Positions 1 through 64,000 of a stretch of 64,000 nt of DNA are shown in pieces. This stretch comes from Candidatus Omnitrophota bacterium. GTDB taxonomy: Bacteria; Omnitrophota; Gorgyraeia; Gygaellales; Profunditerraquicolaceae. How positions within the stretch are numbered: the stretch's first letter is position 1; each line of letters begins with the position of its first letter. The translations under genes and the position numbers were made by a program. The notes beneath the pieces are model-generated. The model was not told the origin of the DNA and ran no database searches. It was given only the letters and a program-made list of their open reading frames with translations. Location of the stretch: the NCBI GenBank assembly GCA_028717245.1, contig JAQUOD010000005.1:18637-82636 (forward strand), in the 5' to 3' direction.

Positions 1-719
1 ACTTCTAATACGCCTTTTAAGTCAGAGAACCGGATATTTTTATCCACCATAAAGCCCTCTATCTGATGGAACATAAAAGAGTGGCTGGCATCCACAGCAT
101 CTGGACGATAAACCCGGCCGGGGACAATCACTGCTAATGGAGGTTTACGGGATTTCATCACCCTAATCTGCACCGGCGAGGTGTGGCTGCGTAGTAATAA
201 ACGGTCGCTGGCCGCCGGCCGCCGGCCGCTGGTCTTAACCGGTAACTTAATATAAAACGTATCAAACACATCCCGGGAGGGGTGTTCTAGGGGAATATTC
301 AAGCCGGTAAAGTTATTGTATTCGGTCTCTATCTCAGGGCCCTCTACCACAGCAAAACCCATACGCATAAAGATATCGCAGATCTCATCCGTCACCTGGG
401 TCAGAGGATGCAACCTGCCCAGCTCTTGGGCAATACCCGGCATAGTGATATCGCAGGCACTTGCTTTCTCGCGGGTAGGCTGGGTAGCGATAACTTTTTG
501 TTTCTCGTCGATGAGAGAAAGTATTTTATTTTTTAAGGCATTGGCCTCTTGGCCAAATGCCGCGCGTTCCCCTTGAGGAAGGCCGGGGATTTCACTTGTT
601 AACTGGGCAATAATGCCTTTTCTCCCCAAATACTTCAGGCGGAATTCATCCAGGCCTTGCGCAGAAGCTATATCTTTGATTTCGGAATCTATTTGATTTT
701 TAATAGCCTCAATATCCAT
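1..719 (-). CDS. pheS: phenylalanine--tRNA ligase alpha subunit (N-terminal part; gene continues beyond window start)
   Basis: The minus-strand translation from ATG (revcomp of cat at 717-719) reads MDIEAIKNQ...FRLKYLGRKG...LLRSHTSPVQIR...FHQIEGF, which are typical PheS motifs. It is not in the ORF track because it runs off the window edge. Confidence 0.85.
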   Translation of the reverse strand, partial: MDIEAIKNQIDSEIKDIASAQGLDEFRLKYLGRKGIIAQLTSEIPGLPQGERAAFGQEANALKNKILSLIDEKQKVIATQPTREKASACDITMPGIAQELGRLHPLTQVTDEICDIFMRMGFAVVEGPEIETEYNNFTGLNIPLEHPSRDVFDTFYIKLPVKTSGRRPAASDRLLLRSHTSPVQIRVMKSRKPPLAVIVPGRVYRPDAVDASHSFMFHQIEGFMVDKNIRFSDLKGVLE

Positions 720-1192
720 ACCAGACACAACCCTCCCAATAAAATAAGGGTTAAGTTTCTTTTACCCGGGTTTAGTTTTTCTATAGCGGGCCTACCCGGT
801 TTAATCTTACGTATAGCCTGGGCATGGATGTCTAAATCCCCCCCGTGCTCCAAGCAGGCGCGATGAAAAACACCCGTAATCTCCATCCACTCACCTTTAG
901 ATTTATAACTGCCGGTATAAATGATATCCCGGGTTAAGTTTTTTTCTATCCAGATACCGATAGCGTTGGAACCATCATTGATATTGACCCAGGCAAATTC
1001 CCCGCGCACCATGACATCGCCGATTATCTCGCCTTCGTAGACGACTACTTTGCCGTCGTAAAGCTTGGCGTTATTAATTAATTCGGTGCTAGAGATGGGT
1101 TGGGCAAAGGCAGTAGTAAGCCCTAAGCCACAAGTTACAAGTAAAAATAATATACTAACGACTAACGACCAACGACCAACGGCTTTTTTCAT
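689..1192 (-). CDS. hypothetical secreted protein (signal peptide, C-terminal hydrophobic anchor)
   Basis: This is track ORF 689..1330. The likely true start is MKKAVGRWSLVV at 1192, which shares 1 nt with the trkH stop. It has an N-terminal signal-like hydrophobic stretch ending AFAQP. The N-terminal coding region contains a tandem heptamer repeat (ACTAACG/ACCAACG). Confidence 0.5.
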   Translation of the reverse strand: MKKAVGRWSLVVSILFLLVTCGLGLTTAFAQPISSTELINNAKLYDGKVVVYEGEIIGDVMVRGEFAWVNINDGSNAIGIWIEKNLTRDIIYTGSYKSKGEWMEITGVFHRACLEHGGDLDIHAQAIRKIKPGRPAIEKLNPGKRNLTLILLGGLCLVWILRLLKIK

Positions 1193-2697
1193 TATTTCTT
1201 CCCTTTTATTGCTGCAATAAAGAATCCAATCAAAGTAAACACTGACATAAACTCCAAGCGGCCTGCCCACATCTGCAATATATAGGTAAGTTTTAAAACC
1301 GCCGGCATATGGATATCGGTAATCCCGCAAGATAACCCCACGTTTGCTGCCGCAGAAGTGGATTCAAAGAGAGAGGCTAAAAAAGGATACCCTAATAACA
1401 TACCTATAATCGCGCCTATGCCATATAAAAAGAGATAGGCTAAGGTAATTAATAATGCTGACCTGACCTGTTTGTCTTCCAGAAAAATTTCTTTGATGTG
1501 GTGGAATTTCTGGGCCACCACTGCCTTCTCCGGCAAAATAATCCGCTTTAAATCCTGCTTCAGGGCCTTAATGATAATGCCGATACGCAGCATTTTAATG
1601 CCGCCGGTAGTAGAACAGACCCCTCCGCCTAAGGCCATGGCGCAGATAACCGCTACTAAGGCCAGGTCTCCCCATTCATTGATAAACTGGCGGGCATAGA
1701 TGGTCATATAACCTGTGCCGGTATGCCCGGAAATGAGCTGATAAAAGCCCTTACGAAAGAGCACCATAGCCTTGGGGTATGCGCCGGTATGGCTTAAGCC
1801 CACTGCGGTAAGGAAAAAGGTAAGCATCACAGTCATAAAAAGCGTCCTGGTTTCAATATTCTTAAATATTTCCTTGAGGTTGCCCATCCAGAGATGGTAA
1901 TGCAGTTTAAAATTCAGCGCGCCCAGAATCATAATGACCACCGTGATTACTTCAAAGGTGAGGCTGTGATAATAAAGGATGTTTTGCGACTGCGGGGCAA
2001 ACCCGCCGGTATCAAAGGCAGCCATAAAAATACAGGCGCCGTGGAAGAAGGCATTTACCGGCCTCATGCCGTTTAACAGGCCTACAATGCCTAAGGCCAG
2101 GGTACCTAAAATCAGATAAACAATACTTACCAACCAGATAAATCTGGCAGTATGGATAACATTGGGCAGGAGCCTCTCGTCGCGCGCCTCGCCAACGTAC
2201 ATCTTAAGTGCGCCAGAGAACCCCCGCACTAGGAAAGAGAGCGCGACAATGACAATACCCTGGCCTCCGATAAACATAATCAGGTGCCGCCAGAGATTAT
2301 GGGTAAAAGACAAATGGTCAAGGTCCTGCACTAAAACCAGGCCCGTGGTCGCAAAGCCGGACATAGCATCAAAACAGGCATCCAGGTATGATTTCCAGTG
2401 CCCGCTTAAGTACAGGGGTATAGCGCCTAAGAACATCGCCGCCAGCCACGAGAGGCTCACGACGATCATCCCCTGCATCCAGTTCAGGTCTTTTCCCGTG
2501 AAACACAATTTGGTTAAGATTAAACCGAATATCAGGGCTATCTCTATGCTGATTAAAAAATCTAATGCGGGATTTATCTCGTTAAAAGCTAATGCTATGA
2601 TGACCGGCAAAAACATCGTCAGGCCCAGGCTCAGGATAATCTTGCCTAAATAGTAACCGATGTTTTTAACGTCGTCTATGTGGGGCCTGAGGATCAT
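1192..2697 (-). CDS. trkH: Trk/Ktr-family potassium uptake protein (TrkH-type membrane subunit)
   Basis: It is a 501-aa polytopic membrane protein with repeated G-rich selectivity-like motifs (GFATTG, TGGIKM). It is adjacent to two trkA-like genes. Confidence 0.85.
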   Translation of the reverse strand: MILRPHIDDVKNIGYYLGKIILSLGLTMFLPVIIALAFNEINPALDFLISIEIALIFGLILTKLCFTGKDLNWMQGMIVVSLSWLAAMFLGAIPLYLSGHWKSYLDACFDAMSGFATTGLVLVQDLDHLSFTHNLWRHLIMFIGGQGIVIVALSFLVRGFSGALKMYVGEARDERLLPNVIHTARFIWLVSIVYLILGTLALGIVGLLNGMRPVNAFFHGACIFMAAFDTGGFAPQSQNILYYHSLTFEVITVVIMILGALNFKLHYHLWMGNLKEIFKNIETRTLFMTVMLTFFLTAVGLSHTGAYPKAMVLFRKGFYQLISGHTGTGYMTIYARQFINEWGDLALVAVICAMALGGGVCSTTGGIKMLRIGIIIKALKQDLKRIILPEKAVVAQKFHHIKEIFLEDKQVRSALLITLAYLFLYGIGAIIGMLLGYPFLASLFESTSAAANVGLSCGITDIHMPAVLKLTYILQMWAGRLEFMSVFTLIGFFIAAIKGKK

Positions 2698-2811
2698 ATT
2701 TTAAAATATAAGGCTAGGGAGATTAAAAACGCAGCCAGCATTATGGCCAGGGCATATAAAACTTCTATGGCAATGCCCGAAGTAGCATTTAAAAACGGTT
2801 TTAACCTCATT

Positions 2812-3474
2812 TTATATTTTTCCTGCCAGTAAATTTAACAGCTGCGGCTCGTTGCCTATCAGCGTCAGGGCAATAATATCATCCCCGGGCTTAAGGACTG
2901 TATTACCTTTGGGGACGATTACCTCTTCTCCCCGGACAATAGAAACCAAGACCGAATCCTGCGGTAGTTGGACATCCTGAACCTGTTTGTTGATTACCGG
3001 CGAATCAGGGGGCAAGTCCAGGCGTACGATGGCCAGTTTCCCGCGCTTAAAACTCATCAAGTTGACGAAATCCGAGAAGGAGACTTCTTCTTCGATAATC
3101 TTGGAAATAATTTTAGTAGAATCAATGGGTACGTCCACCCCTAATTCAGAAAAGGTGTGTTCGTTCTCGGGATCGTTCACCCTGCCTACGGTACGGCTGA
3201 TTTTAAAGATCTCCTTGGCTAGTTGGCAGATGATGAGATTGTCTTCGTCGTCGCCCGTGACCGCAGCCAACACTTCCGCGTGGGCAATCCCTGCCTCTTC
3301 CAGGATGCGCGGCTCGCAGCCGTCGCCGTTAATTACCATGGCCTCTAATTCCTTGGTTATCTCTTCGCAAATCTGCTTGTTTTTCTCCACGATACTCACC
3401 GTATGCTTATTCAGGCTTAGCCTCTTGGCTAAAAAATAACCCACCTTACCCGCACCTACTATTATGATATACAT
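2812..3474 (-). CDS. trkA: potassium transporter peripheral NAD-binding subunit TrkA
   Basis: It carries the N-terminal Rossmann motif IIVGAGKVG (TrkA_N) and a C-terminal TrkA_C-like domain, and is 220 aa. Confidence 0.85.
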   Translation of the reverse strand: MYIIIVGAGKVGYFLAKRLSLNKHTVSIVEKNKQICEEITKELEAMVINGDGCEPRILEEAGIAHAEVLAAVTGDDEDNLIICQLAKEIFKISRTVGRVNDPENEHTFSELGVDVPIDSTKIISKIIEEEVSFSDFVNLMSFKRGKLAIVRLDLPPDSPVINKQVQDVQLPQDSVLVSIVRGEEVIVPKGNTVLKPGDDIIALTLIGNEPQLLNLLAGKI

Positions 3475-3486
3475 AATCGCCCTCTT

Positions 3487-3553
3487 CGTTATTGCGTTAC
3501 TTGCGTTTTAGCGTTATTGCGTTCGAATGCTATAACGCAATAACCCTATAACA
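3487..3553. repeat. CGTTATTG x4-5 / ATAACNNN x4 hairpin element (trkA-trkA spacer)
   Basis: The units CGTTATTG, CGTTACTTG, CGTTTTAG, CGTTATTG and CGTTCG are followed by loop AATGCT and then ATAACGCA, ATAACCCT, ATAACACT and ATAACC. Confidence 0.8.
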
Positions 3554-4204
3554 CTATAACCCAAACCTTTCTCTTACTTTAGTTAGGCTGGCCACCTTCA
3601 CTGCCGCTGTTAATATGTCTCTTTCTCTTAATGTAGTTGAGGATTCCGGGATAATGACGCCGTGCAGCCGCCTGATGGCCACAACCAAAAATTCTCCGGG
3701 GATATTGATATCCTGTATGGTCTTGCCTATCAGGTTATCTTTGGCTTCTATCTCGATAACCCCCAGTTCTTTAGTCTCAATGAGGTAACTGGAAAAGCGG
3801 CTCTCGATGATTTTGTCCCTGAGCATCGCGGCAAACAAGATTGTTCCGCTGATAATCTCAAGGCCCAATGCGGCATAGATATGCGCGCGCTGGGGGTCAT
3901 ATACGCGGGCGATAACCTTGGGGACCTTGAAGATTTTTTTGGCTGCCTGCGCGGAGATTAAATTGGTATTGTCGCCGTTAGTTACCGCACAGAAGGCATC
4001 CGCCTTTTCAATGCCCGCTTGTTTTAGCAGGCTTAAAGAAAAACCATTGCCTACCAGAGTTACTCCGTTGAAAGTATCGCCAAGACGGTCAAAAGACGCC
4101 TGGCTCTTATCAATCACGACTACGTCGTGCCCTTCTGCTGATAAGAGTTTGGCTAATTCCGAACCTACTCTGCCGCAACCTACTATTATCACATACATAA
4201 TCAA
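3554..4204 (-). CDS. trkA: potassium transporter peripheral NAD-binding subunit TrkA (second paralog)
   Basis: It has the motif IIVGCGRVG, a TrkA_N plus TrkA_C architecture, and is 216 aa. Confidence 0.85.
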   Translation of the reverse strand: MIMYVIIVGCGRVGSELAKLLSAEGHDVVVIDKSQASFDRLGDTFNGVTLVGNGFSLSLLKQAGIEKADAFCAVTNGDNTNLISAQAAKKIFKVPKVIARVYDPQRAHIYAALGLEIISGTILFAAMLRDKIIESRFSSYLIETKELGVIEIEAKDNLIGKTIQDINIPGEFLVVAIRRLHGVIIPESSTTLRERDILTAAVKVASLTKVRERFGL

Positions 4205-4211
4205 CCTCGCC

Positions 4212-4296
4212 GTTCATTGAGTTCGTTGAGTCTATAGAGTTTATTGAGTTAACCTTACGAACTCAATAACTCAAAAAACTCAACAGGCTCAAATAA
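4212..4296. repeat. NNNTTGAGT x4 / ACTCAANNN x4 hairpin element (trkA-rplT spacer)
   Basis: TCATTGAGT, TCGTTGAGT, CTATAGAGT and TTATTGAGT are followed by a loop and then GAACTCAAT, AACTCAAAA, AACTCAACA and GGCTCAAAT. Confidence 0.85.
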
Positions 4297-4304
4297 CTAT
4301 TATA

Positions 4305-4652
4305 TTATCCTCTGGCTATTTCCACTAATTTCTTAAATGCCTGGGTGTCTTTTACTGCCAGATCCGCCAAAACTTTTCTGTCCAAACCCACCTTGGCTTT
4401 TTTTAGGCCCTGCATAAAACGGCTGTAGGTAATGCCTGCGCTGCGGCAGGCGGCATTGATGCGCGCGATCCATAACCTGCGGAATTCTCTTTTTTTGACC
4501 CGCCTATCGCGATAGGCATACACCAAGGCATGCAGGAGCGCGCGGCGCGCCTGCTGGTATTGTTTACTGCGGTCCCCCCAAAAGCCCTTGGCCTTCTTTA
4601 AGGCCCTCTTCTTCCTTCTCCTTGTTGCTACGCTGTGTTTGATTTTCGCCAT
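4305..4652 (-). CDS. rplT: 50S ribosomal protein L20
   Basis: The sequence [26 protein letters not shown]...VYAYRDRR is canonical L20. Confidence 0.95.
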
Positions 4653-4681
4653 AATATTACTCCTTTATAGTATTCCGTTTT

Positions 4682-4741
4682 GTATCAAAGTATCACGTGT
4701 CAGAGTGTCAAAGGAAAACTTTGATACTTGACACCTTGACA
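4682..4741. repeat. GTATCAAAG/GTGTCAAAG direct + inverted hairpin element (rplT-rpmI spacer)
   Basis: GTATCAAAGTATCACGTGTCAGAGTGTCAAAG is followed by loop GAAAA and then CTTTGATACTTGACACCTTGACAC. Confidence 0.85.
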
Positions 4742-4942
4742 CTAACCGTATGGTAACATCCTTTTGATATACTTGATATCTTTCTTTCCTCCCACAATCC
4801 TTGCGCGCCTTAAGGAACGGATCCTCTTGGTGTCCTTGCTGGTCAAAAGATGGCTCTTGCCGCAAGGCGAATATTTGATTTTACCCTTCTTGGTCAGATG
4901 CAATCTTTTCGCTACGCCTTTTTTGGTTTTCAATTTTGGCAT
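4742..4942 (-). CDS. rpmI: 50S ribosomal protein L35
   Basis: The sequence MPKLKTKKGVAKRLHLTKKGKI is canonical L35, 66 aa. Confidence 0.95.
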   Translation of the reverse strand: MPKLKTKKGVAKRLHLTKKGKIKYSPCGKSHLLTSKDTKRIRSLRRARIVGGKKDIKYIKRMLPYG

Positions 4943-4995
4943 TTTACCTCACCCCAATCGTCGTTATTAATCTATTAATGAACCCTCTGCCTTGT

Positions 4996-5511
4996 TTATT
5001 TCGGGCCGGCAATGAAATATATAACCCTGCCTTCTAACATAGGCTCTTTTTCTACCTGCCCGTCGTTCTGTAATTCCAGAATAAATTTATCGATAACCTT
5101 TCGGCCTATATCCAGATGCTCCATCTGCCTGCCGCGGAAGAACATGCTCACCTTGACCTTGTCTTTTTTCTTCAGGAAACTGATGGCATGTTTTACTTTT
5201 ATCTGGCAATCGTGCTCGTCGATATTAGGCTTAAGGCGGATCTCTTTTATGCGGGACTGGTGCTGGTGCTTCTTGGCCTCGCGTTCTTTCTTCTCCTGGT
5301 CGTATTTAAATTTAGTAAAATCGATTACCCGGCATACCGGAGGGCTGGCCGCAGGCGCAACCTCAACTAAGTCTAACTCGTGTTGATTTGCTATCTCCAG
5401 GGCCTGCTGAATAGGGACTACTCCCAACTGGTTACCGTCTGGCCCCACCAGGCGCACTTCTGGTACGCGTATTCTTTCGTTGGTGCGGATAAACTTTTTT
5501 ATCGTAACCAC
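4996..5511 (-). CDS. infC: translation initiation factor IF-3
   Basis: It shows IF-3 N- and C-domain motifs (RVPEVRLVGPDG...ALEIA...LDLVEV; KEIRLKPNIDEHD). It has a GTG start as read by the ORF track, consistent with non-ATG IF3 starts. Confidence 0.9.
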   Translation of the reverse strand: MVTIKKFIRTNERIRVPEVRLVGPDGNQLGVVPIQQALEIANQHELDLVEVAPAASPPVCRVIDFTKFKYDQEKKEREAKKHQHQSRIKEIRLKPNIDEHDCQIKVKHAISFLKKKDKVKVSMFFRGRQMEHLDIGRKVIDKFILELQNDGQVEKEPMLEGRVIYFIAGPK

Positions 5512-5521
5512 CTCCTTTTGG

Positions 5522-5598
5522 AGTTTGTTGAGTTCTTTGAGTTTGTTGAGTTAGTTGAGTTAACTCTATGAACTCTACAAACTCTATAAACTCAATGA
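5522..5598. repeat. NNNTTGAGT x4 / AACTCTNNN x4 hairpin element (infC-thrS spacer; inverted arm reaches thrS stop)
   Basis: TTGTTGAGT, TCTTTGAGT, TTGTTGAGT and TAGTTGAGT are followed by AACTCTATG, AACTCTACA, AACTCTATA and AACTCAATG. Confidence 0.85.
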
Positions 5599-7316
5599 AC
5601 TTTATTTTCTATTTCCTGCCTTATCTGTTTTACAAATTCTTCTATAGGCTTTGCCCCTAAGTCACCCTTGCCTCTTTGGCGCACGGCAACGGTCCCGTTT
5701 ATCTCCTCGCGCTCGCCCACAATCAGGATATAAGGAACCTTTGCTAATTCTGCCTGGCGTATCTTTTTGTTCAGAGTCTCGTTACGCTCATCCACCTCAA
5801 ATCTTATATGAGATTTTTCTAATTCGGGTTTAATCTTGCCCCTGATATACCCCTCTAATGAATCTTTTACCGGGATAACCATGACTTGCGTGGGGGCTAG
5901 CCACAGAGGAAACGCACCCTTATAGTGTTCTACCAAAGCGCCGATAAAACGCTCAAGGCTGCCCAAGAGCACGCGGTGCAACATTATAGGCTGTTTTTCT
6001 TTTCCTTGAGAGTCCACATAGGTAAGATTAAATCTTTTGGGGAGCGCGAAATCGCATTGAATAGTAGCGCATTGCCATTGGCGCTTCAGGGCGTCCTTTA
6101 ATTTTATATCAATCTTCGGCCCATAAAATGCGCCCTCTCCCGCATTTACCGTATAGGTTAAGCCTTTTTCTTTTAATGCCGCCTCCAACGCCTCGGTGGC
6201 CAGCTGCCAGTCTTCTTCTGAGCCGATATATTTTTCCGGACGCGTGCTTAACTCAATCCCCACGTCACTAAAACCGAAGACCTTCATCGTATCAAAGACA
6301 AATTCTATAATCATCTGTATTTCCTGCACCAGTTGTTCGGGTAAACAAAATATGTGCGCATCGTCCTGGGTAAAGCCACGCACCCGAAGCAGGCCGTGGA
6401 GGACCCCTGTCTTTTCATGGCGATAAACCGTGCCCAGTTCAAATAACCGTATAGGCAGGTCTTTATAACTGCGTATCCTGGATTTATAAATCAGGATATG
6501 GCCAGGGCAGTTCATCGGCTTTAAAACAAACTCCCGGTTTTCGATTTTTAAGATGTACATGTTCTCTTTGTAATATTCATAGTGGCCGGAGGTCTTCCAG
6601 AGCTCTGCCTGCATAATATGCGGGGTAATCACTATCTGATAGCCGCGGCGCAGATGCTCCTGCTTTTCGTAATCCTCGATTATCGTCCGCAGTAGCGCGC
6701 CCTTGGGATGATAAAAGACCAGCCCTGCCCCTGCCTCTTCATGATAGATATCAAATAATTCCATTGCCGGCCCCAGCTTCCTGTGGTCGCGCAACTTTGC
6801 CTCTTCTAAATTTTTTAAATATTCTTCTAATTTTTGCTTGGTTTCAAAACAAGTCCCGTAAATCCTCTGCAGCATCGGATTTGTCTCAATCCCGTGCCAA
6901 TAAGATCCGGCAACAGAGAGCAATTTAAAGGCCTGGATTTTGCCGGTGGATGCCAGATGCGGCCCGCGGCATAAGTCTATAAAATCTTTGCCTGTCTTGT
7001 AGATGGAGGCTGTCTCCCCGGGGAGCGCCTGGATAAGTTCTATTTTATAATCCTCTTTTAATTTTTTGAATAAGGCGAGCGCCTCTTTTTTGGAGAGCTC
7101 TTCTCTGATAAAAGGCTCATCCTTAGCGATTATTGCGCGCATCTTTTTTTCTATCTTTTCTAAATCCTCGTCGGTAAATGGCTCTTTCTTATCAAAGTCA
7201 TAGTAAAAGCCGTCTTCGATAGAAGGGCCGATGCCCAGCTTCGCCTGCGGCCAGAGCTCTTTTACCGCCTGAGCCATAATGTGGGAACACGAATGTCTTA
7301 AGGTATCTAAATTCAT
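5592..7316 (-). CDS. thrS: threonine--tRNA ligase
   Basis: This 574-aa protein has a class II aaRS core with ThrRS editing/second-additional-domain HxxxH (HSCSHIMAQA) and a C-terminal anticodon-binding domain. It lies in the conserved thrS-infC-rpmI-rplT neighbourhood. Confidence 0.93.
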   Translation of the reverse strand: MNLDTLRHSCSHIMAQAVKELWPQAKLGIGPSIEDGFYYDFDKKEPFTDEDLEKIEKKMRAIIAKDEPFIREELSKKEALALFKKLKEDYKIELIQALPGETASIYKTGKDFIDLCRGPHLASTGKIQAFKLLSVAGSYWHGIETNPMLQRIYGTCFETKQKLEEYLKNLEEAKLRDHRKLGPAMELFDIYHEEAGAGLVFYHPKGALLRTIIEDYEKQEHLRRGYQIVITPHIMQAELWKTSGHYEYYKENMYILKIENREFVLKPMNCPGHILIYKSRIRSYKDLPIRLFELGTVYRHEKTGVLHGLLRVRGFTQDDAHIFCLPEQLVQEIQMIIEFVFDTMKVFGFSDVGIELSTRPEKYIGSEEDWQLATEALEAALKEKGLTYTVNAGEGAFYGPKIDIKLKDALKRQWQCATIQCDFALPKRFNLTYVDSQGKEKQPIMLHRVLLGSLERFIGALVEHYKGAFPLWLAPTQVMVIPVKDSLEGYIRGKIKPELEKSHIRFEVDERNETLNKKIRQAELAKVPYILIVGEREEINGTVAVRQRGKGDLGAKPIEEFVKQIRQEIENKVH

Positions 7317-7317
7317 C

Positions 7318-7394
7318 GTCGTTAATCGTTATTCGTTAATCGTTATTAGATGGCTAACTTATCCATTAACGATTAACTATTAACCAATAACTAA
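7318..7394. repeat. CGTTAAT/CGTTATT x4 + ATTAACG-type x4 hairpin element abutting thrS start codon
   Basis: CGTTAAT, CGTTATT, CGTTAAT and CGTTATT are followed by loop AGATGGCTAACTTATCC and then ATTAACG, ATTAACT, ATTAACC and AATAACT. The element begins 1 nt from the thrS ATG on the minus strand. Confidence 0.85.
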
Positions 7395-7396
7395 AA

Positions 7397-7471
7397 TGGG
7401 CGCTACAGGACTTGAACCTGTGGCCTTTTCCATGTCAAGGAAACGCTCTAAACCAACTGAGCTAAGCGCCC
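7397..7471 (-). tRNA. tRNA-Val (anticodon GAC)
   Basis: The revcomp folds as a cloverleaf with a 7-bp acceptor stem GGGCGCT/AGCGCCC. The anticodon stem is TTTCC/GGAAA with loop TTGACAT, the T-arm is ACAGG-TTCAAGT-CCTGT, and the total is 75 nt. Confidence 0.85.
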
Positions 7472-7484
7472 GATAAATTCAAAG

Positions 7485-7567
7485 TGGGCAAGGAGGGAGT
7501 CGGACCCTCATGACCTTGCGGCCAATGGCTTTTAAGGCCATCGTGTAAGCCATTCCACCACTTGCCC
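7485..7567 (-). tRNA. tRNA-Leu (anticodon TAA), long variable arm
   Basis: The revcomp is GGGCAAG...ATGGC-CTTAAAA-GCCAT with a long variable arm, T-arm GAGGG-TCCGACT-CCCTC and acceptor CTTGCCC+A, 83 nt. Confidence 0.85.
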
Positions 7568-7573
7568 AAATTT

Positions 7574-8242
7574 TCATGATGGTTCGCAATAAACAGTTGT
7601 GCTTTTATCCCAACCTGTATACGAACTCAAGCACTGTTGAGCCAAATTTATCTTCCTCTCAAGCCCAAAGCAATGTTTATAATAACACTGTTTAGCAATT
7701 TCTCTTGCCGCCATTTTACCGTATTTTAATACCCAAAAATTATTTCTGCTGTTATGAATCTTACCGAAAACTTCTAATAACCCCGCTATTGTGTCGCTTA
7801 ACCAGTGAACAAATTCTTCGGAGCCAGAATATATCCTCAGGCTCCATTGTTCTCCTTTATTGGTCGGGTGTACCCAGCGACGGATACATCCGTCACCGTC
7901 AATTACTCCTCTTAAAAAATCAACGAAATATTGATTTGGTATTTCTAGAGCACCCAATGTCAGAGATTTATTTTGTGTTAGCCCAATCGATAAAAGGAAA
8001 TTGTATAAATTTTTGTTTCCTACCTGAATATGAAAACATCTCTGATTTTTACTATTATATTTGATACCAATTTTGTTCTTGAGCCCGGTTGCGTCTTTAA
8101 TCGCCTGAAGGAATTGAGAATCTTTAGAGGTTATGTCTATATGTCTCCCATCCGGACATAAACACCCATCAGTTGCAATCAAACCTACCAAATACCAAAG
8201 ATTTGAACCTTCAATTTTCAATTCTTTTCGCTTATTCGGCAT
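7574..8242 (-). CDS. free-standing LAGLIDADG homing endonuclease (two-motif, monomeric type)
   Basis: This 222-aa ORF has two LAGLIDADG motifs (LWYLVGLIATDGCL and FLRGVIDGDGCI). It fills the whole spacer between tRNA-Cys and tRNA-Leu with gaps of 6-7 nt. Confidence 0.8.
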   Translation of the reverse strand: MPNKRKELKIEGSNLWYLVGLIATDGCLCPDGRHIDITSKDSQFLQAIKDATGLKNKIGIKYNSKNQRCFHIQVGNKNLYNFLLSIGLTQNKSLTLGALEIPNQYFVDFLRGVIDGDGCIRRWVHPTNKGEQWSLRIYSGSEEFVHWLSDTIAGLLEVFGKIHNSRNNFWVLKYGKMAAREIAKQCYYKHCFGLERKINLAQQCLSSYTGWDKSTTVYCEPS

Positions 8243-8249
8243 GTAATTT

Positions 8250-8324
8250 TGGAGGCGCGGAGCGGATTCGAACCGCTGAATAACTGTTTTGCAGACAGTT
8301 GCCTTGCCACTTGGCTACCGCGCC
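8250..8324 (-). tRNA. tRNA-Cys (anticodon GCA), CCA encoded
   Basis: The revcomp is GGCGCGG-TA-GCCAAGTGGCAAGGC-A-ACTGT-CTGCAAA-ACAGT-...GGTTCGAATCC...CCGCGCC-T-CCA. Confidence 0.85.
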
Positions 8325-8328
8325 AACA

Positions 8329-8874
8329 TTATCTCAAAATTTTTTTGGCCTCTTTAACTATCGTCTCAACCTCTGCCAAACAACCCGCACCCACTCTACC
8401 GCAGGCAAGCCTGCCCTTTATCGGCTCGACAAATCTAAACCCTAATGATTTTAATTTCTGAATATTAGCCTGGGTAATGCGATTCTTATACATATTCTCG
8501 TTCATCGCCGGGCAAATCAATATCGGCGCGCGGGTTGCGCAACAGACGCAGGTCAATAAATCGTCGCATATCCCCGAGGCGATCTTGGCAATAATATTCG
8601 CCGTTGCCGGCGCAACTAAAACAAGATCCGCCTTCTCAGCCAAAGCCACGTGCTCTATCTCCCAAATCTCTGGCTCCTCAAATAAGCCCCGATAGACTTT
8701 ATTCCCGGAGAGCCCCTGAAAGAGCGCGGGCCGGATAAACTCCTCTGCCTCCTGCGTCATGACGACCGTAACCGAGAACCCGCCGCTTTTGAGCCGCCGG
8801 AGAATATCGCAGGCCTTATAAATAGCAATGCTTGCCGTTACCCCTAAAACAACGCTCTTCTCTTTATCCGCCAT
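8329..8874 (-). CDS. coaC: phosphopantothenoylcysteine decarboxylase (flavoprotein, CoaC half only)
   Basis: This 181-aa flavoprotein fold has the N-terminal GVTASIAIYK and PAMNENMY motifs characteristic of the CoaC domain of CoaBC. Confidence 0.8.
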   Translation of the reverse strand: MADKEKSVVLGVTASIAIYKACDILRRLKSGGFSVTVVMTQEAEEFIRPALFQGLSGNKVYRGLFEEPEIWEIEHVALAEKADLVLVAPATANIIAKIASGICDDLLTCVCCATRAPILICPAMNENMYKNRITQANIQKLKSLGFRFVEPIKGRLACGRVGAGCLAEVETIVKEAKKILR

Positions 8875-8886
8875 TATGCACCTTCT

Positions 8887-9093
8887 TTAAGAAGCCTTGG
8901 CCTTCTTATAACGCACCTTGCCTTCGGCAATCTCAAACAAAGCTACGGTGGAGGGCTTTATGGACGCATCTACCTCCACAAGTTTGGGTTGGCCTTCGGC
9001 AATCTCTAGGGCCCTTTTAGAGGCCAGGATGACTAGTTTATAAATTGAGTTATCGCTCTTATCCAAGAGTTTCTCTAAGGGCACGTAAACCAT
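8887..9093 (-). CDS. rpoZ: DNA-directed RNA polymerase subunit omega
   Basis: This 68-aa protein, SIYKLVILASKRALEIAEG, is RpoZ-like and sits in the conserved position upstream of gmk. Confidence 0.8.
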   Translation of the reverse strand: MVYVPLEKLLDKSDNSIYKLVILASKRALEIAEGQPKLVEVDASIKPSTVALFEIAEGKVRYKKAKAS

Positions 9094-9096
9094 ATT

Positions 9097-9708
9097 TTAA
9101 CCTTTCCTTGTTTTTAGGCCTGCAATTTCTTCTAATATAATATCCTTTAACTGCCTTACTGCCTGGCGCAGGTCCTTATTCACCAGGCAATAATCATACC
9201 TGCTTGCTGCCTTGACCTCTCCCTGCGCCAGTTTCAGGCGCTGCCTGACCTCTGCACCCTTGGTCTTACGGCAGCGTTTTGTCATCCTCTCTAAAAGCGC
9301 ACCTAGTGATGGGGGCATGATAAAAATTGTTACGGCATTATGTGGATAGAGCCGCTTCAGGGTAAGCGCACCCTTTAAATCTAAACAAAGAATAACATTT
9401 TTGGATTTTTTAATCTGCCCGTCAATAAAATCCCCGGGTGTGGCGTAATAATACCCCAGATATTCGGTCCATTCAAGTAAATTACGCGCCTTGCGCGCTT
9501 CGGCAAATTGCTTCTGGCTCACGAAAAAGTAATCTTTCCCCCTCCGCTCGCCGGAGCGCTTCGGCCGCGTGGTCCAGGAAACAGACTTCACCAGTTTATT
9601 GCGCAGGCTTTTGTCAGAGAGCAGCCTTTTAGCAAGCGTGGTTTTACCCGAACCCGACGGCCCGGACACGACAAATATCAATCCTTTACGCTTTTGGCTT
9701 TTGCTCAC
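9097..9708 (-). CDS. gmk: guanylate kinase
   Basis: It has the P-loop GPSGSGKTT, guanylate kinase motifs (TTRPKRSGE...GKDYFFV), and is 203 aa. Confidence 0.9.
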   Translation of the reverse strand: MSKSQKRKGLIFVVSGPSGSGKTTLAKRLLSDKSLRNKLVKSVSWTTRPKRSGERRGKDYFFVSQKQFAEARKARNLLEWTEYLGYYYATPGDFIDGQIKKSKNVILCLDLKGALTLKRLYPHNAVTIFIMPPSLGALLERMTKRCRKTKGAEVRQRLKLAQGEVKAASRYDYCLVNKDLRQAVRQLKDIILEEIAGLKTRKG

Positions 9709-10529
9709 TCTATATTCTGCAGTTGTTCGCGCATCTTCTCGATTTGGCTCTTGACCTGCACCACTTGTGAAGAAACCATTGCATCGCAGGACTTAGCGCC
9801 CATAGTGTTGGCCTCGCGTTGCATCTCCTGGGCAATAAAATCCAGTTCCTTGCCTATAGGGCCGTCCTTCAAAAGTTGCTCGTGAAAATTATGGGCATGA
9901 AAAATCAACCGTTCCATCTCTTCTGAGATATCGGCATCTTTTAAGAAACTGCTGCGCTCTTCCTCTGTTTTAAAGCGCGTGGCCTTATCCCGTATAACCC
10001 TGCCCAATCTCCTCTTTATGTTATTGAGGTACGCTTCTAATGCCTGCGCCCTTATTTTTAAATAACGCCCCAAGGCCTGGCCTTCCTTACGGCGCATGCG
10101 CACCAATTCATCGAGGGCCTTCTGTACTAGCACCTTCAAGCGCGGCCAGATGCGGGTTTTGGAAATTTGATTTTCCGCCAAAGATAAAACTCCGGGTAAG
10201 TGTATTAACGTATCCAGGCGCACTTCATCTTTCAGGCGGGAATCTCTCTGGATTTTACGCAGCGTGGAAATATAATTTTTTAGCAGCCTCTTATTAACAA
10301 AAATATTATTGGCGCTCCCGCCTGTGATATTCATCGCGCATACCACCCGGCCCCTTTTGACGCGCGCCTCTATTTCCTGCTTTAACTTATCCTCCAGCGA
10401 TAAAAACCCCGCCGGAAGATGAAAGACCGTCTCTAAAAATTTATGGTTAGTGCTCCTGATTTCCAGACAAATTTTGCCAAAAGGCAAAATCAGCATCTCT
10501 TTACTGCCAAAGCCAGTCATGCTCTTCAT
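9705..10529 (-). CDS. YicC-family stress-induced protein (DUF1732)
   Basis: The N-terminal MKSMTGFG is the hallmark of YicC_N, the protein is 274 aa, and it is followed by gmk as in many genomes. Confidence 0.75.
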   Translation of the reverse strand: MKSMTGFGSKEMLILPFGKICLEIRSTNHKFLETVFHLPAGFLSLEDKLKQEIEARVKRGRVVCAMNITGGSANNIFVNKRLLKNYISTLRKIQRDSRLKDEVRLDTLIHLPGVLSLAENQISKTRIWPRLKVLVQKALDELVRMRRKEGQALGRYLKIRAQALEAYLNNIKRRLGRVIRDKATRFKTEEERSSFLKDADISEEMERLIFHAHNFHEQLLKDGPIGKELDFIAQEMQREANTMGAKSCDAMVSSQVVQVKSQIEKMREQLQNIE

Positions 10530-10544
10530 CTTAATAACCTCTCC

Positions 10545-11051
10545 TTAGGCCCAGACCTTAACCTTCTTCTCTTTTTCCACTACTTCTTTGGTGGGATATA
10601 AATTTACAATAATCTCATCGGGCGTAAACCAGAGTTTGATTTCCCTTTCGGTATCAGCCTCGTTTGCCGAGACATGTATCACATTCTCATAAACCCCGGA
10701 AGTAGTGATCCTGCCGTAAGAACCCCGGATGCTCGTGGGGTCGGCCTCCTCGGGATTGGTGGCTCCGGCGAGCTGCCGGCATTTAGTAATCGCGTTCTCT
10801 CCCCAATAAACCAATGCCATGACTTTACGGCGGTTATGCAGCTCCCCGCAGATATACTTTACTATCTCCCCGAAAAATGGCTTATCTTTAAGGTGCTGAT
10901 AATGCTCTTCTGCCAAACCCTTAGACACACGCACAATTTTGGCTGCCACAATCTCCAGTTTTGTCTCAGAGAGACGAGTGAGGATGTTCCCGGTTAAAGA
11001 TTTTTTCAGGCCATCGGGCTTGATCAGAATTAAGGTTGCCTGATTCGTCAT
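10545..11051 (-). CDS. ndk: nucleoside diphosphate kinase
   Basis: The NDK motifs LILIKPDG...NVIHVSAN are present, with a C-terminal extension of about 25 aa. Confidence 0.9.
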   Translation of the reverse strand: MTNQATLILIKPDGLKKSLTGNILTRLSETKLEIVAAKIVRVSKGLAEEHYQHLKDKPFFGEIVKYICGELHNRRKVMALVYWGENAITKCRQLAGATNPEEADPTSIRGSYGRITTSGVYENVIHVSANEADTEREIKLWFTPDEIIVNLYPTKEVVEKEKKVKVWA

Positions 11052-11911
11052 AACGAGCCTCCTCTGACAATCTTCAGAATTCTTTCTAAATCTTCCTGTG
11101 AATAAAATTCCACAAGGATGTGCCCGCGTTTCTTGCGCTTGCTGATCCTGACTTTTGTGGCTAAGATGTGCTGCAGCTCTTCCTCTAAAACCGCTACATA
11201 AGGGTCGCGTAATCCCTGGCCTATCTTGCGCTTGGGCATTCTCCTACGCTGTGTTTTGATCAGGTTCTCCAGCTCTCTGACCGACAGGCTCTTAGAAATA
11301 GCCTCCTGGGCCAAGCGGCGCTGTTGGTTTAAATCTTCTACCTCCAGCAGGGCCCGGCCATGGGCAAAAGAAATACGCCCCTTCTTAATCTCCTCTTGAA
11401 TTTCCTGCGGTAGATTTAATAAGCGCAAGGTATTGGTCACCGAAACCCGGGACTTACCCAGGACCTGGCTAATTTTTTCGTGCGTAACCTGAAATTTTTC
11501 AATAAGAAATTGGTAGGCATGTGCCTCTTCAATGGCGTTAAGCGCTTGCCTTTGAATATTTTCTATTAAGGCAATCTCCAGGGAATCGCGGTCCTCCACG
11601 TCTTTGACGATAACTGGTATCTCTTTTAAATTCAATAACTTAGCTGCACGGAATCGCCTTTCTCCGGCAATCAATTCATAATCATCGCCCCGGCGCCTGA
11701 CTAAGACCGGCTGGATTACCCCTTTTTCTTTTACGGACTGGGTCAGCTCTTCCATACCCTGGCCATCAAAATCCTCGCGCGGTTGAAAAGGGCTGGGCTT
11801 GATATGCCCTAATTCAACGTAAAGGACTCCTGCCTGTTTTCCGACGGAATCCGGCAATTCCTTACCGGGGATTAAAGCGCTTATTCCTTTGCCTAAGGCT
11901 TTTCTTTCCAT
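11048..11911 (-). CDS. parB: chromosome partitioning protein ParB/Spo0J
   Basis: It has the ParB box GERRFRAAK, an HTH region, and a 4-nt overlap with ndk. Confidence 0.9.
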   Translation of the reverse strand: MERKALGKGISALIPGKELPDSVGKQAGVLYVELGHIKPSPFQPREDFDGQGMEELTQSVKEKGVIQPVLVRRRGDDYELIAGERRFRAAKLLNLKEIPVIVKDVEDRDSLEIALIENIQRQALNAIEEAHAYQFLIEKFQVTHEKISQVLGKSRVSVTNTLRLLNLPQEIQEEIKKGRISFAHGRALLEVEDLNQQRRLAQEAISKSLSVRELENLIKTQRRRMPKRKIGQGLRDPYVAVLEEELQHILATKVRISKRKKRGHILVEFYSQEDLERILKIVRGGSL

Positions 11912-12705
11912 TCTACTTCTCCTTCTGGCTGAGTATTGCCGGCAAGAGGAATCCCCAAAATCTCTTTGGTTAATTCCTCGTATTTTTGCGCGCCGATAGA
12001 TTCTTTATCATAGAGGGCAATGGGCTTGCCGAAACTCGGCGCTTCAGTTAAACGGATACTACGGGGTATGACTGTATTATAAACTTTCTCTTTAAAATAA
12101 ACCCGCGCTTCCTGGATTACTTCTTTGGTGAGGTTGGTACGGAAATCTGCCATAGTTAATAATACTCCCTCAATGTCGAGGCCAGGATTAAGATTTTCTT
12201 TCACAAGTTTAATAGTATTAGCGAGTTGCGTTAATCCTTCCAGGGCATAGTATTCGCATTGCACGGGGATAAGAATAGAATCAGATGCGCATAATGCATT
12301 AATAGTTAAAAGCCCCAGAGAAGGCGGGGAATCAATAATGATAAAATCAAAATTTTCCCGCTCTTTGGCAAGGGCCCTCTTTAACCTGTATTCCCGGCCG
12401 AGCGTGCCTACTAATTCCACTTCGGCACCGGTAAGATCTAAATTAGACGGCGCTAAAACAAGATTGGGCACAGCAGTAGGCTGCAATATTTCTTTAATGT
12501 CCAGCTCTTCTAAAAGGACGTGATAAGTGCTCTTTTTGATATCATGCTTATTGATACCTATGCCGCTGGTAGCATTGGCCTGAGGATCTAAATCAATAAG
12601 TAAAACTTTTTTTTGGGCTAAGGCAAAATAAGTGGCTAAATTAATGGCTGAGGTAGTCTTACCTGTGCCACCCTTCTGATTACAGATACTGATTACCTTA
12701 CCCAT
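11893..12705 (-). CDS. parA: chromosome partitioning ATPase ParA/Soj
   Basis: It has the deviant Walker A KGGTGKTT and is 270 aa. Confidence 0.9.
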   Translation of the reverse strand: MGKVISICNQKGGTGKTTSAINLATYFALAQKKVLLIDLDPQANATSGIGINKHDIKKSTYHVLLEELDIKEILQPTAVPNLVLAPSNLDLTGAEVELVGTLGREYRLKRALAKERENFDFIIIDSPPSLGLLTINALCASDSILIPVQCEYYALEGLTQLANTIKLVKENLNPGLDIEGVLLTMADFRTNLTKEVIQEARVYFKEKVYNTVIPRSIRLTEAPSFGKPIALYDKESIGAQKYEELTKEILGIPLAGNTQPEGEVEWKEKP

Positions 12706-12795
12706 TGCAATTTATATAGTTACAAATTGTTGTACGGGGAACATATATTTACTAACGTTTATTTTATCTTTATTTTATTACAAGAAAACAGCTTG

Positions 12796-13026
12796 TCAAG
12801 TATTTTCTTTTCCGCCGAAGGCGGATCCGCCTGCGGCGGAATCTCTTATAATACTTACCCTGACTTTTGCGGGCTTGGCGCCAGGCATACCAAAAAGCCC
12901 TTTTTCTTCCTCGGAGAGCACCTCTATTTTTACTTTAGAACGCGGAAGCTTGAGTTGTTTTAAGGCCTTCTTGATTGCATCTTCTACAGTACTACCTTCA
13001 ATTTCCAGGCTAAATTTAGGGGTCAT
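12796..13026 (-). CDS. Jag_N-domain protein (KhpB N-terminal domain only)
   Basis: This 76-aa protein matches the Jag N-terminal domain pattern (IEGSTVEDAIKKALKQL...KVKIEVL...FGMPGAKPAKVRV). It occupies the jag position after yidC but lacks the KH/R3H domains. Confidence 0.55.
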   Translation of the reverse strand: MTPKFSLEIEGSTVEDAIKKALKQLKLPRSKVKIEVLSEEEKGLFGMPGAKPAKVRVSIIRDSAAGGSAFGGKENT

Positions 13027-14540
13027 CTTTTCCTGCTCATCAGCACCTGCTGTAACAACATCAGCGTACTATTAATAAACCAATATAAGACTAACCCTGA
13101 AGGCATCCGATAAAAAATAAAGCCGAACATCAGGGGAAAAATAATCATCATTAATTTCTGCTGGTCGGCAGAACCACCACTGACAGCAGACATGGACATT
13201 TTTTGCTGGAAAAACATCCCGATAGCCATTAATATCGGTAAGATATTAATTTCATTGCCTAATATGGGGATAGATGTCGGCAAAACAAATAAGCGGTCCG
13301 GCGAGGATAAGTCTTTGATCCATAAAAAGTTAGCGCCTTTTAAGGCTACAGAGCGGATAAGCACTTGGTAAAGAGCAAAGAATATGGGTATTTGCAGGAC
13401 CATAGGCAGGCAACCGCTGAGGGGGTTTACTTTATACTCGCGATATAAAGCCATAATCTCAGTATTGAGTTTTTGCGGATTGTTTTTGTGGAGTTTCTTT
13501 AATTCTTCTATGGCAGGCTGTAAGGCCTGCATCTGCTTCATAGAGCGCATTTGTTTTATGGAGAGGGGATAGAGGAGCAAATAGATCAAAAAGCTTAATA
13601 TAATGATAGTAACGCCCCAATTATGCACTAAAGAATAGAGCAGGTCTAATAATTTCAAGAGGAGCCGGGCAATAAAATCAAAGGTGCCATAATACATCAC
13701 TGCTGCCCACTCTGATTTCGCCGCAGTGATTTGTCGCAACTCTTGCGGCCCCAAATAGATACGAAATGTACGCCGCGCTTGTTGACCGGGATTTAAAGCA
13801 AGTTCCCCACTAGCTAAACCTACCAGTGATTCCTGCGCATTCAGTTTTTTCACAAAGCCGGTGTAATTATCAGGATCCGGTTCGACAATCATACAAAAAT
13901 AATTATCCCGCAAACCCATAAATTTCACAGCACTAAAATTAATTTCTTTGCGCAGATTAGAATGCACTATCTTATCACCGGCGGCTATGGTGAGATCCTG
14001 CAACCGGGACTGCGCAGGCCCGGCTGCGAAATTTAAGACACCCAGGGTTAAAGGCAGGCCAACAAAGAGGGGCTGACCGGATAAATTCTGCGCTGTAATT
14101 TCCAGGCGGATTTCGTAATCTCCGACGGCAACGAAGCGTTTGGTAATCTGTTTGGCGTTATCGCGATAGATAAAATTCACGCCTTGCGGGGTAATGCTTT
14201 CCTTACGGAAGACAAGGTTGGCATCGCCTGATAAGAGCCCGTATTTTATGGGAAAGGCATAATCCTGATAAGATTTAAAGACTACCTCCTGAATCGCTGC
14301 CTGAGATTCATTAAAAATAAGGTCGTATTTTGCTTGAGAAAATTTCAATAGGGTAGGAGTAATGGGGTCGGGTTTGGGTAACGCCAACGCTTCTACAACT
14401 ACTGGCTTAACCGCACCCGGCGCTGATATATTTTGTGTAACTCCTTTATTATCAATATTATAAGTCTTAGAAACCAAGGCGGACCAGCTTAATAAAACCA
14501 GCAACGAAAGCGCTATAGCTAAAATTAAACGTCTATCCAT
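13023..14540 (-). CDS. yidC: membrane protein insertase YidC
   Basis: This 505-aa protein has an N-terminal TM segment, a periplasmic domain and the C-terminal 5-TM YidC core. It is in the rpmH-yidD-yidC cluster. Confidence 0.9.
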   Translation of the reverse strand: MDRRLILAIALSLLVLLSWSALVSKTYNIDNKGVTQNISAPGAVKPVVVEALALPKPDPITPTLLKFSQAKYDLIFNESQAAIQEVVFKSYQDYAFPIKYGLLSGDANLVFRKESITPQGVNFIYRDNAKQITKRFVAVGDYEIRLEITAQNLSGQPLFVGLPLTLGVLNFAAGPAQSRLQDLTIAAGDKIVHSNLRKEINFSAVKFMGLRDNYFCMIVEPDPDNYTGFVKKLNAQESLVGLASGELALNPGQQARRTFRIYLGPQELRQITAAKSEWAAVMYYGTFDFIARLLLKLLDLLYSLVHNWGVTIIILSFLIYLLLYPLSIKQMRSMKQMQALQPAIEELKKLHKNNPQKLNTEIMALYREYKVNPLSGCLPMVLQIPIFFALYQVLIRSVALKGANFLWIKDLSSPDRLFVLPTSIPILGNEINILPILMAIGMFFQQKMSMSAVSGGSADQQKLMMIIFPLMFGFIFYRMPSGLVLYWFINSTLMLLQQVLMSRKR

Positions 14541-14603
14541 AATTTTACCCCGCTAGATAAAGGTTATCCCGCCGCAACCACATTCTTTGGCGGGAGTGAT
14601 TAT

Positions 14604-14819
14604 TTATAGTAAGGGATCCCAACCACTTTTACGCGAGAAAGGATGGCACGCTAATAGCCTCTGCGCACCCTTTAAAGTCCCGCGCAAGAAACCGTATTTG
14701 CTGATCGCCTGTTTAGTGTATTCTGAACAGCTGGGCAGAAAGCGGCAAGAGGAAGGCAGCATCCTGCGTATGCAGCTTTGATATATATTAAGGAGACCGA
14801 GCGCTGCTCTTTTTAACAT
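14604..14819 (-). CDS. yidD: membrane protein insertion efficiency factor YidD
   Basis: It has the PSCSEY motif and is 71 aa. Confidence 0.85.
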   Translation of the reverse strand: MLKRAALGLLNIYQSCIRRMLPSSCRFLPSCSEYTKQAISKYGFLRGTLKGAQRLLACHPFSRKSGWDPLL

Positions 14820-14956
14820 TAAAGAGAAATACTGTGTCTGCCTTTTTGGCGCCGACGGGCTAAAACTGCTCTGCCTGCCTTTGTGGCCATGCGGCGCCGG
14901 AACCCGTGCCGTCGTTGACCGACGATATTTGTGGGCGTCTTTAAATTTTTTTTCAT
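14819..14956 (-). CDS. rpmH: 50S ribosomal protein L34
   Basis: The minus-strand ATG at 14954-14956 gives [45 protein letters not shown], 45 aa. It was missed by the ORF track because it is under 60 aa. Its stop shares 1 nt with the yidD start. Confidence 0.9.
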
Positions 14957-15117
14957 GCGGGGGCTCGTCCTTGTATTGTATGGCGTTTAGAATAGTGCAG
15001 TAATTATAACATAAGCCAACGCCAAGTCAATACCGCTTTTTAAAATATTATCCCGCGCCCCCTAACCACTTGAATCAAGATAACCACGGGTGAAAAGGAT
15101 ATTTAAAGTATTGATCC

Positions 15118-15205
15118 ATGGGCGAACGGTTTTAGCGGGTCCTGCCGCGGGGGCGCCTCTCGTCAAATTTTCCTCGAGGCATCCCCCGCGTCACCCGCTA
15201 AAAGC
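15118..15205 (+). repeat. copy 1 of a repeated palindromic element (44-nt identical core CCTCTCGTCAAATTTTCCTCGAGGCATCCCCCGCGTCACCCGC with flanking compensatory stem)
   Basis: An identical 44-mer is also present at about 33685-33728. Outer stem: copy 1 is TTTTAGCGGGT...ACCCGCTAAAA and copy 2 is TTTTGCGGGT...ACCCGCAAAA. Confidence 0.7.
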
Positions 15206-15329
15206 ATTATCTATAAACAGTATGCTAATTTTAAACTTAACTTGATTTTTGTTGACTGACACAAAAATTATTGTATAATAATGCACACACCTTATTTTCT
15301 CTTGCGCTATTATTGGGCTTTGTTATAAT

Positions 15330-15385
15330 ATTTCCACAGGTTTATCCAAGTTGTGCATAAGCTGTGAATAATGTAGATAAGTGGG
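15330..15385. promoter_or_regulatory. cluster of DnaA-box-like 9-mers immediately upstream of dnaA
   Basis: TTATCCAAG, TGTGCATAA, TGTGAATAA and TGTAGATAA (7-8 of 9 matches to TTATCCACA/TGTGGATAA) occur within 60 bp, and there is a TATAAT-like box at about 15323. Confidence 0.55.
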
Positions 15386-15396
15386 GCAATTAAGCC

Positions 15397-16731
15397 ATGC
15401 TGGACGTCCAAGGGCTTTGGGAGAAGGCGAAGAGCCATTTACAAGATAAGCTGGGTAAGACTACTTTTGACACGTGGATACTGCCTCTGAAGCCAAAATA
15501 CACAAGCGAAACTGAGCTGACCCTGGCAGCCCCGGATACTTTTTTCCGGGACTGGGTAAATACGCACTATGGCCAACCCATCCAGGAAGCAATTAATGGT
15601 TTCGCCAAGCAGGTAATCCGTCTGCATTTAGAAGCCGCCTCTGCTGCCAAGGATAGTTTATCCCGACTACCCCCACTGGCCACAACTAAAATCCAGGATA
15701 TAAAGGATATCTCCGGCCTGAACTCCCGTTATACATTTGAAAATTTTGTCATCGGCCCGTCTAACCGCCATGCCCATGCTTATTCTCTGGCAGTGGCAGA
15801 ATCCCCGGCCAAAACTTATAACCCTTTGTTTATATACGGCGGGGTGGGCCTGGGCAAGACGCACCTGATCCAGGCGGTCTGCCATCATGCTAAAAACAAG
15901 GCCGGGGGGAATCTTAAGATCTGCTATATGACTTCAGAGCGGTTCACCAATGAGCTCATCGACGCCATACAGCACCATTCTACACCTGCCTTCAGGCAGA
16001 AATACAGAAACGTGGATATATTGGTCATAGATGATATACATTTTATTGCCGGCAAGGAATCTACCCAGGAAGAATTCTTCCATACCTTTAATACATTATA
16101 CGACGCCCACAAGCAGATTATTATTTCCTCCGATAGGCCGCCCAAAGAGATATCTAACTTGCAAGACAGGCTCGTCTCCAGGTTTGGCTGGGGGTTGACT
16201 ACGGATATACAGCCCCCGGATTTAGAAACGCGGGTGGCGATATTAAAGAAAAAAATCGAGAGAGAGCCGGTGGCAGTGCCGGATGAAGTCATATTTTTTA
16301 TCGCCCAGCTGATTAAAACTAATATCCGGGAATTGGAGGGCGCTCTCATACGCACCATAGCTTATTCTCTGTTGGAAGAGAAACCAATTACCTTAGAATT
16401 AACCAAAGAGGTTTTAAAAGACCTCTTAAAAGAACCACAAAAATTAATTACCGTGGATTTTATACAGCGTTGCGTGGCGGAAGAATACGGGGTGTCGCTT
16501 GCGGACTTAAAGACCAGGCGTAGGAGCAAAAATATTGTCCTGCCCCGGCAAGTAGCTATGTATCTGAGCAGGGAACTTACAGACCTGTCTTTGCCGGAAA
16601 TAGGTAATTTTTTCGGGGGCAAAGATCATACTACCGTATTACATTCCTATAATAAAATCAAAAATGATTTAAATAGTAACGAGATATTAAAAAACAAGGT
16701 AGAAAGGGTTATACAAGTTATTCAACAGTAA
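15397..16731 (+). CDS. dnaA: chromosomal replication initiator DnaA
   Basis: It has the AAA+ Walker A GGVGLGKTHL, sensor motifs, and a C-terminal DnaA-box binding HTH (VAMYLSRELT). It is 444 aa. Confidence 0.97.
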   Translation: MLDVQGLWEKAKSHLQDKLGKTTFDTWILPLKPKYTSETELTLAAPDTFFRDWVNTHYGQPIQEAINGFAKQVIRLHLEAASAAKDSLSRLPPLATTKIQDIKDISGLNSRYTFENFVIGPSNRHAHAYSLAVAESPAKTYNPLFIYGGVGLGKTHLIQAVCHHAKNKAGGNLKICYMTSERFTNELIDAIQHHSTPAFRQKYRNVDILVIDDIHFIAGKESTQEEFFHTFNTLYDAHKQIIISSDRPPKEISNLQDRLVSRFGWGLTTDIQPPDLETRVAILKKKIEREPVAVPDEVIFFIAQLIKTNIRELEGALIRTIAYSLLEEKPITLELTKEVLKDLLKEPQKLITVDFIQRCVAEEYGVSLADLKTRRRSKNIVLPRQVAMYLSRELTDLSLPEIGNFFGGKDHTTVLHSYNKIKNDLNSNEILKNKVERVIQVIQQ

Positions 16732-16873
16732 ATCCAAGGGTTATGATAGTAATGTGTTTTATATAACCAACGTAAAATAATGCACTTAAAAAATTTTACA
16801 CATAAAACAAAACCCTATTACTTTTAATATGATATATATTATATATAATAATTAATAATAAAAGGAGTTTTAA
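16732..16873. promoter_or_regulatory. AT-rich dnaA-dnaN spacer, candidate DNA unwinding element of oriC
   Basis: This is a 140-bp stretch of very high AT content (runs ATATATATTATATATAATAATTAATAATAAAA) in an otherwise GC-balanced window. Confidence 0.5.
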
Positions 16874-17961
16874 ATGAAAATTAAGGTTACAAAAGATGTT
16901 TTATTAAGCGGCATACAAAAAGTACAGAATGTTATTACCTCTAAAGCTACATTACCCATATTATCCAATATATTACTTGAAGCGCAACAGAACAATCTTA
17001 AGTTAACCGCAACCGATTTAGACATAGGGATAAGCTGTGTAATACCTGTGGAAACCCAGGAACCCGGAATCATAACAGTCCCCGCTAAAAGATTTAGCGA
17101 TATTATTAAAGAATTACCCGGAGATAATGTTAGTATTAATACCAAAAAAAATAACCTGGTAATTGTGGAGACCGAAACCTGTCAGTTTAAAATTATGGGT
17201 TTAGCTCCCGAGGATTTTCCCAAACTACCCGAGTTTAAAAATATGGCAGTAATCCACTTAGAGCAGGCTACCTTAAAAGAAATGTTGAATTTAACCGCAT
17301 TTGCGGTATCATTGGACGAAACCAGGTATATTTTAAATGGTATATTATTTAAACTCCATCATAATAGCCTGACCTTAGTAGCCACAGACGGTAAAAGACT
17401 GGCGGTAGCTGAGAAAACACTACAGCAGCCCTTAGAGAAAGACATACAAATTATTGTGCCTTTGAAGGCCATACAGGAATTGAACCGCAATCTTAAAGAA
17501 GAAGGAGAGCTGGCGTTATTGTTAGGGAATAATCAGGTGTTATTTGATTTTAATGGTACCATAGTGATTTCCCGCCTTATTGAGGGGGAATTTCCGGATT
17601 ACCAGCAGGTAGTCCCGCCATTATCAGAGAATAAAATACATATCCCCCGCGAACAGTTTTTATGGGCTGTACGCAGGGCGGCTTTGTTGTCAACGCCGGA
17701 TTACCAGGCGGTAAAATTAGAGACCTTCAAAAATAAATTAGTGGTTTCAAAATCTACTCCTGATATCGGGGAATCCCGGGAAGAATTGGCTGTAGAATAC
17801 CGGGGCAAAGAGATGGCCATTGGTTTTAACCCCGCGTACCTGGCGGATGTCTTGAAGAATTTACAGGATGAGAATGTGGAGCTGGAATTAACCGATAGCG
17901 AAAAACCCGGGGTTATACGGTTGAGTGGATATGTTTATATTGTGCTGCCCATGCGTTTAAG

Positions 17962-17965
<4 letters not shown>
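16874..17965 (+). CDS. dnaN: DNA polymerase III beta sliding clamp
   Basis: This 363-aa protein has the three-domain clamp pattern and sits directly downstream of dnaA. Confidence 0.95.
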
Positions 17966-22013
<4,048 letters not shown>

Positions 22014-22014
22014 A

Positions 22015-22160
22015 AATTTGTGTAATGTGTAAAGTGTAATGTGTAAAGCGGGTGTAATGCAAAAGATAGGTGTAATGGGGAAAACACTTGCATTACACGG
22101 TAAAATATTAAACCTACATTACACGTTACACATTTAACGTTACACAGAAACGCAGCCCCT
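22015..22160. repeat. intergenic direct/inverted array of GTGTAAT(G) / CATTACAC units (gyrB-gyrA spacer)
   Basis: There are about 6 GTGTAA(A/T)G units followed by 4 CATTACAC/GTTACAC units, a long imperfect hairpin. Confidence 0.8.
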
Positions 22161-22175
22161 TAACTTTTATTAAAA

Positions 22176-25100
22176 ATGTATACGCGTAACGAAAAAATTA
22201 TCCCGGTTTATATTGAGGATGAGGTCAAGGACTCTTATTTAAATTATGCCATGAGCGTCATCGTCGGCCGCGCCCTGCCCGATATCCGCGACGGCTTAAA
22301 GCCGGTGCACAGGCGCATTCTTTATGCCATGCAGGAGCTTAATCTTGACCACTCTAAGCCTTATAAGAAATGCGCGCGTATCGTCGGCGAGGTCCTGGGT
22401 AAATACCATCCCCACGGCGATGTCGCGGTTTATGATGCCTTAGTCAGGATGGCCCAGGGTTTTTCCCTGCGCTATCCTTTGGTAGACGGGCAGGGAAATT
22501 TTGGATCGGTCGACGGGGATGCAGCTGCCGCGATGAGATATTGCGTCACCGGAGATACTCTGATTGTTACAGATAAAGGACTGCAAAGAATAGACAAACT
22601 TCCTCATCATTCCAAAACAGATTTTCGGGTACTTTCATTAAATAATAAGATAAATCATGTTTCAAAATGGTTTGATTCCGGAGAGCATTTAACTAAAAAA
22701 ATTACTACCTTTAGAGGTTTTAGCTTATGCGGGAGCCGGAATCATCCTATTTTAACGTGGCAACGTAATGGAACAAAGCCAAAATTAGTTTGGACACTAT
22801 TGAATAATGTAGAAAATGGCGATTTTGTCGTAGTCAGTAGGAGCGGTTCGTTATTCCCTTCAAGGGAACCTTTATTAAAAAAATTTTATCCAGAACTTCG
22901 AAACAGAAGGCAGGAGCATAAGCTTCCTCGCGCTATGAATGTAGATCTGGCTTTTATTTTGGGAGCGCTAATTGCAGAAGGTTCTATAAGCAGGGAACAA
23001 ATTGGATTCTGTAATGGGGATAAAGAGTTTCTACGGGAATTTAAATCGTGTTTCCAGCGAGTATTCCCCGATTGCAGGCTGCATGAATTTGTAAGAAAAC
23101 CGTTGAGTTATGGGAAAAAGAAATGTACTTATTTAGAAATTCATTCAATGCATGTTATAGATTTTTTGAAAAATCTAGGGTTACGTCAGTTGCGAGCTTA
23201 TGATAAAACCATTCCAGATATAATTTTTTCTTCCTCGAAAAAATCGGTTGCCGCGTTTATAAAAGGTTATGCAGAGGGAGATGGTAGTATTTGTGTTGGC
23301 AAAAGAAACCCTGATATCAGCTTGATATCAACCAGCGGAAAATTGATTCAAGGTTTACAGGTTTTCCTCCTAATGTTTGGCATTGATTCTTCGCATAGAT
23401 TTCATAAGCAAAAAAACTATTTTAGGTTGTTTATTAGAGGCCGCAACAATCTCGATTTATTTAAAAATCAAATAAATTTTGCTACTAGGAAAAGTCGTGA
23501 AAGGTTGATAGATATTTGTAATCGCAATAAAACTGATTGGGTTATGTCCAAGACAGATTGTATTCCCTACATCGCCGACTATCTTCGTAAAAAAAGCACA
23601 CGGTGCAAGAGAAAATATTGGGGGAACATAGAATGGCTAAAAAAACACAACATCGATAGGTACCCAAAAATAGAAAAATACTGGCCCAGGCTAAGAAGGG
23701 TTCTTGATAAAGACGATGTTAGTTTGTTTGAGGGTTTGATAAAAAATAGATATATCTTTGATAAAATTGTTTCGGTAGAAGATGCTGGTAAGAAAAGAGT
23801 CTATTCAATTAAAGTGGATAGCCCGTGCCACTCATTTGTATCCAATGGATTCATAAGTCATAATACTGAAGCGCGCCTGGCTGCTATTTCCGATGAGATA
23901 CTCGCGGATATTGATAAGGACACCGTAAATTTCGGGCCCAATTTTGACTCCTCCCTCAAAGAGCCGCTTTTATTGCCCGCGGCCTTGCCTAATCTGTTAG
24001 TGAACGGCTCAAGCGGTATAGCTGTGGGTATGGCTACCAATATCCCCCCGCACAATTTGAATGAAGTGGCCGATGCCATTATCTATCTATTAGATCATCC
24101 GGAAACCGAAATCAAGGACCTGATGCGTTATATCAAGGGTCCGGATTTTCCGACGGGCGGCGTAATCTGCGGCAGGAACGGTATCAAAGATGCCTATACC
24201 ACAGGAAAAGGTAAGCTCACCGTGCGCGCGCGGGCCACTATCGAGCGCCAGAAGAACGGCAAGGACCTGATTATAATTACTGAGATTCCCTACCAGGTGC
24301 AGAAATCCGCGTTAATTGAGGCCGCCGCCGCTTTGGTGGACGATAAAAAAATAGAGGGTATTTCTGACATCCGCGATGAATCCGATAAAGACGGGATGCG
24401 TATCGCGGTAGAACTCAAGCGCGACGTGGAAGCGCAGATTGTCTTGAATCAGCTCTTTAAACATACGCAACTGGAGACTACCTTCGGGATTATTATGCTG
24501 GCGCTGGTAGACAACAGGCCGCGGGTTTTGACGTTACGTCAGATGTTGGAATATTATATCGAGCACCGCAAGATTATCATCCGGCGCAGGACGCAATTTG
24601 AATTAGATAAGGCCTTAAAGAGGGCGCATATCTTAGAGGGCTTAAAGATTGCCCTGAAATACATCGACCGGATTATCAAGGTCATCAAGACCTCCAAGAA
24701 TACGGAGAATGCCAAAGAGCGCCTGATGAAGGAATTCGGCCTTTCTGATGTGCAGGCGCAGGCGATATTAGAAATGCAGTTGCAGCGCCTCACTGCTTTA
24801 GAGCGCGATAAGATTGACGCCGAATATTTAGAGCTCCTGAAAAAAATTGAACTGTGTAAAGCCATACTCGCCTCGGAGAAGAAAATTGAAGGCATCATCA
24901 AAGAGGATCTGGAGGCCTTAAAGAAAAAATACGGCGATGAACGCAGGACCGACCTGGTCGCCGAAGCAGAAGAATTAGAGGTGGAAGACCTTATCGCCGA
25001 AGAAGACGTAGTGGTGACAATAAGCCACGGCGGTTATATCAAGCGCTTGCCGGTGAGCGCCTACCGTAAACAGAAACGCGGGGGCACAGGGGCAACGGGC

Positions 25101-25931
25101 GCAGAAGTCAAAGAAGAGGATTTTATAGAACATCTTTTTGTGGCCTCGACCAAAGATTATTTATTGACCTTCGCTGATAAGGGCCAGGTGCATTGGCTCA
25201 AGGTTTATGAAATCCCGCAGGCCAGCCGCACTTCCAAAGGCAAGGCCATCATTAATCTTTTACAGATGGAAGCAGGCTCTAAAGTCAGCTCGACCATACC
25301 GGTGAAGGAATTCTCCGCTGACCAATACCTGGTAATGGTCACCAAGTGCGGCCAGATTAAAAAGACAAGGCTTGACGCCTACGGTAATCCGCGCAAGGGC
25401 GGGATTATCGGCATTAGCCTGGATAAGGGCGATGAGCTGATCGGCGTAGAGTTAACCGACGGAAAACAGGAGCTGCTTATCGGTACCCGCCAGGGTAAGG
25501 CCATAAGATTTTCTGAGAGCAAGGTGCGGGATATGGGCAGGCAGGCAGGAGGCGTACGCGCCATCTCTTTAGCCAAGAAAGACGAAGTGATTGCCATGGT
25601 TTTAGCCCAGAAGGATACCACAGTATTAACCGTTACGGAATTAGGCTTTGCCAAACGTACACCCATTCAAGAATACCGCCTGACCAGCCGCGGCGGCAAA
25701 GGCATTATTAATATAAAAGTCACCAGTAAGAACGGCGAGGCAGTAAGTTTAAAGACTGTCAGCGACAACGACGAGCTGATGGTTATTACACAGAACGGCA
25801 TGTTCTTACGTTGTGCGGTCAAAGATATCCGCACTACCGGCAGGTCTGCCCAGGGAGTGCGGCTGATTAAGCTACAGGAGAAAGACCGCGTTTCTTGCGT
25901 GGCGCCGGTGATTGCAGAAGAGGAAGAATAA
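22176..25931 (+). CDS. gyrA: DNA gyrase subunit A, intein-containing precursor (about 810-aa extein plus 441-aa intein)
   Basis: The GyrA N-terminus is present. AAMRY (catalytic Tyr at extein residue 122) is interrupted by CVTGDTLIV...NGFISHN and resumes at [11 protein letters not shown]. Confidence 0.95.
22542..23864 (+). mobile_element. GyrA intein with LAGLIDADG homing endonuclease domain
   Basis: It is inserted directly after the catalytic Tyr. Splice-junction blocks resemble the mycobacterial GyrA intein (…ITNGFVSHN). LAGLIDADG motifs are [14 protein letters not shown] and [14 protein letters not shown]. It is 1323 nt and in frame. Confidence 0.85.
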
Positions 25932-26044
25932 CCCCTAAAGTCCCCATCGTCTTCCCGCCATTCTATGCAATAGCAGGCGGGATCCCGCCTGAATATATAG
26001 GTTGTTTGGCGGGAAGCCTGGTCTATGACAAATTGTTGCAGGAC

Positions 26045-26308
26045 ATGTACTATGTTTATGTTCTTGAGAACGCGAAGGGTAAGTACTATATAGGCAGTTG
26101 CGAAAATCTATCGGCACGGCTAAAACAGCATAATCAAAACTGTGTTAGTTCGACAAAAAATAAAGGGCCATTTATAATAGTTTACAAAGAAGATTGTGCC
26201 ACAAAAACAGAAGCACGTAAACGAGAGAGCCAGTTAAAGGGCTACAAAGGCAACAGTAAGTTTGATAGATTAATAACGAGCTTGTCCCCATCGTCTAGCC
26301 TGGTCTAG
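26045..26308 (+). CDS. GIY-YIG nuclease family protein (small YhbQ-like)
   Basis: The sequence MYYVYVLENAKGKYYIGSCENLSARLKQHNQ...KTEARKRESQLKGY carries the GIY-YIG motifs. The likely start is ATG 26045, and the longer track ORF from 25895 overlaps gyrA. The last 8 codons read into tRNA-Glu. Confidence 0.7.
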   Translation: MYYVYVLENAKGKYYIGSCENLSARLKQHNQNCVSSTKNKGPFIIVYKEDCATKTEARKRESQLKGYKGNSKFDRLITSLSPSSSLV

Positions 26309-26358
26309 GACAAGAGCTTTTCAAGCTCTCGACACCGGTTCAAATCCGGTTGGGGACG
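26284..26358 (+). tRNA. tRNA-Glu (anticodon TTC)
   Basis: The sequence is GTCCCCATCGTCTAG...AGAGC-TTTTCAA-GCTCT...ACCGGTTCAAATCCGGT-TGGGGAC-G. It closely resembles canonical bacterial tRNA-Glu. Confidence 0.85.
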
Positions 26359-26508
26359 TTAATATTGACCGGTTCCCCGCCTACGCACCTTGAATTTACT
26401 TCGTAAAGCGCTATGGTGTACTTCGCGGGTCCGCCGTAGCTCACCAAAGCTAAGAAGGAAATCTACCAAAGAACGAAGGCGGAAAATCCGGTTGGGGACG
26501 TTAATATT
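26343..26508 (+). repeat. 25-bp direct repeat AAATCCGGTTGGGGACGTTAATATT (tRNA-Glu 3' end plus 8 nt) flanking a 117-bp insert
   Basis: Copy A is at 26343-26367 and copy B at 26484-26508, immediately 5' of the glmS ATG. Confidence 0.85.
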
Positions 26509-28350
26509 ATGTGCGGAATAATCGGTTATATCGGCCAAAGGTCAGCCCAGGAGATTTTACTCAACGGCCTGAAGCGCCTGGAGTATCGCGGTTATGATTC
26601 CAGTGGCATGGCTATCATCCTGTCTGGCAAAAATGCCCTCTCCGTCAGAAAATCTGCGGGCAAGATCAGCGCGCTGGAAAATCTCCTGCATAAAAAGCCC
26701 CTGGCCGGGAATCTAGGTATTGCCCATACCAGATGGGCGACGCATGGAGCGCCCAACCAAATCAACGCCCACCCCCATAGCGATTGTCACGACGAAATCG
26801 CCGTTGTCCATAACGGCATCATTGAAAATTATGCTAAATTAAAAAATGAGCTTATTAAGGAAGGCCATAAATTCTTAAGCCAGACCGATACCGAGGTAAT
26901 CGTGCATCTTGTAGAAAAGTTTTATTGTAACAGCACTCCCTTAGAAGAGGCGTTTAGGAAGGCGCTTGGTAAATTAGAGGGTTCTTTTGCCATTGCGGTT
27001 GTTTCACAAAAAGAACCCGATAAGCTAATCGGCGCGCGCCTAGGCAGTCCTTTAATTGTCGGCGTGGGCAAGAAGGAGAATTTTCTTGCCTCGGATGCGC
27101 CGGCGATATTAGATGCTACGAACGAAGTGATTTTTTTAAATGATAATGAAGTGGCGGTTCTGGAGAAGGATAGTGTTCGGGTAACGGACTTTAGCGGCAA
27201 AAACATCCCTAAGAATACGGTGCGCCTGAACTGGGATATTGACCAGGCCCAGAAACAAGGGTACAGGCATTTTATGCTCAAGGAGATTAATGAGCAACCC
27301 AAGATACTGGAGAATATCCTGGGTATGACCATCAGGAAAGAAACCGGCAAAATATTCTTTGAAGATTTGGGGATTCCCGAAGAGCAGCTGAAGAAAAAAC
27401 AAAATATTATTATTGTGGCCTGCGGCACTGCTTATCATGCGGGCTTATGCGGTAAGTATATTATAGAAGAACTCTGTAGGGTGCCGGTAAGCGTAGATGT
27501 GTCCAGTGAGTTTCGCTACCGTAACCCCCTGATTAATGCGGATACACTGGTAGTAGCTATCAGCCAGTCAGGCGAGACCGCAGATACCCTGGCAGCAGTG
27601 CGGGAAGCCAGGAAAAAAGGCGCAGCGGTATTAGCTATTTGTAATGTTTTAGGTGCCAGCCTGGTGCGCGAATCTGACGCTACAATCTATACCCATGCCG
27701 GCCCTGAGATAGGCGTGGCCTCCACCAAGGCCTATACGGCGCAGCTAGCTATTCTGTATCTGTTCGCCTTGTATCTGGCAGGCCTGAAGCGGGTTTTAGC
27801 CGAGGATAAAATAGAGCGGATTGTTAGCGTTCTCAAGAAAACTCCTCATCTGCAAAAGCAGGTCCTGGAGAATCAGGAAGTTATCAAAGAGGTTGCCCGC
27901 CGGCATTCCCATTTCGGTTCATTTTTATTTTTGGGCAGGAACATCAATTATCCTTCGGCGCTGGAAGGCGCGCTGAAATTAAAAGAGATTTCTTATATTC
28001 CGGCTGAGGGCTATGCTGCTGGCGAAATGAAGCATGGGCCTATTGCCTTAATTGATGAATACCGCGCCGTGGTCTGTATTGCGCTTGAATCGGGCGTCTA
28101 CGAAAAGATGGCCTCTAATATCCAGGAGATACGCAGCCGCCAGGGCAAGATTATCGCTATTGCCAGCCAAGGGGATGAAAACATACAAGAACTCACCCGC
28201 GAAGTTATCTATGTGCCTAAAATAGAGGAGTTATTTTCTCCGTTAATAGTAGCGCTGCCATTACAGTTATTAGCCTACCATATTGCCGTCAAGCGCGATT
28301 GCGATGTGGACCAGCCGCGTAATTTAGCCAAGTCCGTAACCGTCGAATAG
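26509..28350 (+). CDS. glmS: glutamine--fructose-6-phosphate aminotransferase
   Basis: It has the N-terminal MCGIIGYIG (Ntn amidotransferase), two SIS domains, and is 613 aa. Confidence 0.95.
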   Translation: MCGIIGYIGQRSAQEILLNGLKRLEYRGYDSSGMAIILSGKNALSVRKSAGKISALENLLHKKPLAGNLGIAHTRWATHGAPNQINAHPHSDCHDEIAVVHNGIIENYAKLKNELIKEGHKFLSQTDTEVIVHLVEKFYCNSTPLEEAFRKALGKLEGSFAIAVVSQKEPDKLIGARLGSPLIVGVGKKENFLASDAPAILDATNEVIFLNDNEVAVLEKDSVRVTDFSGKNIPKNTVRLNWDIDQAQKQGYRHFMLKEINEQPKILENILGMTIRKETGKIFFEDLGIPEEQLKKKQNIIIVACGTAYHAGLCGKYIIEELCRVPVSVDVSSEFRYRNPLINADTLVVAISQSGETADTLAAVREARKKGAAVLAICNVLGASLVRESDATIYTHAGPEIGVASTKAYTAQLAILYLFALYLAGLKRVLAEDKIERIVSVLKKTPHLQKQVLENQEVIKEVARRHSHFGSFLFLGRNINYPSALEGALKLKEISYIPAEGYAAGEMKHGPIALIDEYRAVVCIALESGVYEKMASNIQEIRSRQGKIIAIASQGDENIQELTREVIYVPKIEELFSPLIVALPLQLLAYHIAVKRDCDVDQPRNLAKSVTVE

Positions 28351-28352
28351 CA

Positions 28353-28410
28353 CCAGGTGCAAATCCAATCGGGCACCAGGTGCGAAACTGAGATTGTACC
28401 TGTCCCTTAA
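28353..28410. repeat. GCACCAGGTGC palindromic-unit repeat (2 units) downstream of glmS
   Basis: CACCAGGTGCAAATCCAATCGGGCACCAGGTGCGAA is nearly identical to the start of the longer array at 39432. Confidence 0.75.
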
Positions 28411-28415
28411 AGAGA

Positions 28416-29069
28416 ATGCTCTATATCGTTGCTACCCCTATCGGTAACTTAAAAGATATCAGTTTGCGCGCCTTAGAGGTATTAAAGAGCGTAGATTTAA
28501 TCGCCTGCGAGGATACGCGGCACACCAGGATCCTGCTTGAGCATTATGGTATCCATGTTCCTACTACCAGCTATTTCCAACATAATAAACTTACTAAAGG
28601 TGGATACCTTATCAACCTGCTCAAAGAGGGCAAATCCATTGCCCTGATTTCGGATGCCGGCACGCCGGGCATACTCGATCCGGGTTATCACCTGATTAAT
28701 TTAGCCATCAAGAATAATATCGCTATCACTTGTATCCCCGGTCCGGCTGCCTTTATCAATGCCCTGGTTCTCTGCGGCAAACCCACGCATAATTTTATCT
28801 TTGCCGGATTTCTGCCCCGCACGTCGTTAGCCCGGCGTAACCGCCTGAAAGAACTGGCAAAACTAGAATGCACTATTGTATTTTATGAATCCTGCCACAG
28901 AATCATGAAGACCCTGGAGGATATGGGGTGCGTTTTCGGTGACAGAGGAATAGCCTGCTGCCGGGAACTGACCAAAAAGTTCGAAGAGATAAAACGGGGC
29001 AGTAGCCAGGATATCTTAGGGCAACTGGAAAAAGAAAAACCGCGCGGAGAATTCGTGGTGGTGGTATAA
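28416..29069 (+). CDS. rsmI: 16S rRNA (cytidine1402-2'-O)-methyltransferase RsmI
   Basis: It has the tetrapyrrole-methylase-like fold and the RsmI N-terminal motif LYIVATPIGNLKDISLRALEVL...CEDTRHT. Confidence 0.88.
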   Translation: MLYIVATPIGNLKDISLRALEVLKSVDLIACEDTRHTRILLEHYGIHVPTTSYFQHNKLTKGGYLINLLKEGKSIALISDAGTPGILDPGYHLINLAIKNNIAITCIPGPAAFINALVLCGKPTHNFIFAGFLPRTSLARRNRLKELAKLECTIVFYESCHRIMKTLEDMGCVFGDRGIACCRELTKKFEEIKRGSSQDILGQLEKEKPRGEFVVVV

Positions 29070-29080
29070 ATTTTTCCTTG

Positions 29081-29116
29081 ACAGGGAGCGCTTTAGATGG
29101 TATATTTGAATAAATT
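29081..29116 (+). promoter_or_regulatory. candidate sigma70-type promoter in rsmI-pyrR spacer
   Basis: TTGACA at 29081 is followed by a 17-nt spacer and a TATATT -10-like box. Confidence 0.35.
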
Positions 29117-29324
29117 AGACGAGGCCTTTAAGCTAGTTCTTGAGAAACTAGCAAGGACAAGATCATGAATCAGGGTAAACTAAAATCAGAACACCCAACT
29201 GCAAAAGAAAGCGGTTGGGTTTTTTATTGAGCGCATAACTTATGAACACAAAGTGTGAGTAAGTTATATGCGCGAAATAATCCCGCCCGTTAAACAGTAT
29301 ATACCGGTTACATTAAACGCATAG

Positions 29325-29891
<567 letters not shown>

Positions 29892-29987
29892 TAGTTCATT
29901 GAGTCTATTGAGTTCATAGAGTCCATTGAGTTGTATATATCATAACTCAAAAAACTCAAAAAACTCAAAAAACTCAAAAAACTCAAT
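29892..29987. repeat. 9-mer NNNTTGAGT x4 / ACTCAAAAA x4 hairpin element (pyrR-pyrB spacer, ends at pyrB ATG)
   Basis: The units CATTGAGT, CTATTGAGT, TCATAGAGT and CCATTGAGT are followed by loop GTATATATCATA and then ACTCAAAAA x4 plus ACTCAAT. Confidence 0.85.
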
Positions 29988-30935
29988 ATGGTCTGGACGA
30001 GAAAAGATTTACTGGGTTTAGAAGATTTAAGCCGGGAAGAGCTGGAGTTTATCTTAGCTACTGCGGATTCCTTTAAAGAGGTTTCTACCCGCGAGATTAA
30101 AAAAGTCCCGGCCTTACGCGGTAAGACCGTGGTGAATTTGTTCTATGAACCCTCTACAAGGACAAGGGTATCTTTTGAGCTAGCAGCAAAACGCTTATCC
30201 GCAGACGTGATTAATATTGCCTCAGAGACCTCCAGCGTCAAAAAAGGGGAAACCTTAATTGATACCGGCAGGAACATAGAGGCCCTGAAAGTAGATATTA
30301 TCGTAGTGCGGCATAATTATTCCGGGGCAGCGGCAATACTGGCGCGCCATGTCAAGGCCAGCGTGATTAATGCCGGAGACGGCTGGCACGAACATCCTAC
30401 GCAGGCGCTCTTGGATATTTTTACTTTAAAGGAGAAACTAGGCAGGATTGAAGGGTTAAGGGTGAGTATTGTCGGAGATATCGCGCACTCGCGCGTGGCC
30501 CGTTCCAATATCTGGGGGTTGACTAAATTAGGCGCTCAAGTGACGGTCTGCGCGCCCAAAATGTTGGTGCCGCCGGCCATTGAAGAAATGGGCGTTAGAG
30601 TGACTAATGATATAGATGAGGCGCTAAAAGATGCTGATGCAGTGGATGTCTTAAGGATGCAGTTTGAGCGCGATGAGGGTAATGCCTTCCCAGAGCAATT
30701 AGAATATTTTAAAAACTTCGGGATTACCGAAGAAAGGTTAGAGAAGGCTAAGAAGAATATTATTGTCATGCATCCGGGGCCCTTAAACCGCGGGATTGAA
30801 ATTTCCAGCGGCGTAGCCGACGGCGCAAACTCTGTGATACTGGAACAGGTGACCAACGGCATTGCCGTGAGGATGGCCGCGCTCTTTTTAGTAGCGCAGG
30901 CGAATGAGAATATCAGCCATGAAGATACTCATTAA
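29988..30935 (+). CDS. pyrB: aspartate carbamoyltransferase catalytic subunit
   Basis: It has the STRTR and HPTQALLD motifs and is 315 aa. Confidence 0.95.
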   Translation: MVWTRKDLLGLEDLSREELEFILATADSFKEVSTREIKKVPALRGKTVVNLFYEPSTRTRVSFELAAKRLSADVINIASETSSVKKGETLIDTGRNIEALKVDIIVVRHNYSGAAAILARHVKASVINAGDGWHEHPTQALLDIFTLKEKLGRIEGLRVSIVGDIAHSRVARSNIWGLTKLGAQVTVCAPKMLVPPAIEEMGVRVTNDIDEALKDADAVDVLRMQFERDEGNAFPEQLEYFKNFGITEERLEKAKKNIIVMHPGPLNRGIEISSGVADGANSVILEQVTNGIAVRMAALFLVAQANENISHEDTH

Positions 30936-32199
30936 AAACGGGCAGGTAATTGACCCGGCAAATAATATAGACGGTATTTGTGATATTTTAGTGGAGGGCG
31001 CTAAAATATCCAGGGTAGCCAAAAACATTAAAGCGGATGCGGATAATGTCATAGAAGCCAGGGGTAAAATAGTCATGCCGGGCATCGTGGATATGCATGT
31101 GCATCTACGCGAACCGGGTAGGGAAGATAAGGAGACCATTGCTACCGGCACCAAAGCAGCGTTAAAGGGCGGGGTCACCAGCCTCTTAGCCATGCCTAAT
31201 ACCGCGCCGGCTATGGATTGCCCGGAAAATATAAGACTGCTCAAGAATATTATACAGAGGAGCGGACAGGCCAATGTTTTTATTGCCGGCGCCATCACTA
31301 AAGGAAGGCTGGGGAAAGAATTAACCGATATAGCCAGCCTGAAAAAAGAAGGAGTGGTAGCCATTTCCGATGATGGTGCGTCTGTAGAGAATGCAGAACT
31401 GATGCGCCAAGCTCTCTTAAAAGCCAAAGATGAAGGCGTTTTAGTCATCTCGCATTGCGAAGATAAATCGCTGAGCAATTCGGGAGTAGTAAACTTGGGG
31501 ATTATCTCTACGCGGCTGGGTTTACGGGGGATGCCGGCTGAGGCAGAATATAAAAGAGTAGAAAGGGATATTCGCTTAGCCGAAGAAACCAAATCCCGCC
31601 TGCACATTGCGCACGTCAGCACTAAAGAGTCAGTGCAGTTAATCGCCGCCGCCAAAAAGAAAGGCATAAATATCACGGCAGAAGTTACGCCGCATCATTT
31701 TAGTTTGGTTGAAGAGGCAGTGCTGGGTTTTGATGCCAATATGAAAATGAACCCTCCTTTACGAAGCAAGTCAGATACAGAGGCTTTGAAAGAATGCTTA
31801 AAGAGCGGGATAATAGACGCCATTGCTTCTGACCATGCCCCGCACACCGAAAACGAAAAAGAGATTGAATTCCAGCGGGCAGAATTCGGCACTATTGGTT
31901 TAGAAACTGAACTGGCCGCAAGCATTACCGAATTGGTGAAGACCGGCTTGTTGGGTTGGATAGATTTAGTCAAAAAACTCTGCCTTAATCCGGCGCGAAT
32001 TTTAGGCATAGATAAAGGCACATTAGACGCCGGATGCGGCGCAGATATTATTATCGTCTCCCCGGATAAGGAATGGATAGTTACTAAAGAACAATTTGTT
32101 TCCAAATCTAAAAACTCGGCTTTTCTGGGGAAACAATTGTCCGGCATAGTGGAATACACTATCTGTGCGGGCAAGATCGTATATACAAATTCGTTATAG
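30904..32199 (+). CDS. pyrC: dihydroorotase
   Basis: It has the metal-binding DMHVHLREPG motif and the amidohydrolase fold, and is 431 aa. Confidence 0.9.
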   Translation: MRISAMKILIKNGQVIDPANNIDGICDILVEGAKISRVAKNIKADADNVIEARGKIVMPGIVDMHVHLREPGREDKETIATGTKAALKGGVTSLLAMPNTAPAMDCPENIRLLKNIIQRSGQANVFIAGAITKGRLGKELTDIASLKKEGVVAISDDGASVENAELMRQALLKAKDEGVLVISHCEDKSLSNSGVVNLGIISTRLGLRGMPAEAEYKRVERDIRLAEETKSRLHIAHVSTKESVQLIAAAKKKGINITAEVTPHHFSLVEEAVLGFDANMKMNPPLRSKSDTEALKECLKSGIIDAIASDHAPHTENEKEIEFQRAEFGTIGLETELAASITELVKTGLLGWIDLVKKLCLNPARILGIDKGTLDAGCGADIIIVSPDKEWIVTKEQFVSKSKNSAFLGKQLSGIVEYTICAGKIVYTNSL

Positions 32200-32229
32200 T
32201 GTTTAAACGTAAGTAACCCAATAACAAAA

Positions 32230-33468
32230 ATGGAATTCATAGCTGATTTTCACATTCATTCTAAATATAGCCGGGCCACCTCCCGTGATATGGACGTAGC
32301 GCATATTGCCGACTGGGCGAAATTAAAAGGTATCACCTTAATGGGCACAGGCGATTTTACCCACCATTTGTGGCTGGAAGAATTAAGGAATAATTTAGAA
32401 GATTTGGGTAACGGCCTGTTTAAATATAAGGAGGTATATTTTATCCTGACTTCGGAGATCAGCAGCATTTATTCTAAAAAAGGCAAGACCTACCGTATCC
32501 ATAATATGGTGCTCAGCCCTTCTTTGAAAACTACGGATAAAATAAACGAGACCCTCGCCCGCTACGGAAACCTGGCTTCAGATGGCCGGCCGATATTAGG
32601 GATGGATGCCGAAGAGCTGGCGCGGATTATTTTTGATATTGATGAGAATTGCATGGTTATACCCGGGCACATCTGGACCCCCTGGTTTAGTTTGTTTGGC
32701 TCCATGTCCGGTTTTAACAGGATTGAAGATTGTTTTGAGAACCAGACACCCAAAATCTTTGCCTTAGAGACCGGGCTCTCCTCGGATCCTGCCATGAATT
32801 GGCGGCTAAGCGCGCTGGATAAATATACTCTCGTATCTAACAGCGATTCTCATTCGCCTTCTAAGATAGGCCGCGAGGCCAATGTTTTTGATTGCGAGCT
32901 AAATTATAAAACCATCAGGGAAGTGCTCAAAACCAAAGACAAAAAAAGATTCTTATACACCGTGGAATTCTTCCCGGAGGAAGGCAAATATCATTATGAC
33001 GGCCACCGGCTTTGCAGTATGCGGCTCTCTCCGGATGAAACCCGCGCCAATAAAGGCAAGTGCCCCAAGTGCGGAAAAAACGTTACTGTGGGCGTGATGA
33101 ACCGGGTGGAGCAGTTAGCCGATAGGCCGCAGGGATACGTTCCTTCAAACAGCATCCCTTTTAAGAATCTGATTCCTTTGGATGAGATTATCGCCGAGGC
33201 AAAAGGTATTGGTAAGGCCTCGCAGGGCGTAGAGAAAGAATACCGCGCCTGCCTGGCGAGATTAGGGACGGAATTTGAGATTTTAAATAGGACACCCAAA
33301 GAAGTTTTGTTAAAGAATGTAAATCCCAGGATCGCCGAAGGTATATTCAGGGTGAGAGAAAGTAAAGTGAATATCCAGGCAGGTTACGACGGAGAATATG
33401 GAAAAATTTCCATATTCTCGGATGAAGATAAAAAAGATACTACGGAGAAACAATTAAGCTTATTTTAA
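32230..33468 (+). CDS. PHP-domain protein with C-terminal Zn-ribbon, EndoQ-like (TIGR00375-type) candidate nuclease
   Basis: The N-terminal DFHIHSKYSRATS is a PHP metal-binding motif. A CPKCGKNVTVGVMNRV zinc ribbon lies near residue 290. It is 412 aa. Confidence 0.55.
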   Translation: MEFIADFHIHSKYSRATSRDMDVAHIADWAKLKGITLMGTGDFTHHLWLEELRNNLEDLGNGLFKYKEVYFILTSEISSIYSKKGKTYRIHNMVLSPSLKTTDKINETLARYGNLASDGRPILGMDAEELARIIFDIDENCMVIPGHIWTPWFSLFGSMSGFNRIEDCFENQTPKIFALETGLSSDPAMNWRLSALDKYTLVSNSDSHSPSKIGREANVFDCELNYKTIREVLKTKDKKRFLYTVEFFPEEGKYHYDGHRLCSMRLSPDETRANKGKCPKCGKNVTVGVMNRVEQLADRPQGYVPSNSIPFKNLIPLDEIIAEAKGIGKASQGVEKEYRACLARLGTEFEILNRTPKEVLLKNVNPRIAEGIFRVRESKVNIQAGYDGEYGKISIFSDEDKKDTTEKQLSLF

Positions 33469-33472
33469 TCGC

Positions 33473-33544
33473 GCGCCTGTAGCGCAATGGATAGCGCACT
33501 AGCCTCCGGAGCTAGTGGTGACAGTTCGACTCTGTCCAGGCGCA
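33473..33544 (+). tRNA. tRNA-Arg (anticodon CCG)
   Basis: The sequence is GCGCCTG-TA-GCGC-AATGGATA-GCGC-A-CTAGC-CTCCGGA-GCTAG-...GACAG-TTCGACT-CTGTC-CAGGCGC-A. Confidence 0.8.
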
Positions 33545-33564
33545 AGGTAAGCACTGTGCAGGTT

Positions 33565-33586
33565 CCCTGCCTGCCGGCAGGCAGGG
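33565..33586. repeat. perfect palindrome CCCTGCCTGCCGGCAGGCAGGG (related copy inside pyrK at 41462-41483)
   Basis: It has 11-bp arms, there is no U-tract after it, and a near-copy CCCTGCCTGTCCGGCAGGCAGG is embedded in the pyrK coding sequence. Confidence 0.8.
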
Positions 33587-33639
33587 ACTCCCGCCAGGCG
33601 CACTTTGATAACTTAATGATTTTGCTGCGGGATTTGCTC

Positions 33640-33728
33640 GCGTGCTGAAATTGAGTTTTGCGGGTCCTCACCGCGAGGTGAGCCTCTCGTCAAATTTTCC
33701 TCGAGGCATCCCCCGCGTCACCCGCAAA
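33640..33728 (+). repeat. copy 2 of the repeated 44-nt-core palindromic element
   Basis: The core is identical to copy 1 (15118-15205) and the flanking stem TTTTGCGGGT...ACCCGCAAAA is compensatory to that of copy 1. Confidence 0.7.
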
Positions 33729-33790
33729 AATTAGCTTATTAGTAACCGGATGAAAATTCGCCAGATTCATTTTAAAGGGAGGTAGCCAAA

Positions 33791-34207
33791 ATGATGGATA
33801 AGAAAATAAAAATATGTATGTTTATTATAGGTTTATTAGATTTGATAATAGGGGCGCGTTTAGTATTATATTGCGGCAACCTGCTTACTCATTTTATATT
33901 ACATCCAAAAGAAATGGAAAGTTTTGTTATTGGGCCATTAATTGCCTCACCGTTTTTTATTTCTATAGGCTTTTTTATATTCTGGGCTGGTATTCAATCT
34001 TTAAGACTAAAAACAAGTGCAAGAAAATATAATTTAATTATTTATTCTTGGGGATTATATTTATCAGTTCCAATTGGATTACTCTTTGCTATTCTTGCTC
34101 GCGCAGAACCTTTATTTAAGAGGATATTATGTATCGTTCCAGCGTTAGTTTGTTTACTTATTATTCTTTTTCTTACCCGCCCTAGGATAAAAGAACAGTT
34201 TAAATAA
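33791..34207 (+). CDS. small integral membrane protein (4 predicted TM), hypothetical
   Basis: This 138-aa, highly hydrophobic ORF lies in a locally AT-rich segment (33790-34220). Confidence 0.45.
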   Translation: MMDKKIKICMFIIGLLDLIIGARLVLYCGNLLTHFILHPKEMESFVIGPLIASPFFISIGFFIFWAGIQSLRLKTSARKYNLIIYSWGLYLSVPIGLLFAILARAEPLFKRILCIVPALVCLLIILFLTRPRIKEQFK

Positions 34208-34229
34208 CGCTGATTAATTTTTAGAAGAT

Positions 34230-34694
34230 ATGCGTAAAAAGGTGGTAGGGGTGATTGGGGGGCATGAGTGTACGAAGGAAGTGGAGCAGATAGCCCAAGA
34301 ATTGGGTAAAAAGTTGGCAAAAGTGGTGGATATTCTGGTTTGTGGGGGCTTAAGTGGAACGATGAAGGCGGTTTGTCAGGGTTTTAAGGTTGGAGAAGGC
34401 CTAACTATAGGCGTTCTACCAGGTTACGATAAGCACGATGCCAATGTTTTTGTAGATATAGCTATCCCTACAGGTATGGGTTTAGCGAGAAATGTTTTAG
34501 TGGTAAAGAGCGCGGATGTGGTGGTTGCGCTTCCCGGGGAAGCAGGGACGCTTTCTGAGATTGCTTATTGTATACAGTTTGGCATACCAATAATCAGTCT
34601 TCATTCTTGGGATATAAAAGGTGTAATCAAAGTGGCGACAGCTGAGGAGGCAGTAGATAAAGTCAAACAACTCTTAAAGGAGAGCAAGCAATGA
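34230..34694 (+). CDS. LOG-family (TIGR00725-like) Rossmann-fold nucleotide-binding protein
   Basis: It has the GGLSGTM and PGEAGTLSE motifs (LOG family GGGxGxMG / PGGxGTxEE) and is 154 aa. The stop overlaps the carA start by 4 nt. Confidence 0.6.
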   Translation: MRKKVVGVIGGHECTKEVEQIAQELGKKLAKVVDILVCGGLSGTMKAVCQGFKVGEGLTIGVLPGYDKHDANVFVDIAIPTGMGLARNVLVVKSADVVVALPGEAGTLSEIAYCIQFGIPIISLHSWDIKGVIKVATAEEAVDKVKQLLKESKQ

Positions 34695-35770
34695 AGGCAA
34701 TTCTGATGTTGGAAGATGGTAAGATTTTTACGGGTGAGAGTTTGGGCGCAGAAGGAGAAAGGATTGGCGAGGTAATTTTTAATACCGCAGTAGTGGGTTA
34801 TCAGGAGATGATCACTGACCCGGCTAATGCCGGCAAGATTTTGGTCCTTACTTATCCTTTAATCGGTAATTACGGAGTCGCGCCAAAGTTCAATGAGTCC
34901 AAAAATATTTGGCTTTCCGGCCTGGTAGTGAAAAATATTTCGCGCGTCTATTCTAACTGGCAGGCAAAGGGGAGTTTGGAAGATTTTATGATCGCGCATA
35001 AGCTGGTAGGGATTAGCGCAGTGGATACGCGCACTTTAGCCGTGCATTTAAGGCAAAAGGGTTCTCTCTTCGGGATAATTTCTACTCAGAATTTTGAAAG
35101 TAAGGAACTCTTAGCCAAGATAAATACCTTTAAAAAGAAATCCATAGAGAGCCTATTGCCTAAAATTTCCGTTACAAGACCCCTGCACTTGGGCAAGGCC
35201 AAGGCAAAGCAAAAAATAGCTATCTTGGATTTGGGTATCGCTAATAGTATCATCAGGCAACTGGAAGCGCTGGGTTTTTCTCTCACAGTTTTGCCTTATA
35301 ATACTCCGGCAGCGGAAATCCTGCGCCACAAACCTAAGGGGTTGATTATTTCAAACGGCCCCGAAGAAGACCCGGCCTTAAAAGAAGTGGCTAATAATAT
35401 CAAGCCTCTGATTAATAAGCTGCCTATGCTAGGAATATCTACCGGCCATCAGGTCCTGGCAGCGGCGTTGGGTGCTAAGATAACTAGGTTAAGGCTGGGG
35501 CATCGCGGCGTCAATTATCCTATAAATAACCCCGTTTCTTATAAAGGCGAGATCACCGTGCAGAACCATGCCTGCGTAGTAGACGCTGATTCGCTCCATA
35601 AAATAAAAGAGATAAAGATTACGGCGCGTAACCTCAATGACCGCAGCGTCGAAGAAATAGAGAGCCGGAAACTGAAAATTATCGGTATCCAGTATTATCC
35701 GGTGAGCCCCGGTTTTGATGAGATAAACAACGTGTTTAATAGATTTATGAAAATGTTAAAAAAGGAGTAA
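34691..35770 (+). CDS. carA: carbamoyl-phosphate synthase small (glutamine amidotransferase) subunit
   Basis: It has the CPSase small-subunit N-domain plus a class I GATase domain, and is 359 aa. Confidence 0.93.
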   Translation: MKAILMLEDGKIFTGESLGAEGERIGEVIFNTAVVGYQEMITDPANAGKILVLTYPLIGNYGVAPKFNESKNIWLSGLVVKNISRVYSNWQAKGSLEDFMIAHKLVGISAVDTRTLAVHLRQKGSLFGIISTQNFESKELLAKINTFKKKSIESLLPKISVTRPLHLGKAKAKQKIAILDLGIANSIIRQLEALGFSLTVLPYNTPAAEILRHKPKGLIISNGPEEDPALKEVANNIKPLINKLPMLGISTGHQVLAAALGAKITRLRLGHRGVNYPINNPVSYKGEITVQNHACVVDADSLHKIKEIKITARNLNDRSVEEIESRKLKIIGIQYYPVSPGFDEINNVFNRFMKMLKKE

Positions 35771-35773
35771 CAG

Positions 35774-38700
35774 ATGCCCCGGCGTAAAGATCTTAAAAAG
35801 GTTCTTATGATTGGTTCAGGCCCGATTGTCATCGGGCAGGCCTGTGAATTTGATTATTCCGGCTCTCAGGCCTGCAAGGCCCTGAAAGAGGAAGGTTACT
35901 TTACGATTTTAGTCAATTCTAACCCGGCGACGATTATGACTGACCCGGGCTTGGCGGATATTACCTATATAGAGCCGCTGAATGTAGATGTAGTGACTAA
36001 GATTATTGCTAAAGAGCGGCCGGATGCCATCCTGCCGACTTTAGGCGGGCAGACCGGATTAAATTTGGCCTTCTTTCTGATGAAGGAAGGTATTTTGAAA
36101 AAATACGGGGTAGAGTCTATCGGGGCATCAGTGGAAGCGATTGCTTGCGCCGAAGACCGCGAGCTCTTTAAGAAGGCCATGCAGGAGATCGGTATAGACG
36201 TGCCTAAAAGCGGCATTGCTACTACAGTGGAAGAAGGGATGAAGATCGGCCTGAACATCGGTTTTCCTTTAATCCTGCGGCCGGCTTATTGCTTAGGCGG
36301 TAGCGGCGGCGCCACAGCTTATAATAAGGAAGAGTTAGAAAAATTCCTCGACAAAGGTTTAGAGACCAGCCCGGTGCATCAAATTCTGGTGGAGCAGTCT
36401 GTTTTGGGCTGGAAAGAAATTGAATTTGAAGTCATGCGTGACTGCGTAGATAACGTGATTATGATTACCTCCATGGAGAACGTTGACCCCATGGGTGTGC
36501 ATACCGGAGATAGCATTGTAGTTGCGCCCAGCCAGACCCTGACTACTGAAGAATACAATAATTTTGTTAATCTTTCCAAGAAGATAATCCGCAGAGTCGG
36601 TATCACCGGCGGCGGTGCGAATATCCAGTTTGCCCAGAATCCCGAGAACGGCCACATTGTGATTATTGAAGTCAACCCCAGGCTTTCGCGTTCCTCTGCT
36701 TTGGCCTCTAAGGCCACCGGATTTCCTATTGCCAGAGTAGCGACAAAGCTGGCTGTGGGCCTGACGCTGCCGGAAGTAATGAACCAGATTACCGGGAAGA
36801 CTACTTCTTTCTTTGAACCTACCGTAGACTACTGTGTTTTTAAAATCTGCAGGTTTACTTTTGAGAAATTCCCACGGGCAGAGCGCCTGCTGAATACCTC
36901 GATGAAAGCAGTGGGTGAGGCAATGTCCATCGGCCGTAATTTTAAAGAGGCCCTGCAAAAAGGCATCCGTTCGACGGAGATCTCCCGCTTTGGTTTTGGC
37001 GCAGACGGCAAGGATAAGATTACCGATGAGATGCTCAAGAAGCCCCAGAACGGTTTGCTGAAAATTATCAAGGATAAAATCCGCATCCCTAACGATGAGA
37101 GGCTATTTTATATCAGATACGGACTTAAGGCGGGTTTATCGGTCAAAGAAATATACGGCCTCTCTAAGATTGACCCCTGGTTTATTGAAAATATGAAAGA
37201 GTTGGTAGAGATGGAGGAGAAAATCAAAAAGTTTAAGCATAACCAGCCTAAAGATGAGCTGGACATGCCTTTAGAGCTGCTTAAAGAAGCCAAGCAGGAC
37301 GGTTTTTCCGACAAACAACTGGCTTATCTTTTAAACTCCAGCGAAGAAAAGGTGCGCGAATTGCGTAAGAAAGAGGAGGTTACGGCAGTGTATAAATTAG
37401 TGGATACCTGCGCCGGAGAATTCCCGGCCAAGCAGCCTTATTTTTATTCTACTTATGAGACCCAGGATGAGGCGCGGCCCAGCAAAAATAAAAAGGTAGT
37501 GATTTTAGGCGGCGGGCCTAACCGCATCGGCCAGGGTATTGAATTTGATTATTGCTGCTGCCATGCTGCTTATGCTTTGAAAGAGGAGGGCATTGACAGT
37601 ATTATGGTTAACTGTAACCCCGAGACAGTCTCTACTGATTATGATACTTCGGACCGGTTATATTTTGAGCCGCTCACCCGGGAAGACATCCTGAATATCA
37701 TTGAAGTAGAGAAACCCATCGGAGTAATTGTGCAGTTTGGCGGCCAGACCCCGCTTAACCTGGCCATACCTCTACGCAAGGCCGGAGTAAACATTTTAGG
37801 TACCAGCGCGGAGAATATCGATATTGCCGAAGACAGGCAGCGTTTTAAGGAGATGCTCCATAAATTAAATCTCCTGCAGCCGGATAATGGCACGGCCTTC
37901 ACTTTCCAAGAGGCGAAGCAAGTGGCGCAGAAAATAGGCTATCCGGTTTTAGTGCGGCCCTCTTATGTCTTAGGTGGCCGGGCCATGGAGATTGTCTATG
38001 ATGAATCCACCTTAGAGCGCTTCATTAAAGAGGCGGCTGAAGTTTCCGGAGAGCATCCTGTGCTCATTGATAAGTTTTTAGAGGATGCCATTGAGGTGGA
38101 TGTAGATATGATTGGTGACGGCGAAACCTTTGTCATCGGCGGAATAATGGAGCATATTGAAGAAGCCGGCATCCATTCCGGAGATTCGGCTATGGCGCTT
38201 CCTACTTATACCTTACCAGGCGGAATATTAGAGAAGATCAGGGAAGCGACTTACAAAATGGCCAAGGAGCTAGAGGTCGTGGGCCTGATGAATGTACAGT
38301 ATGCAGTAAAAGAGGATAAAGTCTATGTCTTAGAAGTTAACCCCAGAGCCTCCAGGACCATACCTTTTGTTTCTAAGGCCATCGGCGTTCCTTTGGCAAA
38401 ACTAGCTACTAAAGTTATCTTAGGAGCCAAACTAAAAGATTTGGGTTTTACCAAAGAGATTATACCTAAGCACGTTGCGGTTAAGGAATCAGTATTTCCT
38501 TTCAGCCGTTTCCCCGGGGTGGATATTATCCTGGGCCCGGAAATGAAATCTACGGGCGAAGTAATGGGCATAGATGCGGATTTTGGCCGGGCTTATATTA
38601 AGAGCCAGATTGCCGCAGGCCAGAATCTACCGCGTAAAGGAAATGTCTTTATCTCTGTGCGGGATAAAGATAAAAGGGCAGTGGTATTTATTGCCAAGAA

Positions 38701-39067
38701 ACTGCGGGATTTGGGATTCCATATCTATGCTACTTCCGGAACGGCCATCGGTTTAGAGAAGAATGGCATTAAAGTTTTAGTGCTTCCTAAGATAGCTGAA
38801 GGCAGGCCCAATATCCTGGATTTGATGAAGGACGGTAAAATTCAACTGGTGATTAATACGCCGTCGGGCAGGGTCCCGCGGCAAGATGAGGTGAAGATCC
38901 GCTCACAGGTCATTCTTTACAACATACCTTATACTACCACTATCTCCGGAGCGCAGGCTACCGTCAACGGCATTGAGGCCTTAGCCAAAAAGGACTTAGG
39001 GGTAAAATCGCTGCAGGAATACCATAAAAAAGGAAAAAGTGGAAAAGATAAGCGTAAAAACAAATAG
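35774..39067 (+). CDS. carB: carbamoyl-phosphate synthase large subunit
   Basis: This 1097-aa protein has duplicated ATP-grasp halves and a C-terminal MGS-like domain. Confidence 0.96.
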
Positions 39068-39431
39068 CCGTATCGAGTTAGTGGATATTACGGAGAGAAT
39101 CCAGGCAATAGTATCTAAAAGCAAAGTTAAAGATGGCGTGTGTTTTCTCTTCTGTCCGCATACTACTGCCGGGCTGACTATCAATGAAAACGCAGATCCG
39201 TCGGTCAGGCAGGATATTATCCGTGCCCTGAATAAGCTCATCCCGGAAAATGCCGGATACACGCATAGTGAAGGCAATTCCGATAGCCATATCAAGGCAG
39301 CGCTCTTTGGTTCTTCCCTAACTATATTTATTGAGAGTGGCCGCTTGGCATTCGGCACTTGGCAGGGGATATATTTTTGCGAAGGCGACGGACCGCGCTC
39401 CAGAGAGGTCTGGGTTAAAATTTTAAGTTAG
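39039..39431 (+). CDS. YjbQ/UPF0047 family protein (secondary thiamine-phosphate synthase-like)
   Basis: It has the YjbQ pattern [21 protein letters not shown]...HIKAAL and is 130 aa. It overlaps the carB 3' end by 29 nt. Confidence 0.75.
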
Positions 39432-39550
39432 CACCTGGTGTGAATCCAATCGGGCACCAGGTGCGAATTCAAGATTGTACCAGGTACAAGATTAGATTTG
39501 GAAACGGTACAAGATTAGTTTCGCACCTGGTACGAGATTAGCTCGGCACC
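39432..39550. repeat. array of 5-6 palindromic GCACCNGGTGC-type units (upstream of mutM)
   Basis: The units CACCTGGTG, GCACCAGGTGC, GTACCAGGTAC, GCACCTGGTAC and GCACCTAGTGC are separated by spacers of about 10-18 nt that contain AAGATTAG. Confidence 0.8.
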
Positions 39551-39552
39551 TA

Positions 39553-40368
39553 GTGCAAGGAGAAGAAATGCCGGAGTTACCGGAAGTTGAGACCATAAAA
39601 AGGGAATTAGAAAAAGCAGTCCTGGGCAAGAAGATTACCGAGGTCTATGTGCATCGTGCTGTGGTTATTCGTCAACCCTCTGTAAAGAGATTTAAGCTGG
39701 GCTTAACCGGCGCCAGCATTAAGCATATCTTGCGTAAGGCCAAGGTTTTGATTTTGGAGCTTTCTAACGGTAAGGCCCTGGTTATTCATTTGAAGATGAC
39801 CGGCCAACTGGTTTATCCGGGTAATGATAAAGCCAGCCGGGTGAGTTTTAAATTATCCGGCGGTAAAACCCTGGATTTTAACGACCAGAGATTATTTGCG
39901 GAACTGCGGCTGATGGATGATTGGCGCAGCTTAAAATTTATCCAGGGATTAGGCCCGGAGCCGTTTGCTATAACCGCGGAAGAATTCAAAGGCATGCTCA
40001 GCAGTAAAAAGACTAAAATCAAACCACTGCTTTTGGACCAAACATTTATTTCCGGCATAGGCAATCTCTATGCTGCGGAAGCGCTCTTTCGGGCCGGGAT
40101 TCATCCTGAACGGCCCGCGTCTTCTTTAACAGATAGAGAAAAAGCTTTGTTATTTCGGGAAATAAAAGATACTTTATCCGAAGCTATAAGATACAAAGGT
40201 TCCTCGGTAGACCAATACGTGCAGTTATCGGGTGAACCCGGAGACTACGCGCAATATCATAAGGTATATGGCCGCGAAGGTAAGCCTTGTTTGGTCTGCA
40301 AAACACCGATTAAAAGGATGGCCTTAGGCGGCAGGGGGACTTATTTCTGCCCGAGGTGCCAGCGCTAA
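39553..40368 (+). CDS. mutM: formamidopyrimidine-DNA glycosylase
   Basis: It has the N-terminal MPELPEVE and a C-terminal zinc finger CxxC...CxxC, and is 271 aa. Confidence 0.9.
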   Translation: MQGEEMPELPEVETIKRELEKAVLGKKITEVYVHRAVVIRQPSVKRFKLGLTGASIKHILRKAKVLILELSNGKALVIHLKMTGQLVYPGNDKASRVSFKLSGGKTLDFNDQRLFAELRLMDDWRSLKFIQGLGPEPFAITAEEFKGMLSSKKTKIKPLLLDQTFISGIGNLYAAEALFRAGIHPERPASSLTDREKALLFREIKDTLSEAIRYKGSSVDQYVQLSGEPGDYAQYHKVYGREGKPCLVCKTPIKRMALGGRGTYFCPRCQR

Positions 40369-40369
40369 A

Positions 40370-41053
40370 ATGAAAAAACGCCTGAAGATAAACGGACTGA
40401 TTATGTTTCTGGCAGTTGTTTTGATCCTGGCTTTTCCTAAGATATTTTTCCGGCGGCCGCAGGCACTTTTCTGGGACGGATTCGCCAATATCTGCGGTAT
40501 TGCGCTTATTCTTTTAGGCCAGATTTTTCGGGCCTCTGGCCGGGGTTACAAATCCGCAAATTCCCAAAATAGCCGCTCTTTGATTGAGCGGGGGCCTTAT
40601 ACCCTGGTGCGTAACCCCATGTATCTGGGTATACTTTTAACCGGGCTGGGGGTTGTACTTGCGCTCTTTAATTTCTGGGCGCTGGTTATTTTCCTGTGCG
40701 TTTTTATTGTACGCTACATCTTCCTTATCTTTCAGGAAGAAAAGAAACTTGTAGCAGTGTTTGGCCAGGCGTACCAGGATTACCAGCAAAGAGTCCCCCG
40801 CCTTATCCCTGCTTGGGGCGCGCTATTAAAGAAAGATATCGCAGAATACCTTCCATTAAAAACGCTCTGGCTAAAAAAAGAAATAGGCTCAATATTAGCC
40901 GTGCTTTTTGTTGTTTTTTTGATAGAGGGTTGGAACGATGCGCTCAGCATGGGTTTAAGTATGTATCTACGCAAAACAGTATTAACCTTAAGTGTCATTA
41001 TCGTATTCTCAGGCCTGATTATTTATTTGCTCAAAAAGACAGGTGAACGGTAA
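40370..41053 (+). CDS. membrane methyltransferase, isoprenylcysteine carboxyl methyltransferase (ICMT/PEMT) family
   Basis: It is a multi-TM protein with RGPYTLVRNPMYLG, the ICMT/PEMT signature, and is 227 aa. Confidence 0.65.
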   Translation: MKKRLKINGLIMFLAVVLILAFPKIFFRRPQALFWDGFANICGIALILLGQIFRASGRGYKSANSQNSRSLIERGPYTLVRNPMYLGILLTGLGVVLALFNFWALVIFLCVFIVRYIFLIFQEEKKLVAVFGQAYQDYQQRVPRLIPAWGALLKKDIAEYLPLKTLWLKKEIGSILAVLFVVFLIEGWNDALSMGLSMYLRKTVLTLSVIIVFSGLIIYLLKKTGER

Positions 41054-41918
41054 AAAGATGCTTCAAATCAAGGCAAAAATACTTTATAATAAAAGGATTA
41101 AGGGTAATTATTTTCAACTGGTCCTGGGAGCTTCGCAGATAGCCAAAGAAGCCCAGCCAGGACAATTTGTGAATATCAGGGTAAACGGCGGCGCTTTTGA
41201 ACCGCTGCTGCGCCGGCCCTTTAGTATCCATAAGGCCTCAAGAGGTAGCATAGAGATTCTTTATGAGGTGCTGGGTGAGGCGACGCAGATTTTATCAACT
41301 CGCAAGGCAGGGGAATATTCAGATGTGATTGGGCCATTAGGGCATGGTTTTAATTACAGCTTACAGCTTACAGCTTACAGCTTACGGATATTAGTTGCCG
41401 GCGGCATGGGAGTCGCGCCGCTTTTATTCCTCGCGGAAAAAATACAGAGGTGTCAAAGTGTCCCTGCCTGTCCGGCAGGCAGGAAAGTGTCAAAGTATCA
41501 AAGTATGGTATTAATAGGAGCTAAGACAAAATATCAGCTTTTCTGCGAAAAAGAGTTTAAAGATTTAGGTTGCGCAGTAAAAATCGCCACTGACGACGGC
41601 TCAAGAGGTTTTAAGGGCAAGGTTACTGAGTTGTTAAAACATATTCTACCAACGACCAACGACCAACGACCAACGACCATATACGCTTGCGGCCCAAGGC
41701 CGATGTTAAAACAAGTTGCGTTGATTTCTCAAAAACATAAAATTCCCGGTCAGATTTCTTTAGAAGAACATCTGGCCTGCGGCATAGGTGCGTGTTTAGG
41801 TTGCGTAGTGAATACGACAGGAGGTTTTCAGAGAGTCTGTAAAGAAGGCCCGGTCTTTAGCGCTGATAGTATAATCTGGTCAAATGAAGACGAGACTTAT
41901 GGAGCGAAGCGAACGTAA
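41043..41918 (+). CDS. pyrK: dihydroorotate dehydrogenase electron-transfer subunit PyrK (with three in-frame repeat insertions)
   Basis: It has the FAD-binding RRPFSI, an NAD-binding domain, and C-terminal Cys ligands CGIGACLGCVV for the 2Fe-2S cluster. Confidence 0.8.
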   Translation: MNGKKMLQIKAKILYNKRIKGNYFQLVLGASQIAKEAQPGQFVNIRVNGGAFEPLLRRPFSIHKASRGSIEILYEVLGEATQILSTRKAGEYSDVIGPLGHGFNYSLQLTAYSLRILVAGGMGVAPLLFLAEKIQRCQSVPACPAGRKVSKYQSMVLIGAKTKYQLFCEKEFKDLGCAVKIATDDGSRGFKGKVTELLKHILPTTNDQRPTTIYACGPRPMLKQVALISQKHKIPGQISLEEHLACGIGACLGCVVNTTGGFQRVCKEGPVFSADSIIWSNEDETYGAKRT

Positions 41919-41936
41919 GTCTCTGTCTGAATTTGA

Positions 41937-41962
41937 CCCGCCAAAGTTCTGTGGCGGGTTTA
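41937..41962 (+). terminator. candidate rho-independent terminator after pyrK
   Basis: The stem CCCGCCA/TGGCGGG is followed by TTTAATT. Confidence 0.5.
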
Positions 41963-42030
41963 ATTCGCACAATAACTTACTCACACTTTGTGCTCGTAAG
42001 TTATCTGCTCATTAAAAAAGGAGGCAGACA

Positions 42031-43182
42031 ATGGCGTCCTTTAATCCCTTTGTTTCCATCATTATACCCGTAAAGAACTTTGAGCGCACCATTGAGAAGA
42101 CCTTTGAATACCTGCTCGCCGTGGATTACCCGCGGGACTCCTGGGAATGGGTGATTGCCGACGGAGGTTCTACAGATAAGACCGTAGAAATTATAGAAAG
42201 TTGGCGCAAAATCTACCCTTTCATTAAGTTAGTCCAAATCCCTAATTGTCCATCTCCGGGATTTGCCCGTAACAAAGCCTTGGAAGCAGTAAAGGGCGAT
42301 TTTCTTTTTTTTACTGATGCTGATTGCGCGCCGGATAAGAACTGGATAAACGAGATGCTCAAGCACTTTAGCCGTGACCCGCAGATTGCCGCCGTGGGAG
42401 GCGAAGTCTTCACCTTAAAAGTCGACCCCAACAATCTGGTAGAGGCCTGGTGCCAGCACTTCCGTTTCAATATGGTCTCTCCCCGCTACGGTTTTATTCA
42501 GGAGGGGTACTACCCGGAATTCCCCAGAGACCCTGAGCCCTCGGATATCGGCGGGCATAAGGCTTATTTTTTCGGTACTTGTAATGTCGCTTACCGCCGC
42601 AGTGCCATGCGCGAGATTGGGGCTAAATTCTGGGAGAGGCCCACTGGCGAAGACATGGATTTAAGTTATCAGCACCGCCAGGCAGGCTGGAAATTTTATT
42701 TTGCGCCTAAAGCCAAAGTCGACCATATGCACCGCGCAGATTTAAAGGCCCTGCTTCGGGTCTGGGTGACCTATGGCCAGGCGCATTTGCCTTTAATCCA
42801 GAAGTATGTGCGTAAAAATAACTTGGAGATTATCCTGCAATTTTTAAAAGGCAACCCTTCATTTGTGCTGCCCTTTCCTCTAAAAGGGTTTATTTATTTG
42901 GGTAATTTCCATATGTTACATATTTTTGCCCTGCTTTTTATCTTGGGCGTGGTAGGCAATTTTATCTGGCTAGGCGTATTTTGGAAAATCTTTACGCTCG
43001 CCTCTTTATTTTTGACCATATATTTTCTCTATCAGTATGTAAAGTGGAACTTTGGCATGGAGCCGAAGGATAAATTCTTTACCTGGTGCAGGATGAAATA
43101 CCTGACTAATTTGAGTTTTATCCGCGGGGGGCTTAAGGGTCTTAGTAAACATAAGGTATTATGTATTGAGCCGAGTTTTTAG
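42031..43182 (+). CDS. family 2 glycosyltransferase with C-terminal TM segments
   Basis: It has the GT-A motifs SIIIPVKN...DGGSTD...FFTDADC and is 383 aa. An AGGAGG Shine-Dalgarno sequence lies upstream. Confidence 0.8.
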   Translation: MASFNPFVSIIIPVKNFERTIEKTFEYLLAVDYPRDSWEWVIADGGSTDKTVEIIESWRKIYPFIKLVQIPNCPSPGFARNKALEAVKGDFLFFTDADCAPDKNWINEMLKHFSRDPQIAAVGGEVFTLKVDPNNLVEAWCQHFRFNMVSPRYGFIQEGYYPEFPRDPEPSDIGGHKAYFFGTCNVAYRRSAMREIGAKFWERPTGEDMDLSYQHRQAGWKFYFAPKAKVDHMHRADLKALLRVWVTYGQAHLPLIQKYVRKNNLEIILQFLKGNPSFVLPFPLKGFIYLGNFHMLHIFALLFILGVVGNFIWLGVFWKIFTLASLFLTIYFLYQYVKWNFGMEPKDKFFTWCRMKYLTNLSFIRGGLKGLSKHKVLCIEPSF

Positions 43183-43272
43183 AAGCGGCGTCAAAGTATC
43201 AAGGTGTCAATGTGTCAAAGTGTAGATTTTTTGATACTTTGATACACTGACACTTTGACACAACATTAGGAG
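43183..43272. repeat. GTCAAAGT/GTATCAAG x4 + inverted x4 hairpin element (GT2-tauE spacer)
   Basis: CGTCAAAGTATCAAGGTGTCAATGTGTCAAAGTG is followed by loop TAGATTTT and then TTGATACTTTGATACACTGACACTTTGACAC. Confidence 0.85.
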
Positions 43273-43279
43273 AAATATA

Positions 43280-43639
43280 ATGAATCAGATTTTATATATA
43301 ATTTTAGGCATAGTCGCTGGTATCTTCGGAGGGATGTTTGGCATCGGCGGAGGAACTATTCTTATCCCGGCTTTGGTTTATCTCTTCGGGTTGACACAGC
43401 ATCAGGCGCAAGGCACAACCTTGGCTATTATGATTCCTCCTATCGGGCTCTTGGCAGCACTGCGTTATTATTATAGCGGTAACGTAAAGTTGGGTATGGC
43501 CGGGTTCATCTGCCTGGGGTTTTTTATCGGCGGGTTAATCGGCGCAAACTTTGTGCAGAATTTATCCGACCCGCTCCTGAAAAGATTATTTGGCATATTC
43601 CTGCTTTTCGTTTCTATCCAGATGATTTTAAGCAAATAA
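43280..43639 (+). CDS. TauE/SafE (TSUP) family half-size membrane transporter
   Basis: It has a 4-TM TSUP repeat with G-rich motif GIGGGTILIPAL and is 119 aa. Confidence 0.65.
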   Translation: MNQILYIILGIVAGIFGGMFGIGGGTILIPALVYLFGLTQHQAQGTTLAIMIPPIGLLAALRYYYSGNVKLGMAGFICLGFFIGGLIGANFVQNLSDPLLKRLFGIFLLFVSIQMILSK

Positions 43640-43640
43640 A

Positions 43641-44576
43641 ATGCAAAACAAACTTTCCGTGAATATAGGTAACTTGAAACTCAAGAACCCGGTGATGGTT
43701 GCCTCAGGTACATTTGGTTATGCCGATGAATTCCGGGGCTTTATGGATTTAAAAAAACTGGGCGCGATTGTCACCAAGACCATTACCTTAAAGCCCCGCC
43801 AAGGCAACCTGCCCCCGCGCACCTGTGAAACTCCCGCGGGCATGCTTAACTCTATCGGCTTAGAAAATCCCGGGCTTATAGTTTTTCTGGCAGAGAAATT
43901 ACCCCAGTTGAAAAAGATAGGCGTGCCGATAATTATCAGCATTGCCTCTGAGGATAACCCGGATGAATTTATCAGCCTTGCAAAGCGTCTGGATAAAGTC
44001 AGGGGAGTCGCGGCGATAGAGCTAAATATTTCCTGCCCTAATGTTAAAAATCCCAAATCCCAAATCCCAAATCCCAAACTAATCTCTCAGAATCCAAAAG
44101 CAACTTATAATTTAGTCAGGCAGGTGCGCAAGGTTACCAGCAAGACTATTATTACCAAGCTTTCCCCTAATGTTACCGATATCGCCGAAATCGCTTTGGC
44201 AGCTGAAAGAGCCGGCAGCGACGCGGTTTCTTTAATAAATACGCTTACCGGCATGAGCATAGATATAAAAACGAAGAAACCTAAGATCGCAAGCGTTACG
44301 GGAGGTTTAAGCGGTCCGGCAATTAGGCCGGTTGCGGTGAGGATGGTCCGGGAGGTTTATCAAAAGATTAAAATCCCTATCGTCGGAATGGGTGGTATAA
44401 TGGATACCAAAAGCGCACTGGAATTCTTTATTGCCGGGGCAACGGCAATCAGCATAGGCACGGCGAATTTTATTAATCCCAAGGTAACCATGGAAATAAT
44501 CCAGGGTATAAAGGAATATTTGATTACCAATAAAATAAAAGATATTAAAATACTGAGCGGGAGCCTTAAAACATGA
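43641..44576 (+). CDS. pyrD: dihydroorotate dehydrogenase catalytic subunit (class 1B)
   Basis: It has the TIM-barrel DHOD motifs ASGTFGY...NSIGLENPG...ELNISCPN...GGI. It contains an in-frame AAATCCC x4 repeat. Confidence 0.9.
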   Translation: MQNKLSVNIGNLKLKNPVMVASGTFGYADEFRGFMDLKKLGAIVTKTITLKPRQGNLPPRTCETPAGMLNSIGLENPGLIVFLAEKLPQLKKIGVPIIISIASEDNPDEFISLAKRLDKVRGVAAIELNISCPNVKNPKSQIPNPKLISQNPKATYNLVRQVRKVTSKTIITKLSPNVTDIAEIALAAERAGSDAVSLINTLTGMSIDIKTKKPKIASVTGGLSGPAIRPVAVRMVREVYQKIKIPIVGMGGIMDTKSALEFFIAGATAISIGTANFINPKVTMEIIQGIKEYLITNKIKDIKILSGSLKT

Positions 44577-45277
44577 AACCAGCGAACAGCGAACAGCGAA
44601 CAGCGACCCAACTGATTCTCGCCCTGGACGTAGATAACCCTAGAGAGGCGCTACGTTGGGTAAAGTTGCTTTATCCGAAAGTAAAAATTTTTAAGGTGGG
44701 TTTAGAGCTTTATACAGCAGGCGGCCCCAAGATTATTCGGGCTATCCGTAAAACAGGGGCGAGCGTTTTTTTGGATTTAAAATTTAATGATATCCCTAAC
44801 ACCATGGCAAAAGCAGCTAAAGAGGCATTAAAGCATAAAGCAGCCATGTTTACAGTGCATACCTTATCCGGGCCAACCGCGCTTAAGGAGGTTAGCAATA
44901 TCTGCCGCGGAAGCCATACTAAGGTCTTAGGGGTAACCCTGCTCACCAGTATCTGCGGCCGTTTCCTGAAAGATTTAGGAATTAATAAGCCAGTGTCGAG
45001 TGAAGTCCTGTATTTAGCCAGAATGGCAAGAAGATGCGGCTTAGACGGCGTGGTCTGCTCTGTGCAGGAGGCAAGGATAATCAGGAAACGCTTAGGCAGG
45101 AATTTTATTATTCTTACTCCCGGGATAAGGCCAGATGGTTTTATAAAAGAAGACCAGAAAAGGATTGCCACGCCCAAAGACGCAAGGGAAGCCGGTGCAG
45201 ATTTTATTGTCGTCGGCAGGCCAATACTTAAAGCAAAGAATCCAAGACAGGTAGTAGAAGAGATATTGACGGGATAG
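44573..45277 (+). CDS. pyrF: orotidine 5'-phosphate decarboxylase
   Basis: It has LILALDV...DLKFNDIPNT. The N-terminus carries a CAGCGAA x4 repeat. Confidence 0.9.
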   Translation: MKPANSEQRTATQLILALDVDNPREALRWVKLLYPKVKIFKVGLELYTAGGPKIIRAIRKTGASVFLDLKFNDIPNTMAKAAKEALKHKAAMFTVHTLSGPTALKEVSNICRGSHTKVLGVTLLTSICGRFLKDLGINKPVSSEVLYLARMARRCGLDGVVCSVQEARIIRKRLGRNFIILTPGIRPDGFIKEDQKRIATPKDAREAGADFIVVGRPILKAKNPRQVVEEILTG

Positions 45278-45290
45278 ACAGGAGAACGCC

Positions 45291-45890
45291 ATGGCAGAAG
45301 ACATTAAGTCGTTAATAGACAAAATAAATCAGGAAGGCATAGCTGCAGCTGAGAAGAAGGCTAAAGAAATAGAAGAGAAAACCAGGCAGGAGGCAGAGCG
45401 GGTTTTAGCTAAAGCAAAACGCGAGGCTAGCAGCCTCTTGAATAACGCGAAAGAGCAGATTCTTAAGATGCGCGAAGAAGAAAGGGCCTCGCTTACGCAG
45501 GCTGGCAGAGACCTTCTGCTTACGCTTAAGCAGGAGGTCAATATCATGTTGCAAAAAATCATCGTCAGGGAATTGCGCGATATGCTGACGCCAGAAAATC
45601 TCTTTAAAATTTTAAGCAGCGCCATCAAGGGTTCCTGCGTAAAGGAAAAAACAGATATCATAATTTCCCTTAATAAGGAAGACCTGAAGGCCCTAGAGAG
45701 CGGCTTTTTAGCCAAGCTTAAGGCAGAGACCAAGAAAGAAATACTTTTAAGGCCTTCGGAGAGTATCGGCGCGGGATTTGTCATCAGCTTTGATGCCGGT
45801 AAATCGCAGTTTGATTTTAGCGAAAAGGCCCTGGCCGAATATATCGGGGCATACCTTAAGCCAAAACTGAAAGAAATCCTAAAGAGTTAG
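45291..45890 (+). CDS. atpE: V/A-type ATP synthase subunit E
   Basis: It is a 199-aa coiled-coil-rich protein at the head of the V-ATPase operon. Identification is by position and composition. Confidence 0.7.
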   Translation: MAEDIKSLIDKINQEGIAAAEKKAKEIEEKTRQEAERVLAKAKREASSLLNNAKEQILKMREEERASLTQAGRDLLLTLKQEVNIMLQKIIVRELRDMLTPENLFKILSSAIKGSCVKEKTDIIISLNKEDLKALESGFLAKLKAETKKEILLRPSESIGAGFVISFDAGKSQFDFSEKALAEYIGAYLKPKLKEILKS

Positions 45891-45895
45891 AAAGC

Positions 45896-46420
45896 ATGCC
45901 GGATTTATATCCTTATCTTATCGCAAGTTTACCCATGCTGCATTTTGGCGCGCCAGCGCATATTTCTTTTGAGCAGTTTCTTTTAAAATGCCAAGAACTC
46001 ATCCCGCAGGATGATTTTACGCTATTAGAGAGTCTTCCCTTACAATGCGAATATAAAGGGGCCCAGGCAACCATAAGAAGATGGGTGGATTTTGAGATTA
46101 TGCTGCGCAATGAATTAGTAAAGTTAAGGGCCAGCCGTAAAAGAATAGACCCGGCTAAATACCTGCGGCCCGACGGATCTGCAGGAGCTATACTTTATCA
46201 TGTGGCTCTGGCTGCGCAAAGGAATCCTTCGCCCCTTGAAGGCGAGAGGATATTGGCCCTGGCAAAGTGGGATTTTTTAGAGGAGTTGTCATTCGGGCAC
46301 TATTTTGATCTGGATTTTCTGATTATTTATGCCTGCAAGCTCTTGATCCTGGAGCATTGGGAGAGGATTAAGTCAGCAGATAAGAATAAAATACTTACTG
46401 AGGCCTTAGCCGGAAATTAA
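45896..46420 (+). CDS. DUF2764-like protein conserved in Chlamydia-type V-ATPase operons (between E and A)
   Basis: It is 174 aa and sits between atpE and atpA, as does the hypothetical gene in Chlamydia/PVC V-ATPase operons. Confidence 0.5.
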   Translation: MPDLYPYLIASLPMLHFGAPAHISFEQFLLKCQELIPQDDFTLLESLPLQCEYKGAQATIRRWVDFEIMLRNELVKLRASRKRIDPAKYLRPDGSAGAILYHVALAAQRNPSPLEGERILALAKWDFLEELSFGHYFDLDFLIIYACKLLILEHWERIKSADKNKILTEALAGN

Positions 46421-46433
46421 CAAGAGGTTTTAG

Positions 46434-48188
46434 ATGCCGCAAAAAAGAACAGGTTATATTAAAAGGATTAATGCCAACATGGTTACCGTCGGGTTTGATA
46501 CCTTTGTCATCCAGAATGAGGTCGCTTATATCATCCACGGCGAGGAACGCCTTAAGTCAGAGGTAATCCGCGTGCGGCAGAAGAACGCGGAATTGCAGGT
46601 TTACGAAAGCACCTCGGGCCTTAAGGTCGGGGATAAAGTTGAATTTACCGAAGAGTTGCTTTCTGTCCAGCTTGGGCCAGGGCTCCTGGGCCAGATTTTT
46701 GACGGCCTGCAGAATCCCCTGCCGCTTTTAGCCGAAAAGTGCGGTTTCTTTTTACAGCGCGGGGTCTATATAAAGGCTTTGCCTGAAGAGAACAAGTGGC
46801 AATTTACTCCCCTGGTTAAACCCGGGGATAAAATCCTGGCCGGAGCGAAAATCGGCTTTGTGCCGGAGAAGATTTTTAAACATTATATTATGGCGCCGTT
46901 TAGCCTGCGGGGGATTTTAGAAGTAACGCAGGTTGCAGGGGCAGGCGATTATAATTTAGAAGAGCCGGTGGCGAAGCTAAAGGATGAGGACGGTAAAGAG
47001 ATAGATATTTTTCTTTCGCAGAATTGGCCGGTAAAGATTCCCATTCCCGCATATGCTGAAAAATTAAAGCCTCAAGAGCCTTTAGTAACCAGGATGCGCT
47101 TAATAGATTCCTTATTTCCGGTTGCGCGGGGAGGCACCTATTGCATACCCGGGCCATTTGGCTCCGGAAAGACGGTCTTACAACAGTTAACCAGCCGCCA
47201 CGCCGAGGTAGATATTGTGATTATCGCCGCCTGTGGTGAGCGCGCCGGAGAAGTAGTGGAGACGCTTAAAACCTTTCCCGAATTAATTGATCCTCAGACC
47301 GGAAAACCCTTGAGTGAGCGCACAGTGATTATCTGTAACACCAGCTCCATGCCGGTTGCCGCGAGAGAATCCAGCGTTTATACGGCGGTTACCATTGCGG
47401 AATATTACCGCCAGATGGGTTTAAATGTTTTACTCTTGGCGGATTCTACGTCGAGGTGGGCGCAGGCCATGCGCGAGATGTCCGGCCGGCTGGAAGAGAT
47501 ACCCGGGGAAGAGGCCTTCCCCGCTTATTTAGAGTCGCGCATCGCCTCTTTCTACGAGCGCGCAGGCGTGGTCAGACTCCTTGACGGCAGTATCGGTTCG
47601 GTAACTATCGGCGGGACAGTCAGCCCAGCCGGAGGAAATTTCGAGGAGCCGGTAACCCAGGCCACATTAAAAGTCGTCGGCGCGTTTCACGGATTATCGC
47701 GCGAGCGCTCAGACGCCAGGAGATACCCGGCAATTGACCCCTTAATCAGCTGGAGTAAATACAAGGGCTTTATTGAGGAAAAACAGGAAGAAAGAGGCCA
47801 TGAGATTCTGCGCAAGTGCCATGATGTCGCCCAGATGATGAAGGTTATCGGCGAAGAGGGGGCATCGCTTCCTGACTACGTAGATTATTTAAAGGGTGAA
47901 TTCTTTGATTTTGTCTACCTGCAGCAGAATGCCTTTGACAAGGTTGATGAGGCAACCGCAAAAGATAGGCAAACCTACGTATTTAATTTTATTTATAATA
48001 TTTTAGAAACAGATTTTTCTTTTTCTGATAAAGCAGATGCCCTGCATTTCTTCCAGAAGCTGCGCCAGGTTTTTAAAGGATGGAACTCAAGCGCTTGGGC
48101 TAGCGAGGAATTCAAGGGTACAGAACAAGAAATATCTGCATTATTATCAGAAAAGATTTCCGGCAAAGAGGAAGAGGCGGATGCATAA
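46434..48188 (+). CDS. atpA: V-type ATP synthase catalytic subunit A
   Basis: It has the Walker A GPFGSGKT, is 584 aa, and has a non-homologous insert typical of the A subunit. Confidence 0.92.
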
Positions 48189-49488
48189 AGTATATACCAA
48201 TATTATTCAAATTGCAGGGGATGTGATCACCGTAGAAGCCGAAGGCATCGGATATTTAGAGATCGCCGAAGTTTCTACCAAACAAGGCAAATCCCTGGCG
48301 CAGGTTATCCGCATTGACGAGCAGAAAGTTTCTTTGCAGGTCTTTGCCGGGAGCAAAGGGGTTTCTACCGGCGATGAGGTCAGGTTCCTGGGGCATACTA
48401 TGCGTGTGGCAAGCGGCGATAATCTTTTGGGCCGCGTATTTAACGGAAGCGGCCTGCCTTTAGATAAGGGGCCGCAATTATCCGATAATCTGATTGAAAT
48501 CGGAAAGCCCTCGGTAAACCCGGCAAAGAGGATTATCCCCAATAAAATGATCCGCACCGGCCTTCCGATGATAGACGTTTTTAATTCTCTGGTTGAGTCA
48601 CAGAAATTGCCGGTCTTCTCCATCGCCGGGGAGCCTTACAATGAGCTCTTAGCGAGGATCGCCATTCAGGCAGAGGTGGATATCATTATTTTAGGGGGGA
48701 TGGGCTTAAAATACGACGATTACCTCTTCTTCAGGGATATACTTGAAGAAAAGGGCGCGCTTACGCGTTCCATCCTCTTTATCCATACTGCCTCTGACCC
48801 CGTAGTTGAATGCCTGCTTGTGCCTGACATCAGCCTGGCGGTTGCCGAGCAATTTGCGCTGGAAGGAAAACGTGTTTTAGTTTTATTGACGGATATGACT
48901 AATTTTTCCGATGCCTTAAAAGAAATATCCATTACCATGGAACAGGTCCCTTCAAACCGCGGGTATCCCGGAGACCTTTATTCGCAGCTGGCCAGCCGCT
49001 ATGAAAAGGCAGTGGATTTTGAGGGCGCAGGCTCAATTACTATTCTCGCCGCCACTACCATGCCCGGAGACGACGTCACTCATCCTGTCCCGGATAATAC
49101 CGGCTACATTACCGAAGGACAGTTTTATTTAAAAGGAGGCGTGATTGAACCTTTTGGTTCCTTAAGCCGGCTTAAGCAGCAGGTAAACGGCAAGACCCGC
49201 GACGACCACCGCACAATTATGGATACGATGATCCAGCTCTTTGCGAATTACCGCGAAACCGTTGAGAAACAGGCCATGGGTTTTCAGATGAGTTCATGGG
49301 ATAAAAAACTCCTGCATTATGGAAAACTTTTTGAAGAGAAGATGATGTCCTTGAAAGTAAATATACCCCTGGAAAAGGCCCTGGACCTGGGATGGGAGAT
49401 ACTGGCTGAGTGTTTTAACCCCGAAGAGACAGGAATCAGAAAAGCGATAATTGAAAAATACTGGCCAAAACAGGGACTGTCCCCGTAG
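48181..49488 (+). CDS. atpB: V-type ATP synthase subunit B
   Basis: The start is taken as [15 protein letters not shown] at 48181, with an 8-nt overlap with atpA. The longer track ORF from 48037 is rejected. It is 435 aa. Confidence 0.88.
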
Positions 49489-49532
49489 ATAGCTAATCCA
49501 AAGGATACCTAGGGGACTGTCCCTGAAAGAAT

Positions 49533-50150
49533 ATGTCCAAGATAAAACTCACCAAAGGCGGGTTAAAACGTCAGCGGGATGCCTTAAGGCAATATGAAAG
49601 ATACCTGCCGACGTTGCAGCTTAAAAAACAGCAGCTGCAGCTTGAGATTTTACAGCAGATAAATTTGCTTTCGGAAAAAAGAGAAGCCGAGAAAAGGAAA
49701 AAAGAAGCGGCAAAGGCCTGGGCAGGATTATTAACAGATCCACTAGTAAATATCAAGGAGTGGTTTATCCCCGCTAATATAATTACCGGTGCAAAAAATG
49801 TGGCTGGGGTAGATTTACCCCTATTTGAGCGCGCAGAGTTTAAGGAAGCAGAATACGACTTATTCATTACTCCGCTTTGGGTCGATTTTGCTATTGAGGC
49901 ATTGAGAGGAATCGTGTCTTTAGAAAAAGAGATTCAGGTTATGGAGAAAGGCATCGCAATCTTAAAACAGGAACTGCGCATTACCACGCAAAGGGTCAAT
50001 CTTTTTGAGAAGGTGAAGATTCCTGAGGCTATTGAGGCCATCCGCCTGATTAAGATTTACATCGGCGACCAGATGGCTAACGCGGTCGGCCGCAGTAAGA
50101 TTGCTAAAAGAAAGATAGAAGAGTTCACAGAAGCGCCCCTCGCAGCCTGA
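49533..50150 (+). CDS. atpD: V-type ATP synthase subunit D
   Basis: It has MSKIKLTKGGL...RQRDAL... and is 205 aa, the V-type D pattern. Confidence 0.85.
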   Translation: MSKIKLTKGGLKRQRDALRQYERYLPTLQLKKQQLQLEILQQINLLSEKREAEKRKKEAAKAWAGLLTDPLVNIKEWFIPANIITGAKNVAGVDLPLFERAEFKEAEYDLFITPLWVDFAIEALRGIVSLEKEIQVMEKGIAILKQELRITTQRVNLFEKVKIPEAIEAIRLIKIYIGDQMANAVGRSKIAKRKIEEFTEAPLAA

Positions 50151-50206
50151 AGAAAAATAATAACTGCTCGGGGTCAATTTTCTGATAGTTAAGAGAGAAA
50201 AAATCG

Positions 50207-51970
50207 ATGATTGTCCCGATGAAAAAAGCCGCCATAATTATGCAGCAAAAGGATGCCGAAGAAGGCATTATGGCCTTGCGTTCTTTAGGCGTAATGCACG
50301 TAGAGCATCAGCAGGTGCCTAAAGGTAAAGATATCAGCCTCCTGGAAGAGGATTTGGCATTGGCGAATGAGGCGCTGGGAATTATTTCAGAAGCAGGATC
50401 CCTTGAAAAAAAACGACCCCGGGAAAAAGAAAAAGTTTTTGTTGATTGGAGGCAGACAGCCAGCCACATCATTGATTTATGGAAGAGGCTGGACCATCTG
50501 CAGGAATACTCAAAGGTCCTTACGCAACAGATAGGCGAATGGCAGGCCTGGGGCGATTTTGATCCGTCGGCAATAGCAGGCTTAGCAGAAAAGAATGTTT
50601 ATGTAAAACTCTATAGGATACCGAGAAAAGAATTACAGGGATTGCCTGTGGATGCAATTGTAGAGGAGATAACCTCTAAATCCGGAATGGTTTATTGCGC
50701 CGTAATCTCGCAAAAAAACATAGATATAGGGTTTAAAGAATTACAACTTCCCAGGCTTAGCCTTGGCTCAATGCAAAAACGGCTGACGGAAGACGCAAAT
50801 ATAATAAATGAAATTAAATTAAAACTGGATGAATACGGGTTTTACCGGGAAGAATTGTTAATAATAAAGCGATCCTTGGAAAGAGAGTTGGAATTCCATG
50901 AGGCCGTAAGCGGCATGGCGGAGACGATAGATTTAACGTATTTAGTGGGTTATGCCCCGGATGAAAATGAAGAGCAACTTATGGATTTAGCGAAAAAAGA
51001 AGGGTGGGGGATTCTTATTGGCGAACCTTCAGCCGAAGACAACGTCCCGGTTTTATTGCGTAACCCGAAATGGATTTCTCTCATCAATCCGGTTTTCAAA
51101 TTAATGGAAGTGGTCCCGGGTTACCGCGAGCTGGATGTCAGCCCCTTATTTTTATTATTTTTATCCCTCTTTTTCGGAATGATTATTGGAGATGCCGGCT
51201 ACGGGGCGGTATATTGCGCGCTTACTTTTTTAGCCCAACGTAAATACGCCAATAAAGTAAAAGATAAAAGGGTCTTCTTTTTATTTTATCTGTTCAGCTC
51301 CTGCGCTATTGCGTGGGGCCTATTAACCGGAACGGTTTTTGGCCAGCAATGGTATCTCGCCCAGGGCTTTCCAGCTCTGGCGCCGGCTTTAAATAATACT
51401 AAGTTTCTTATGTCTTTTTGCTTTTTGCTGGGGGCTGTGCAATTAAGCCTGGCGCACGTATGGCGGGCTTGTAAAAAATTTCCGTCGTTAACAGCGCTGG
51501 CAGATATCGGCTTTATTTGTTTATTGTGGGTAGGTTTTCTTCTGGCAAAGATGTTTATCCTGGGAGACCCCTTTCCGGTTGCCGGTAAATGGTTAGCTTT
51601 GGCAGGAGTTACATTAATCATATTTTTTGTCAGCCCGCAGAAAAATATCTTCAAGGCAATAGGCGAAGGGTTGGGGACGTTAGCGCTTGGCGCGGTGGGT
51701 AATTTCTCAGATGTAGTTTCTTACATCCGCCTTTTCGCGGTAGGGTTAGCCGGCGTGGCAGTGGCTGATTCCGTCAATATGCTTGCTGCCGGCGCAGGCG
51801 TAAACATTGCGGCACGGATAATTATTCTCTTTATCGGCCATACGATAAATATTATACTGGGGCCGATATCGGTGCTGGTACACGGTGTGAGGCTGAATGT
51901 CCTGGAATTTTCCTTATTGCACGGCAATGTTACCTGGAGCGGCCTGGCATATAAACCATTAAAGGAATAA
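50207..51970 (+). CDS. atpI: V-type ATP synthase subunit I (a-type membrane subunit)
   Basis: This 587-aa protein has a hydrophilic N-half and a polytopic C-half with a conserved Arg-containing helix. Confidence 0.8.
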   Translation: MIVPMKKAAIIMQQKDAEEGIMALRSLGVMHVEHQQVPKGKDISLLEEDLALANEALGIISEAGSLEKKRPREKEKVFVDWRQTASHIIDLWKRLDHLQEYSKVLTQQIGEWQAWGDFDPSAIAGLAEKNVYVKLYRIPRKELQGLPVDAIVEEITSKSGMVYCAVISQKNIDIGFKELQLPRLSLGSMQKRLTEDANIINEIKLKLDEYGFYREELLIIKRSLERELEFHEAVSGMAETIDLTYLVGYAPDENEEQLMDLAKKEGWGILIGEPSAEDNVPVLLRNPKWISLINPVFKLMEVVPGYRELDVSPLFLLFLSLFFGMIIGDAGYGAVYCALTFLAQRKYANKVKDKRVFFLFYLFSSCAIAWGLLTGTVFGQQWYLAQGFPALAPALNNTKFLMSFCFLLGAVQLSLAHVWRACKKFPSLTALADIGFICLLWVGFLLAKMFILGDPFPVAGKWLALAGVTLIIFFVSPQKNIFKAIGEGLGTLALGAVGNFSDVVSYIRLFAVGLAGVAVADSVNMLAAGAGVNIAARIIILFIGHTINIILGPISVLVHGVRLNVLEFSLLHGNVTWSGLAYKPLKE

Positions 51971-51979
51971 GGAGGCAAT

Positions 51980-52429
51980 ATGGAGAACAACCTGTTAATG
52001 CAATTTAAGGATTTAGGCGCAATTGCGGTTTTAGCGCTGGCTGCCTTAGGTTCGGGCGCAGGCGTAGGTATCGCGGGTATGGCGGCAGTAGGGGCATGGA
52101 AGAAGAATTTTTCCCAGAATAAGAGCGCCAATTTCCTTTTGGTGGCTTTAGTGGCTGCCCCCTTGACCCAGACTATTTACGGGTTTATTGTAATGAGTAG
52201 AATGATGGAGTTAGTGGCAAGAGGCCAATTCCTCTGGGCTATAGGAATTTTTGCGGGTGCGGCCATAGGCCTTTCGGCTTATTGGCAGGGTAAGTGCGCG
52301 GCAGCTGCCTGCGACGCCTTGGGTGAAACAGGCAAGGGTTTTGCTAACTATATGACGGTCCTGGGTATGACAGAGACAGTGGCCTTGTTTGTGATGGTCT
52401 TTACCCTTGTCGTTTTGGGCAAGTTTTAG
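51980..52429 (+). CDS. atpK: V-type ATP synthase proteolipid subunit K
   Basis: It is 149 aa with Gly/Ala-rich TM hairpins, a c-ring subunit. Confidence 0.8.
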   Translation: MENNLLMQFKDLGAIAVLALAALGSGAGVGIAGMAAVGAWKKNFSQNKSANFLLVALVAAPLTQTIYGFIVMSRMMELVARGQFLWAIGIFAGAAIGLSAYWQGKCAAAACDALGETGKGFANYMTVLGMTETVALFVMVFTLVVLGKF

Positions 52430-52462
52430 TATAATGCCCCGATAAATAAGATTATATTCATC

Positions 52463-52539
52463 GGGCGGTTAGTTCAGCTGGTTAGAACGTCTCTCTTACA
52501 CAGAGAAGGTCAGGGGTTCAAGTCCTCTACCGCCCACCA
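52463..52539 (+). tRNA. tRNA-Val (anticodon TAC), CCA encoded
   Basis: The sequence is GGGCGGT-TA-GTTC-AGCTGGTTA-GAAC-G-TCTCT-CTTACAC-AGAGA-AGGTC-AGGGG-TTCAAGT-CCTCT-ACCGCCC-A-CCA. Confidence 0.85.
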
Positions 52540-52550
52540 AAATAAAAAAT

Positions 52551-53522
52551 ATGCACCTTCTCGAACGTACAAACAGGTTTAAAAGAATAGAGAGAAGATT
52601 TGATTCTCCCATTGAAGATTTGCTTTATCAGATGCATTGGCTGGAAGATATGAAGCATAGGGATATTGCCCTAAATTTGCATGCGCCGAGAGCAACAATA
52701 ACAAGATGGTTTCGCCGTTTGCAGGTGCCAACTCAGAGTTGCCGCAGATTTACTGATATGAATCTAACAAGTTGGCTATATAAAATTGGAAAATTAAAAA
52801 AGAAACCCCGCTATAGCGGTCCAGACAAAAGGCTCCAGCGGACAAGACAGGGATTAAATGTAGATTTCTTCAAGAAATGGTCAGTAGAGATGGCTTATGT
52901 ATTGGGATATTTCGCTGCCGATGGGTGCATGTTTATTAATCCGCGGGGGTCAAAATATATTTCATTTACTTCTTGTGACCGCGAAATCTTGCAGAAAGTC
53001 AAGCGGATGTTGGGCTCTGAGCATAAGTTTAGTGTAAAAAATAGGCAGAATAGAAACTGGAAAGATGCTTTTACCTTACAAATTGGTTCCAAAGAGATGT
53101 ATCAGGATTTAATAAAAAAAGGTTTTATGCCTAAAAAAGCATCTAGATTTAAATTGCCGGCCGTGCCTAAAAAATATATGAGGCACTTTATTAGAGGGTA
53201 TTTTGATGGTGATGGCAGCGTTACTTATGGGTATTTTAAAAGAAAAGATAGAAATAATAAGATGACTTCATACCTTTTAACTTGTTTATCTTCGGCAAAT
53301 TTACGTTTTTTAAGGGGAATCTCCAAGGTTTTGAAAGAAAATATAGGTATTAACGGAGGATATATAGATAAAAAAGGTGGCCACCTTGCTTATTCTAAGC
53401 TTGACAGCATTAAGTTATTCCAGTATATTTATACAAACGTTAATAAGGGGCAATACTTAGAAAGAAAATATAAGAAGTTTAGGAAGGCATTCGAAATTAA
53501 TAGGGGCTGTGGCCTAGTCTAG
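52551..53522 (+). CDS. free-standing LAGLIDADG homing endonuclease (second copy, two-motif type)
   Basis: It is 323 aa with the motifs AYVLGYFAADGCMF and FIRGYFDGDGSV. It starts 11 nt after tRNA-Val, and its last codons overlap the 5' end of tRNA-Asp. Confidence 0.8.
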   Translation: MHLLERTNRFKRIERRFDSPIEDLLYQMHWLEDMKHRDIALNLHAPRATITRWFRRLQVPTQSCRRFTDMNLTSWLYKIGKLKKKPRYSGPDKRLQRTRQGLNVDFFKKWSVEMAYVLGYFAADGCMFINPRGSKYISFTSCDREILQKVKRMLGSEHKFSVKNRQNRNWKDAFTLQIGSKEMYQDLIKKGFMPKKASRFKLPAVPKKYMRHFIRGYFDGDGSVTYGYFKRKDRNNKMTSYLLTCLSSANLRFLRGISKVLKENIGINGGYIDKKGGHLAYSKLDSIKLFQYIYTNVNKGQYLERKYKKFRKAFEINRGCGLV

Positions 53523-53578
53523 TTCATGGCGTCTCCCTGTCACGGAGAAGATCGCGGGTGCGAATCCCGTCAGCCCCG
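53502..53578 (+). tRNA. tRNA-Asp (anticodon GTC), enlarged D-loop
   Basis: The sequence is GGGGCTG...TCTCC-CTGTCAC-GGAGA-AGATC-GCGGG-TGCGAAT-CCCGT-CAGCCCC-G. The D-arm carries about 3 extra nt (TAGTCTAGTTCA). Confidence 0.75.
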
Positions 53579-53594
53579 CTTTTCGTTTCAGTAT

Positions 53595-53626
53595 CAAAAG
53601 CCACAATGCATCGTTGTGGCTTTTTG
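53595..53626 (+). terminator. rho-independent terminator after tRNA-Asp
   Basis: AAAAGCCACAA-TGCATCG-TTGTGGCTTTTT. Confidence 0.75.
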
Positions 53627-53817
53627 ATTGCGCACTCGCCGCCCCTTAAGCCCAATAAGAAACCTCCCCAAAGGGCGGGAGGAGGCAGGGCCGCGTCGAA
53701 TTGGCTTGATAACGAATTAGCTGCGAGAATTTATTCGGGCAGAAATGATACATAACATATGTAAATAATGCTCTACATTTATAATCTCGCTGATATAATA
53801 TACCAGCTATAAACTCG

Positions 53818-53960
53818 TTGCATTTGCTATCGCGTATGGTATAATTGTTTTAAAAGCAATAGTAGATAAGTAAGTGGTCTGGGAATATACAAAAGTATTC
53901 CCGGAGGATTTTCGATGGTCGGGCCGCCATCTTGCATGATAATGCGGGATGGCGTTTTTT
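53818..53960 (+). promoter_or_regulatory. promoter (TTGCAT-16-TGgTATAAT) plus leader with mutually exclusive antiterminator/terminator hairpins
   Basis: The leader contains GGGAATA...TATTCCC, then GATGG-TCGGGCC-GCCATC overlapping CGCCATC-...-GATGGCG-TTTTTT. This lies 34 nt upstream of ATG 53994. Confidence 0.55.
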
Positions 53961-53993
53961 ATTATCTAGGAAGGGAATTTTAAGTATCTACAT

Positions 53994-54644
53994 ATGTTTA
54001 AGGCATTACTATTTGTTGGTATAGCGTTTATTTTCACGGTTATGTTTGTTACTCCTATACGAAACTATATGAATAATCTTTTCTTGAGAGATAAATCTCA
54101 GCTAAAAGAAGAACAGATTATCGGAACGGTTTCAGGATACAGCCCGCGCGTAGAAGAGATACAAAGGATTTTAAAAAACGCTCATTTTGATCCCGGCCCT
54201 GCGGATGGAGTAATGGGTAGCCGCACCCGAAAGGCAATCAGGGAATTCCAGGAAGAAAAAGGTTTCTGGCCGAACGGCAGAGTGGATTCGAAAACCTGGC
54301 TTGAGTTAAATCGGGAAAAAGAAACGTTTAAGGAAGAAGCAAATGCGCAACCTTTGGCCTTGCTTTCCGAAGAGTATCCCCGTGACGTAAAATCTAAGGA
54401 AGAAATTGCAAAAATTAGAGAGCCCCAGGAGAAAATAGCCAAAGTAGCGTTTCCCCAAGACAGAAAAACACAAATTCAAATGGCCTTACAAAAAGCTAAT
54501 TTTTATAAAGGGAAGATTGACGGGAAAATAGGCCCGCAAACAAAAAAAGCGATCAAGGCATTTCAAAAGGCCAAAGGATTAAGGGCGGACGGTGCCGTAG
54601 GCGCTCAAACCTGGGCTGAGCTGAATAAGTATTTGAAAGAGTAA
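53994..54644 (+). CDS. secreted/membrane-anchored protein with two peptidoglycan-binding (PG_binding_1-like) domains
   Basis: It has an N-terminal TM/signal segment and two repeats of the DG..G..T..AI..FQ...GL..DG.VG..TW..L pattern. It is 216 aa. Confidence 0.7.
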   Translation: MFKALLFVGIAFIFTVMFVTPIRNYMNNLFLRDKSQLKEEQIIGTVSGYSPRVEEIQRILKNAHFDPGPADGVMGSRTRKAIREFQEEKGFWPNGRVDSKTWLELNREKETFKEEANAQPLALLSEEYPRDVKSKEEIAKIREPQEKIAKVAFPQDRKTQIQMALQKANFYKGKIDGKIGPQTKKAIKAFQKAKGLRADGAVGAQTWAELNKYLKE

Positions 54645-55466
54645 GTGATGCAAAAGGCAATGCTATTTTTGGCGCCATTTTTGCTTTTTTTGACAGATGC
54701 AGCCGCGCAAAAGATATCGTTATCCCAGCAGGAGATTCAGCAGATTGGTGCGAGAGTCTTTGAGAACGAATGCGCCTTGAAAGACGAAAACCTGATTACA
54801 TGGAATGAGGGCGAGGATTTTTTGTCTTTAGGGATCGGGCATTTTATTTGGCATCCAGCGAATGTAAAAGATTCTTTTGAAGGAAGCTTTATAAAATTCC
54901 TTGAATATGCAAAAAACTTTGGAGAGCAAATTCCTAGTTGGCTTGATATAACGCCGTTACCGGGGTGTCCATGGGGTTCACGCGACTATTTTTTAAGCGC
55001 GCAAAGCGACAGCCGGTTAACAGAATTACGAGAATTTGTGATAAGGACAAAGTCTTTGCAGGCCGCTTTTATTGTGAAGCGCTTAGAGGAGTCTTTGCCT
55101 CTTATGCTTAATATAATTCCGGAAAATAGGCGCGAGAAGATAGCTTCGCGGTTTCATCGTATCGCTTCTACGCCTTCAGGAATTTATGCCTTGGCAGACT
55201 ACGTAAATTTCAAAGGGTTGGGAATAGCGCCAACCGAAAAGTATCAAGGCAAAGGTTGGGGGTTACTTCAAGTTTTAGAGGGGATGAAGGGTAAAAATGA
55301 GGCTCCGGATGTTGTCAGAGAATTTGCCCGTTCGGCAAATGCCGTGCTTGAAGATCGTGTAAGAAATTCTCCCTCAGGCCGCAATGAACAGAAATGGCTG
55401 CCGGGTTGGAAAAAAAGGGTTAATTCGTATATTAAGCAGGAGGAGGCAATATGTTTACAAGAATGA
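54645..55466 (+). CDS. hypothetical secreted protein (signal peptide), cell-wall context
   Basis: It is 273 aa with an N-terminal signal peptide. No family was recognised by eye. It is flanked by PG-binding proteins. Confidence 0.45.
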   Translation: MMQKAMLFLAPFLLFLTDAAAQKISLSQQEIQQIGARVFENECALKDENLITWNEGEDFLSLGIGHFIWHPANVKDSFEGSFIKFLEYAKNFGEQIPSWLDITPLPGCPWGSRDYFLSAQSDSRLTELREFVIRTKSLQAAFIVKRLEESLPLMLNIIPENRREKIASRFHRIASTPSGIYALADYVNFKGLGIAPTEKYQGKGWGLLQVLEGMKGKNEAPDVVREFARSANAVLEDRVRNSPSGRNEQKWLPGWKKRVNSYIKQEEAICLQE

Positions 55467-55834
55467 TTTTGCCTGTTTTGTTTGTATTTACCTTAGTTGG
55501 ATGTGCTACAAACCCGAAGAAGCAGATCACGCAGTCACAGCCGGTAGCGCAAGAATCATATTCCCAGGATTACGACTATGATGATGCCTGGTCATCTGAC
55601 AGCTATGAAAAGCCGGCAAAGAAAACTTATCCTGAAGCCGCAATACAATTAAGCCCAAAGCAGATTCAGCGGGCATTAAAGAGCGCGGGTTTCTACCAAG
55701 GGCCTATTGACGGCAAGATCGGGTCAAAGACTAAAGAGGCCATTATTAAATTTCAGAAAGCAAAAGGCCTTAAGGCTGACGGAATCGTCGGTAAAAGGAC
55801 GTCTGCGCAATTGAGTAAATATTTATCCCGATAA
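55451..55834 (+). CDS. lipoprotein with C-terminal peptidoglycan-binding domain
   Basis: It has the lipobox LVGC and a C-terminal IQRALKSAGFYQGPIDGKIGSKTKEAIIKFQKAKGLKADGIVG repeat. Confidence 0.7.
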   Translation: MFTRMILPVLFVFTLVGCATNPKKQITQSQPVAQESYSQDYDYDDAWSSDSYEKPAKKTYPEAAIQLSPKQIQRALKSAGFYQGPIDGKIGSKTKEAIIKFQKAKGLKADGIVGKRTSAQLSKYLSR

Positions 55835-55837
55835 AAA

Positions 55838-56764
55838 ATGAAAGCAAAGAAAATATTTCTTTTTATAGCAGTGATTTTCTTTTTAAGCTTTGGGGCATAT
55901 TTTGGCCAGCAGTATTATGCAAAATTCCAAAAAGGCAAACAAGAGTATTTTCTCTATGAAACACAAAAATCTGCATGGCAGGAATTACAGCAACGCGTCA
56001 AGGCTGAAATAAGCCAGTTTAAGGGTGATGCCGGGGTAGTTATCAAAGACTTAGAAACCGGTTGGGAATTTTCGTATCAGAAGGCTAAGATGTTTCCCTC
56101 CGCGAGCCTGGCTAAGGTTCCCCTTATGGCAACGTGTTTTCTTGCGGTTGACCAAGGGAGATTTAAACTTAAGCGTAATATCGCGCTTAAATCAGCCGAT
56201 AAACTTACGGGATCCGGGGTCTTGAAAGATATGCCTGCAGGTGCCATCTTTACTGTAGAGAGGCTCATCGGCCTTATGATTTATGACAGCGATAATACCG
56301 CTGCTAATATCCTTACAAACCTAATTGGCATTGATTACCTGAATAACGCGTTTAAGGATTTTGGGCTAAAGAATACGGATTTATCCAGAAAGATCGCCGA
56401 TTACCAATCGCGGGATGAAGGTATTGAGAATTACACAACAGCTGAAGATATGGCTTTATTATTAGAAAAAATGTACCGCAGGGTCATCGGGAATAAAAAC
56501 GTTTCGGATCAGTGCATAAATGTATTGAAATTGACACGTATGAATGACCGTATTCCTAAGTATTTACCACCCGAGATAACCGTTGCGCATAAGACCGGCC
56601 TTGAGCGAGGCGTCTGCCATGATGCGGGCATAGTATTTACCCGTAAAGGCGATTTTATTATTGCGGTGTTGACAAAGCATCTAAATTCAAACAGCGCGCC
56701 TTCCAAAGAGTTTATCGCAAAGGTTTCATTATACGCTTATAAATATTTTGAGCAGTTACCGTAA
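55838..56764 (+). CDS. class A beta-lactamase-fold serine hydrolase
   Basis: It has the SxxK (SLAK), SDN (YDSDNTAAN) and KTG (HKTGLE) motifs in the canonical order, with an N-terminal TM/signal segment. It is 308 aa. Confidence 0.75.
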   Translation: MKAKKIFLFIAVIFFLSFGAYFGQQYYAKFQKGKQEYFLYETQKSAWQELQQRVKAEISQFKGDAGVVIKDLETGWEFSYQKAKMFPSASLAKVPLMATCFLAVDQGRFKLKRNIALKSADKLTGSGVLKDMPAGAIFTVERLIGLMIYDSDNTAANILTNLIGIDYLNNAFKDFGLKNTDLSRKIADYQSRDEGIENYTTAEDMALLLEKMYRRVIGNKNVSDQCINVLKLTRMNDRIPKYLPPEITVAHKTGLERGVCHDAGIVFTRKGDFIIAVLTKHLNSNSAPSKEFIAKVSLYAYKYFEQLP

Positions 56765-56773
56765 ATGGAGGTA

Positions 56774-57450
56774 ATGATGAAAACAAAATTTGCGCTGGTA
56801 GTATTTGCCATAGCGGCATTTTCATCATCGGGCTGCGCCTTCATTGAGAAAGCCCGCAGGGCGATGAGCTGGAAGCGGAAAATGCTAATTTAAGGTACAG
56901 GGTAACTCAACTACAGAAAGAAAAAACAAAAGAAGTGCAAAAGGTGTCCGGAGAAAAGGATAAAGAGCTTTCAGAGCTCGAACGGGCAAAAAGGGAGCTT
57001 GAGGAATCCTTAAAGAAAGAAATCGGGGATTACAAAGCAAAGCTCTAGATGACCGGGCGGGGGCCGGTGATAACTTTCTTATCGGAAGTATTTTTTGACT
57101 CCGGCAAGGACATAATAAAAGCTGATGGTAAACTTTCGCTTGATAAGGTCGCGGAGGTCTTAAACCGCGATATGCCTAATTCCCAGGTAGCGGTAGAAGG
57201 GCATACCGATAATGACCCGATAAAATATTCCGGTTGGAAGTCAAACTGGGAGCTTTCTTCTGGCCGCGCCTTGGCAGTCGTGCATTATCTTATCGGCGAA
57301 TGTAAGGTTGTGCCGCAGAGATTATCCGCAAACGGCTATGGCGAATATCACCCGGTAGCGCCTAATGATACGCCGCAGGATAAACAGAAAAACAGGCGGG
57401 TAGAAATCGTTATTCTGCCTTCTCAAGTAAGCAAGGTGAAGGCGCGCTAA
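56774..57450 (+). pseudogene. OmpA/MotB-family lipoprotein gene, apparently disrupted (frameshift plus in-frame TAG)
   Basis: The lipoprotein signal MKTKFALVVFAIAAFSSSGC is in one frame. A coiled-coil segment and the OmpA_C domain (track ORF 57049..57450; ...NRRVEIVI) are in another frame and separated by TAG at about 57046. Confidence 0.5.
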
Positions 57451-57467
57451 AAAAGGAGAGGGGTAAT

Positions 57468-58532
57468 ATGTATGCGCAAGCCCAAATAGTTTTGAATTAC
57501 ATAGTTTTCGGCAATACTATTTTCAGGTATTTGGTTGCTGCTTTTATATTTGCAGCCGGTATGCTAACTATCAAATTAATCATCCGCAAAGCCATACAGC
57601 GCTTAAAAAAGCTTGCCGAAAGAACAACCTCTACATTCGATAATTTTTTGGTTAATTTGCTGGAAACTATTATATTGCCTTTATTGCATTTGGTGGCTGT
57701 ATATCTTACGCTAAAGACCTTGGTCTTCCCCGAACTTTGGGAAAAAGCGTTTAATTATATTATTTTAGGGGTGGTTGTTTTTTTTGCGGTAAGAACAGCG
57801 ATTGCGTTCATCGGTTATGGATTTAAAGCGTACCTGAAGAAACAAGGCCAAGATGCCGCATTAGAAAAAAGTCTTTCGGGAATAATGGCCGTGGTGAAGC
57901 TGGTTGTCTGGGCCGGCGCGGCTATCTTCTTTTTGGATAATCTCGGATTTAAGGTTTCTGCGGTGATTACCGGGTTAGGCATAGGCGGCGTTGCTGTTGC
58001 GCTTGCTGCGCAAACTGTCCTTAAGGACCTCTTCAGTTATTTTTGCATCCTTTTTGACCATCCCTTCAAAGTCGGGGACTTTGTTATTATAGGCGATTTT
58101 ATGGGCACTATCGAGCACATCGGGATAAAGACCACGCGCATACGTAGCTTAGGAGGGGAGATGCTGATTTTTTCCAATTCCGATCTTACCGATTCGCGCC
58201 TGCGCAATTACAAATTAATGGAAAAGCGCCGTGTGGTATTTAAAATAGGAGTGGTGTACCAAACGCCGCTTAGGCAGTTAAAGGAAATACCGGAAATGAT
58301 CAAAGGCATTATTGCCAGCATTGACGATACGTTTTTTGACCGGGCGCATTTTCTTTCTTTCGGCGATTACAGCCTTATATTTGAAATCGTGTATTACGTT
58401 ATCGGCGGCGATTATAACAAATATATGGATACCCAGCAGCAGATTAATTTTGCCCTAACAGAGGAATTTGAAAAACGGGGCATAGAATTTGCTTATCCTA
58501 CGCAAACGCTGTATACGTATAAAGCATCCTGA
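57468..58532 (+). CDS. mscS: mechanosensitive ion channel, MscS family
   Basis: It has N-terminal TM helices and the MscS beta-domain VGDFVIIGDFMGTIEHIGIKTTRIRSLGGEMLIFSNSDL. It is 354 aa. Confidence 0.85.
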   Translation: MYAQAQIVLNYIVFGNTIFRYLVAAFIFAAGMLTIKLIIRKAIQRLKKLAERTTSTFDNFLVNLLETIILPLLHLVAVYLTLKTLVFPELWEKAFNYIILGVVVFFAVRTAIAFIGYGFKAYLKKQGQDAALEKSLSGIMAVVKLVVWAGAAIFFLDNLGFKVSAVITGLGIGGVAVALAAQTVLKDLFSYFCILFDHPFKVGDFVIIGDFMGTIEHIGIKTTRIRSLGGEMLIFSNSDLTDSRLRNYKLMEKRRVVFKIGVVYQTPLRQLKEIPEMIKGIIASIDDTFFDRAHFLSFGDYSLIFEIVYYVIGGDYNKYMDTQQQINFALTEEFEKRGIEFAYPTQTLYTYKAS

Positions 58533-58574
58533 TGGCCTAATGTATACGGGGCTGCCGATTTGAGATAAAAAAAG

Positions 58575-60269
58575 ATGAATAAACAAGACTTAGATAAAAG
58601 AAAGATTGCATATTTTACTATGGAGATAGGCCTTGATTCTAAAATGCCCACCTATAGCGGCGGATTAGGGGTTCTGGCAGGAGATACTATAAAATCCTGC
58701 GCGGATTTAGGCGTGCCGCTTATCGCCGTAACCCTGCTTAACGAAAAAGGTTATTTTGCGCAAAAACTGGACGCAGAAGGCGCCCAAGCAGAGGTTCCTG
58801 TGGACTGGCCGAAAGAGGAGTTTTTAACTCTTTTACCGGCACAAGTAAGCGTAAATATTGAAACAAGAGAAGTGAAAATCCGGATTTGGGAATATATAGT
58901 GAAGGGGATTACCGGCACCACCGTGCCTGTTTATTTTCTGGATACTAACTTACTGGAAAATGCCGGATACGACCGCACCCTCACCAGTTTTCTTTACGGA
59001 GGCGACCAGCGGTATCGCCTTTGCCAGGAAATAATCCTTGGCATAGGGGGCGTGAGGGCAATCGAAGCCATTGGCTATCAAAATATCGGAAAATACCATA
59101 TGAACGAAGGCCATGCCAGCCTCTTGGCTCTGGAATTATTAGAGAGGACAAAAAAAGACGGCGAAGAAGACATTTATAAGAAATATGACCTTGAGTCTGT
59201 AAGAAATAAATGCATCTTCACCACGCATACTCCTGTAGCTGCCGGGCATGACCGTTTTCCTCTTGATTTTGTAAAAAGAGCCTTGCGCAGCAACTTGCCT
59301 TTTGAAATGCCTGGTATATTTATCCGGGATAATGAAATGAATATGACCCTGATTGCTTTGAATTTGAGTAAATATGTTAATGGAGTAGCCAAGAAACATG
59401 GCGAGGTTACCCGAGAGATGTTTCCCGGTTATACCATAGATTCTATTACCAACGGCATTCATTTGTTAACCTGGGTGGCTACTGCGTTCAAAAGGCTTTA
59501 CGATAAATATATTCCCGGCTGGCAATCAGATTATTTTTCCTTGCGTTACGCCCTGAGTATCCCCAAAGAGGAAATATTACAGGCGCACAGGGAGGCAAAG
59601 AGAGAACTCATTGATTATGTAAATAGCCAAACAGGCATTGGGATGGACTATGATACCTTTACTATAGGTTTTGCCCGGCGCGCTACGCCTTACAAGAGGG
59701 CCGGTCTTTTATTAAGCGATATAAAGCGGTTGGTTGAGATTAATGATAAAGTAGGCAGGATACAAATCATTTATGCGGGCAAGGCGCATCCTAAGGATGG
59801 CGGAGGAAAAGAGTTGATAAAAAATATATTTTCAAGGATTAAAGAATTAAGCCCGGAAATTAAAATTGCATACTTAGAGAATTACGATATGGCGCAAGGA
59901 AGATTAATCACCAGCGGCGTTGACCTCTGGCTGAATAATCCCCTTCCGCCGCAGGAGGCCTCCGGAACCAGCGGGATGAAGGCCTGCCTTAACGGCGTGC
60001 CGAATTTAAGTATTTTAGACGGATGGTGGATAGAAGGGTGTATTGAAAACGTCACCGGCTGGGCAATCGGCTCGGCACAAAAGCAGAATACGGATAGCGC
60101 TCAAGATGCTGATGATTTATATCAGAAATTAGAAAAAGTGATTATTCCGATGTTCTACAAAGAGAAAGATAAATGGCTTGGAGTTATGCGCCACGCCATA
60201 GCGCTGAATGCTTCATTTTTTAATACTCAAAGAATGGTTCAGGAGTATGTCTTAAATGCTTATTTATAA
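58575..60269 (+). CDS. glgP: alpha-glucan phosphorylase (GT35, short GlgP/maltodextrin phosphorylase type)
   Basis: It has the N-terminal YFTMEIGL...SGGLGVLAGD signature of alpha-glucan family phosphorylases and is 564 aa. Confidence 0.8.
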   Translation: MNKQDLDKRKIAYFTMEIGLDSKMPTYSGGLGVLAGDTIKSCADLGVPLIAVTLLNEKGYFAQKLDAEGAQAEVPVDWPKEEFLTLLPAQVSVNIETREVKIRIWEYIVKGITGTTVPVYFLDTNLLENAGYDRTLTSFLYGGDQRYRLCQEIILGIGGVRAIEAIGYQNIGKYHMNEGHASLLALELLERTKKDGEEDIYKKYDLESVRNKCIFTTHTPVAAGHDRFPLDFVKRALRSNLPFEMPGIFIRDNEMNMTLIALNLSKYVNGVAKKHGEVTREMFPGYTIDSITNGIHLLTWVATAFKRLYDKYIPGWQSDYFSLRYALSIPKEEILQAHREAKRELIDYVNSQTGIGMDYDTFTIGFARRATPYKRAGLLLSDIKRLVEINDKVGRIQIIYAGKAHPKDGGGKELIKNIFSRIKELSPEIKIAYLENYDMAQGRLITSGVDLWLNNPLPPQEASGTSGMKACLNGVPNLSILDGWWIEGCIENVTGWAIGSAQKQNTDSAQDADDLYQKLEKVIIPMFYKEKDKWLGVMRHAIALNASFFNTQRMVQEYVLNAYL

Positions 60270-60296
60270 GTAAGCCAGGCGATATGAAGGGATTCT

Positions 60297-61310
60297 ATGG
60301 TTAAGACCAAAATAATCTGTACGCTCGGCCCGGCATCATCAAATGAGGCTATGATTAGGAAAATGATGCTTGCTGGTATGGATGTTGCCCGCTTGAACTT
60401 CTCGCACGGTAAACCGCATGATCTGCTTCATAGAATAGGCCTCGTCCGGCTTTTAAACGCGAAATACCGCAGGCGCATAAAGCTTCTCGGTGATCTTCAA
60501 GGGCATCGCATAAGAGTAGGCGGACGTATTGCTCCTGTTTTGCTTAAAAAAAGCCGGATAGTATGGCTTACCCAGCAAAATATAAAAGGATCGCATGAAA
60601 TAATACCTTTTGATTATCATGGCCCGCTACGCAGCATTAAGAATGGCCACCAGATATTTATAGACGACGGAAATATCGCCTTAGAAGTAATTGGCAGGTT
60701 TAAAAACAGACTTAAAGCCAAGGTAATAGCCGGCGGCCTGCTGAAAGAGCATAAGGGTGTAAATATCCCGGAGGCAAGGCTTGAATTTGGCGGGATAAGC
60801 CGGAAGGATATACAGGATATATTATTCTGTGAAGAGCGCGGCGTGGAATATATCGCGCAGTCATTTGTGCGTACTAAGAATGACATTTCGGATGTAAGAA
60901 AATTGCTTAAGCCGGGTTCAAAATGTCAGATTATCGCTAAAATAGAGAACAGAGAAGGCATAAAAAATATCGATGAAATAATCAAGGCTTCGGATGGCAT
61001 TATGATAGCGCGCGGGGATATGGGGGTATCACTGCCTATCTACGAAATACCTATCGTTCAAAAGATGATCATAAAAAAATGCAACCGCGCGGGGAAATTT
61101 GTCATTACCGCTACGCAGATGCTTGAGAGCATGACTGAGAACCTCAGGCCTACCCGCGCTGAGGTAACGGATGTCGCCAATGCCATAATAGACGGCACTG
61201 ATTTTGTTATGCTTTCGGCGGAATCGGCCGTGGGCAAATACCCGCTTGAAACAATAGTTATGATGAACAATATTATAAAGTTCACGGAAAGAAATTTAAA
61301 TAATTTATAA
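60297..61310 (+). CDS. pyk: pyruvate kinase (short form lacking C-terminal regulatory domain)
   Basis: It has [10 protein letters not shown]...[11 protein letters not shown], the TIM-barrel catalytic domain, and is 337 aa. Confidence 0.85.
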
Positions 61311-61323
61311 TAAGAAATAGCAT

Positions 61324-64000
61324 ATGGTTAATGAGGCTCTGGACATTACTAAAGAAATCTGGCATTCGTTGGCTGCTGATGAAGTTATCAAGCGGCTTGA
61401 AGTAGATATTTCTACCGGCCTATCCTCGGATGAGGTCAAGAAACGCAGGGATCGCTTTGGTTTAAATCAAATTACTCCCAAAAAAGGCACGCCCCTGTGG
61501 CTGCGTTTCTTGTTGCAATTTCATCAGCCCCTCATATATATTCTTCTGGTGGCGACGGCGACCACGCTATTCTTAAAAGAATGGGTTGACGCTTCGGTAA
61601 TTTTCGGCGTCGTTCTTATTAATGCCATCGTTGGCTTTCTACAGGAGGCCAAGGCCTTAAAGGCCCTTGAGGCTCTTTCTCGCTCAATGACCTCTTCCGT
61701 TTCCGTATTAAGAGACGGTAAGGAACAGCAAATTTCATCTATTGAATTGGTTCCCGGGGACGTGGTTATGATTGCCTCTGGCGACAAGATTACAGCTGAT
61801 ATGCGCCTTATTTATAGCCGAGACCTGCAAACTAACGAATCGCCTCTTACGGGAGAGTCTGTCCCGGTTGAGAAGCAAATTAAGCCCCTAGATGAGAAAA
61901 CCGTGTTAGCAGATAGATTAAATATGCTTTACGCCTCTATTTTTGTTACCTATGGCAGGGGGAAGGCTGTCGTTGCTGCCACAGGAGACGCAACTGAGGT
62001 CGGACGAATCTCAGAGTTAATCACTACGGCTGAGGATTTAGAAACGCCCCTTACAATTAAAATAGCCCACTTTAGCCGTTACCTTTTATTCGTTATCATG
62101 GGTCTGGCTGCACTTACTTTTGTTGTTGGAGTGCTTCGAGGCCAAGCATTTGTAGAAATGTTTATGGCCGCAATCGCACTTGCGGTAGGGGCGATTCCTG
62201 AAGGATTGCCTGCGGCTGTAACGATAACCTTAGCTATAGGCGTGGCAAGAATGGCTAAGCGCCGCGCTATAATTCGCAAGCTACCGGCAGTGGAAACGCT
62301 TGGCAGTACCGGAGTTATTTGTTCTGATAAAACCGGAACGCTTACTGAAAATCAGATGACCGTGCAAGAGATTTTTAGCGCAGGCCAGATATATCAAGTT
62401 TCAGGGGTAGGATATAGTTTTGAGGGCGCTATCCAAGAGTTTTCGCGTAAGTCCGGAGCGATATCTTCCATAGCTCTTAAGGAATGTTTGACAGCAGGCC
62501 TATTGTGTAATGATAGCAGGATTGTGGAGCGGCAAGGGCTGTTTCAGGTGGAAGGTGATCCGACAGAGGCGGCCCTTATTGTATCTGCGAATAAAGGAAA
62601 GAGCTTATTTCCCGCAGGCATGCCTGTGTTGCCGCGCAAAGACTCTATTCCGTTTGAATCGGAATATCAATACATGGCGACCTTTCATATTTTACCCAAC
62701 GGGGACGGCATTGTTTATTTAAAAGGTTCGACAGAAAAGATCTTAGCCAAATGCGTTAATCATCTCGATGAAAATGGCGAAATCCGTCCTTTAAAACGCG
62801 CCCTTATTGAGCATCAGATTGAAATTATGGCGGCAAAAGGGCTAAGAGTACTTGCTTTTGCTCGTGACAGTATTTCTTCGCAGAAAGATAGTATTGATCA
62901 TAGCGATATTACTGAATCTTTTACGCTTTTAGGGTTACAGGGGATGATAGATCCTCCGCGCAAGGAAGCGATTGAGGCTGTGCGGCGTTGCCATTCCGCG
63001 GGAATCCTTGTTAAGATGATAACTGGGGACCATGTACTGACGGCTAAAGCCATTGCCGGGCAATTAAACCTTAAAAGCCGTCTTGACGCGGAAGAGTCCG
63101 TTAAAAGTTTGGTAGCGTTAAGCGGAAGCGAACTTGAAAATATGAATGACGAGGAATTACAGGGATCTGTTGATCGTGTTAGCGTTTTCGCCCGCGTCAC
63201 TCCGGAGCAAAAGTTGCGGCTTGTCAAAGCGCTTCAGGCAAGAGGGTATATTGTGGCTATGACCGGAGATGGCGTAAACGATGCCCCGGCGCTTAAACAA
63301 GCTAATATAGGCGTTGCCATGGGTCGCACAGGCACAGAAGTCGCCAAGGAAGCAGCTGATATGGTCTTGACGGATGATAATTTTGCTTCCATTGAGGCCG
63401 CGGTGGAAGAGGGGCGATGCGTCTTTGATAACTTAAGAAAATTTATTGTCTGGACATTGCCGACAAACGCAGGTGAAGCCCTTGCTACTATGGTTGCCAT
63501 CTTTGGAGGTATTGTGCTTCCCGTTGCGCCGGTTCAATTACTTTGGATAAATATGACTACCGCTCTATGTTTAGGTATGATGTTGGCTTTTGAGTCTAAA
63601 GAACCCGATTTGATGCAACAGCCTCCCCGCGACCCTAAAATGCCGATTATGACCGGAGATCTCATTGCGCGGACAATTGTGGTGGGCGTGTTTTTAGCTC
63701 TTGGGGTTTTTGGGCTCTTTTTCTATGAAAGAAATAACGGACTAAGCATCGAAGAAGCGCGAACCGCAGCTGTCGGTGTTTTGGTTATAGGAGAGCTCTT
63801 TTATCTTTTTAATTGCCGTTCTTTATCGAGGCCTATGTTCGTCCTGGGGGTATTTTCAAACCGTTGGTTAATTTCAGGGGTTTTAATCATGATAGGTTTG
63901 CAGATGCTCTTTACCTATTCTCCCGTTATGAATCGGTTTTTTCATAGCGCGCCGATTTCATTGAATGCTTGGGTGCGGATTTTCTTGATTGGTTTATTGA
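61324..64000 (+). CDS. P-type cation-transporting ATPase (type IIA, Ca2+-ATPase-like; 3' end beyond window)
   Basis: ATG at 61324 is followed by an open frame to the window end. It has the DKTGTLT phosphorylation motif, TGES, and the GDGVNDAPAL hinge motif. It is absent from the ORF track because there is no stop in the window. Confidence 0.9.
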   Translation, partial: MVNEALDITKEIWHSLAADEVIKRLEVDISTGLSSDEVKKRRDRFGLNQITPKKGTPLWLRFLLQFHQPLIYILLVATATTLFLKEWVDASVIFGVVLINAIVGFLQEAKALKALEALSRSMTSSVSVLRDGKEQQISSIELVPGDVVMIASGDKITADMRLIYSRDLQTNESPLTGESVPVEKQIKPLDEKTVLADRLNMLYASIFVTYGRGKAVVAATGDATEVGRISELITTAEDLETPLTIKIAHFSRYLLFVIMGLAALTFVVGVLRGQAFVEMFMAAIALAVGAIPEGLPAAVTITLAIGVARMAKRRAIIRKLPAVETLGSTGVICSDKTGTLTENQMTVQEIFSAGQIYQVSGVGYSFEGAIQEFSRKSGAISSIALKECLTAGLLCNDSRIVERQGLFQVEGDPTEAALIVSANKGKSLFPAGMPVLPRKDSIPFESEYQYMATFHILPNGDGIVYLKGSTEKILAKCVNHLDENGEIRPLKRALIEHQIEIMAAKGLRVLAFARDSISSQKDSIDHSDITESFTLLGLQGMIDPPRKEAIEAVRRCHSAGILVKMITGDHVLTAKAIAGQLNLKSRLDAEESVKSLVALSGSELENMNDEELQGSVDRVSVFARVTPEQKLRLVKALQARGYIVAMTGDGVNDAPALKQANIGVAMGRTGTEVAKEAADMVLTDDNFASIEAAVEEGRCVFDNLRKFIVWTLPTNAGEALATMVAIFGGIVLPVAPVQLLWINMTTALCLGMMLAFESKEPDLMQQPPRDPKMPIMTGDLIARTIVVGVFLALGVFGLFFYERNNGLSIEEARTAAVGVLVIGELFYLFNCRSLSRPMFVLGVFSNRWLISGVLIMIGLQMLFTYSPVMNRFFHSAPISLNAWVRIFLIGLL

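Follow-up and report, generated by a model that had tools for sequence, protein, structure and literature searches.

Why does the 3' end of a tRNA-Glu gene stand twice in front of glmS in this Candidatus Omnitrophota chromosome? In the 64,000-nt stretch of DNA that we analysed (hereafter the window), the 25-mer AAATCCGGTTGGGGACGTTAATATT occurs in exactly two plus-strand copies, at 26342-26366 and 26484-26508, whereas none of 100 dinucleotide shuffles yielded any match and none is expected by chance. The copies are spaced 142 nt apart, so the intervening segment (26367-26483) measures 117 nt. A first-pass annotation of this DNA had already reported the duplication at the tRNA-Glu 3' end and its 117-bp spacing, and both hold; its position for the second copy is exact, while that for the first (26343-26367) is off by one base. 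As it also stated, the second copy directly abuts the glmS start codon, an ATG at 26509.

The repeat is one edge of a nuclease-tRNA composite

The 25-mer repeat forms the right-hand edge of a conserved composite of ~570 bp, which takes up the tRNA-Glu site that separates gyrA from glmS within a dnaA-dnaN-gyrB-gyrA-glmS neighbourhood, and is one of four tRNA-derived pieces surrounding a GIY-YIG gene. The composite runs from gyrA through a 5' pseudo-half, the GIY-YIG ORF overlapping the tRNA, the intact tRNA-Glu and a 3' pseudo-half to glmS:

22176-25931, plus strand: gyrA with LAGLIDADG intein, left chromosomal flank (Pfam DNA_topoisoIV, DNA_gyraseA_C, Intein_splicing, LAGLIDADG_3)
25940-25952, plus strand: 5' pseudo-half, piece a, a copy of tRNA-Glu positions 1-13 (acceptor and D-stem 5' strands), 13/13 identical to 26284-26296
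25953-26014, plus strand: 62-nt double-hairpin plug, TCCCGCC-N16-GGCGGGA then TCCCGCC-N18-GGCGGGA
26015-26031, plus strand: 5' pseudo-half, piece b, a copy of tRNA-Glu positions 14-30, 16/17 identical to 26297-26313
26032-26044, plus strand: 13-nt junction from the truncated pseudo-half to the nuclease start codon
26045-26308, plus strand: 87-aa minimal GIY-YIG nuclease of the UPF0213/YhbQ type (Pfam PF01541, E=1.9e-15)
26284-26358, plus strand: intact tRNA-Glu(UUC) (ARAGORN; Rfam RF00005, 59.8 bits), CCA not encoded
26342-26366, plus strand: repeat copy 1, tRNA-Glu positions 59-75 (last 17 nt) and the 8-nt flank TTAATATT
26367-26375, plus strand: 3' pseudo-half, piece a, GACCGGTTC, the T-stem 5' strand and first three T-loop bases, 8/8 matching tRNA positions 51-58
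26376-26483, plus strand: 108-nt two-hairpin insertion in the pseudo-half T loop, between TTC and AAAT, CCCGCC...GCGGG then TCCGCC...GGCGGA
26484-26508, plus strand: repeat copy 2, which is 3' pseudo-half, piece b: remaining T loop, T-stem 3' strand, acceptor 3' strand, discriminator base and native 8-nt flank
26509-28350, plus strand: glmS, right chromosomal flank, a 613-aa ORF starting MCGIIG, 71-79% identical to glmS of Omnitrophota relatives, with no identical protein found on record

The duplication of the tRNA-Glu 5' part upstream of the nuclease gene (25940-25952, 26015-26031) had been missed by the first-pass annotation. This 5' pseudo-half begins 8 nt past the gyrA stop (TAA, 25929-25931), and the tRNA at the empty site of the closest relative, locus L001, begins 7 nt past it. 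The 62-nt plug sits at the D-stem/D-loop boundary; excising it restores the tRNA sequence, with no target duplication. The half stops at position 30, the whole anticodon arm being missing, and the window copy belongs to a sub-lineage with L026 that shares this truncation; the L026 junction is near-identical to the 13-nt junction here (agcctggtctaggataa-atgtttgcagggc-ATG). On the 3' side, the insertion point is likewise exact, falling between GGTTC and AAATCC. The second tRNA-Glu copy is dead, its loops plugged by pairs of GC-rich hairpins.

The duplication had been attributed to an integrase, and a tyrosine-integrase element that entered the tRNA-Glu 3' end, duplicated its att core and was later deleted to 117 bp would account for a directly repeated tRNA 3' end bounding inserted DNA (25 nt exact, 142 nt apart) and for relatives with an empty site. 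Islands placed by integrases at tRNA 3' ends likewise show an intact tRNA with a directly repeated 3' segment beside it. However, the anatomy of the composite contradicts an att scar. The true repeat unit starts at the T-stem 5' strand, right after the flank of the first copy; since the native 8-nt flank leads directly into this strand, there can be no island DNA between the repeat units. It is native flank, not element DNA, that follows the intact tRNA. The 117-bp segment, though given its correct length, is no remnant of a deleted integrase element but consists of the T-stem 5' strand and the 108-nt insertion, which lies inside the T loop and has conserved two-hairpin counterparts at that position elsewhere. 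Unlike in integrase islands, the repeat unit is interrupted by hairpins and the native flank and the tRNA 5' part are duplicated as well, and no integrase was detected in the 19 window ORFs scanned. We consider this origin extremely improbable. The D-loop-like fragment reported within the 117 bp, GTAGCTCA, is present (26437-26444), but in the second hairpin's loop, and its resemblance to a tRNA D loop is probably a coincidence.

A bare UPF0213 nuclease overlaps the tRNA gene

UPF0213/YhbQ proteins are very common small bacterial proteins, for which we found neither a function nor a tRNA association described in the searchable literature. The window protein is a clear sequence member of this group (UPF0213/YhbQ/COG2827, SLX1-related), having the same domain content, similarity over the whole domain and a size within ~80-110 aa. 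Its family profile matches PDB 1zg2 (UPF0213 protein BH0048, E=4.8e-13) and 1ywl (E=7.7e-8), as well as an SLX1 homologue. The catalytic GIY-YIG domain spans residues 1-70 of the 87 and retains all residues that are invariant in the family alignment (Y5, Y15, R25, H29, N30 and E61). No second domain was detected with Pfam, NCBIfam or PHROG, including any DNA-binding domain that could confer site specificity.

The ORF ends inside the tRNA-Glu gene, as the first-pass annotation had it: the overlap is 25 nt, the last 8 codons and the TAG stop codon lie within the tRNA, and the stop is borrowed from the D-loop region. The C-terminal tail, SPSSSLV followed by the stop, is the translated tRNA 5' end and is common to most homologues; tails ending in either SPSSSLV or VPIV represent the tRNA 5' end read in two frames. 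The gene is indeed the third nuclease gene in the window that touches a tRNA, the two further ones being LAGLIDADG genes (7574-8242, minus strand; 52551-53522, plus strand). For the other six tRNAs of the window, duplicated fragments did not exceed chance 11-mers, which sets the LAGLIDADG/tRNA pairs apart from the composite.

The composite recurs and its site is empty in close relatives

The composite recurs in about 25 other Omnitrophota loci. With t denoting tRNA positions, the left part of the recurrent layout reads t[1-13], plug, t[14-38], plug, t[39-48], 3-8 nt and nuclease ATG, and the right part reads intact tRNA, spacer, t[23-38], plug, t[39-58], plug and t[59-76]. In a metagenome locus scan queried with the narrower family alignment A2, tRNA-Glu overlapped the ORF end in all 21 loci whose nuclease homologue was at least 55% identical. 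The closest homologue, at 75%, is that of L026.

At the conserved gyrA-glmS locus, the composite is present in some relatives and absent from others. L001 carries a clean gyrA-tRNA-Glu-glmS site, with 92% identity to the window in the gyrA C-terminus and 79% in glmS. It shares with L008 the arrangement gyrA, 7 nt, tRNA-Glu, ~18 nt, glmS; in place of the 75-nt tRNA gene of these empty sites, the window has 561 nt. Filled sites comprise the window, L020, L022, L026-L037 and others, and the loci L007, L002 and L006 have neither nuclease gene nor tRNA duplicates. Comparing the tRNA-Glu/glmS junction across relatives, as the first-pass annotation had suggested, thus bears out its view of the duplication as the trace of an insertion into a tRNA gene, one that is polymorphic among relatives.

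Several observations point beyond this single site. The composite lies outside gyrA-glmS in L019 and L043, and probably also in L038 and L046, where the flanks are partly visible. In 6 of 22 loci, the acceptor stem of the pseudo-half differs from that of the intact tRNA, and its variants correspond to alleles that are functional in other genomes; L020 and L041, for instance, show GACCCTG versus GTCCCCA. The correlation of nuclease identity with host gyrA identity is weak (r=0.22); between L034 and the window, gyrA is 62% but the nuclease 68% identical. We regard the chimeric acceptor alleles, the composites away from gyrA-glmS and the weak coupling between host and nuclease as signs of mobility.

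The same loci could instead reflect a resident, non-mobile nuclease that breaks DNA close to its own gene, where faulty recombinational repair generated local partial tRNA duplications in tandem, in the manner of an accordion, which then decayed, were inherited vertically and were lost by recombination between repeats. Native flanks are duplicated together with the 3' copies in the window, L022, L003 and L067, and the identical 8-nt flank after both 3' copies suggests that the structure arose by duplication on the spot and not through a foreign tRNA being imported. The patchy distribution could in large part stem from long vertical descent with sporadic losses, given that gyrA-glmS houses most of the composites. 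Moreover, tandem repeat units occur in L019, L041, L004 and L026, and the phage nuclease SegB, whose cuts within tRNA genes lead to tandemly amplified tRNA+segB units, causes exactly such repeats (PMC13096335). A purely resident arrangement is, however, at odds with the chimeric tRNA alleles within single loci, with composites at unrelated loci, with the weakly coupled divergence of nuclease and host, and with the appearance of the same design with different tRNAs on unrelated contigs. On balance, we judge it rather unlikely.

Hairpin plugs keep their stems paired

We compared the plugs among loci. The 5' plugs of L019, L022, L026, L028, L029 and L039 occupy the same position as that of the window, and the T-loop insertion falls at the same point between GGTTC and AAATCC in L004, L005, L019, L031, L032, L035 and L039; piece a of the 3' pseudo-half also precedes the insertion in L004, L005, L019, L026, L031, L032 and L035. 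The layout of the 108-nt insertion aligns with the 110-116-nt insertions of L031, L032, L035 and L039. In the consensus structure of the T-loop insertion, the T stem encloses a pair of hairpins; compensatory changes are seen at 17 of 42 base pairs. Variable stem bases were complementary in 65 of 88 hairpins, compared to a mean of 24 (maximum 35) when partners were shuffled. According to these data, the hairpin stems are kept paired via compensatory changes.

Covarying stems are in keeping with a functional RNA, be it a cis-regulatory or processing element for the glmS or nuclease mRNA or the halves of a split or intron-containing tRNA, as are the location of the pieces, which immediately precede two start codons within the gyrA-glmS transcription unit, and the closeness of the tRNA-derived segments to the intact tRNA sequence. 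Against such a role, the closest relatives lack the pieces: in L001 and L008, only ~18 nt separate the tRNA from glmS. In L019, the pieces stand apart from glmS; the 5' half in the window has no anticodon arm at all, and the fold energy of its 3' piece is ordinary relative to shuffled sequence (z=-1.3). Rfam searches, at the gathering threshold for the whole window and at E≤1 for 25850-26600, returned only tRNA, with no family for the 108-nt insertion and neither a group I intron nor a glmS ribozyme. The glmS leader or riboswitch that the first-pass annotation had named as another possible source of the second 25-mer falls away on these grounds, and the segment is missing from the closest relative. 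A tRNA intron or split tRNA was likewise rejected: the interrupted copies are partial, an intact uninterrupted tRNA-Glu stands alongside, and no group I intron matched (the bulge-helix-bulge motif was judged by eye). In L020, the acceptor strands of the halves are non-complementary, which excludes a split tRNA. Altogether, a functional RNA appears very unlikely.

A different possibility is that the hairpins are themselves the mobile agents, REP/MITE-like or IS200-like, entering single-stranded loops and possibly mobilised by the GIY-YIG enzyme, with dead tRNAs as the sole places where they are tolerated. The plugs are seamless, loop-specific and free of target duplication; hairpins are nested within the loops of other hairpins in L034 and L037, the left and right plugs of L028 are unrelated, and individual hairpins have been swapped in L031. 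The same hairpin type accompanies GIY-YIG genes at other tRNAs, and the nuclease is related to the structure-specific enzyme SLX1. Yet the 64-kb window contains, beyond the composite, one solitary hairpin of this type (14567-14595) and no double hairpin, which argues against a genome-wide family, and every double hairpin of the related loci lies inside tRNA-Glu-derived loops; the many intergenic copies of a REP/MITE-like dispersal were not seen. Furthermore, plugs that share a position frequently show clear homology from locus to locus, fitting inheritance over repeated insertion, and GIY-YIG enzymes are, to our knowledge, hydrolytic nucleases with no known strand-joining activity. We deem independently mobile hairpins unlikely.

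We also followed the 14-nt hairpin core GGCGGGATCCCGCC into viral contigs, where it gave at least 120 matches; none of the 120 listed was a double hairpin, so these matches are chance palindromes.

More distant homologues adjoin other tRNAs

A simpler version of the layout recurs at other tRNAs: homologues at 35-50% identity adjoin tRNA-Val, Asn, Arg, Met or tmRNA. Incomplete tRNA duplicates were found near the nuclease gene in 15 of the 24 loci checked, mostly on its far side, and in the loci inspected TCC(C)G..C(G)GGA hairpins replace loops or arms of these partial copies. L053 has a different GC hairpin in place of a loop or arm, and in L077 an 81-nt "tRNA-Arg" call contains such a hairpin. 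A constant type of hairpin sequence across different tRNAs and taxa would be unexpected were the hairpins only disruptors.

A phage vector was considered and rejected: viral contigs held three distant homologues (31-38% identity) with no tRNA nearby, and no close homologue of the nuclease was found in them.

Discussion

The observed anatomy of the composite, its recurrence, the empty sites, the stem-compensating changes and the mismatched tRNA alleles within loci lead us to favour, by a modest measure, a nuclease gene fused to a working tRNA-Glu that would behave like a free-standing homing-endonuclease cassette of the SegB type. In this model, the nuclease would break cassette-free tRNA-Glu genes, and repair would copy the cassette in, with the tRNA-derived arms serving as homology. 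The host would tolerate the cassette because a working tRNA-Glu comes with it. Owing to the hairpin plugs, the leftover halves would not function as tRNA; the plugs may also block recognition of the halves by the nuclease, or their recombination with the intact copy, which would delete the cassette. A general anti-recombination threshold, with all repeats below ~25 nt, was considered and dropped, as many loci retain a 38-nt uninterrupted 5' segment.

Several points weigh against homing, among them the duplicated native flanks, the gyrA-glmS locus common to most composites, the constant hairpin type and the lack of close homologues in the viral contigs searched, all described above. Unlike SegB or I-TevI, the nuclease amounts to a catalytic domain of 87 aa in which no DNA-binding domain is recognisable. 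In addition, the intact tRNA of the cassette keeps all potential target sequences, so self-cleavage must somehow be avoided.

SegB of T4/T6, itself a GIY-YIG enzyme, recognises the T-stem-loop motif of tRNA genes and homes together with neighbouring tRNA genes (PMC2330249). The T-loop plug splits exactly this motif. Both nucleases share the catalytic domain and a gene embedded among tRNA genes, and the microhomology reported between the segB 3' end and the tRNA 5' end (PMC13096335) has its counterpart in the overlap of ORF 3' end and tRNA 5' end described here. In contrast to SegB, which resides in a phage tRNA cluster, the composite lies in a bacterial chromosome by housekeeping genes of the oriC region, the ORF is physically fused to the tRNA, the protein is a bare UPF0213 domain without the extra C-terminal region of Seg enzymes, and the hairpin-plugged pseudo-tRNA halves are not described for SegB.

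A further likeness comes from organelles. In work by Paquin, Laforest and Lang (1990s-2000), a mobile endonuclease ORF in the Allomyces mitochondrial atp6 gene reportedly carries a duplicate of the displaced gene end, and mitochondrial double-hairpin elements, short paired GC hairpins, are said to be seemingly mobile and to colonise non-essential spots. There, too, an endonuclease ORF in an essential gene brings a replacement part and the old piece becomes a downstream pseudogene. These cases, which we liken by description, differ in concerning organelle genomes and a protein-coding target, and we know of no demonstrated link between hairpin and endonuclease in them.

We found no description of a hairpin-plugged nuclease-tRNA arrangement in the searchable literature, and a nuclease-tRNA cassette with plugged pseudo-halves seems to be undescribed. 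More tentatively, and as a possibility that we rate short of probable, UPF0213 GIY-YIG genes with hairpin-plugged pseudo-tRNAs may constitute a widespread, undescribed class of selfish elements targeting bacterial tRNA genes, in which the hairpins are an integral working part. They may be the structure that the nuclease recognises or mobilises, or else a device for immunity or against recombination. Such an element would be hard to lose, carrying as it does the working tRNA of the cell, with the displaced copy kept dead.

Should they prove consistently linked to tRNA genes, to duplicated parts of these and to one specific hairpin type, UPF0213/YhbQ proteins would gain a first functional handle, and the SegB-type partnership of nuclease and tRNA gene would be carried from phages into bacterial chromosomes. 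Some incomplete tRNA genes and puzzling "tRNA" annotations in metagenome-assembled genomes, that of L077 among them, would be explained as well. Being seamless, confined to loops and kept paired in their stems by compensatory changes, the plugs pose a concrete, testable puzzle.

A tRNA-Glu gene is duplicated around a GIY-YIG nuclease gene

The 25-mer AAATCCGGTTGGGGACGTTAATATT, which had been taken for the att scar of an integrase acting on tRNA-Glu, occurs exactly twice in the window, at 26342-26366 and 26484-26508 (within one base of the first-pass annotation), and was matched in 0 of 100 shuffled sequences. Copy 1 comprises the final 17 nt of an intact tRNA-Glu(UUC) and an 8-nt flank, and copy 2 adjoins the glmS start codon at 26509; the identical 8-nt flank follows the intact tRNA and recurs before glmS. 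The 117-bp segment reported between the repeats has the size given but has to be read differently. It opens with GACCGGTTC (26367-26375), corresponding to the 5' strand of the T stem followed by the initial three bases of the T loop (8/8 matches to tRNA positions 51-58), and copy 2 picks up at AAAT, the next T-loop bases. The 3' piece therefore represents an entire T arm and the acceptor 3' strand. The 5' part of tRNA-Glu, overlooked in the first pass, is likewise duplicated, upstream of the nuclease gene. The features are:

25940-25952, copy of tRNA positions 1-13 (13/13 identical)
26015-26031, copy of tRNA positions 14-30 (16/17 identical)
26045-26308, GIY-YIG ORF, 87 aa (PF01541, E=1.9e-15)
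26284-26358, intact tRNA-Glu(UUC)
26376-26483, two-hairpin insertion of 108 nt, interrupting the T loop of the 3' piece between TTC and AAAT

A 62-nt insert parts the two 5' copies and consists of adjacent hairpins, TCCCGCC-N16-GGCGGGA followed by TCCCGCC-N18-GGCGGGA. With tRNA-Glu-derived segments written as t[a-b] by linear position, and GC hairpin insertions in the pseudo-halves called plugs, the layout runs from the gyrA stop through 8 nt, t[1-13], the hairpin pair, t[14-30] and 13 nt into the nuclease ORF. It continues with the ORF-overlapped intact tRNA-Glu, the 8-nt flank, the T arm with plugged T loop and acceptor 3' strand, the same 8-nt flank, and glmS.

That the nuclease gene reads into the tRNA was confirmed: the overlap is 25 nt, and the stop is a TAG in the tRNA D-loop region. 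The protein is a minimal GIY-YIG domain of the UPF0213/YhbQ type lacking a recognisable DNA-binding domain; among solved structures, 1zg2, 1ywl and that of an SLX1 homologue are nearest to it. Within the ORF, at 26150-26178 and thus ~100 nt ahead of the tRNA, there is a strong match to a sigma-70-like promoter (TCGACA-17 nt-TATAAT, 11/12); it may be a chance match, because by eye it seems unconserved in the related locus L020.

The composite recurs in related loci

The homologue set comprised 39 proteins, mostly from Omnitrophota and about 80-130 aa long, and 71 metagenome loci (loci of relatives and metagenomes carry handles of the form L001). In all 21 metagenome loci whose homologue reaches 55% identity, tRNA-Glu(UUC) overlaps the ORF end. 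Most sequences of the protein alignment terminate in SPSSSLV or VPIV directly before the stop, and these tails are the tRNA 5' end in two translation frames.

Mapping by a script that locates tRNA-derived segments and double hairpins revealed the composite architecture in about 25 loci. Upstream of the nuclease it reads t[1-13], an optional plug, t[14-38], a plug within the anticodon (standard positions 35/36), t[39-~48], 3-8 nt and ATG; downstream of the intact tRNA it reads spacer, t[~23-38], plug, t[39-58], T-loop plug (standard positions 56/57) and t[59-76]. Deleting any plug exactly restores the tRNA sequence, and there is no target duplication. The window carries a trimmed variant, sharing the unusual junction …agcctggtcta.ga.aa-at.tt.gcagg.c-ATG with L026, whose nuclease is also the closest (75%). 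Its long T-loop insertion is matched in layout by insertions of 110-116 nt that L031, L032, L035 and L039 carry at the equivalent point. In consensus these fold as two hairpins closed by the T stem, with compensatory changes in 17 of 42 pairs among only five sequences. An Rfam search of the segment, even at E<=1, matched the tRNA alone; a functional RNA is one of the rival readings.

The hairpins share the termini TCCCG...CGGGA and a central CGGGATCCCG, and their variable stem extensions stay complementary in 65 of 88 cases (shuffled partners: mean 24, maximum 35). They range from tiny (TCCCGCTTTGCGGGA, L031) to long, are nested in another hairpin's loop in L034 and L037, and are unrelated between left and right plug in L028. 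These sequence features indicate a structure that is maintained or continually renewed, rather than decaying filler. Double hairpins of this type are restricted to the tRNA-Glu locus within the 64-kb window, and in the related loci all of them lie inside tRNA-Glu-derived loops; the restriction within the window speaks against another rival reading, in which the hairpins themselves are the mobile agents. The sole other copy in the window, a solitary plug-type hairpin (TCCCGCC-N15-GGCGGGA, 14567-14595), occupies the spacer between two minus-strand ORFs.

Empty sites argue against a conserved leader

A glmS scan places the organism in Candidatus Omnitrophota and shows gyrA-tRNA-Glu-glmS as the conserved gene order among relatives; the window is the origin region (dnaA-dnaN-gyrB-gyrA). 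The empty site that the first pass had proposed to look for exists: the closest relative, L001 (gyrA C-terminus 92%, glmS 79%), has a clean site of gyrA, 7 nt, a single tRNA-Glu, about 18 nt and glmS, and L008 has the same tight layout. Neither the nuclease gene nor tRNA duplicates were found at L007, L002 and L006, where the pre-glmS spacer is longer and, in L006, contains one hairpin. The segment is therefore not a conserved glmS leader, which is ruled out by its absence from relatives with empty sites. The integrase scar was rejected as well: only the plug inside the second unit separates the 3' repeat units, leaving no element DNA between them, the intact tRNA is followed by its native flank, and no integrase was found among the 19 window ORFs scanned. 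The empty-site result fits a nuclease-centred insertion equally well, and every expectation of such an insertion holds.

Some relatives carry another repeat family upstream of glmS, whose unit consists of CCCCGCG...long hairpin...CGCGGG with ATTTCGCTAGAC behind it (L005 340-770, three tandem copies; L006 405-470; L015 4900-4990); this unit is similar to hairpin one in the long T-loop insertions. Separately, a ~56-nt unit (…gttttca.ccgagtcct…) whose last bases are the tRNA 3' end CCGGTTGGGGACGC repeats downstream of tRNA-Glu in L004 (4653-4900), a locus without the nuclease gene, and L026 (3478-3560), and may be another type of 3'-end duplicate.

Signs of exchange between lineages

The composite also occurs away from gyrA-glmS, in L043 and in L019 (flanked by genes for a FIST-domain and a helix-turn-helix protein), the sole well-resolved case, and probably in L038 and L046, whose flanks are partly visible. 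At 6 of 22 loci the 5' pseudo-half and the intact tRNA next to it have different acceptor stems, the variants equalling functional alleles found elsewhere: L020 has GACCCTG in the pseudo-half and GTCCCCA in the intact tRNA, L041 the reverse, and L005 both allele types. Nuclease and host gyrA identities correlate weakly (r=0.22, 66 pairs); between L034 and the window, gyrA is 62% and the nuclease 68% identical. Parts of the unit are tandemly repeated in L026, L003, L019, L041 and L004. These signs argue for between-lineage exchange and continuing rearrangement, without proving homing. In one rival reading the nuclease only induces duplications locally, which are then inherited vertically; the duplicated native flanks do point to a local duplication as the beginning of the structure. 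At L019 (3735-4560), a gene resembling phage Bro-N/antirepressor (translated sequence, by eye), which follows the 3' pseudo-tRNA copies after ~200 nt, hints at mobile-element surroundings.

Plugged tRNA copies accompany nucleases at other tRNA genes

Of the other 50 metagenome loci, 23 have a tRNA-Val, Asn, Arg, Ser, Ala, Met or tmRNA gene no more than about 200 nt from a more distant nuclease homologue (35-50% identity). A partial copy of the neighbouring tRNA was present near the nuclease gene in 15 of 24 loci checked, usually on the side away from that tRNA. In the copies inspected, short GC hairpins replace loops or arms, as in L067 (tRNA-Asn, TCCCGACACAGTCGGGA ahead of the anticodon), L072 (tRNA-Arg, TCCGCCTAAGGCGGA and TCCGCCGGAAGGCGGA in the anticodon and T regions) and L053 (tRNA-Val, ATCGGCCCAGGCCGAT in the D arm). 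Hairpin density in the same loci is 0.83 per kb within 400 nt of the nuclease gene vs 0.22 elsewhere, about fourfold. The L053 ORF also runs into a downstream tRNA copy, stopping at the D-loop TAG. Given these hairpin-bearing copies and the L053 read-in, the window's feature is one case of a wider design. L067 (150-800) has two tandem GIY-YIG genes, each followed by a hairpin-bearing tRNA-Asn copy, and the native flank ATTTTCG recurs after the final one. An 81-nt ARAGORN 'tRNA-Arg' in L077 (327-407) may be a plugged pseudo-tRNA wrongly called a gene, because it includes the TCCGCCTGCGGCGGA hairpin.

The window holds further features. Two free-standing LAGLIDADG endonuclease genes sit tightly between tRNA genes, at 7574-8242 (-) between tRNA-Cys and tRNA-Leu and at 52551-53522 (+) between tRNA-Val and tRNA-Asp, the latter sharing 20 nt with tRNA-Asp; in contrast to the tRNA-Glu site, neither has duplicated pieces of a tRNA beside it. 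Inteins are present in gyrB (18243-22013; splicing domain and weak HNH match) and gyrA (22176-25931; LAGLIDADG domains), making the origin-proximal region unusually rich in such elements; gyrA is intein-free in some relatives. An nhaA-I riboswitch-family match (53875-53932, 47.3 bits, above gathering score) lies downstream of tRNA-Asp, and a run of TAACGAT/TTAATCG-like motifs (7320-7390, minus-strand reading) directly downstream of tRNA-Val(GAC).

A proposed homing model with precedent in SegB

The best functional analogue is SegB of phages T4/T6, a free-standing homing endonuclease of the GIY-YIG type encoded among the clustered tRNA genes, whose recognition site centres on a conserved T-stem-loop motif and which is co-inherited with neighbouring tRNA genes (PMC2330249). 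SegB cleaves within tRNA genes and causes recombination-dependent tandem amplification of the tRNA+segB unit (PMC13096335). By analogy, we infer that the Omnitrophota nuclease would break tRNA-Glu genes, and repair off the cassette-bearing chromosome would bring in the nuclease with a working tRNA, so that the host would lose nothing. The displaced tRNA gene would persist as two arms, with plugs dividing them in the D, anticodon and T loops; the one in the T loop interrupts exactly the motif that SegB reads. Plugs could prevent the arms from functioning as tRNA, shield them from cleavage, or block their recombination with the intact copy, which would delete the cassette. Given the ORF-tRNA overlap, RNase P acting on a read-through transcript would also cut away the nuclease stop codon, a possible brake on expression. 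The homing reading is weak in that it leaves the intact tRNA exposed as a possible target, the nuclease has no recognisable DNA-binding domain, and one hairpin sequence type across taxa is left without explanation.

In the searchable literature we found no description of the composite arrangement or of any UPF0213-tRNA association. Mitochondrial endonuclease ORFs with a duplicated gene end are a precedent for parts of the composite, as is SegB; the hairpin plugs are the unexplained and possibly new component.

Follow-up and report, generated by a model that had tools for sequence, protein, structure and literature searches.

Direct-and-inverted tandem-repeat hairpins in operon spacers of a Candidatus Omnitrophota genome, with one copy inserted between pyrR and pyrB

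The sequence under study, here called the window, is a 64-kb stretch of a metagenome-assembled genome (MAG) of Candidatus Omnitrophota. On its minus strand, Pfam identifies two trkA paralogues together with rplT, infC and thrS; gyrB and gyrA are also present, and both carry inteins (Pfam). The junction of main interest lies on the plus strand, where a hairpin-forming element separates a pyrR-like gene from pyrB. This element is called copy f, and two elements of the same kind on the minus strand, at rplT–trkA and at thrS–infC, are called copy b and copy c, respectively. The features of the pyr locus are listed below with the coordinates of the window.

29078..29229, plus strand: likely true pyr leader, with a promoter, a sub-threshold RF00515 match and a terminator
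29352..29891, plus strand: gene for a pyrR-like phosphoribosyltransferase (Pfam PF00156 and PF14681), upstream of copy f
29883..29887, plus strand: AAGGA within the last pyrR codons, a putative signal suggested by the sequence and the predicted fold
29892..29985, plus strand: copy f, TTGAGT hairpin insert from the pyrR stop to the pyrB start (sequence, TRF, empty-site comparison, RNA and DNA folds)
29893-29932, plus strand: 5′ arm of copy f, four units of the form N3-TTGAGT, one of them reading TAGAGT
about 29933-29943, plus strand: loop of copy f, 11-13 nt
29944-29986, plus strand: 3′ arm of copy f, AACTCAAAA repeated 4.8 times, 100% perfect
29988..30935, plus strand: pyrB (aspartate carbamoyltransferase), with an N terminus two codons shorter than in its nearest relatives

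A preliminary description of this DNA had proposed that three spacers share a repeat family built of four direct 9-mers, a loop and four inverted 9-mers, and that each copy sits inside an operon; all of this holds for the three copies. Direct and inverted arrays of TTGAGT/ACTCAA 9-mers are found in the window at 4212-4298, 5516-5605 and 29892-29985. The two-unit pattern TTGAGT-N3-TTGAGT (at most one mismatch) occurs 17 times in the window, every time (17/17) inside one of these elements, as against a mean of 0.15 and a maximum of 2 in 100 dinucleotide shuffles of the window. On either side of each element, TRF detects an array of period 9 with 4.3-4.9 copies, and an inverted-repeat search gives 78-84% complementarity between the arms. 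The head 'GTTCATTGAGT' is common to the three copies, which lie at unrelated sites of one genome. In copy f, the left units read TCATTGAGT, CTATTGAGT, TCATAGAGT and CCATTGAGT, and the final ACTCAA stops 1 nt short of the pyrB ATG.

The surroundings of the copies differ in their translation signals. No Shine–Dalgarno (SD) sequence lies between copy f and the pyrB ATG, as first described, and the bases left in between are an ancestral 'AT' (see below). Downstream of copy c, infC retains its own AAGGAGG SD, and downstream of copy b, trkA retains a GAGG SD. The overlap of copy c with the end of thrS calls for a correction of detail, since the TGA that ends thrS falls within the first TTGAGT unit. 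Copy b does occupy the spacer assigned to it, but the order of its flanks had to be reversed since the operon runs on the minus strand, with rplT upstream in transcription and trkA next.

The architecture is not restricted to TTGAGT. Seven hairpins of about 4+4 units occur in the 64 kb, with at least four different unit sequences, and all seven lie between co-directional genes, the start overlapping the upstream stop or following it within a few nucleotides. The six in addition to copy f are the following.

3487..3562, minus strand: 8-mer hairpin (GCGTTATT-like units and their inverse) between the trkA paralogues (TRF, fold)
4212..4298, minus strand: copy b, TTGAGT hairpin from rplT to the first trkA paralogue (TRF, fold)
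5516..5605, minus strand: copy c, TTGAGT hairpin between thrS and infC (TRF, fold; orthologous element in the contig L206)
7317..7396, minus strand: 7-mer hairpin (TCGTTAA / TTAACGA) from tRNA-Val to the thrS ATG, with no SD (TRF, fold)
22019..22146, plus strand: 7-mer hairpin (TGTGTAA / TTACACR) between gyrB and gyrA, with a 73-nt structured centre (-47.5 kcal/mol)
43190..43259, plus strand: 8-mer hairpin (GTCAAAGT / ACTTTGAC) from a GT2 glycosyltransferase gene to a TauE-family gene, the downstream SD AGGAG being kept

TTGAGT is thus one unit family among several and is not special. An operator array specific to TTGAGT, one of the functions first suggested, is unlikely because unrelated 7- and 8-mer units share the 4+4 architecture in the same window; moreover, TAGAGT variants have spread in one arm with no compensating change in the opposite arm.

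More generally, arrays of 7-, 8- or 9-nt units are found at 24 places in the 64 kb (3.75 per 10 kb), and short-period arrays are frequent in some relatives and absent in others. In 461 kb of Omnitrophota DNA, period-7 arrays show a bimodal distribution of copy number: one group, at 2-2.5 copies, is the chance background and the other falls at 3.5-4.9. No period-7 array of five copies or more was found in that sample. The arms differ in uniformity, the right arm of copy f being 100% uniform and the left about 75%. Perfect heptamer arrays also occupy orthologous PyrK loops, where they are uniform within a species and different between species. Identity within arms (0.6-1.0) is about equal to that between arms (0.76-0.87), and this comparison is therefore uninformative. 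The CAATTCGCAC...GTGCTCATTGA hairpins make up a second family, whose members occupy non-orthologous sites in four genomes.

Comparison of orthologous spacers, proposed at the outset as a check, reveals copy f to be a clean, lineage-specific insertion because its closest relatives (L081-L084, PyrB 91-94% identical) have only 2 nt from pyrR to pyrB. The four relatives read ...GAAAAGGATTAA-AT-ATG where the window reads ...GAAAAGGACTAA-(94 nt)-AT-ATG or, with the start context included, ...GTAGAAAAGGATTAA-AT-ATGCC as against ...GTAGAAAAGGACTAA-(94 nt)-AT-ATGGTC. The insert is thus 29892-29985, 94 nt long, with the ancestral 'AT' left ahead of the ATG, and no target-site duplication beyond 1-2 nt is seen between the empty and filled sites. 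A conserved regulatory element at pyrR–pyrB is not supported, the nearest relatives being entirely without it. Among 34 related loci examined (with the pyrR end located in 31), 20 have a spacer of at most 15 nt or overlapping genes; in the remaining loci, the genes are separated by inserts of 27-148 nt that are unrelated in sequence, several being strong hairpins (-33.8 kcal/mol in L001, -40.6 in L004 and -31.5 in L024).

Other junctions were compared in four contigs with the conserved gene order tRNA-thrS-infC-rpmI-rplT-trkA-trkA. The spacer lengths are as follows.

thrS–infC spacer: 80 nt in the window, 7 nt in L208
rplT–trkA spacer: 100 nt in the window, 13 nt in L208
trkA–trkA spacer: 79 nt in the window, 12 nt in L208 and 12-20 nt in relatives

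The tRNA–thrS gap is about 12 nt in L205, and the GT2–TauE junction is about 28 nt in L008, as estimated from tblastn coordinates. These junctions being tight in at least one relative, the other copies of the window also appear, from sequence comparison, to be insertions. In L205, thrS–infC and rplT–trkA are filled by unrelated tandem-repeat hairpins, made of a GCGATAA heptamer and a 12-mer (the 12-mer at rplT–trkA). Conversely, one copy is old: L206, from an independent NCBI assembly (GCA_041643025.1), has a TTGAGT element at thrS–infC whose left boundary is that found in the window (...GAAATAGAAAATAAAGTTCATTGAG), and in both it is the first unit that holds the thrS stop codon. Given this common boundary, the thrS–infC copy goes back to an ancestor shared by the two lineages, its interior having diverged since; the IF3 proteins of the two lineages are 83% identical.

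Beyond the lineage, one genome per species was scanned for three TTGAGT units at 9-nt spacing. At least 120 loci in many phyla carry such arrays, most of them coding repeats or one-armed arrays, and three permuted control cores in viral contigs likewise give at least 120 loci each. Since the control cores reach this number as well, raw counts say nothing on TTGAGT being special, and cross-phylum match counts were rejected as proof of it; only the hairpin arrangement and the arm order differ. Among the matches listed, direct-plus-inverted TTGAGT hairpins are also present in Pyrinomonadaceae and Chloracidobacterium (Acidobacteriota), a deltaproteobacterial MAG, Binatia and another Omnitrophota. 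The expectation of additional copies was therefore confirmed in other genomes (L206, L195, L092, L127 and L107). These hairpins fill stop-to-start junctions in Acidobacteriota (L092 and L127) and Omnitrophota (L195); that of the deltaproteobacterial MAG (L107) lies at a stop codon, with only the stop side readable, and in L101, L112 and L129 the hairpin lies at a locus end with an ATG directly after it and no flanking ORF callable. In all hairpins among the matches listed (11/11), the TTGAGT arm lies 5′ of the ACTCAA arm, while for a control core in viral contigs the order is mixed (5 versus 7 among the matches listed). Copies from different phyla have in common the head GTTCATTGAGT, spacers that are mostly T-Y-R and a 5′ arm with TAGAGT variants, which points to a real family rather than convergence. 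A phage or plasmid vector was considered and rejected: plasmid and phage collections gave no BLAST match to the element, although matches may have been masked by the low-complexity filter of that search, and not one of 120 listed arrays in viral contigs is of the hairpin type.

At the RNA level, all effects of the elements are predictions. The hairpin predicted for copy f has an energy of -32 kcal/mol (z -4.56), those for copies b and c -33.3 kcal/mol (z = -3.4) and -31 kcal/mol (z = -4.5), and none of 200 shuffles (0/200) was as stable as any of the three; folded as DNA, copy f has a z of -4.48. The long imperfect stem announced earlier is thus predicted, but not as a continuous duplex of 36 bp: the TTGAGT stems comprise 29-31 pairs in 4-5 short helices (6-9 bp) with internal loops between them. 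In the minimum free energy structure of copy f, GGACUA of the SD region pairs with UGGUCU, which comprises the AUG and the next bases, and so extends the stem. The computed probability that the pyrB AUG is unpaired is 0.05 with copy f versus 0.64-0.65 in the relatives without the element; the notion of a translational occluder at pyrB is consequently upheld as a prediction. In the element-free relatives, AAGGA lies 7 nt from the ATG, as an SD-like motif for pyrB. In the window the linear distance is 100 nt, and it would be about 9 nt across the base of the predicted hairpin.

These folds do not imply that pairing is maintained for its own sake. Five of the seven window hairpins fold slightly better in the sense than in the antisense orientation, and copies c and f do the opposite (sense versus antisense RNA: -28.7 versus -36.5 kcal/mol for copy c, -27.4 versus -37.2 for copy f). 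The weaker sense folds of these two copies argue against selection for mRNA stem stability, which is accordingly not supported for the sense strand, though not against selection for something else. Together with the uncompensated TAGAGT variants, they suggest that any selection on stem stability looks weak.

The explanation preferred here, held with modest confidence, is that copy f is a lineage-specific insertion of a small, non-coding and non-autonomous repeat, of the kind represented by short tandemly repeated repetitive (STRR) and REP sequences, that is tolerated in the operon spacer and would enforce translational coupling between pyrR and pyrB. Such elements, palindromes in which each arm is a short tandem array of about four units, would repeatedly colonise the very short spacers of co-transcribed genes in this Omnitrophota lineage. 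They would be mobile, and their arms would evolve by homogenisation within the array (slippage or gene conversion) and not by selection for perfect pairing. Co-transcribed in the polycistronic mRNA, an element would fold into a long interrupted stem. At copy f, the absence of a U-tract after the stem means that transcription is not terminated there. The insertion would part pyrB from the SD-like AAGGA at the end of pyrR and bury its AUG, so that free 30S subunits would probably be unable to start. A ribosome finishing pyrR would open the base of the stem at the UAA and free the 3′ arm, while the inner stem would keep the AUG near; the terminating ribosome could then reinitiate at the adjacent pyrB AUG. 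With the AUG buried and the SD separated in the predicted fold, translation of pyrB most likely depends on ribosomes translating pyrR. Protection of the upstream cistron from 3′ exonucleases may be a secondary effect.

Against this reading stand the lack of a target-site duplication beyond 1-2 nt and of a mobilising gene in the annotated ORFs (see below), as well as the count of about four units per arm whatever the unit length, unlike what simple slippage predicts. The conserved core of 6-7 nt, the free YR-type spacers, the fixed arm order and the retention at thrS–infC would fit a selected function. The elements could then be cis-acting translation devices kept by selection, 'stop-hairpin-start' modules that replace SD-dependent initiation at operon junctions by shunt-like termination-reinitiation, in which terminating ribosomes would pass across the foot of the stem. 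In several phyla, the hairpin contains the upstream stop codon or begins very close to it, a few nucleotides away at most, and the distance from its end to the start codon is 0-14 nt, often with no SD in between (copy f, L195, L127 and L092). The arm order is constant, with an A/C-rich, weakly pairing 3′ arm beside the AUG; the AUG is predicted to be sequestered unless the stem is opened; and the thrS–infC copy has been kept in two divergent genomes. However, the closest relatives manage with a 2-nt junction and no element, and the intact SD downstream of copies b and c and of the 8-mer elements means that no such device is needed there. Moreover, what precedes the 7-mer copy at thrS is a tRNA gene and not an ORF, which leaves no terminating ribosome, and the geometry that bridges an upstream SD is not seen in the acidobacterial copies. 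A selected device of this type is considered unlikely.

Similarly improbable is a purely local origin, in which slippage and template switching at a small palindrome would have generated each hairpin on the spot, with nothing mobile and with shared units that merely reflect mutational preference. Such an origin would account for the lack of target-site duplication and of any mobilising gene: the annotated ORFs (20 ORFs scanned, covering part of the window) include no transposase, RAYT or reverse transcriptase, and no IS element was seen within the 64 kb. The perfect arrays and their concerted evolution also bespeak a very active process generating or homogenising arrays in this lineage, and the bases flanking copy f (ACTAATA, ACTCAATA) resemble the unit. 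Against it, the same head recurs at three unrelated sites and, with the TAGAGT variant, in other phyla; CAATTCGCAC...GTGCTCATTGA hairpins have likewise reached non-orthologous sites in their four genomes; and the empty sites, 2-13 nt long, hold no palindrome to begin from.

It is also conceivable, at a probability that must be rated low, that a dedicated process generates and maintains uniform arrays, each of about 4-5 copies of a 7-9 nt unit, in spacers and genes alike. An enzyme that repeatedly copies a short template or a repair pathway would be the candidates. Facing arrays would then be cross-phylum 'stop-hairpin-start' modules in which structure-guided ribosome transfer replaces SD initiation, and the PyrK heptamer arrays would represent what that process does within coding regions.

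Alternatively, the TTGAGT/ACTCAA arrays could be protein-binding sites, either on DNA (operator- or partition-like) or as an RNA platform, or else reduced transposon ends. Across Omnitrophota, Acidobacteriota and Deltaproteobacteria, it is indeed the 6-7 nt core that is conserved, the spacers of 2-3 nt being variable (mostly T-Y-R); the arm order already described, constant in the listed hairpins and mixed for the control core, is suggestive too, and about four units per arm recall the multi-site ends of some transposons. Yet four window elements have unrelated units, so that several such proteins would be needed in a small genome, and units 9 bp apart do not keep phase with the DNA helix. The units are located within operons and not at promoters, and a promoter scan gave no convincing match; no candidate gene was seen in the annotated ORFs, and neither plasmids nor phages gave a match. 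Binding arrays are thus very unlikely.

The location of a large stem-loop between pyrR and pyrB had first suggested that pyrB is controlled, as in Bacillus, by a PyrR-dependent attenuator or anti-terminator. The Bacillus frame is inapplicable to the window since the host is an Omnitrophota and not a Firmicute, its PyrB and IF3 being 100% identical to proteins of a Candidatus Omnitrophica MAG, and the attenuator itself is effectively refuted. A cmscan of 29000-30100 at E ≤10 finds no RF00515 (PyrR site) match in 29892-29987, where only miRNA-precursor models, that is, generic hairpins, are matched; against the whole of Rfam at the gathering threshold, the entire window matches only tRNAs and nhaA-I. 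Intrinsic terminators, such as the overlapping one that bound PyrR favours in a pyr attenuator, combine a G+C-rich stem with a U-tract; a scan detects none at copy f, whose A/U-rich stem is followed by AUAUGG and no U-tract. The nearest relatives do not have the element, and its sister TTGAGT copies lie in unrelated operons. Furthermore, a PyrR-type leader already exists upstream of pyrR, with a near-consensus promoter-like TTGACA-17-TATATT (29078-29106), a full-length RF00515 match at 29121-29228 (37.1 bits, E 0.003, below the curated cut-off, or gathering score, of 54) and an intrinsic terminator at 29193-29220 followed by the T run TTTTTTATTG. Other identities were likewise rejected. An integron attC site is defined by R″ (RYYYAAC) 5′ and R′ (GTTRRRY) 3′ of an imperfect hairpin after a gene cassette; the element starts with AGTTCATT and ends with AAACTCAAT, which is the opposite polarity, and its flanking genes are housekeeping genes. 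CRISPR and terminator readings are rejected by sequence features, and creation of a promoter by the element is disfavoured by a match of only 9/12, on the antisense strand. Finally, an assembly artefact, foreseen beforehand should the elements be confined to one assembly and a natural concern for a MAG, in which repeats are prone to mis-assembly, is practically dismissed: each element is shorter than a read (<100 nt) and lies between intact reading frames, the architecture recurs in independent NCBI, ENA and JGI assemblies, and an orthologous thrS–infC copy occurs in the independent assembly L206.

Among known systems, the TTGAGT elements are best placed with dispersed palindromic repeats. The nearest counterparts are the STRR hairpins of cyanobacteria, for example in the hupS–hupL spacer of Nostoc/Anabaena, for which transcript stabilisation or translational coupling has been proposed but not shown (PMC2670836). 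In both cases, short tandem units form hairpins that are dispersed at many loci and lie in intra-operon spacers, and the window too has 7-mer versions and many dispersed arrays (24 places). The differences are that the window elements come from Omnitrophota (and from Acidobacteriota and others) and not from cyanobacteria, and that in the TTGAGT family each 9-nt unit combines a conserved core of 6-7 nt with a spacer free to vary, the units number about 4+4 with the arms in a fixed order, and several members abut an SD-less start codon. In addition, the polarity of insertion is demonstrated for the TTGAGT elements by the empty-site comparison. The canonical STRR1-3 units of heterocystous cyanobacteria, classically heptanucleotides, are CCCCAGT, TTGGTCA and CAACAGT, to which the window units are unrelated.

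REP, BIME and REPIN sequences are similar in being small, non-autonomous intergenic palindromes present in many copies, often just past stop codons in operons, and in folding in mRNA, where REPs are thought to act as 3′ stabilisers. What defines REPs is a palindrome of 20-40 bp that carries the tetranucleotide tag GTAG or CGTC at one end (PMC3733652). The TTGAGT elements have this tag at neither end, their arms are internally tandem-repetitive, several unrelated unit families coexist in one genome, and no RAYT (TnpA-REP) domain was detected in the 20 ORFs scanned of the 64-kb window. Direct repeats of the TAACTGA heptamer in Beggiatoaceae, Cyanobacteria and Bacteroidetes most commonly end 1 nt before a start codon (MacGregor 2015, PMC4679880). 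They resemble the present elements as short intergenic tandem arrays with an identical unit in distant phyla and a suggested role in translation; they differ in being direct only (one inverted case is reported), in comprising 2-6 copies with small sets commonest, and in that a single heptamer dominates each genome. MITEs, Correia, ERIC and RUP elements and the pneumococcal BOX are also non-coding and about 100 nt long with inverted ends, and they form co-transcribed hairpins able to alter mRNA stability or translation. Terminal inverted repeats of the MITE type are present in the TTGAGT elements (the 78-84% complementary arms), but there is no target-site duplication, no related IS was found and only the unit core is conserved.

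Analogies of mechanism can be added. Split ribosome-binding sites bridged by a hairpin are known from phage T4 genes 38 and 25, and shunting or bypass after a stop codon beside a stem from the CaMV 35S leader and T4 gene 60. By analogy, the AAGGA and AUG of copy f, about 100 nt apart in sequence, would come to about 9 nt across the stem base, with the stop codon at the foot of the stem. However, the SD region and the AUG are themselves paired in the predicted fold, which favours occlusion plus coupling over simple bridging. With the PyrR site (RF00515), copy f shares its location in a pyr operon beside pyrR and neither sequence nor structure. A literature search found no description of Omnitrophota repeats, of nonamer or heptamer hairpins or of the literal unit strings.

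The hairpin-forming short tandem repeats of cyanobacteria have been known for decades, and their origin and function are still unexplained. The related Omnitrophota junctions, which are empty, filled or differently filled, provide a comparative system for the study of insertion, turnover and effects on operons, in which one element has been inherited across species and the TTGAGT unit family extends to other phyla. For annotation, the present case is a caution that a large stem-loop beside pyrR need not be an attenuator and that SD-less start codons can stem from the insertion of an element. How such elements insert and turn over and how they affect operon expression can be answered with metagenomic reads, metatranscriptomes and simple reporter constructs.

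Arrays of direct plus inverted short units are found beyond the clade of the window, since distantly related contigs whose PyrB is about 60% identical (L034, L045 and L048) carry 7- and 8-mer arrays of this architecture adjoining pyrB.

Direct-plus-inverted arrays adjoining pyrB
L034: 6793-6870 and 8571
L045: 1613-1694
L048: 9302-9390

Among the matches listed from the scan for TTGAGT units at 9-nt spacing, arrays of 9-nt period with related units were also observed in many other phyla. Their units read TTGAGT, TTGGGT or TTAAGT followed by T-Y-R, a composition that carries an ascertainment bias because TTGAGT was the query. Some of the listed arrays are far longer (>12 units), many have an inverted-array partner or end shortly 5′ of an ATG, and several contigs of one genome share an identical unit.

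Arrays of 9-nt period in other phyla (loci from the scan)
Ignavibacteria: L097, L102, L110, L177, L189, L190
Desulfobacterales: L104, L120, L132, L136, L157, L181, L182
Bacteroidales: L165, L166, L172, L178, L187
Additional locus: L200

Within coding sequence, variable loops of PyrK, PyrD and PyrF harbour in-frame arrays in which a heptamer is perfectly repeated about 4.6 times (31-33 nt), and every array that is 100% perfect lies within an ORF.

Heptamer arrays inside pyr genes (window) and in loci of other genomes
Window, pyrK: 41354-41385 and 41648-41679
Window, pyrD: 44048-44078
Window, pyrF: 44580-44606
L008: 17804-17834, 18067-18099 and 20263-20331
L024: 8287-8319 and 8552-8584
L029: 17832-17864
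L031: 16132-16159

The unit varies by species, being TTACAGC, CAAGCCG, CCAAAAC or GCAGCCC in one PyrK loop and ACCAACG, ACTGTCG, ACTATCG or GCCATCG in the other, with one to three substitutions between species and zero variation within any array; in other relatives the PyrK loops are equal in length and devoid of repeats. Units that differ between species but are uniform in each array mean that these arrays either undergo extreme concerted evolution or are rewritten repeatedly.

The same gene, pyrK, contains a 57-nt in-frame insert (41450-41506) that adds about 15 residues (RCQSVPACPAGRKVSKYQS) missing in most orthologues. It is composed of GTCAAAGT units on both sides of a palindrome, CCCTGCCTGTCCGGCAGGCAGG, and the GTCAAAGT unit is common to this insert and to the 8-mer hairpin at 43190-43259. 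In its behaviour the insert is similar to the palindromic elements that insert into genes of Rickettsia. The palindrome CCTGCCTGCCGGCAGGCAGG, which consists of (CCTG)2 followed by (CAGG)2, is found repeatedly across several Omnitrophota genomes at intergenic as well as intra-ORF sites, its positions in L001 and L005 being orthologous.

Copies of the palindrome CCTGCCTGCCGGCAGGCAGG
Window: 33566-33585 and 41463-41482
L001: 5886
L005: 5805 and 12749
L017: 10389
L023: 623
L024: 859

In a second family of dispersed hairpins, the flanks are conserved (CAATTCGCAC ... GTGCTCATTGA), while the inner stem varies in sequence among copies with complementarity kept. Four genomes carry this family, at sites that are not orthologous, and it found no match in Rfam.

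Copies of the CAATTCGCAC ... GTGCTCATTGA hairpin
Window: 41949-42015
L001: about 2940-3010
L013: 4658 and 4797
L014: 13477 and 13713

Another palindrome, at 39431-39556, comprises four units of about 23-25 nt each, two direct and two inverted (GCACCTGGTG...GATTGTACC and its inverse); it has carB on one side and an fpg-like gene on the other, at whose Shine-Dalgarno (SD) sequence it terminates.

Other features concern the annotation of the window.

5490-5515, minus strand: SD and start region of infC
7574-8242: free-standing LAGLIDADG ORF, with tRNA-Leu and tRNA-Cys on either side
About 12-16 kb: switch of gene orientation
18243-22013: gyrB with intein
22176-25931: gyrA with intein, the latter containing a LAGLIDADG domain

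The GTG listed as the infC start is directly adjoined by AAGGAGG, so the true start is probably another codon; an in-frame ATA 8 nt 3′ of the SD (…AAGGAGGTGGTTACGATAAAAAAG) suggests initiation at a non-canonical AUA codon, a parallel to infC of E. coli, which starts with AUU. The gene lists of the relatives L205, L206 and L208 contain no free-standing LAGLIDADG-type ORF in the corresponding region. At about 12-16 kb the switch of orientation is accompanied by a minimum of cumulative GC skew, with yidC on the minus strand, a plus-strand ORF series running from 15397 to gyrB and gyrA, and ORFs of 444 and 363 aa that we presume to be dnaA and dnaN. Together, orientation, skew and gene layout tentatively suggest that the window spans the replication origin.

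Finally, three elements lie together in the leader 5′ of pyrR (29078-29229): an extended -10 promoter close to consensus, an intrinsic terminator, and a match to the PyrR-binding-site model that, at 37.1 bits, stays below the cut-off of 54. With these three elements in one leader, a PyrR-type attenuator may operate in Omnitrophota.

Follow-up and report, generated by a model that had tools for sequence, protein, structure and literature searches.

The window, by which we mean the whole stretch of 64,000 nt that was analysed, comes from a Candidatus Omnitrophota MAG. It carries on the plus strand pyrK, encoding the electron-transfer subunit of dihydroorotate dehydrogenase B (41043..41918; PDB 1EP3_B, E 1.6e-31), pyrD, encoding the catalytic subunit of that enzyme (43641..44576; PDB 1EP1_A, E 8e-81), and pyrF, encoding orotidine-5'-phosphate decarboxylase (44573..45277; PDB 3LDV, E 6e-52, aligned from residue 12). 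The start codon of pyrF overlaps the stop codon of pyrD. The PDB matches bear out the gene names given in an initial annotation of this DNA, and an NCBI protein from an Omnitrophota MAG matched the window PyrK with 100% identity.

Across pyrK, pyrD and pyrF we observed four arrays of perfect 7-mer repeats, each 27-32 nt long and all on the plus strand. There are three array sites in pyrK, which we named K1, K2 and K3. K1 (41354..41385, TTACAGC x4.57) encodes YSLQLTAYSL, the linker joining the FAD and NAD domains, while K3 (41648..41679, ACCAACG x4.57) encodes PTTNDQRPTT, the loop preceding the IYACGP strand. The pyrD array (44048..44078, AAATCCC x4.43) encodes NPKSQIPNPK, the loop directly after the catalytic SCPN motif, and the pyrF array (44580..44606, CAGCGAA x3.86) encodes PANSEQRTAT, residues 3-12, within the N-terminal tail. 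A further array, ACTAACG/ACCAACG x3.6 with 94% identity, lies on the minus strand (1157..1181) in a putative lipoprotein gene (689-1192) that matched no Pfam family. Its sense strand (CGTTGGT/CGTTAGT) is G/T-rich and encodes AVGRWSLVV in the signal peptide (MKKAVGRWSLVVSILFLLVTC). These five repeats had been claimed in the initial annotation, and all were found, with coordinates off by 1-3 nt at most and with the peptides correct on translation. Site K2 is an 8-mer array on the plus strand, GTGTCAAA x4.6 (37 nt), whose halves (41450..41462 and 41484..41507) have a 21-nt palindrome between them. This array, the palindrome and the 14 intergenic arrays described below were absent from that annotation.

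In 200 block shuffles of the window, period-7 runs of at least 27 nt numbered 0 against 4 observed, and runs of at least 17 nt averaged 0.04 against 6 observed. Chance accounts for none of the four long pyr heptamer arrays.

When we examined related Omnitrophota, arrays were seen in about 55 species at the same five sites, namely the K1, K2 and K3 loops of PyrK, the loop that follows SCPN in PyrD and the N-terminus of PyrF (where L017 and L034, for example, carry them). The period was 7 in 90 of the 107 arrays, with about 85 distinct and mostly unrelated units; at K1 (PyrK aa 104-116), orthologs bear units other than that of the window. The lengths of perfect period-7 runs were bimodal, with a peak at 30-34 nt and none above 34 nt, and 325 kb of outgroup DNA had no perfect period-7 run longer than 16 nt. 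On a rough NJ tree, the presence or absence of an array differed between adjacent tips. Of 98 arrays, 54 fell in pyrK/D/F, genes that account for 14.6% of the sampled bases; the count is inflated by common ancestry and by sampling centred on pyrK. The carB gene of relatives also contains arrays.

The initial annotation had predicted that the repeats encode extra loop residues, and alignments to structures and homologs as well as the AF2 model bear this out. Compared with solved structures, the K2, K3 and PyrD arrays are inserted segments and the PyrF array extends the N-terminus; the K1 linker exceeds that of L. lactis by about one residue. The array positions fall between secondary-structure elements, and AF2 pLDDT was below 50 at PyrK residues 107-110 (K1) and 141-149 (K2).

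The loop lengths at the four internal sites were quantised, either equalling a baseline or exceeding it by 7 residues (3 units, 21 nt). In orthologs the K3 region measured 42/45/48 nt where no array was present and 63/66/69 nt where there was one, and the unit ACTATCG at K3 was present in 1.7 copies in L010 and 4.7 copies in L031. The PyrD region spanned 75 nt in the window, compared with 54 nt in Omnitrophota that lack the array. Among 113 independent homologs, 23 had a PyrD loop of 5-7 residues, 61 had one of 12-14 and 7 had one of 19-20, and six of these last seven contained the palindrome peptide. The K2 loop, in a sample of 33 closer homologs (at least 47% identity to the window PyrK), peaked at 7 residues (n=12) and 14 residues (n=8), with 21-22 residues in three and other lengths in ten. 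A clean 21-nt step was not seen at K1; the sole 8-mer array at this site sits in a 69-nt region, which is 45 + 24 if the baseline is the 45-nt class.

We favour the explanation, with a probability of roughly 0.6, that the arrays are a lineage-wide class (units of 7 nt, less often 8-9 nt, in about 4-5 copies) of tolerated by-products of replication slippage, filtered by reading frame, and that they are not on/off switches. Slippage would create them locally from a seed, a 10-12-nt stretch holding a 3-5-nt direct repeat at 7-nt spacing. The frame would be kept only by a net gain of three units, i.e. 21 nt (24 nt for 8-mers), giving 1.4-1.7 + 3 = 4.4-4.7 copies; the usual number of about four units would thus be a 1.4-1.7-copy seed plus the smallest frame-preserving expansion. 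Since successive heptamer copies are translated in each of the three frames, a stop codon would have to be missing from the unit, or be removed by a substitution where it falls in frame. The 7-residue periodic peptide would also need to suit its location (A/C-rich sense strands yielding K/N/T/P/Q/H loops, the G/T-rich one a signal peptide), and the site would need to be a loop tolerant of length change, the arrays being translated as loop insertions. Coding arrays are probably near-neutral. They would turn over by contracting in 21-nt steps, decaying through point changes, being patched by recombination and expanding afresh, which would lead to unrelated units at orthologous sites. We infer that slippage is the generator, and likewise in which direction each site changed. 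Among the long SSRs of bacteria, heptamers are reported to be the most abundant class, with a tentative link to polymerase slippage (Mrazek 2007, as summarised in PMC4679880). A 1.7-copy seed cannot gain 21 nt in one step by ordinary slippage, so that births would need out-of-frame intermediates or multiple slips per event.

Arrays of stop-capable units were imperfect in 11 of 11 cases, compared with 26 of 51 arrays of stop-free units (Fisher p 0.002), and in L002 and L036, the two arrays that were read at the codon level, a substitution falls exactly on the in-frame TAG. The A+C content of sense strands was 64%, against 49.5% expected for stop-free units, and such A/C-rich strands lead to hydrophilic residues.

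The main reading of the initial annotation had been that these are contingency (phase-variable) loci. Applied to the pyr genes, this would mean that slippage by one unit reversibly toggles pyrimidine synthesis, in a lineage whose nucleotides may come from hosts. The unit length is indeed indivisible by 3, and any one-unit change is a frameshift. However, among 206 copies of pyrK/pyrD/pyrF none was frameshifted, the arrays being in frame in every one, and no copy-number polymorphism was found among 46 alleles in ten clusters of at least 90% identity. The three Pyr proteins of the window each have two NCBI protein accessions, from two contigs, with identical sequences. The tracts are short, with only about 4.5 units, the genes are core biosynthetic ones with no surface or host-interaction functions, and similar arrays occur in non-coding hairpins, where switching is meaningless. 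We therefore consider such switching quite improbable. What does speak for it is the concentration of arrays in pyrK/D/F, and in carB of relatives, as these genes could be conditionally dispensable and would then offer the easiest route for an array birth that passes through out-of-frame intermediates. Neutral filtering alone leaves this concentration unexplained, and why the pyr genes would be favoured belongs to the inferential part of our proposal. The other possibility raised in the annotation, a genome-wide heptamer process tolerated only if the frame is kept, is well supported, and the 7-residue (3-unit, 21-nt) length jumps make it more precise.

The palindrome within K2, CCTGCCTGTCCGGCAGGCAGG (41463..41483, plus strand), is in frame and is translated as PACPAGR. 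Deleting 41463-41483 brings back the 8-nt register, and array and palindrome together add 45 nt (15 residues) to the 7-residue baseline loop. The same palindrome also splits arrays in L006, L008 and L031. Alleles sharing about 98% identity differed in whether they had it, its insertion had left no target duplication, and it lay within 7-periodic arrays in 22 of 124 metagenome copies compared with 5 of 1240 control positions. The arrays are preferred landing sites of 18-21-nt palindromic micro-elements that are themselves kept in frame. The SDR elements of Nostoc punctiforme are reportedly about 21-27 nt long and dispersed, with signs of mobility, and some are said to be nested in tandem heptamer repeats. 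Both are very small dispersed elements, but phylum and sequence differ, and the Omnitrophota element, unlike SDR, is a 20/21-nt perfect palindrome, held at 21 nt in genes and translated.

The 14 intergenic 7/8/9-mer arrays of the window form seven inverted pairs with predicted RNA hairpins. The 8-mer pair CGTTATTG x4.5 / CTATAACC x4.1 (3487..3562) lies 3' of a gene on the minus strand and forms a segmented hairpin, with a fold of -30.4 kcal/mol (z -6.9). Two 9-mer pairs of the GAGTTNNTT family lie at 4212..4298 (z -5.5) and 5521..5605 (z -6.5). In two 7-mer pairs, the intergenic TCGTTAA / TTAACCA (7319..7393, z -4.8) and TGTGTAA / TTACACG 3' of gyrB (22019..22145, z -7.1), the left arm repeats perfectly at period 14, in the former as an (AB)(AB) pattern. 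The gene for a PyrR-like phosphoribosyltransferase and pyrB flank another 9-mer pair (29893..29986, z -7.7), whose right arm, AACTCAAAA x4.78, is perfect. The 8-mer pair GTCAAAGT / TTTGATAC (43190..43262, z -6.3) shares its unit family with K2. The copy number was 3.6-4.8 in 26 of 32 intergenic arrays, and standalone 2-3-copy arrays were rare. As these arrays are free of any frame, the four-unit preference is partly intrinsic to the generating process, and simple one-unit slippage predicts no such preference. Within the window ACCAACG recurs at two unlinked loci, and GTCAAAGT and the GAGTT 9-mers each recur at three, which hints at copying between loci.

Such identical unit families at unlinked loci would also be expected if the arrays were footprints or cargo of mobile elements, either target-site duplications accumulated as elements repeatedly inserted and excised, or dispersed array/hairpin cassettes entering genes. 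Whole inverted array hairpins do occur inside K2 of some orthologs (e.g. L004), palindromic elements are associated with the arrays, and one K3 array was exchanged as a patch between alleles at least 90% identical. Yet the palindrome inserted without target duplication and left the register intact, the K3 and PyrD arrays are built from local ancestral sequence (the L010 seed; baselines such as AAAGCTCAAAGCT), and nearly all units differ, unlike mobile copies. We give this origin little credence.

The four-unit preference in non-coding DNA, together with the inverted pairs immediately 3' of genes and their strong predicted hairpins, could instead suggest functional nucleic-acid elements, i.e. 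protein-binding or structure-forming (G-quadruplex-like) DNA or RNA selected for four units, in line with what has been proposed for the Xanthomonas and Nostoc heptamers. The antisense strand of the pyrD array reads GGGATTT x4, and Xanthomonas likewise prefers four units and has convergent pairs (PMC4692102). This seems unlikely, since the roughly 85 units are unrelated and most lack G-tracts, presence varies between neighbouring tips of the rough NJ tree, the encoded residues account for the composition bias, and palindrome insertions disrupt arrays in genes that are retained.

Among known systems, the arrays that we ascribe to frame-filtered slippage come closest to the heptamer SSR/STRR arrays found in cyanobacteria and xanthomonads. 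The G-rich heptamers of Xanthomonas (GGGAATC) and Nostoc (GGGGAYT) have one consensus unit per genome and are mostly intergenic, with their four-unit preference attributed to G-quadruplex formation (Rehm et al. 2015, PMC4692102). The Omnitrophota arrays, by contrast, use about 85 units, the majority of them lacking G-tracts. Many of these arrays are found within coding sequence at orthologous loops, and four units in coding sequence would reflect frame. The STRR of heterocystous cyanobacteria and long SSRs are similar in that heptamers dominate; for these, as relayed in PMC4692102 and PMC4679880, polymerase slippage with a 7-nt register was proposed (Mazel 1990; Mrazek 2007), and long SSRs in coding regions are reported there to favour unit lengths divisible by three, whereas the Omnitrophota 7-mers persist in genes through the three-unit quantum. 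The TAACTGA repeats of Beggiatoaceae, cyanobacteria and Bacteroidetes are also heptamers, with 2-6 copies per set near gene ends, but have a single unit, lie mostly upstream of start codons and were suggested to act in translational regulation (MacGregor 2015, PMC4679880). With the contingency SSR loci of Haemophilus and Neisseria the arrays share a non-triplet unit in coding sequence, where a one-unit slip is a frameshift; they differ in having no length polymorphism or OFF alleles in the sampled copies, short tracts, housekeeping genes and sites conserved across the sampled clade. REP/REPIN elements, which are mobilised by RAYT transposases, are likewise dispersed short palindromic hairpins, mostly 3' of genes, that insert without target duplication, but the arms of the Omnitrophota hairpins are internally periodic arrays.

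We found all five heptamer repeats that the initial annotation had named in the window sequence, at their places, and the peptides quoted for them were correct. The host genes in the pyrimidine cluster are pyrK (41043..41918), pyrD (43641..44576) and pyrF (44573..45277), and their products matched solved structures with E values of 1.6e-31, 8e-81 and 6e-52, respectively. The arrays TTACAGC x4.57 (41354-41385) and ACCAACG x4.57 (41648-41679) in pyrK, AAATCCC x4.43 (44048-44078) in pyrD and CAGCGAA x3.86 (44580-44606) in pyrF were perfect, while the fifth, ACTAACG/ACCAACG x3.6 (1157-1181), was imperfect and lay within a putative lipoprotein signal peptide, MKKAVGRWSLVVSILFLLVTC. Four period-7 runs of at least 27 nt were observed in the window, against none in 200 shuffles of it; chance yields no comparable arrays. 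A further site in pyrK, missed earlier, carries the 8-mer array GTGTCAAA x4.6, interrupted by the palindrome CCTGCCTGTCCGGCAGGCAGG at 41463-41483, and deletion of the palindrome restored the register of the array. The window alone contains at least eight unit families. Outside this cluster, CGGCCGC x4 (85% identity) was seen at 202-229 in a minus-strand open stretch (6-761), and a degenerate array, AAGACAA x4.1 (20537-20566), lay in the intein part of gyrB (18243-22013), an intein-containing gene of 1256 residues with Pfam Intein_splicing at residues 464-886.

We then scanned species-representative genomes and obtained 80 loci carrying pyrK, in most of which pyrD and pyrF come next; about 55 were from Omnitrophota and about 25 from outgroups. 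In these loci and the window, Tandem Repeats Finder detected 107 arrays with periods of 7-9; 90 of the 107 had period 7, and about 85 canonical units were represented. In the outgroup DNA (325 kb), perfect period-7 runs never exceeded 16 nt, while in the Omnitrophota DNA (842 kb) the run lengths were bimodal: 17 runs formed a peak at 30-34 nt, no run went beyond 34 nt and few measured 21-28 nt. The shorter runs were mostly fragments of imperfect or palindrome-split arrays. At periods 5 and 6 the run-length distributions resembled those of the outgroup, and at periods 10-11 there were nearly no runs in either group. An assembly artefact was ruled out, as the arrays occur at identical sites across many independent assemblies made by different assemblers.

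Within this pyrK-centred sampling, 66 of 98 arrays were inside ORFs, and the per-base density was apparently higher in non-coding DNA if about 10% of the sequence is assumed to be non-coding (the stop-to-stop map gave 98% coding). The genes pyrK, pyrD and pyrF held 54 of the 98 arrays on 14.6% of the sampled bases, a count that is phylogenetically non-independent and comes from loci centred on pyrK. This concentration may be read as births via frameshifted intermediates that survive only in conditionally dispensable genes. Heptamer arrays also occurred in carB of relatives (970-1000 in locus L001, 8060-8084 in L006 and 3065-3126 in L034), located in its C-terminal tail and, for L034, near residue 540. 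Two of these carB arrays had the unit AAATCCC, that of the window pyrD array; the window's own carB had no array.

The ortholog arrays mapped to exactly five places on the window proteins. Three were in PyrK, at residues 104-116 (site K1), 134-156 (K2) and 201-213 (K3); the others were at PyrD residues 136-147 and PyrF residues 3-12. The units at a given site varied widely, and at K1 they included TTACAGC, CTATCCG, ATTGCAA, GATACTC, ACCGAAC, CGAAAGA, ACCCAAA, CACCCTA, CGAAGGG and the 8-mer AAACTGGC. On a rough NJ tree of PyrK and PyrD, built after masking of the variable loops, adjacent tips were often unlike in array presence and unit. A single ancestral unit drifting slowly would account for the series ACTATCG, ACCATCG and ACCAACG at K3, which are single steps apart; it holds only in part, since most units are unrelated and adjacent tips differ. 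At one site, two alleles sharing at least 90% identity had exchanged a patch (TIDYRLST vs PLAICHRPLA).

The initial annotation had raised the possibility that these repeats are phase-variable contingency loci. The unit is indeed 7 nt, not a multiple of three, and sits inside pyrK, pyrD and pyrF; copy-number variation, OFF alleles and the class of gene did not bear the proposal out. No frameshifted copy was seen among 206 pyrK, pyrD and pyrF copies with a single tblastn alignment at >=85% query coverage. Nine further copies gave shorter tblastn alignments, eight of which stop within 20 nt of the end of the locus, the other being the pyrF of locus L010 with its N-terminus unaligned; a second HSP in another frame was absent from all 206 + 9 copies. 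The unit number did not change in any of 46 sequences forming ten clusters at >=90% identity, all consensus assemblies, from which rare variants could escape. These clusters come from other species, and no relative at least 90% identical to the window's own genes was found in the protein collection. The PyrK of the window was 100% identical to a Candidatus Omnitrophota MAG protein, and each of the window's three proteins has two NCBI accessions of identical sequence, on two contigs. The host genes encode pyrimidine-biosynthesis enzymes, not surface, host-interaction or restriction-modification functions. The unit length is thus the sole defining sign of a contingency locus that is present.

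Loop lengths bear on the alternative, slippage filtered by reading frame. The K3 region measured 42, 45 or 48 nt in array-less species and 63, 66 or 69 nt in array-bearing ones; L010 had ACTATCGACTAT, 1.7 copies in 42 nt, and L031, L001 and L004 had 4.7 copies in 63 nt. The PyrD region was 75 nt in the window vs 54 nt in many Omnitrophota, and removal of 21 nt from the window PyrD gave K-N-P-K-L, the baseline form. In an independent sample of 113 PyrD homologs, with the loop measured from SCPN to LISQD, 23 loops had 5-7 residues, 61 had 12-14, seven had 19-20 and nine had 23-26; the remaining 13, of 10-11, 15-18 or 33 residues, fell off the main classes. The palindrome peptide (e.g. LPVRQAG) was present in six of the seven loops of 19-20 residues, and in several loops of 23-26 residues a direct array seems to have an inverted one behind it. 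Twelve species had a K2 loop of 7 residues, eight had 14 and three had 21-22, with 10 more scattered over other lengths; the window's 22 residues correspond to 7 + 8 (three 8-mers) + 7 (the palindrome). No clean 21-nt step was seen at K1, where the length classes ranged from 45 to 72 nt, 63 being the commonest.

Loop lengths are therefore quantised in 7-residue steps at K3, PyrD and K2, which indicates that an in-gene array consists of three units added to a seed of 1.4-1.7 copies. Three units would be the least that an array can gain and stay in frame. The four-unit number within genes is then explained by frame arithmetic, the seed plus three units. A gain of 21 nt in one step from a 1.7-copy seed is outside ordinary slippage. 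Ortholog length classes derived from arrays and palindromes could also be mistaken for errors.

We further evaluated whether the in-gene arrays bear marks of translation. Translation runs through a heptamer array in all three frames, and 11 of 62 in-gene arrays had a stop-creating unit. All 11 of these were imperfect, as compared to 26 of the 51 arrays with stop-free units (p 0.002). The sole substitution in L002 and L036, GCCATTA to GCCATAA, falls exactly at the would-be in-frame TAG. The sense-strand A+C content of in-gene arrays was 64%, vs 49.5% expected for stop-free units; A/C-rich codons give the residues K, N, T, P, Q and H. The only G/T-rich sense array codes for part of a signal peptide. 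Together this points to translation and filtering of the in-gene arrays.

Comparison with solved structures showed insertions at K2, at K3 and in PyrD, and an N-terminal extension at the PyrF array; K1 exceeded the L. lactis linker by about one residue. An AF2 model of PyrK, of moderate quality (pLDDT 68, pTM 0.55) and used solely for placing arrays in loops, put them between secondary-structure elements, with pLDDT <50 at residues 107-110 and 141-149. Going by published structural work on class 1 DHODs, the PyrD insertion would sit in the flexible loop bearing the catalytic cysteine. Conserved, essential enzymes can accommodate fast-changing repeat DNA in their loops, and the mobile active-site loop of PyrD is among these.

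The palindrome that splits the window's K2 array is present in some alleles and absent from others. L081 and L001 are about 98% identical, and the difference between them was exactly CCTGCCTGTCCGGCAGGCAGG within the CTATCCG array, a clean 21-nt indel that left the register unchanged. A target-site-duplication model was ruled out by this indel, which lacks any duplication. Two further alleles differed in the same way, P0139 having two palindrome copies in an array and P0043 one. The palindrome also interrupts arrays in L008, L031 and, in two instances, L006. At its in-gene length of 21 nt, it is translated as a 7-residue insert. The palindrome was found on more than 120 metagenome contigs; 22 of 124 metagenome copies lay within 7-periodic sequence vs 5 of 1240 control positions. 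Most metagenome copies were outside arrays, in other contexts, and probably belong to other lineages. The association with arrays is therefore an enrichment and is non-exclusive. L057 had a different palindrome, TACCCTGGCGGGCACAGG-like, in AGTCACC arrays at several loci (885-925, 6605-6650 and pyrK K3), which indicates that array-targeting micro-elements differ between species. Two metagenome contigs, L082 and L083, end in or right after the palindrome at pyrK K1, the spot at which P0139 and P0043 differ; arrays and palindromes break metagenome assemblies.

A 20-nt perfect palindrome form was present at 33566-33585. It lies in the T-loop of a fragment resembling a tRNA T-arm and acceptor, GGTTC|CCTGCCTGCCGGCAGGCAGG|GACTCC...CAGGCGCA, at 33545-33620, just 3' of tRNA-Arg(ccg); neither ARAGORN nor Rfam called this fragment. 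Velamenicoccus archaeovorus showed a matching arrangement of fragment and palindrome (L067 2626-2645). At 39430-39560, upstream of an fpg/mutM-like gene (39553..40368), a 23-nt unit repeated in tandem about 2.6 times occurs together with several CACCTGGTG-like small palindromes.

Outside genes, the window has 14 arrays of 7-, 8- or 9-mers, of about 4-5 copies each, that had been missed earlier. They form seven inverted pairs, each in the gap directly 3' of a gene, the pair at 7319-7393 being about 180 nt beyond the stop. All seven pairs gave long segmented hairpins, with fold z-scores of -4.8 to -7.7. Copy numbers of 3.6-4.8 were found in 26 of 32 non-coding arrays. Several non-coding arrays were better fitted by the double period (14, 16, 18) than by the single one, and two were perfect at period 14 with a clear (AB)(AB) pattern, which suggests growth by doubling, from one to two to four copies.

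According to the summary of Mrazek 2007 in PMC4679880, no other long SSR class in bacteria is as abundant as heptamers, and a 7-nt polymerase contact may be the reason. The STRR-type heptameric long SSRs resemble the Omnitrophota arrays in the over-representation of 7 nt, about four units and inverted pairs near gene 3' ends; however, they use one or a few genome-specific consensus units, as compared to about 85 here. Heptamers in Xanthomonas and Nostoc prefer four units, form convergent pairs and lie close to stop codons, which has been attributed to G-quadruplexes (PMC4692102). The Omnitrophota arrays share this architecture but differ in their many unrelated units, their location in orthologous loops within enzymes and the three-unit quantum. 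Four G-tracts are present in the pyrD array only (antisense GGGATTT x4) and are absent from TTACAGC, ACCAACG and CAGCGAA. A G-quadruplex or other sequence-specific cause cannot be general, because about 85 unrelated units behave alike. Small dispersed repeats (SDR) of Nostoc (Elhai 2008), as citing papers describe them, are similar to the palindrome. The palindrome shares with SDR and REP-like small palindromic mobile elements the trait of being dispersed and present or absent between near-identical alleles.

These arrays offer a natural experiment on why heptamers and why four units. It is conceivable, albeit unlikely (we would put it at roughly 15%), that slippage in an intrinsic 7-nt register by two successive doublings (one to two to four), shared with cyanobacteria and xanthomonads, generates them, and that within genes it passes through a frameshifted two-copy intermediate, with arrays accumulating in conditionally dispensable genes. 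If so, the long-noted four-unit preference would be mechanistic and unrelated to G-quadruplexes, and de novo pyrimidine synthesis in host-dependent Omnitrophota would be, or repeatedly would have been, switched off and on.

Some other non-coding features of the window were also noted. An Rfam scan of the window returned only tRNAs and one nhaA-I element, with no family over the arrays or hairpins; the nhaA-I RNA motif (RF03057) at 53875-53932 scored 47 bits, exceeding the gathering score. A gene for a PyrR-like phosphoribosyltransferase is followed directly by a 9-mer inverted-array hairpin (29352-29988 for the region), the end of which is one base ahead of the pyrB start codon. A PyrR attenuator, if there were one, should lie at this position; no PyrR element reached the Rfam threshold. 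At about 14540-15400 the gene orientation changes from minus to plus, and the cumulative GC skew has its minimum at about 12-16 kb; the two together may mark a replication origin.

Follow-up and report, generated by a model that had tools for sequence, protein, structure and literature searches.

Tandem arrays of 7–9-nt units and a widespread 21-nt palindrome in pyrK of an Omnitrophota genome

Introduction

How can hairpin-forming repeats that lie between genes also turn up, in frame, inside a coding sequence? This question is raised by a 64-kb stretch of a Candidatus Omnitrophica MAG that has the replication origin inside (hereafter the window), and in which homing endonucleases and inteins are plentiful. 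In the original prediction, made from the letters alone, a family of octamer hairpins was described in two spacers and in pyrK, and the pyrK copy was interpreted as a small insertion that had duplicated its target while preserving the reading frame. The analysis presented here partly supports this interpretation.

Results

The octamer hairpins belong to a larger class of tandem arrays

The window contained 21 tandem arrays (period 7–9 nt, at least 3.5 copies), compared with a mean of 0.03 in 100 Markov-1 simulations. The octamer GTGTCAAAGT, with one mismatch at most, occurred 13 times against 1.8 expected, a number reached in none of 100 shuffles. The repeats described earlier are confirmed as real, and the octamer hairpins are one family inside a much larger class of arrays with a period of 7–9 nt (Table 1). 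Ten spacers that separate co-directional genes held direct units followed by inverted ones, giving hairpins of 30–40 bp, while the arrays of pyrK, pyrD, and pyrF were in direct orientation and in frame. Period 7 predominated in five Omnitrophota loci (38 arrays, with 2–6 for each of the periods 5, 6, 8, and 9), and the copy number was alike for 7-, 8-, and 9-nt units. Arrays of the window also showed super-periods of 14, 16, and 18 nt with an ABAB pattern, which is consistent with slippage of two units at a time. Identical units were found at distinct loci in 11 of the 179 array pairs within one genome and in 2 of the 666 pairs between genomes, in agreement with the claim that the hairpins form a family.

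Table 1. Positions of repeat features in the window
Feature	Position	Strand	Description
Hairpin between two trkA genes	3487–3562	.	octamer units, CGTTATTG type
rplT–trkA hairpin	4212–4298	.	9-mer units, TTGAGTT core
rpmI–rplT spacer hairpin	4682–4742	.	GTCAAAG-type octamer family as at 43188–43262; fills spacer
thrS–infC hairpin	5521–5605	.	9-mer units, TTGAGTT core
tRNA-Val–thrS hairpin	7319–7393	.	heptamer units TCGTTAA/TCGTTAT, ABAB pattern
gyrB–gyrA hairpin	22019–22145	.	heptamer units GTGTAAT/GTGTAAA
Hairpin from pyrR-like PRTase gene to pyrB	29893–29986	.	9-mer units; entire spacer; right arm perfect AACTCAAAA x4.8
P variant after tRNA-Arg(CCG)	33566–33585	.	20 nt, no central T, CCTGCCTGCCGGCAGGCAGG; 21 nt downstream of tRNA
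pyrK variable site 1	41354–41385	+	perfect heptamer TTACAGC x4.6; three frames read give LQLTAYS
pyrK site 2, 5′ part of octamer array	41450–41462	+	GTGTCAAAGTGTC, ~1.6–1.9 units
P, palindromic insert in pyrK	41463–41483	+	21 nt, CCTGCCTGTCCGGCAGGCAGG, translation PACPAGR
pyrK site 2, 3′ part of octamer array	41484–41506	+	AAAGTGTCAAAGTATCAAAGTAT, ~2.9 units
pyrK variable site 3	41648–41679	+	perfect heptamer ACCAACG x4.6, peptide PTTNDQRPTT
GT2–tauE spacer hairpin	43188–43262	.	~4.2 direct GTCAAAGT units (43190–43223), centre, ~3.6 inverted units (43230–43262)
pyrD array	44048–44078	+	perfect heptamer AAATCCC x4.4, 3′ of NISCPN motif
pyrF array	44580–44606	+	perfect heptamer CAGCGAA x3.9, N-terminus

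A 21-nt palindrome interrupts the octamer array of pyrK

The pyrK gene (41043–41918) had been regarded as carrying a third instance of the hairpin family. Its variable site 2 does contain octamer units and lies in frame over its whole length, but these units are direct only, and the sole inverted repeat is a 21-nt palindrome, referred to as P. Excision of P left an octamer array of GTGTCAAA x4.6, and the boundaries of the insert are unambiguous because its flanks are C and A. The shortest PyrK orthologs were 15 aa shorter at this site, that is, by 45 nt, corresponding to three octamers plus 21 nt, and L. lactis PyrK (PDB 1EP3_B) showed a gap of 13 residues there. In the AlphaFold model, the segment lies between helix 124–139 and strand 153–160, with pLDDT <50 at residues 142–149, thus the idea that pyrK gained extra loop sequence with its frame kept stands.

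The pyrK feature had been explained as a small MITE- or REP-like transposon that duplicated its target GTGTCAAAGT and was moved by a RAYT (IS200/IS605-type) transposase. P is a hairpin dispersed like REPs, and an identical sequence adjoins both of its ends (8 nt long in the window, 7 nt in loci L001–L003), as would be expected of such an element. However, these flanks run on as 2–3 further units of the tandem array, and arrays of this kind also occur without the palindrome, both at site 2 and elsewhere. In pyrK of four species, P lies inside arrays of differing units, and its excision restores the periodicity; consequently, the flanking repeats belong to one array, unbroken but for the 21 nt of P, and are not a target-site duplication (TSD) as had been supposed. 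A peptide encoded by P was present in 8 of 120 PyrK homologs, at three sites, in both orientations and in several frames. The first four cases suggested a fixed position of P in the arrays (about 2 units 5′ and 3 units 3′), which was rejected when the wider set gave 1–3 units on the left and 1.7–3.6 on the right.

Arrays of pyrK, pyrD, and pyrF evolve at conserved positions

Coding arrays had about 4–5 units across species, and all three variable sites of pyrK fall between secondary-structure elements in the AlphaFold model. Among 120 PyrK homologs, identity at the 7-aa offset gave 241 matches at site 1 (29–110 at other offsets) and 267 at site 3 (42–155 at other offsets). The repeats of the protein read YRLPITD, YQLPITN, YSLQLTA, or YDLRLTT at site 1 and PTTNDQR or RTTNDER at site 3; the heptamers behind them were derived by back-translation by hand. 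The unit of site 3, ACCAACG, was also seen at 1157–1181. At the place of the pyrD array, orthologs carried AAATCGC, AAAGCGC, or no array, and the empty site of L003 was 7 aa shorter than that of the window, which equals 3 units. The pyrF orthologs had CACCAGT or AGACCCA arrays at the corresponding place. Orthologous arrays were separated by single substitutions present in every unit, as in the pyrD series AAATCCC, AAATCGC, and AAAGCGC, and the protein repeats of pyrK point to a like pattern. The occurrence of different but related units at the same loop positions in other Omnitrophota argues for slippage and homogenisation in place. Rapid replacement of arrays in place was considered for the near-identical pair L004/L005, but what separates the two is a recombination tract, with identity near 85% from site 2 to site 3 and near 99% outside.

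P occurs unchanged in many phyla and mostly within genes

P consists of an 8-bp stem and a 5-nt centre and reads (CCTG)2-TCCGG-(CAGG)2, so that its arms are tandem tetramers, and none of its six frames contains a stop codon. In size and shape it is REP-like (imperfect palindrome, 20–40 bp). Scans for exact copies gave at least 120 stretches each from genomes and metagenomes, together with 10 viral contigs, the hosts including Bacteroidota, Patescibacteria, Omnitrophota, Planctomycetota, Chloroflexota, and one archaeal MAG. As P occurs far beyond the two sites at which it had been noticed, the idea of a mobile insert survives. The second of these, following tRNA-Arg(CCG) (33473–33544), does hold a related copy, which is not the same palindrome but a 20-nt variant at 33566–33585 lacking the central T; together with its flanks it forms a perfect 24-nt palindrome. 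This variant was also found downstream of tRNA-Arg(CCG) in L001, at another distance, and was absent in L002 and L005.

P copies were singlets apart from occasional nesting, and long open frames contained 104 of 137 (~76%). Seventy-five of these 104 were antisense and 29 sense, and 50 of the 75 antisense copies encoded LPAGQAG, leaving 25 versus 29. A replication-strand bias was considered for the antisense excess and rejected, since the excess lies entirely in the LPAGQAG frame, which points to tolerance of the peptide and not to strand targeting. In a scan with the 19-nt core (124 sites), the outer C was kept in 120 and the outer G in 121 cases, the asymmetric central T was conserved, the base 3′ of P was C or T at 112 sites, and the base before P was “not T.” P was also nested within hairpin loops and P-like copies. 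Housekeeping proteins such as PyrK, Mfd, MetRS, Tgt, and aminoacyl-tRNA synthetases gain seven residues from P; in Mfd of Aureibaculum sp. 2210JD6-5 these are LPAGQAG, absent from all 111 homologs compared. This strain, Psychroserpens sp. AS72, and Maribacter sp. 2307UL18-2 are carriers with non-MAG genome records and look like cultured strains.

At 252 P sites, flanking direct repeats of 2–6, 8, and 9 nt occurred at chance level, and an excess at 7 nt came from heptamer-array contexts only; at P sites outside arrays no TSD was seen. GTAG lay within 8 nt of a P end at 10 of these sites and CGTC at 20, which by our own estimate is roughly what chance would give. Being 21 nt long and without TSD, P differs from MITEs (terminal inverted repeats plus TSD, 70–300 bp), and in being a singlet that resides mostly in ORFs it is unlike REPs/REPINs, which are mainly extragenic and often form inverted doublets. 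Scanning 50 ORFs of the window against Pfam revealed no transposase-like domain and neither a Y1 transposase nor a RAYT gene. A clustering of the 3,815 open frames at about 250 loci with P revealed no mobilising family recurring beside it; the recurring ones were housekeeping only (histidine kinases, ABC-F proteins, AAA ATPases, aminoacyl-tRNA synthetases, and EF-G). A tyrosine recombinase was present at five of the approximately 250 loci, which is unremarkable. Taken with the continuous arrays around P in pyrK, these results make a transposon moved by a RAYT enzyme very unlikely. Searches of the literature accessible to us found nothing on the sequence of P, its six peptides, or repeats of Omnitrophota, nor a match for an ultra-small element like P or its mechanism.

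The majority of P carriers are MAGs from short-read assemblies, which might suggest that P is no genomic sequence at all but an artefact of sequencing or assembly (an adaptor or chimeric hairpin, for instance). We give this next to no credence, as the additions are clean, in frame, and 21 nt long in collinear genes, they come from independent projects, assemblers, and long-read chromosomes, P also occurs in the non-MAG records of Aureibaculum, Psychroserpens, and Maribacter, and the frame bias is strong, with LPAGQAG in two-thirds of the antisense copies (50/75).

Hairpins fill the spacers between co-directional genes

The two intergenic octamer copies with direct and inverted units, earlier placed at 4682–4741 and 43183–43272, were both seen (4682–4742 and 43188–43262). 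In the latter, arms of 30 nt are 80% complementary around a 10-nt centre (RNA MFE −33.7 kcal/mol), and the hairpin stops ahead of the ribosome-binding site (AGGAG) of tauE and its ATG at 43280. The former lies beside rpmI (4742–4942, minus strand) and rplT (Pfam Ribosomal_L20), which is also on the minus strand. The octamer hairpins (60–75 nt) showed no flanking duplication. All ten hairpins are located exclusively between co-directional genes and fill the spacers, with 70–84% complementarity of the arms, and the spacer upstream of tauE contained a hairpin in all five orthologous Omnitrophota loci (the window and four others), although their sequences were unrelated.

The location of the hairpins, the retention of a hairpin with replaced sequence upstream of tauE, the limited repertoire of units per genome, and the P variant that two species share downstream of tRNA-Arg(CCG) are what one would expect if the hairpins, and possibly P, were selected functional structures. 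These could be intercistronic mRNA stem-loops involved in processing, stability, or termination, or periodic sites for a genome-specific nucleic-acid-binding protein, with the repeats being the way in which stems are built or maintained. However, the folding energies of the ten hairpins, calculated for both strands, revealed no consistent preference for the transcribed strand; RNA-level selection, as judged by strand asymmetry, was rejected on this basis. The complementarity of the arms is modest for such a role. The hairpins do not resemble intrinsic terminators, as their stems are AT-rich tandem units and the one ending at 43262 is followed by ACAACATTAGGAG, without a T-run. The Rfam scan yielded tRNAs and one nhaA-I riboswitch only, none of the hairpins matching a family. 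Moreover, an RNA signal is hard to imagine for the arrays and P copies that lie in frame within unrelated enzymes. We consider selected structures an unlikely explanation as a whole, even though some hairpins may have a role in mRNA.

Discussion

We propose that these repeats probably represent two superimposed layers of selfish or neutral repeat DNA, namely slippage-grown arrays at fixed permissive positions and an inserted, mobile P. The first layer would consist of arrays of 7–9-nt units in about 4–5 copies, occupying fixed permissive positions throughout Omnitrophota, either in the spacers separating co-directional genes or in enzymes, at their termini and surface loops, where replication slippage or unequal exchange would account for their growth and homogeneity. 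Within genes only three-unit steps (21 or 24 nt) would survive, adding 3 copies to 1.x native ones. Where a direct array in a spacer is followed by an inverted one of its unit family, the DNA or the mRNA could fold into a hairpin of 30–40 bp, and the GTCAAAG elements at 43188–43262 and 4682–4742 would be two of these, while the pyrK copy would be a direct array of the GTCAAAG unit family at the ancestral variable site 2. In the second layer, P, presumably a non-autonomous insertion element of many phyla, would have been inserted precisely where two units of the pyrK array meet, without target duplication. It lands on the 5′ side of a pyrimidine, and its targets often are hairpin loops, P-like copies, or tandem arrays, which may be read as DNA prone to single-strandedness. 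P would persist in genes because it adds 7 codons without a stop in six frames and encodes small flexible peptides. Of these points, the anatomy, the fixed positions, the kinship of units in orthologous arrays, the lack of a TSD, the presence/absence differences among orthologs, and the taxonomic range are observed, while slippage as the motor of the arrays, single-stranded targets of P, and any mRNA role of the hairpins are inferred.

Several observations stand against this two-layer explanation. No enzyme or master copy of P was found among the approximately 250 loci or the 50 ORFs of the window. Slippage of heptamers in coding regions passes through frameshifted intermediates and leaves perfect arrays of constant length unaccounted for, and a unit shared by several loci within a genome requires dispersal or ectopic conversion, local slippage being insufficient. 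That phyla share the 21-mer without any change is difficult to square with the ordinary decay of selfish elements. As for neutrality, the conserved hairpins of orthologous spacers could reflect function instead.

The constancy of P is addressed by a bolder reading, which seems possible to us but rather doubtful. P would be an ultra-small insertion element of 21 nt that has spread among prokaryotes, with copies in phage contigs, one archaeal MAG, and ten or more bacterial phyla. V^Y sites would receive its exact sequence, whether they lie in ordinary coding DNA, a tandem array, or the loop of a hairpin. To keep this sequence constant, some trans-acting machinery or template, so far unrecognised and spreading horizontally, would be required, and the arrays of Omnitrophota, fixed in position within core enzymes and evolving in concert, would be the long-lived landing pads of P.

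The architecture of the spacer hairpins, about four units followed by about four inverted units around an irregular centre, also brings to mind templated end-addition, in which a telomerase- or reverse-transcriptase-like activity would add units to 3′ ends at a break, with head-to-head joining, and P would be the smallest product. The comparable copy number of 7-, 8-, and 9-nt units, the limited unit set per genome, the tetrameric arms of P, and the richness of the window in break-making homing endonucleases and inteins would all suit this mechanism. Nevertheless, it is highly improbable: neither a reverse transcriptase nor a candidate enzyme was seen, single homogenised substitutions between orthologous arrays fit evolution in place better than re-synthesis, and the conserved asymmetric T in the centre of P is unlike the outcome of random head-to-head joining.

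If truly mobile, P is among the smallest mobile DNA known, and it crosses phylum boundaries unchanged; either fact implies a mobilising activity or template yet to be identified. Its copies in housekeeping proteins amount to a natural, recurrent loop-insertion experiment and are a trap for annotation and alignment, and the three non-MAG carrier records make its mobility experimentally testable. The heptamer arrays indicate that non-triplet tandem repeats can last very long in essential genes, evolving in concert. They also bear on the over-representation of heptamers in bacteria and on the preference for four units where a G-quadruplex is impossible.

The closest known analogues of these repeats appear to be the cyanobacterial STRR and SDR repeats and intragenic REPs. 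The STRRs of Calothrix and Nostoc are dispersed tandem heptamers with few unit families per genome, some of which form inverted pairs giving stem-loops. The over-representation of heptamers in bacteria is unexplained, and long heptameric SSRs of the GGGAATC type are known from Xanthomonas and Nostoc (PMC4692102). The arrays described here likewise include dispersed families of tandem heptanucleotides, mostly between co-directional genes, with a preference for about four units and some inverted pairs. In contrast to STRRs and long heptameric SSRs, their units may also be 8 or 9 nt long and are not G-rich, thus G-quadruplexes do not explain the four-unit preference here. They depart further in the number of arrays lying in frame in core enzymes (PyrK, PyrD, and PyrF), at positions conserved across the phylum and with homogenised substitutions.

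The SDR4–6 repeats of Nostoc punctiforme, which belong to the eight SDR families published by Elhai et al. in 2008, are reportedly 21–27 nt long, some with central palindromes, and are said to sit inside tandem heptamers and inside one another after precise insertion with no evident TSD. They are said to come from heterocystous cyanobacteria and to lie mostly between genes. By these features P is alike, being 21 nt long, nested in heptamers, palindromes, and other copies, and precisely placed without TSD, but ORFs contain about 76% of its copies, and viral contigs, one archaeal MAG, and many phyla share it without a single change. SDR5 has been described as inserting precisely into the HIP1 palindrome, after its 3rd and before its 4th nucleotide (PMC4390886).

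REPs are short, palindromic, dispersed repeats tolerated in frame inside genes of known proteins, marked by a GTAG (or CGTC) tag, whereas MITEs are defined by terminal inverted repeats and TSD at 70–300 bp (PMC3733652); REPs have been proposed to be non-autonomous mobile DNA (PMC3116915). P shares with REPs/REPINs and the Rickettsia palindromic elements (RPEs) that it is short, palindromic, dispersed, and in frame in genes. It is much smaller than RPEs, and unlike REPs/REPINs, it is a mainly intragenic singlet without the GTAG/CGTC tag, is not species-specific, and had no flanked RAYT gene in the 50 window ORFs or at the approximately 250 loci. With contingency loci, the coding arrays have in common a unit length indivisible by three, so that a slip of one unit would shift the frame; in contrast to those loci, they reside in housekeeping biosynthetic genes (pyrK, pyrD, and pyrF) and keep a near-constant copy number across species.

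Unit-built hairpins and tandem arrays in the window

The GTCAAAG-type repeats, which the original prediction had placed in two hairpins and in pyrK, were confirmed in the sequence. The hairpin between GT2 and tauE is composed of approximately four GTCAAAGT-type octamers, a 10-nt centre and approximately four inverted octamers; its 30-nt arms show 80% complementarity in the inverted-repeat scan, and TRF detected periods of 8 and 16. GTGTCAAAGT occurs 13 times in the window when up to one mismatch is allowed, versus 1.8 expected, and these occurrences are confined to this hairpin, to a second one built from the same octamers and to pyrK, where the run GTGTCAAAGTGTC, CCTGCCTGTCCGGCAGGCAGG, AAAGTGTCAAAGTATCAAAGTAT (5′ to 3′) lies entirely in frame. 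The middle element is the 21-nt palindrome P, and a 20-nt variant of it lacking the central T is located 3′ of tRNA-Arg(CCG). The identities of PyrK, GT2, TauE, PyrD, L20 and L35 were checked.

Coordinates of the repeats and other features in the window and in comparison stretches from other genomes (L003–L005)
Location	Strand	Feature	Detail
4682-4742		Hairpin	GTCAAAG-family octamers
4742-4942	-	L35 gene	
7577-8242	-	LAGLIDADG homing-endonuclease-like ORF	Free-standing, adjoins tRNA genes
13026-25928		Region of chromosomal replication origin	
15397-16728	+	dnaA	
18243-22010	+	GyrB	Intein, residues 464-886
22176-25928	+	GyrA	Intein with LAGLIDADG domain, residues 134-563
25895-26305	+	GIY-YIG ORF	
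39431-39556		Hairpin, yjbQ/UPF0047-fpg spacer	23-nt units (GGTACAAGATTAG..., x2.6) plus inverted partners
41463-41483		P in pyrK	Site 2
43188-43262		Hairpin, GT2-tauE spacer	GTCAAAG-family octamers
52551-53519	+	LAGLIDADG homing-endonuclease-like ORF	Free-standing, adjoins tRNA genes
53875-53932		nhaA-I riboswitch match (Rfam)	47.3 bits, gathering score 37
L003:3575-3655		Complete direct-plus-inverted heptamer hairpin	TAGCGTA / TAAACGC, inside pyrK CDS, site 2
L003:4056-4128		Second hairpin of the same family	Next spacer, upstream of tauE
L004:792-1676		pyrK allele	
L005:10001-10783		pyrK allele	

TRF and the inverted-repeat scan revealed hairpins in 10 spacers between co-directional genes of the window. 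In nine of them (trkA-trkA, rplT-trkA, rpmI-rplT, thrS-infC, tRNA-Val-thrS, gyrB-gyrA, pyrR-like-pyrB, yjbQ-fpg and GT2-tauE), several direct copies of a unit of 7, 8, 9 or 23 nt precede copies in inverted orientation; the tenth, between pyrK and GT2, is plain. Their predicted RNA stabilities range from -18 to -52 kcal/mol. The yjbQ-fpg hairpin has the same architecture as those of 7-9-nt units, only its unit is longer. The window has 21 arrays with a period of 7-9 and 3.5 or more copies, versus a mean of 0.03 in 100 Markov-1 simulations; TRF also found perfect direct heptamer arrays within genes, two in pyrK and one each in pyrD and pyrF, and a two-unit super-period of the ABAB pattern in many arrays. 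Across five Omnitrophota loci, period 7 was the commonest (38 arrays vs 2-6 for periods 5, 6, 8 and 9). Identical units recurred at separate loci in 11 of 179 pairs within one genome versus 2 of 666 between genomes, thus unit families such as GTCAAAG are real.

Arrays at orthologous positions

The window belongs to a Candidatus Omnitrophica MAG, with a 100% match. Alignment of 23 Omnitrophota PyrK proteins uncovered three hypervariable sites common to all. At sites 1 and 3, residues recur at an offset of seven (241 and 267 identities at offset 7 vs 29-155 at other offsets among 120 homologs), the signature of a heptamer array translated in each of the three frames. The site 1 repeats are distinct yet related among species (YRLPITD, YQLPITN, YSLQLTA, YDLRLTT), and back-translation by hand gave the units TACCGAT, TACCAAT, TACAGCT and TACGACT. 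At site 2, the window protein exceeds the shortest orthologs by 15 aa, equalling three octamers plus 21 nt, and a gap of 13 residues opens in L. lactis PyrK (1EP3_B), so the ortholog alignment bore out the predicted insertion in a loop. All three sites lie between secondary-structure elements in an AlphaFold model of moderate quality (mean pLDDT 69.8), with pLDDT below 50 at site 2. The pyrK alleles of L004 and L005 are ~99% identical outside the stretch between sites 2 and 3 and ~85% identical within it, a recombination mosaic with breakpoints coinciding with the arrays. Within an AAAATCA array at site 2, L004 has two further mini-palindromes, TCCCCCTTCG...CGGGGGA and TCCTTCG...CGAAGGA.

In pyrD, four of the five species have an array following NISCPN, with the units AAATCCC, AAATCGC and AAAGCGC and one of an AGTCC type. 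L003 has an empty site, its protein being shorter than that of the window by three units or 7 aa; N-terminal arrays were present in pyrF of three of five species. The pyrD arrays differ by single substitutions, each carried in every unit. Templated end-addition would account for the direct-plus-inverted architecture, but it comes without an enzyme and is at odds with such homogenised single-base changes, making it a very improbable origin. The arrays would have resided at permissive positions for a long time, with slippage or conversion keeping their units homogeneous.

Upstream of tauE, all five orthologous spacers keep a hairpin, four of them composed of tandem units and the fifth of a P-like palindrome, with unrelated sequences. 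The spacer hairpins may have a functional role, as this retention could indicate, but strand asymmetry, Rfam and terminator features gave no backing to it. The L003 hairpins in pyrK and in the tauE spacer parallel the GTCAAAG-family occurrences at these two positions in the window.

Precise insertion of P

In four species, the exact 21-mer occupies a junction between units of a pyrK array (units AAAGTGTC, CAAGCTC, CAAAATC and CGCTATC; site 2 or site 1), and in all four the periodicity is restored once the 21 nt are deleted. The flanks of P are duplicated only in such array contexts, which disposes of the target-site duplication of the original prediction. Of 120 PyrK homologs, 8 had P peptides, each bordered by array peptides; these occupy three sites and represent both orientations and several frames, so insertion happened repeatedly. 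Mfd of Aureibaculum sp. 2210JD6-5 reads QKIDVEG-LPAGQAG-KKQEAIK, and all 111 homologs examined (61-81% identical) have QKIDVEGKKQEAIK or an equal-length variant, without LPAGQAG. In a metagenome scan with the 19-nt core only, the outer C was kept in 120 and the outer G in 121 of 124 of the matches listed; among these, the base 3′ of P was C or T in 112 and the 5′ base was seldom T, a second profile being similar. Neither a GTAG nor a CGTC tag was found at P.

P lies in periodic arrays at 17 of 248 distinct sites (heptameric in 16), and it often occupies the loop of a further small hairpin or of a P-like copy; variant copies occur as well as exact ones. In comparison stretches L202, L208, L232, L045 and L175, and L014, L018, L061, L069, L081, L094 and L119, P was seen inside P-like copies, at TC^CGG in the loop, and directly adjoining a diverse set of GC-rich mini-hairpins (CCCCTC...GAGGGG type) in Patescibacteria, Bacteroidota and Omnitrophota. 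This suggests that nested mini-palindromes make up an entire population. P is a discrete 21-nt unit. Its insertion is precise and duplicates nothing, orthologous sites differ in whether they carry it, and it nests in palindromes and arrays. Its target would be DNA that is transiently single-stranded or extruded.

Distribution of P

An exact scan, with one genome per species and host taxonomy from record titles, found P in at least 120 genome stretches. Ten viral stretches also carry P. Hosts among the matches listed, a lower bound as are the copy numbers, were Bacteroidota (most), Patescibacteria, Omnitrophota, Planctomycetota, Chloroflexota, Nitrospirota, Ignavibacteria, Proteobacteria, Bdellovibrionota, Thermodesulfobacteriota, one Melainabacteria-like MAG and one Woesearchaeota MAG; three P-bearing records among them had no MAG label. 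The inserts are clean and in frame in independent assemblies, in long-read chromosomes and in non-MAG records, which rules out an artefact. Four copies occur within 8 kb of a Chitinophagales MAG (L034), two of them in a larger repeated segment, and three in one 35-kb viral contig (L126/L132).

P is tolerated in coding DNA: 104 of 137 copies were in long open frames versus 84% at control positions, and inspection by hand found no stop codon in any frame. The LPAGQAG frame made up 50 of the 104 coding copies. As the orientations were otherwise balanced (25 vs 29), this bias probably reflects purifying selection on the encoded peptide. In two different Bacteroidota (L035, L058), LPAGQAG occupies the same position just before the (A/H)FIGKDN motif, in a protein that by eye is methionyl-tRNA synthetase-like; either P has been conserved since an old insertion, or the position is a hot spot.

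No recurrent gene was found beside P in the P-bearing loci, and the 50 window ORFs scanned, with two inteins, two free-standing LAGLIDADG genes and one GIY-YIG gene among them, contained no transposase or reverse transcriptase, leaving the proposed RAYT origin unsupported. The in-frame insertion of a dispersed palindrome stood, P being spread through many phyla far beyond the two window sites. The source genome is rich in selfish elements. Near its replication origin, yidC, parB and parA are on the minus strand, and dnaA, dnaN, a DciA-like gene, gyrB and gyrA on the plus strand; the GC skew turns from -0.095 (1-14540) to +0.11 (15397-64000).

Comparison with known systems

The results reveal a repeat system common to Omnitrophota and a 21-nt palindromic insert common to several phyla; no description of either was found in the literature searched. 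The STRR repeats of cyanobacteria lie between genes, with a preference for four units and an inverted arrangement in some cases. The same properties are described for the heptameric repeats of Xanthomonas and Nostoc (PMC4692102). The Omnitrophota arrays resemble both, but they lack G-rich units, and many of them lie in frame within enzymes at conserved positions. P fails as a REP on tag, doublet form and extragenic location, and as a MITE on target-site duplication and size. It resembles the SDR elements of Nostoc, which Elhai reportedly described in 2008. SDR elements insert precisely into the HIP1 palindrome (PMC4390886), and intragenic REPs and RPEs provide a precedent for in-frame palindromes (PMC3733652).
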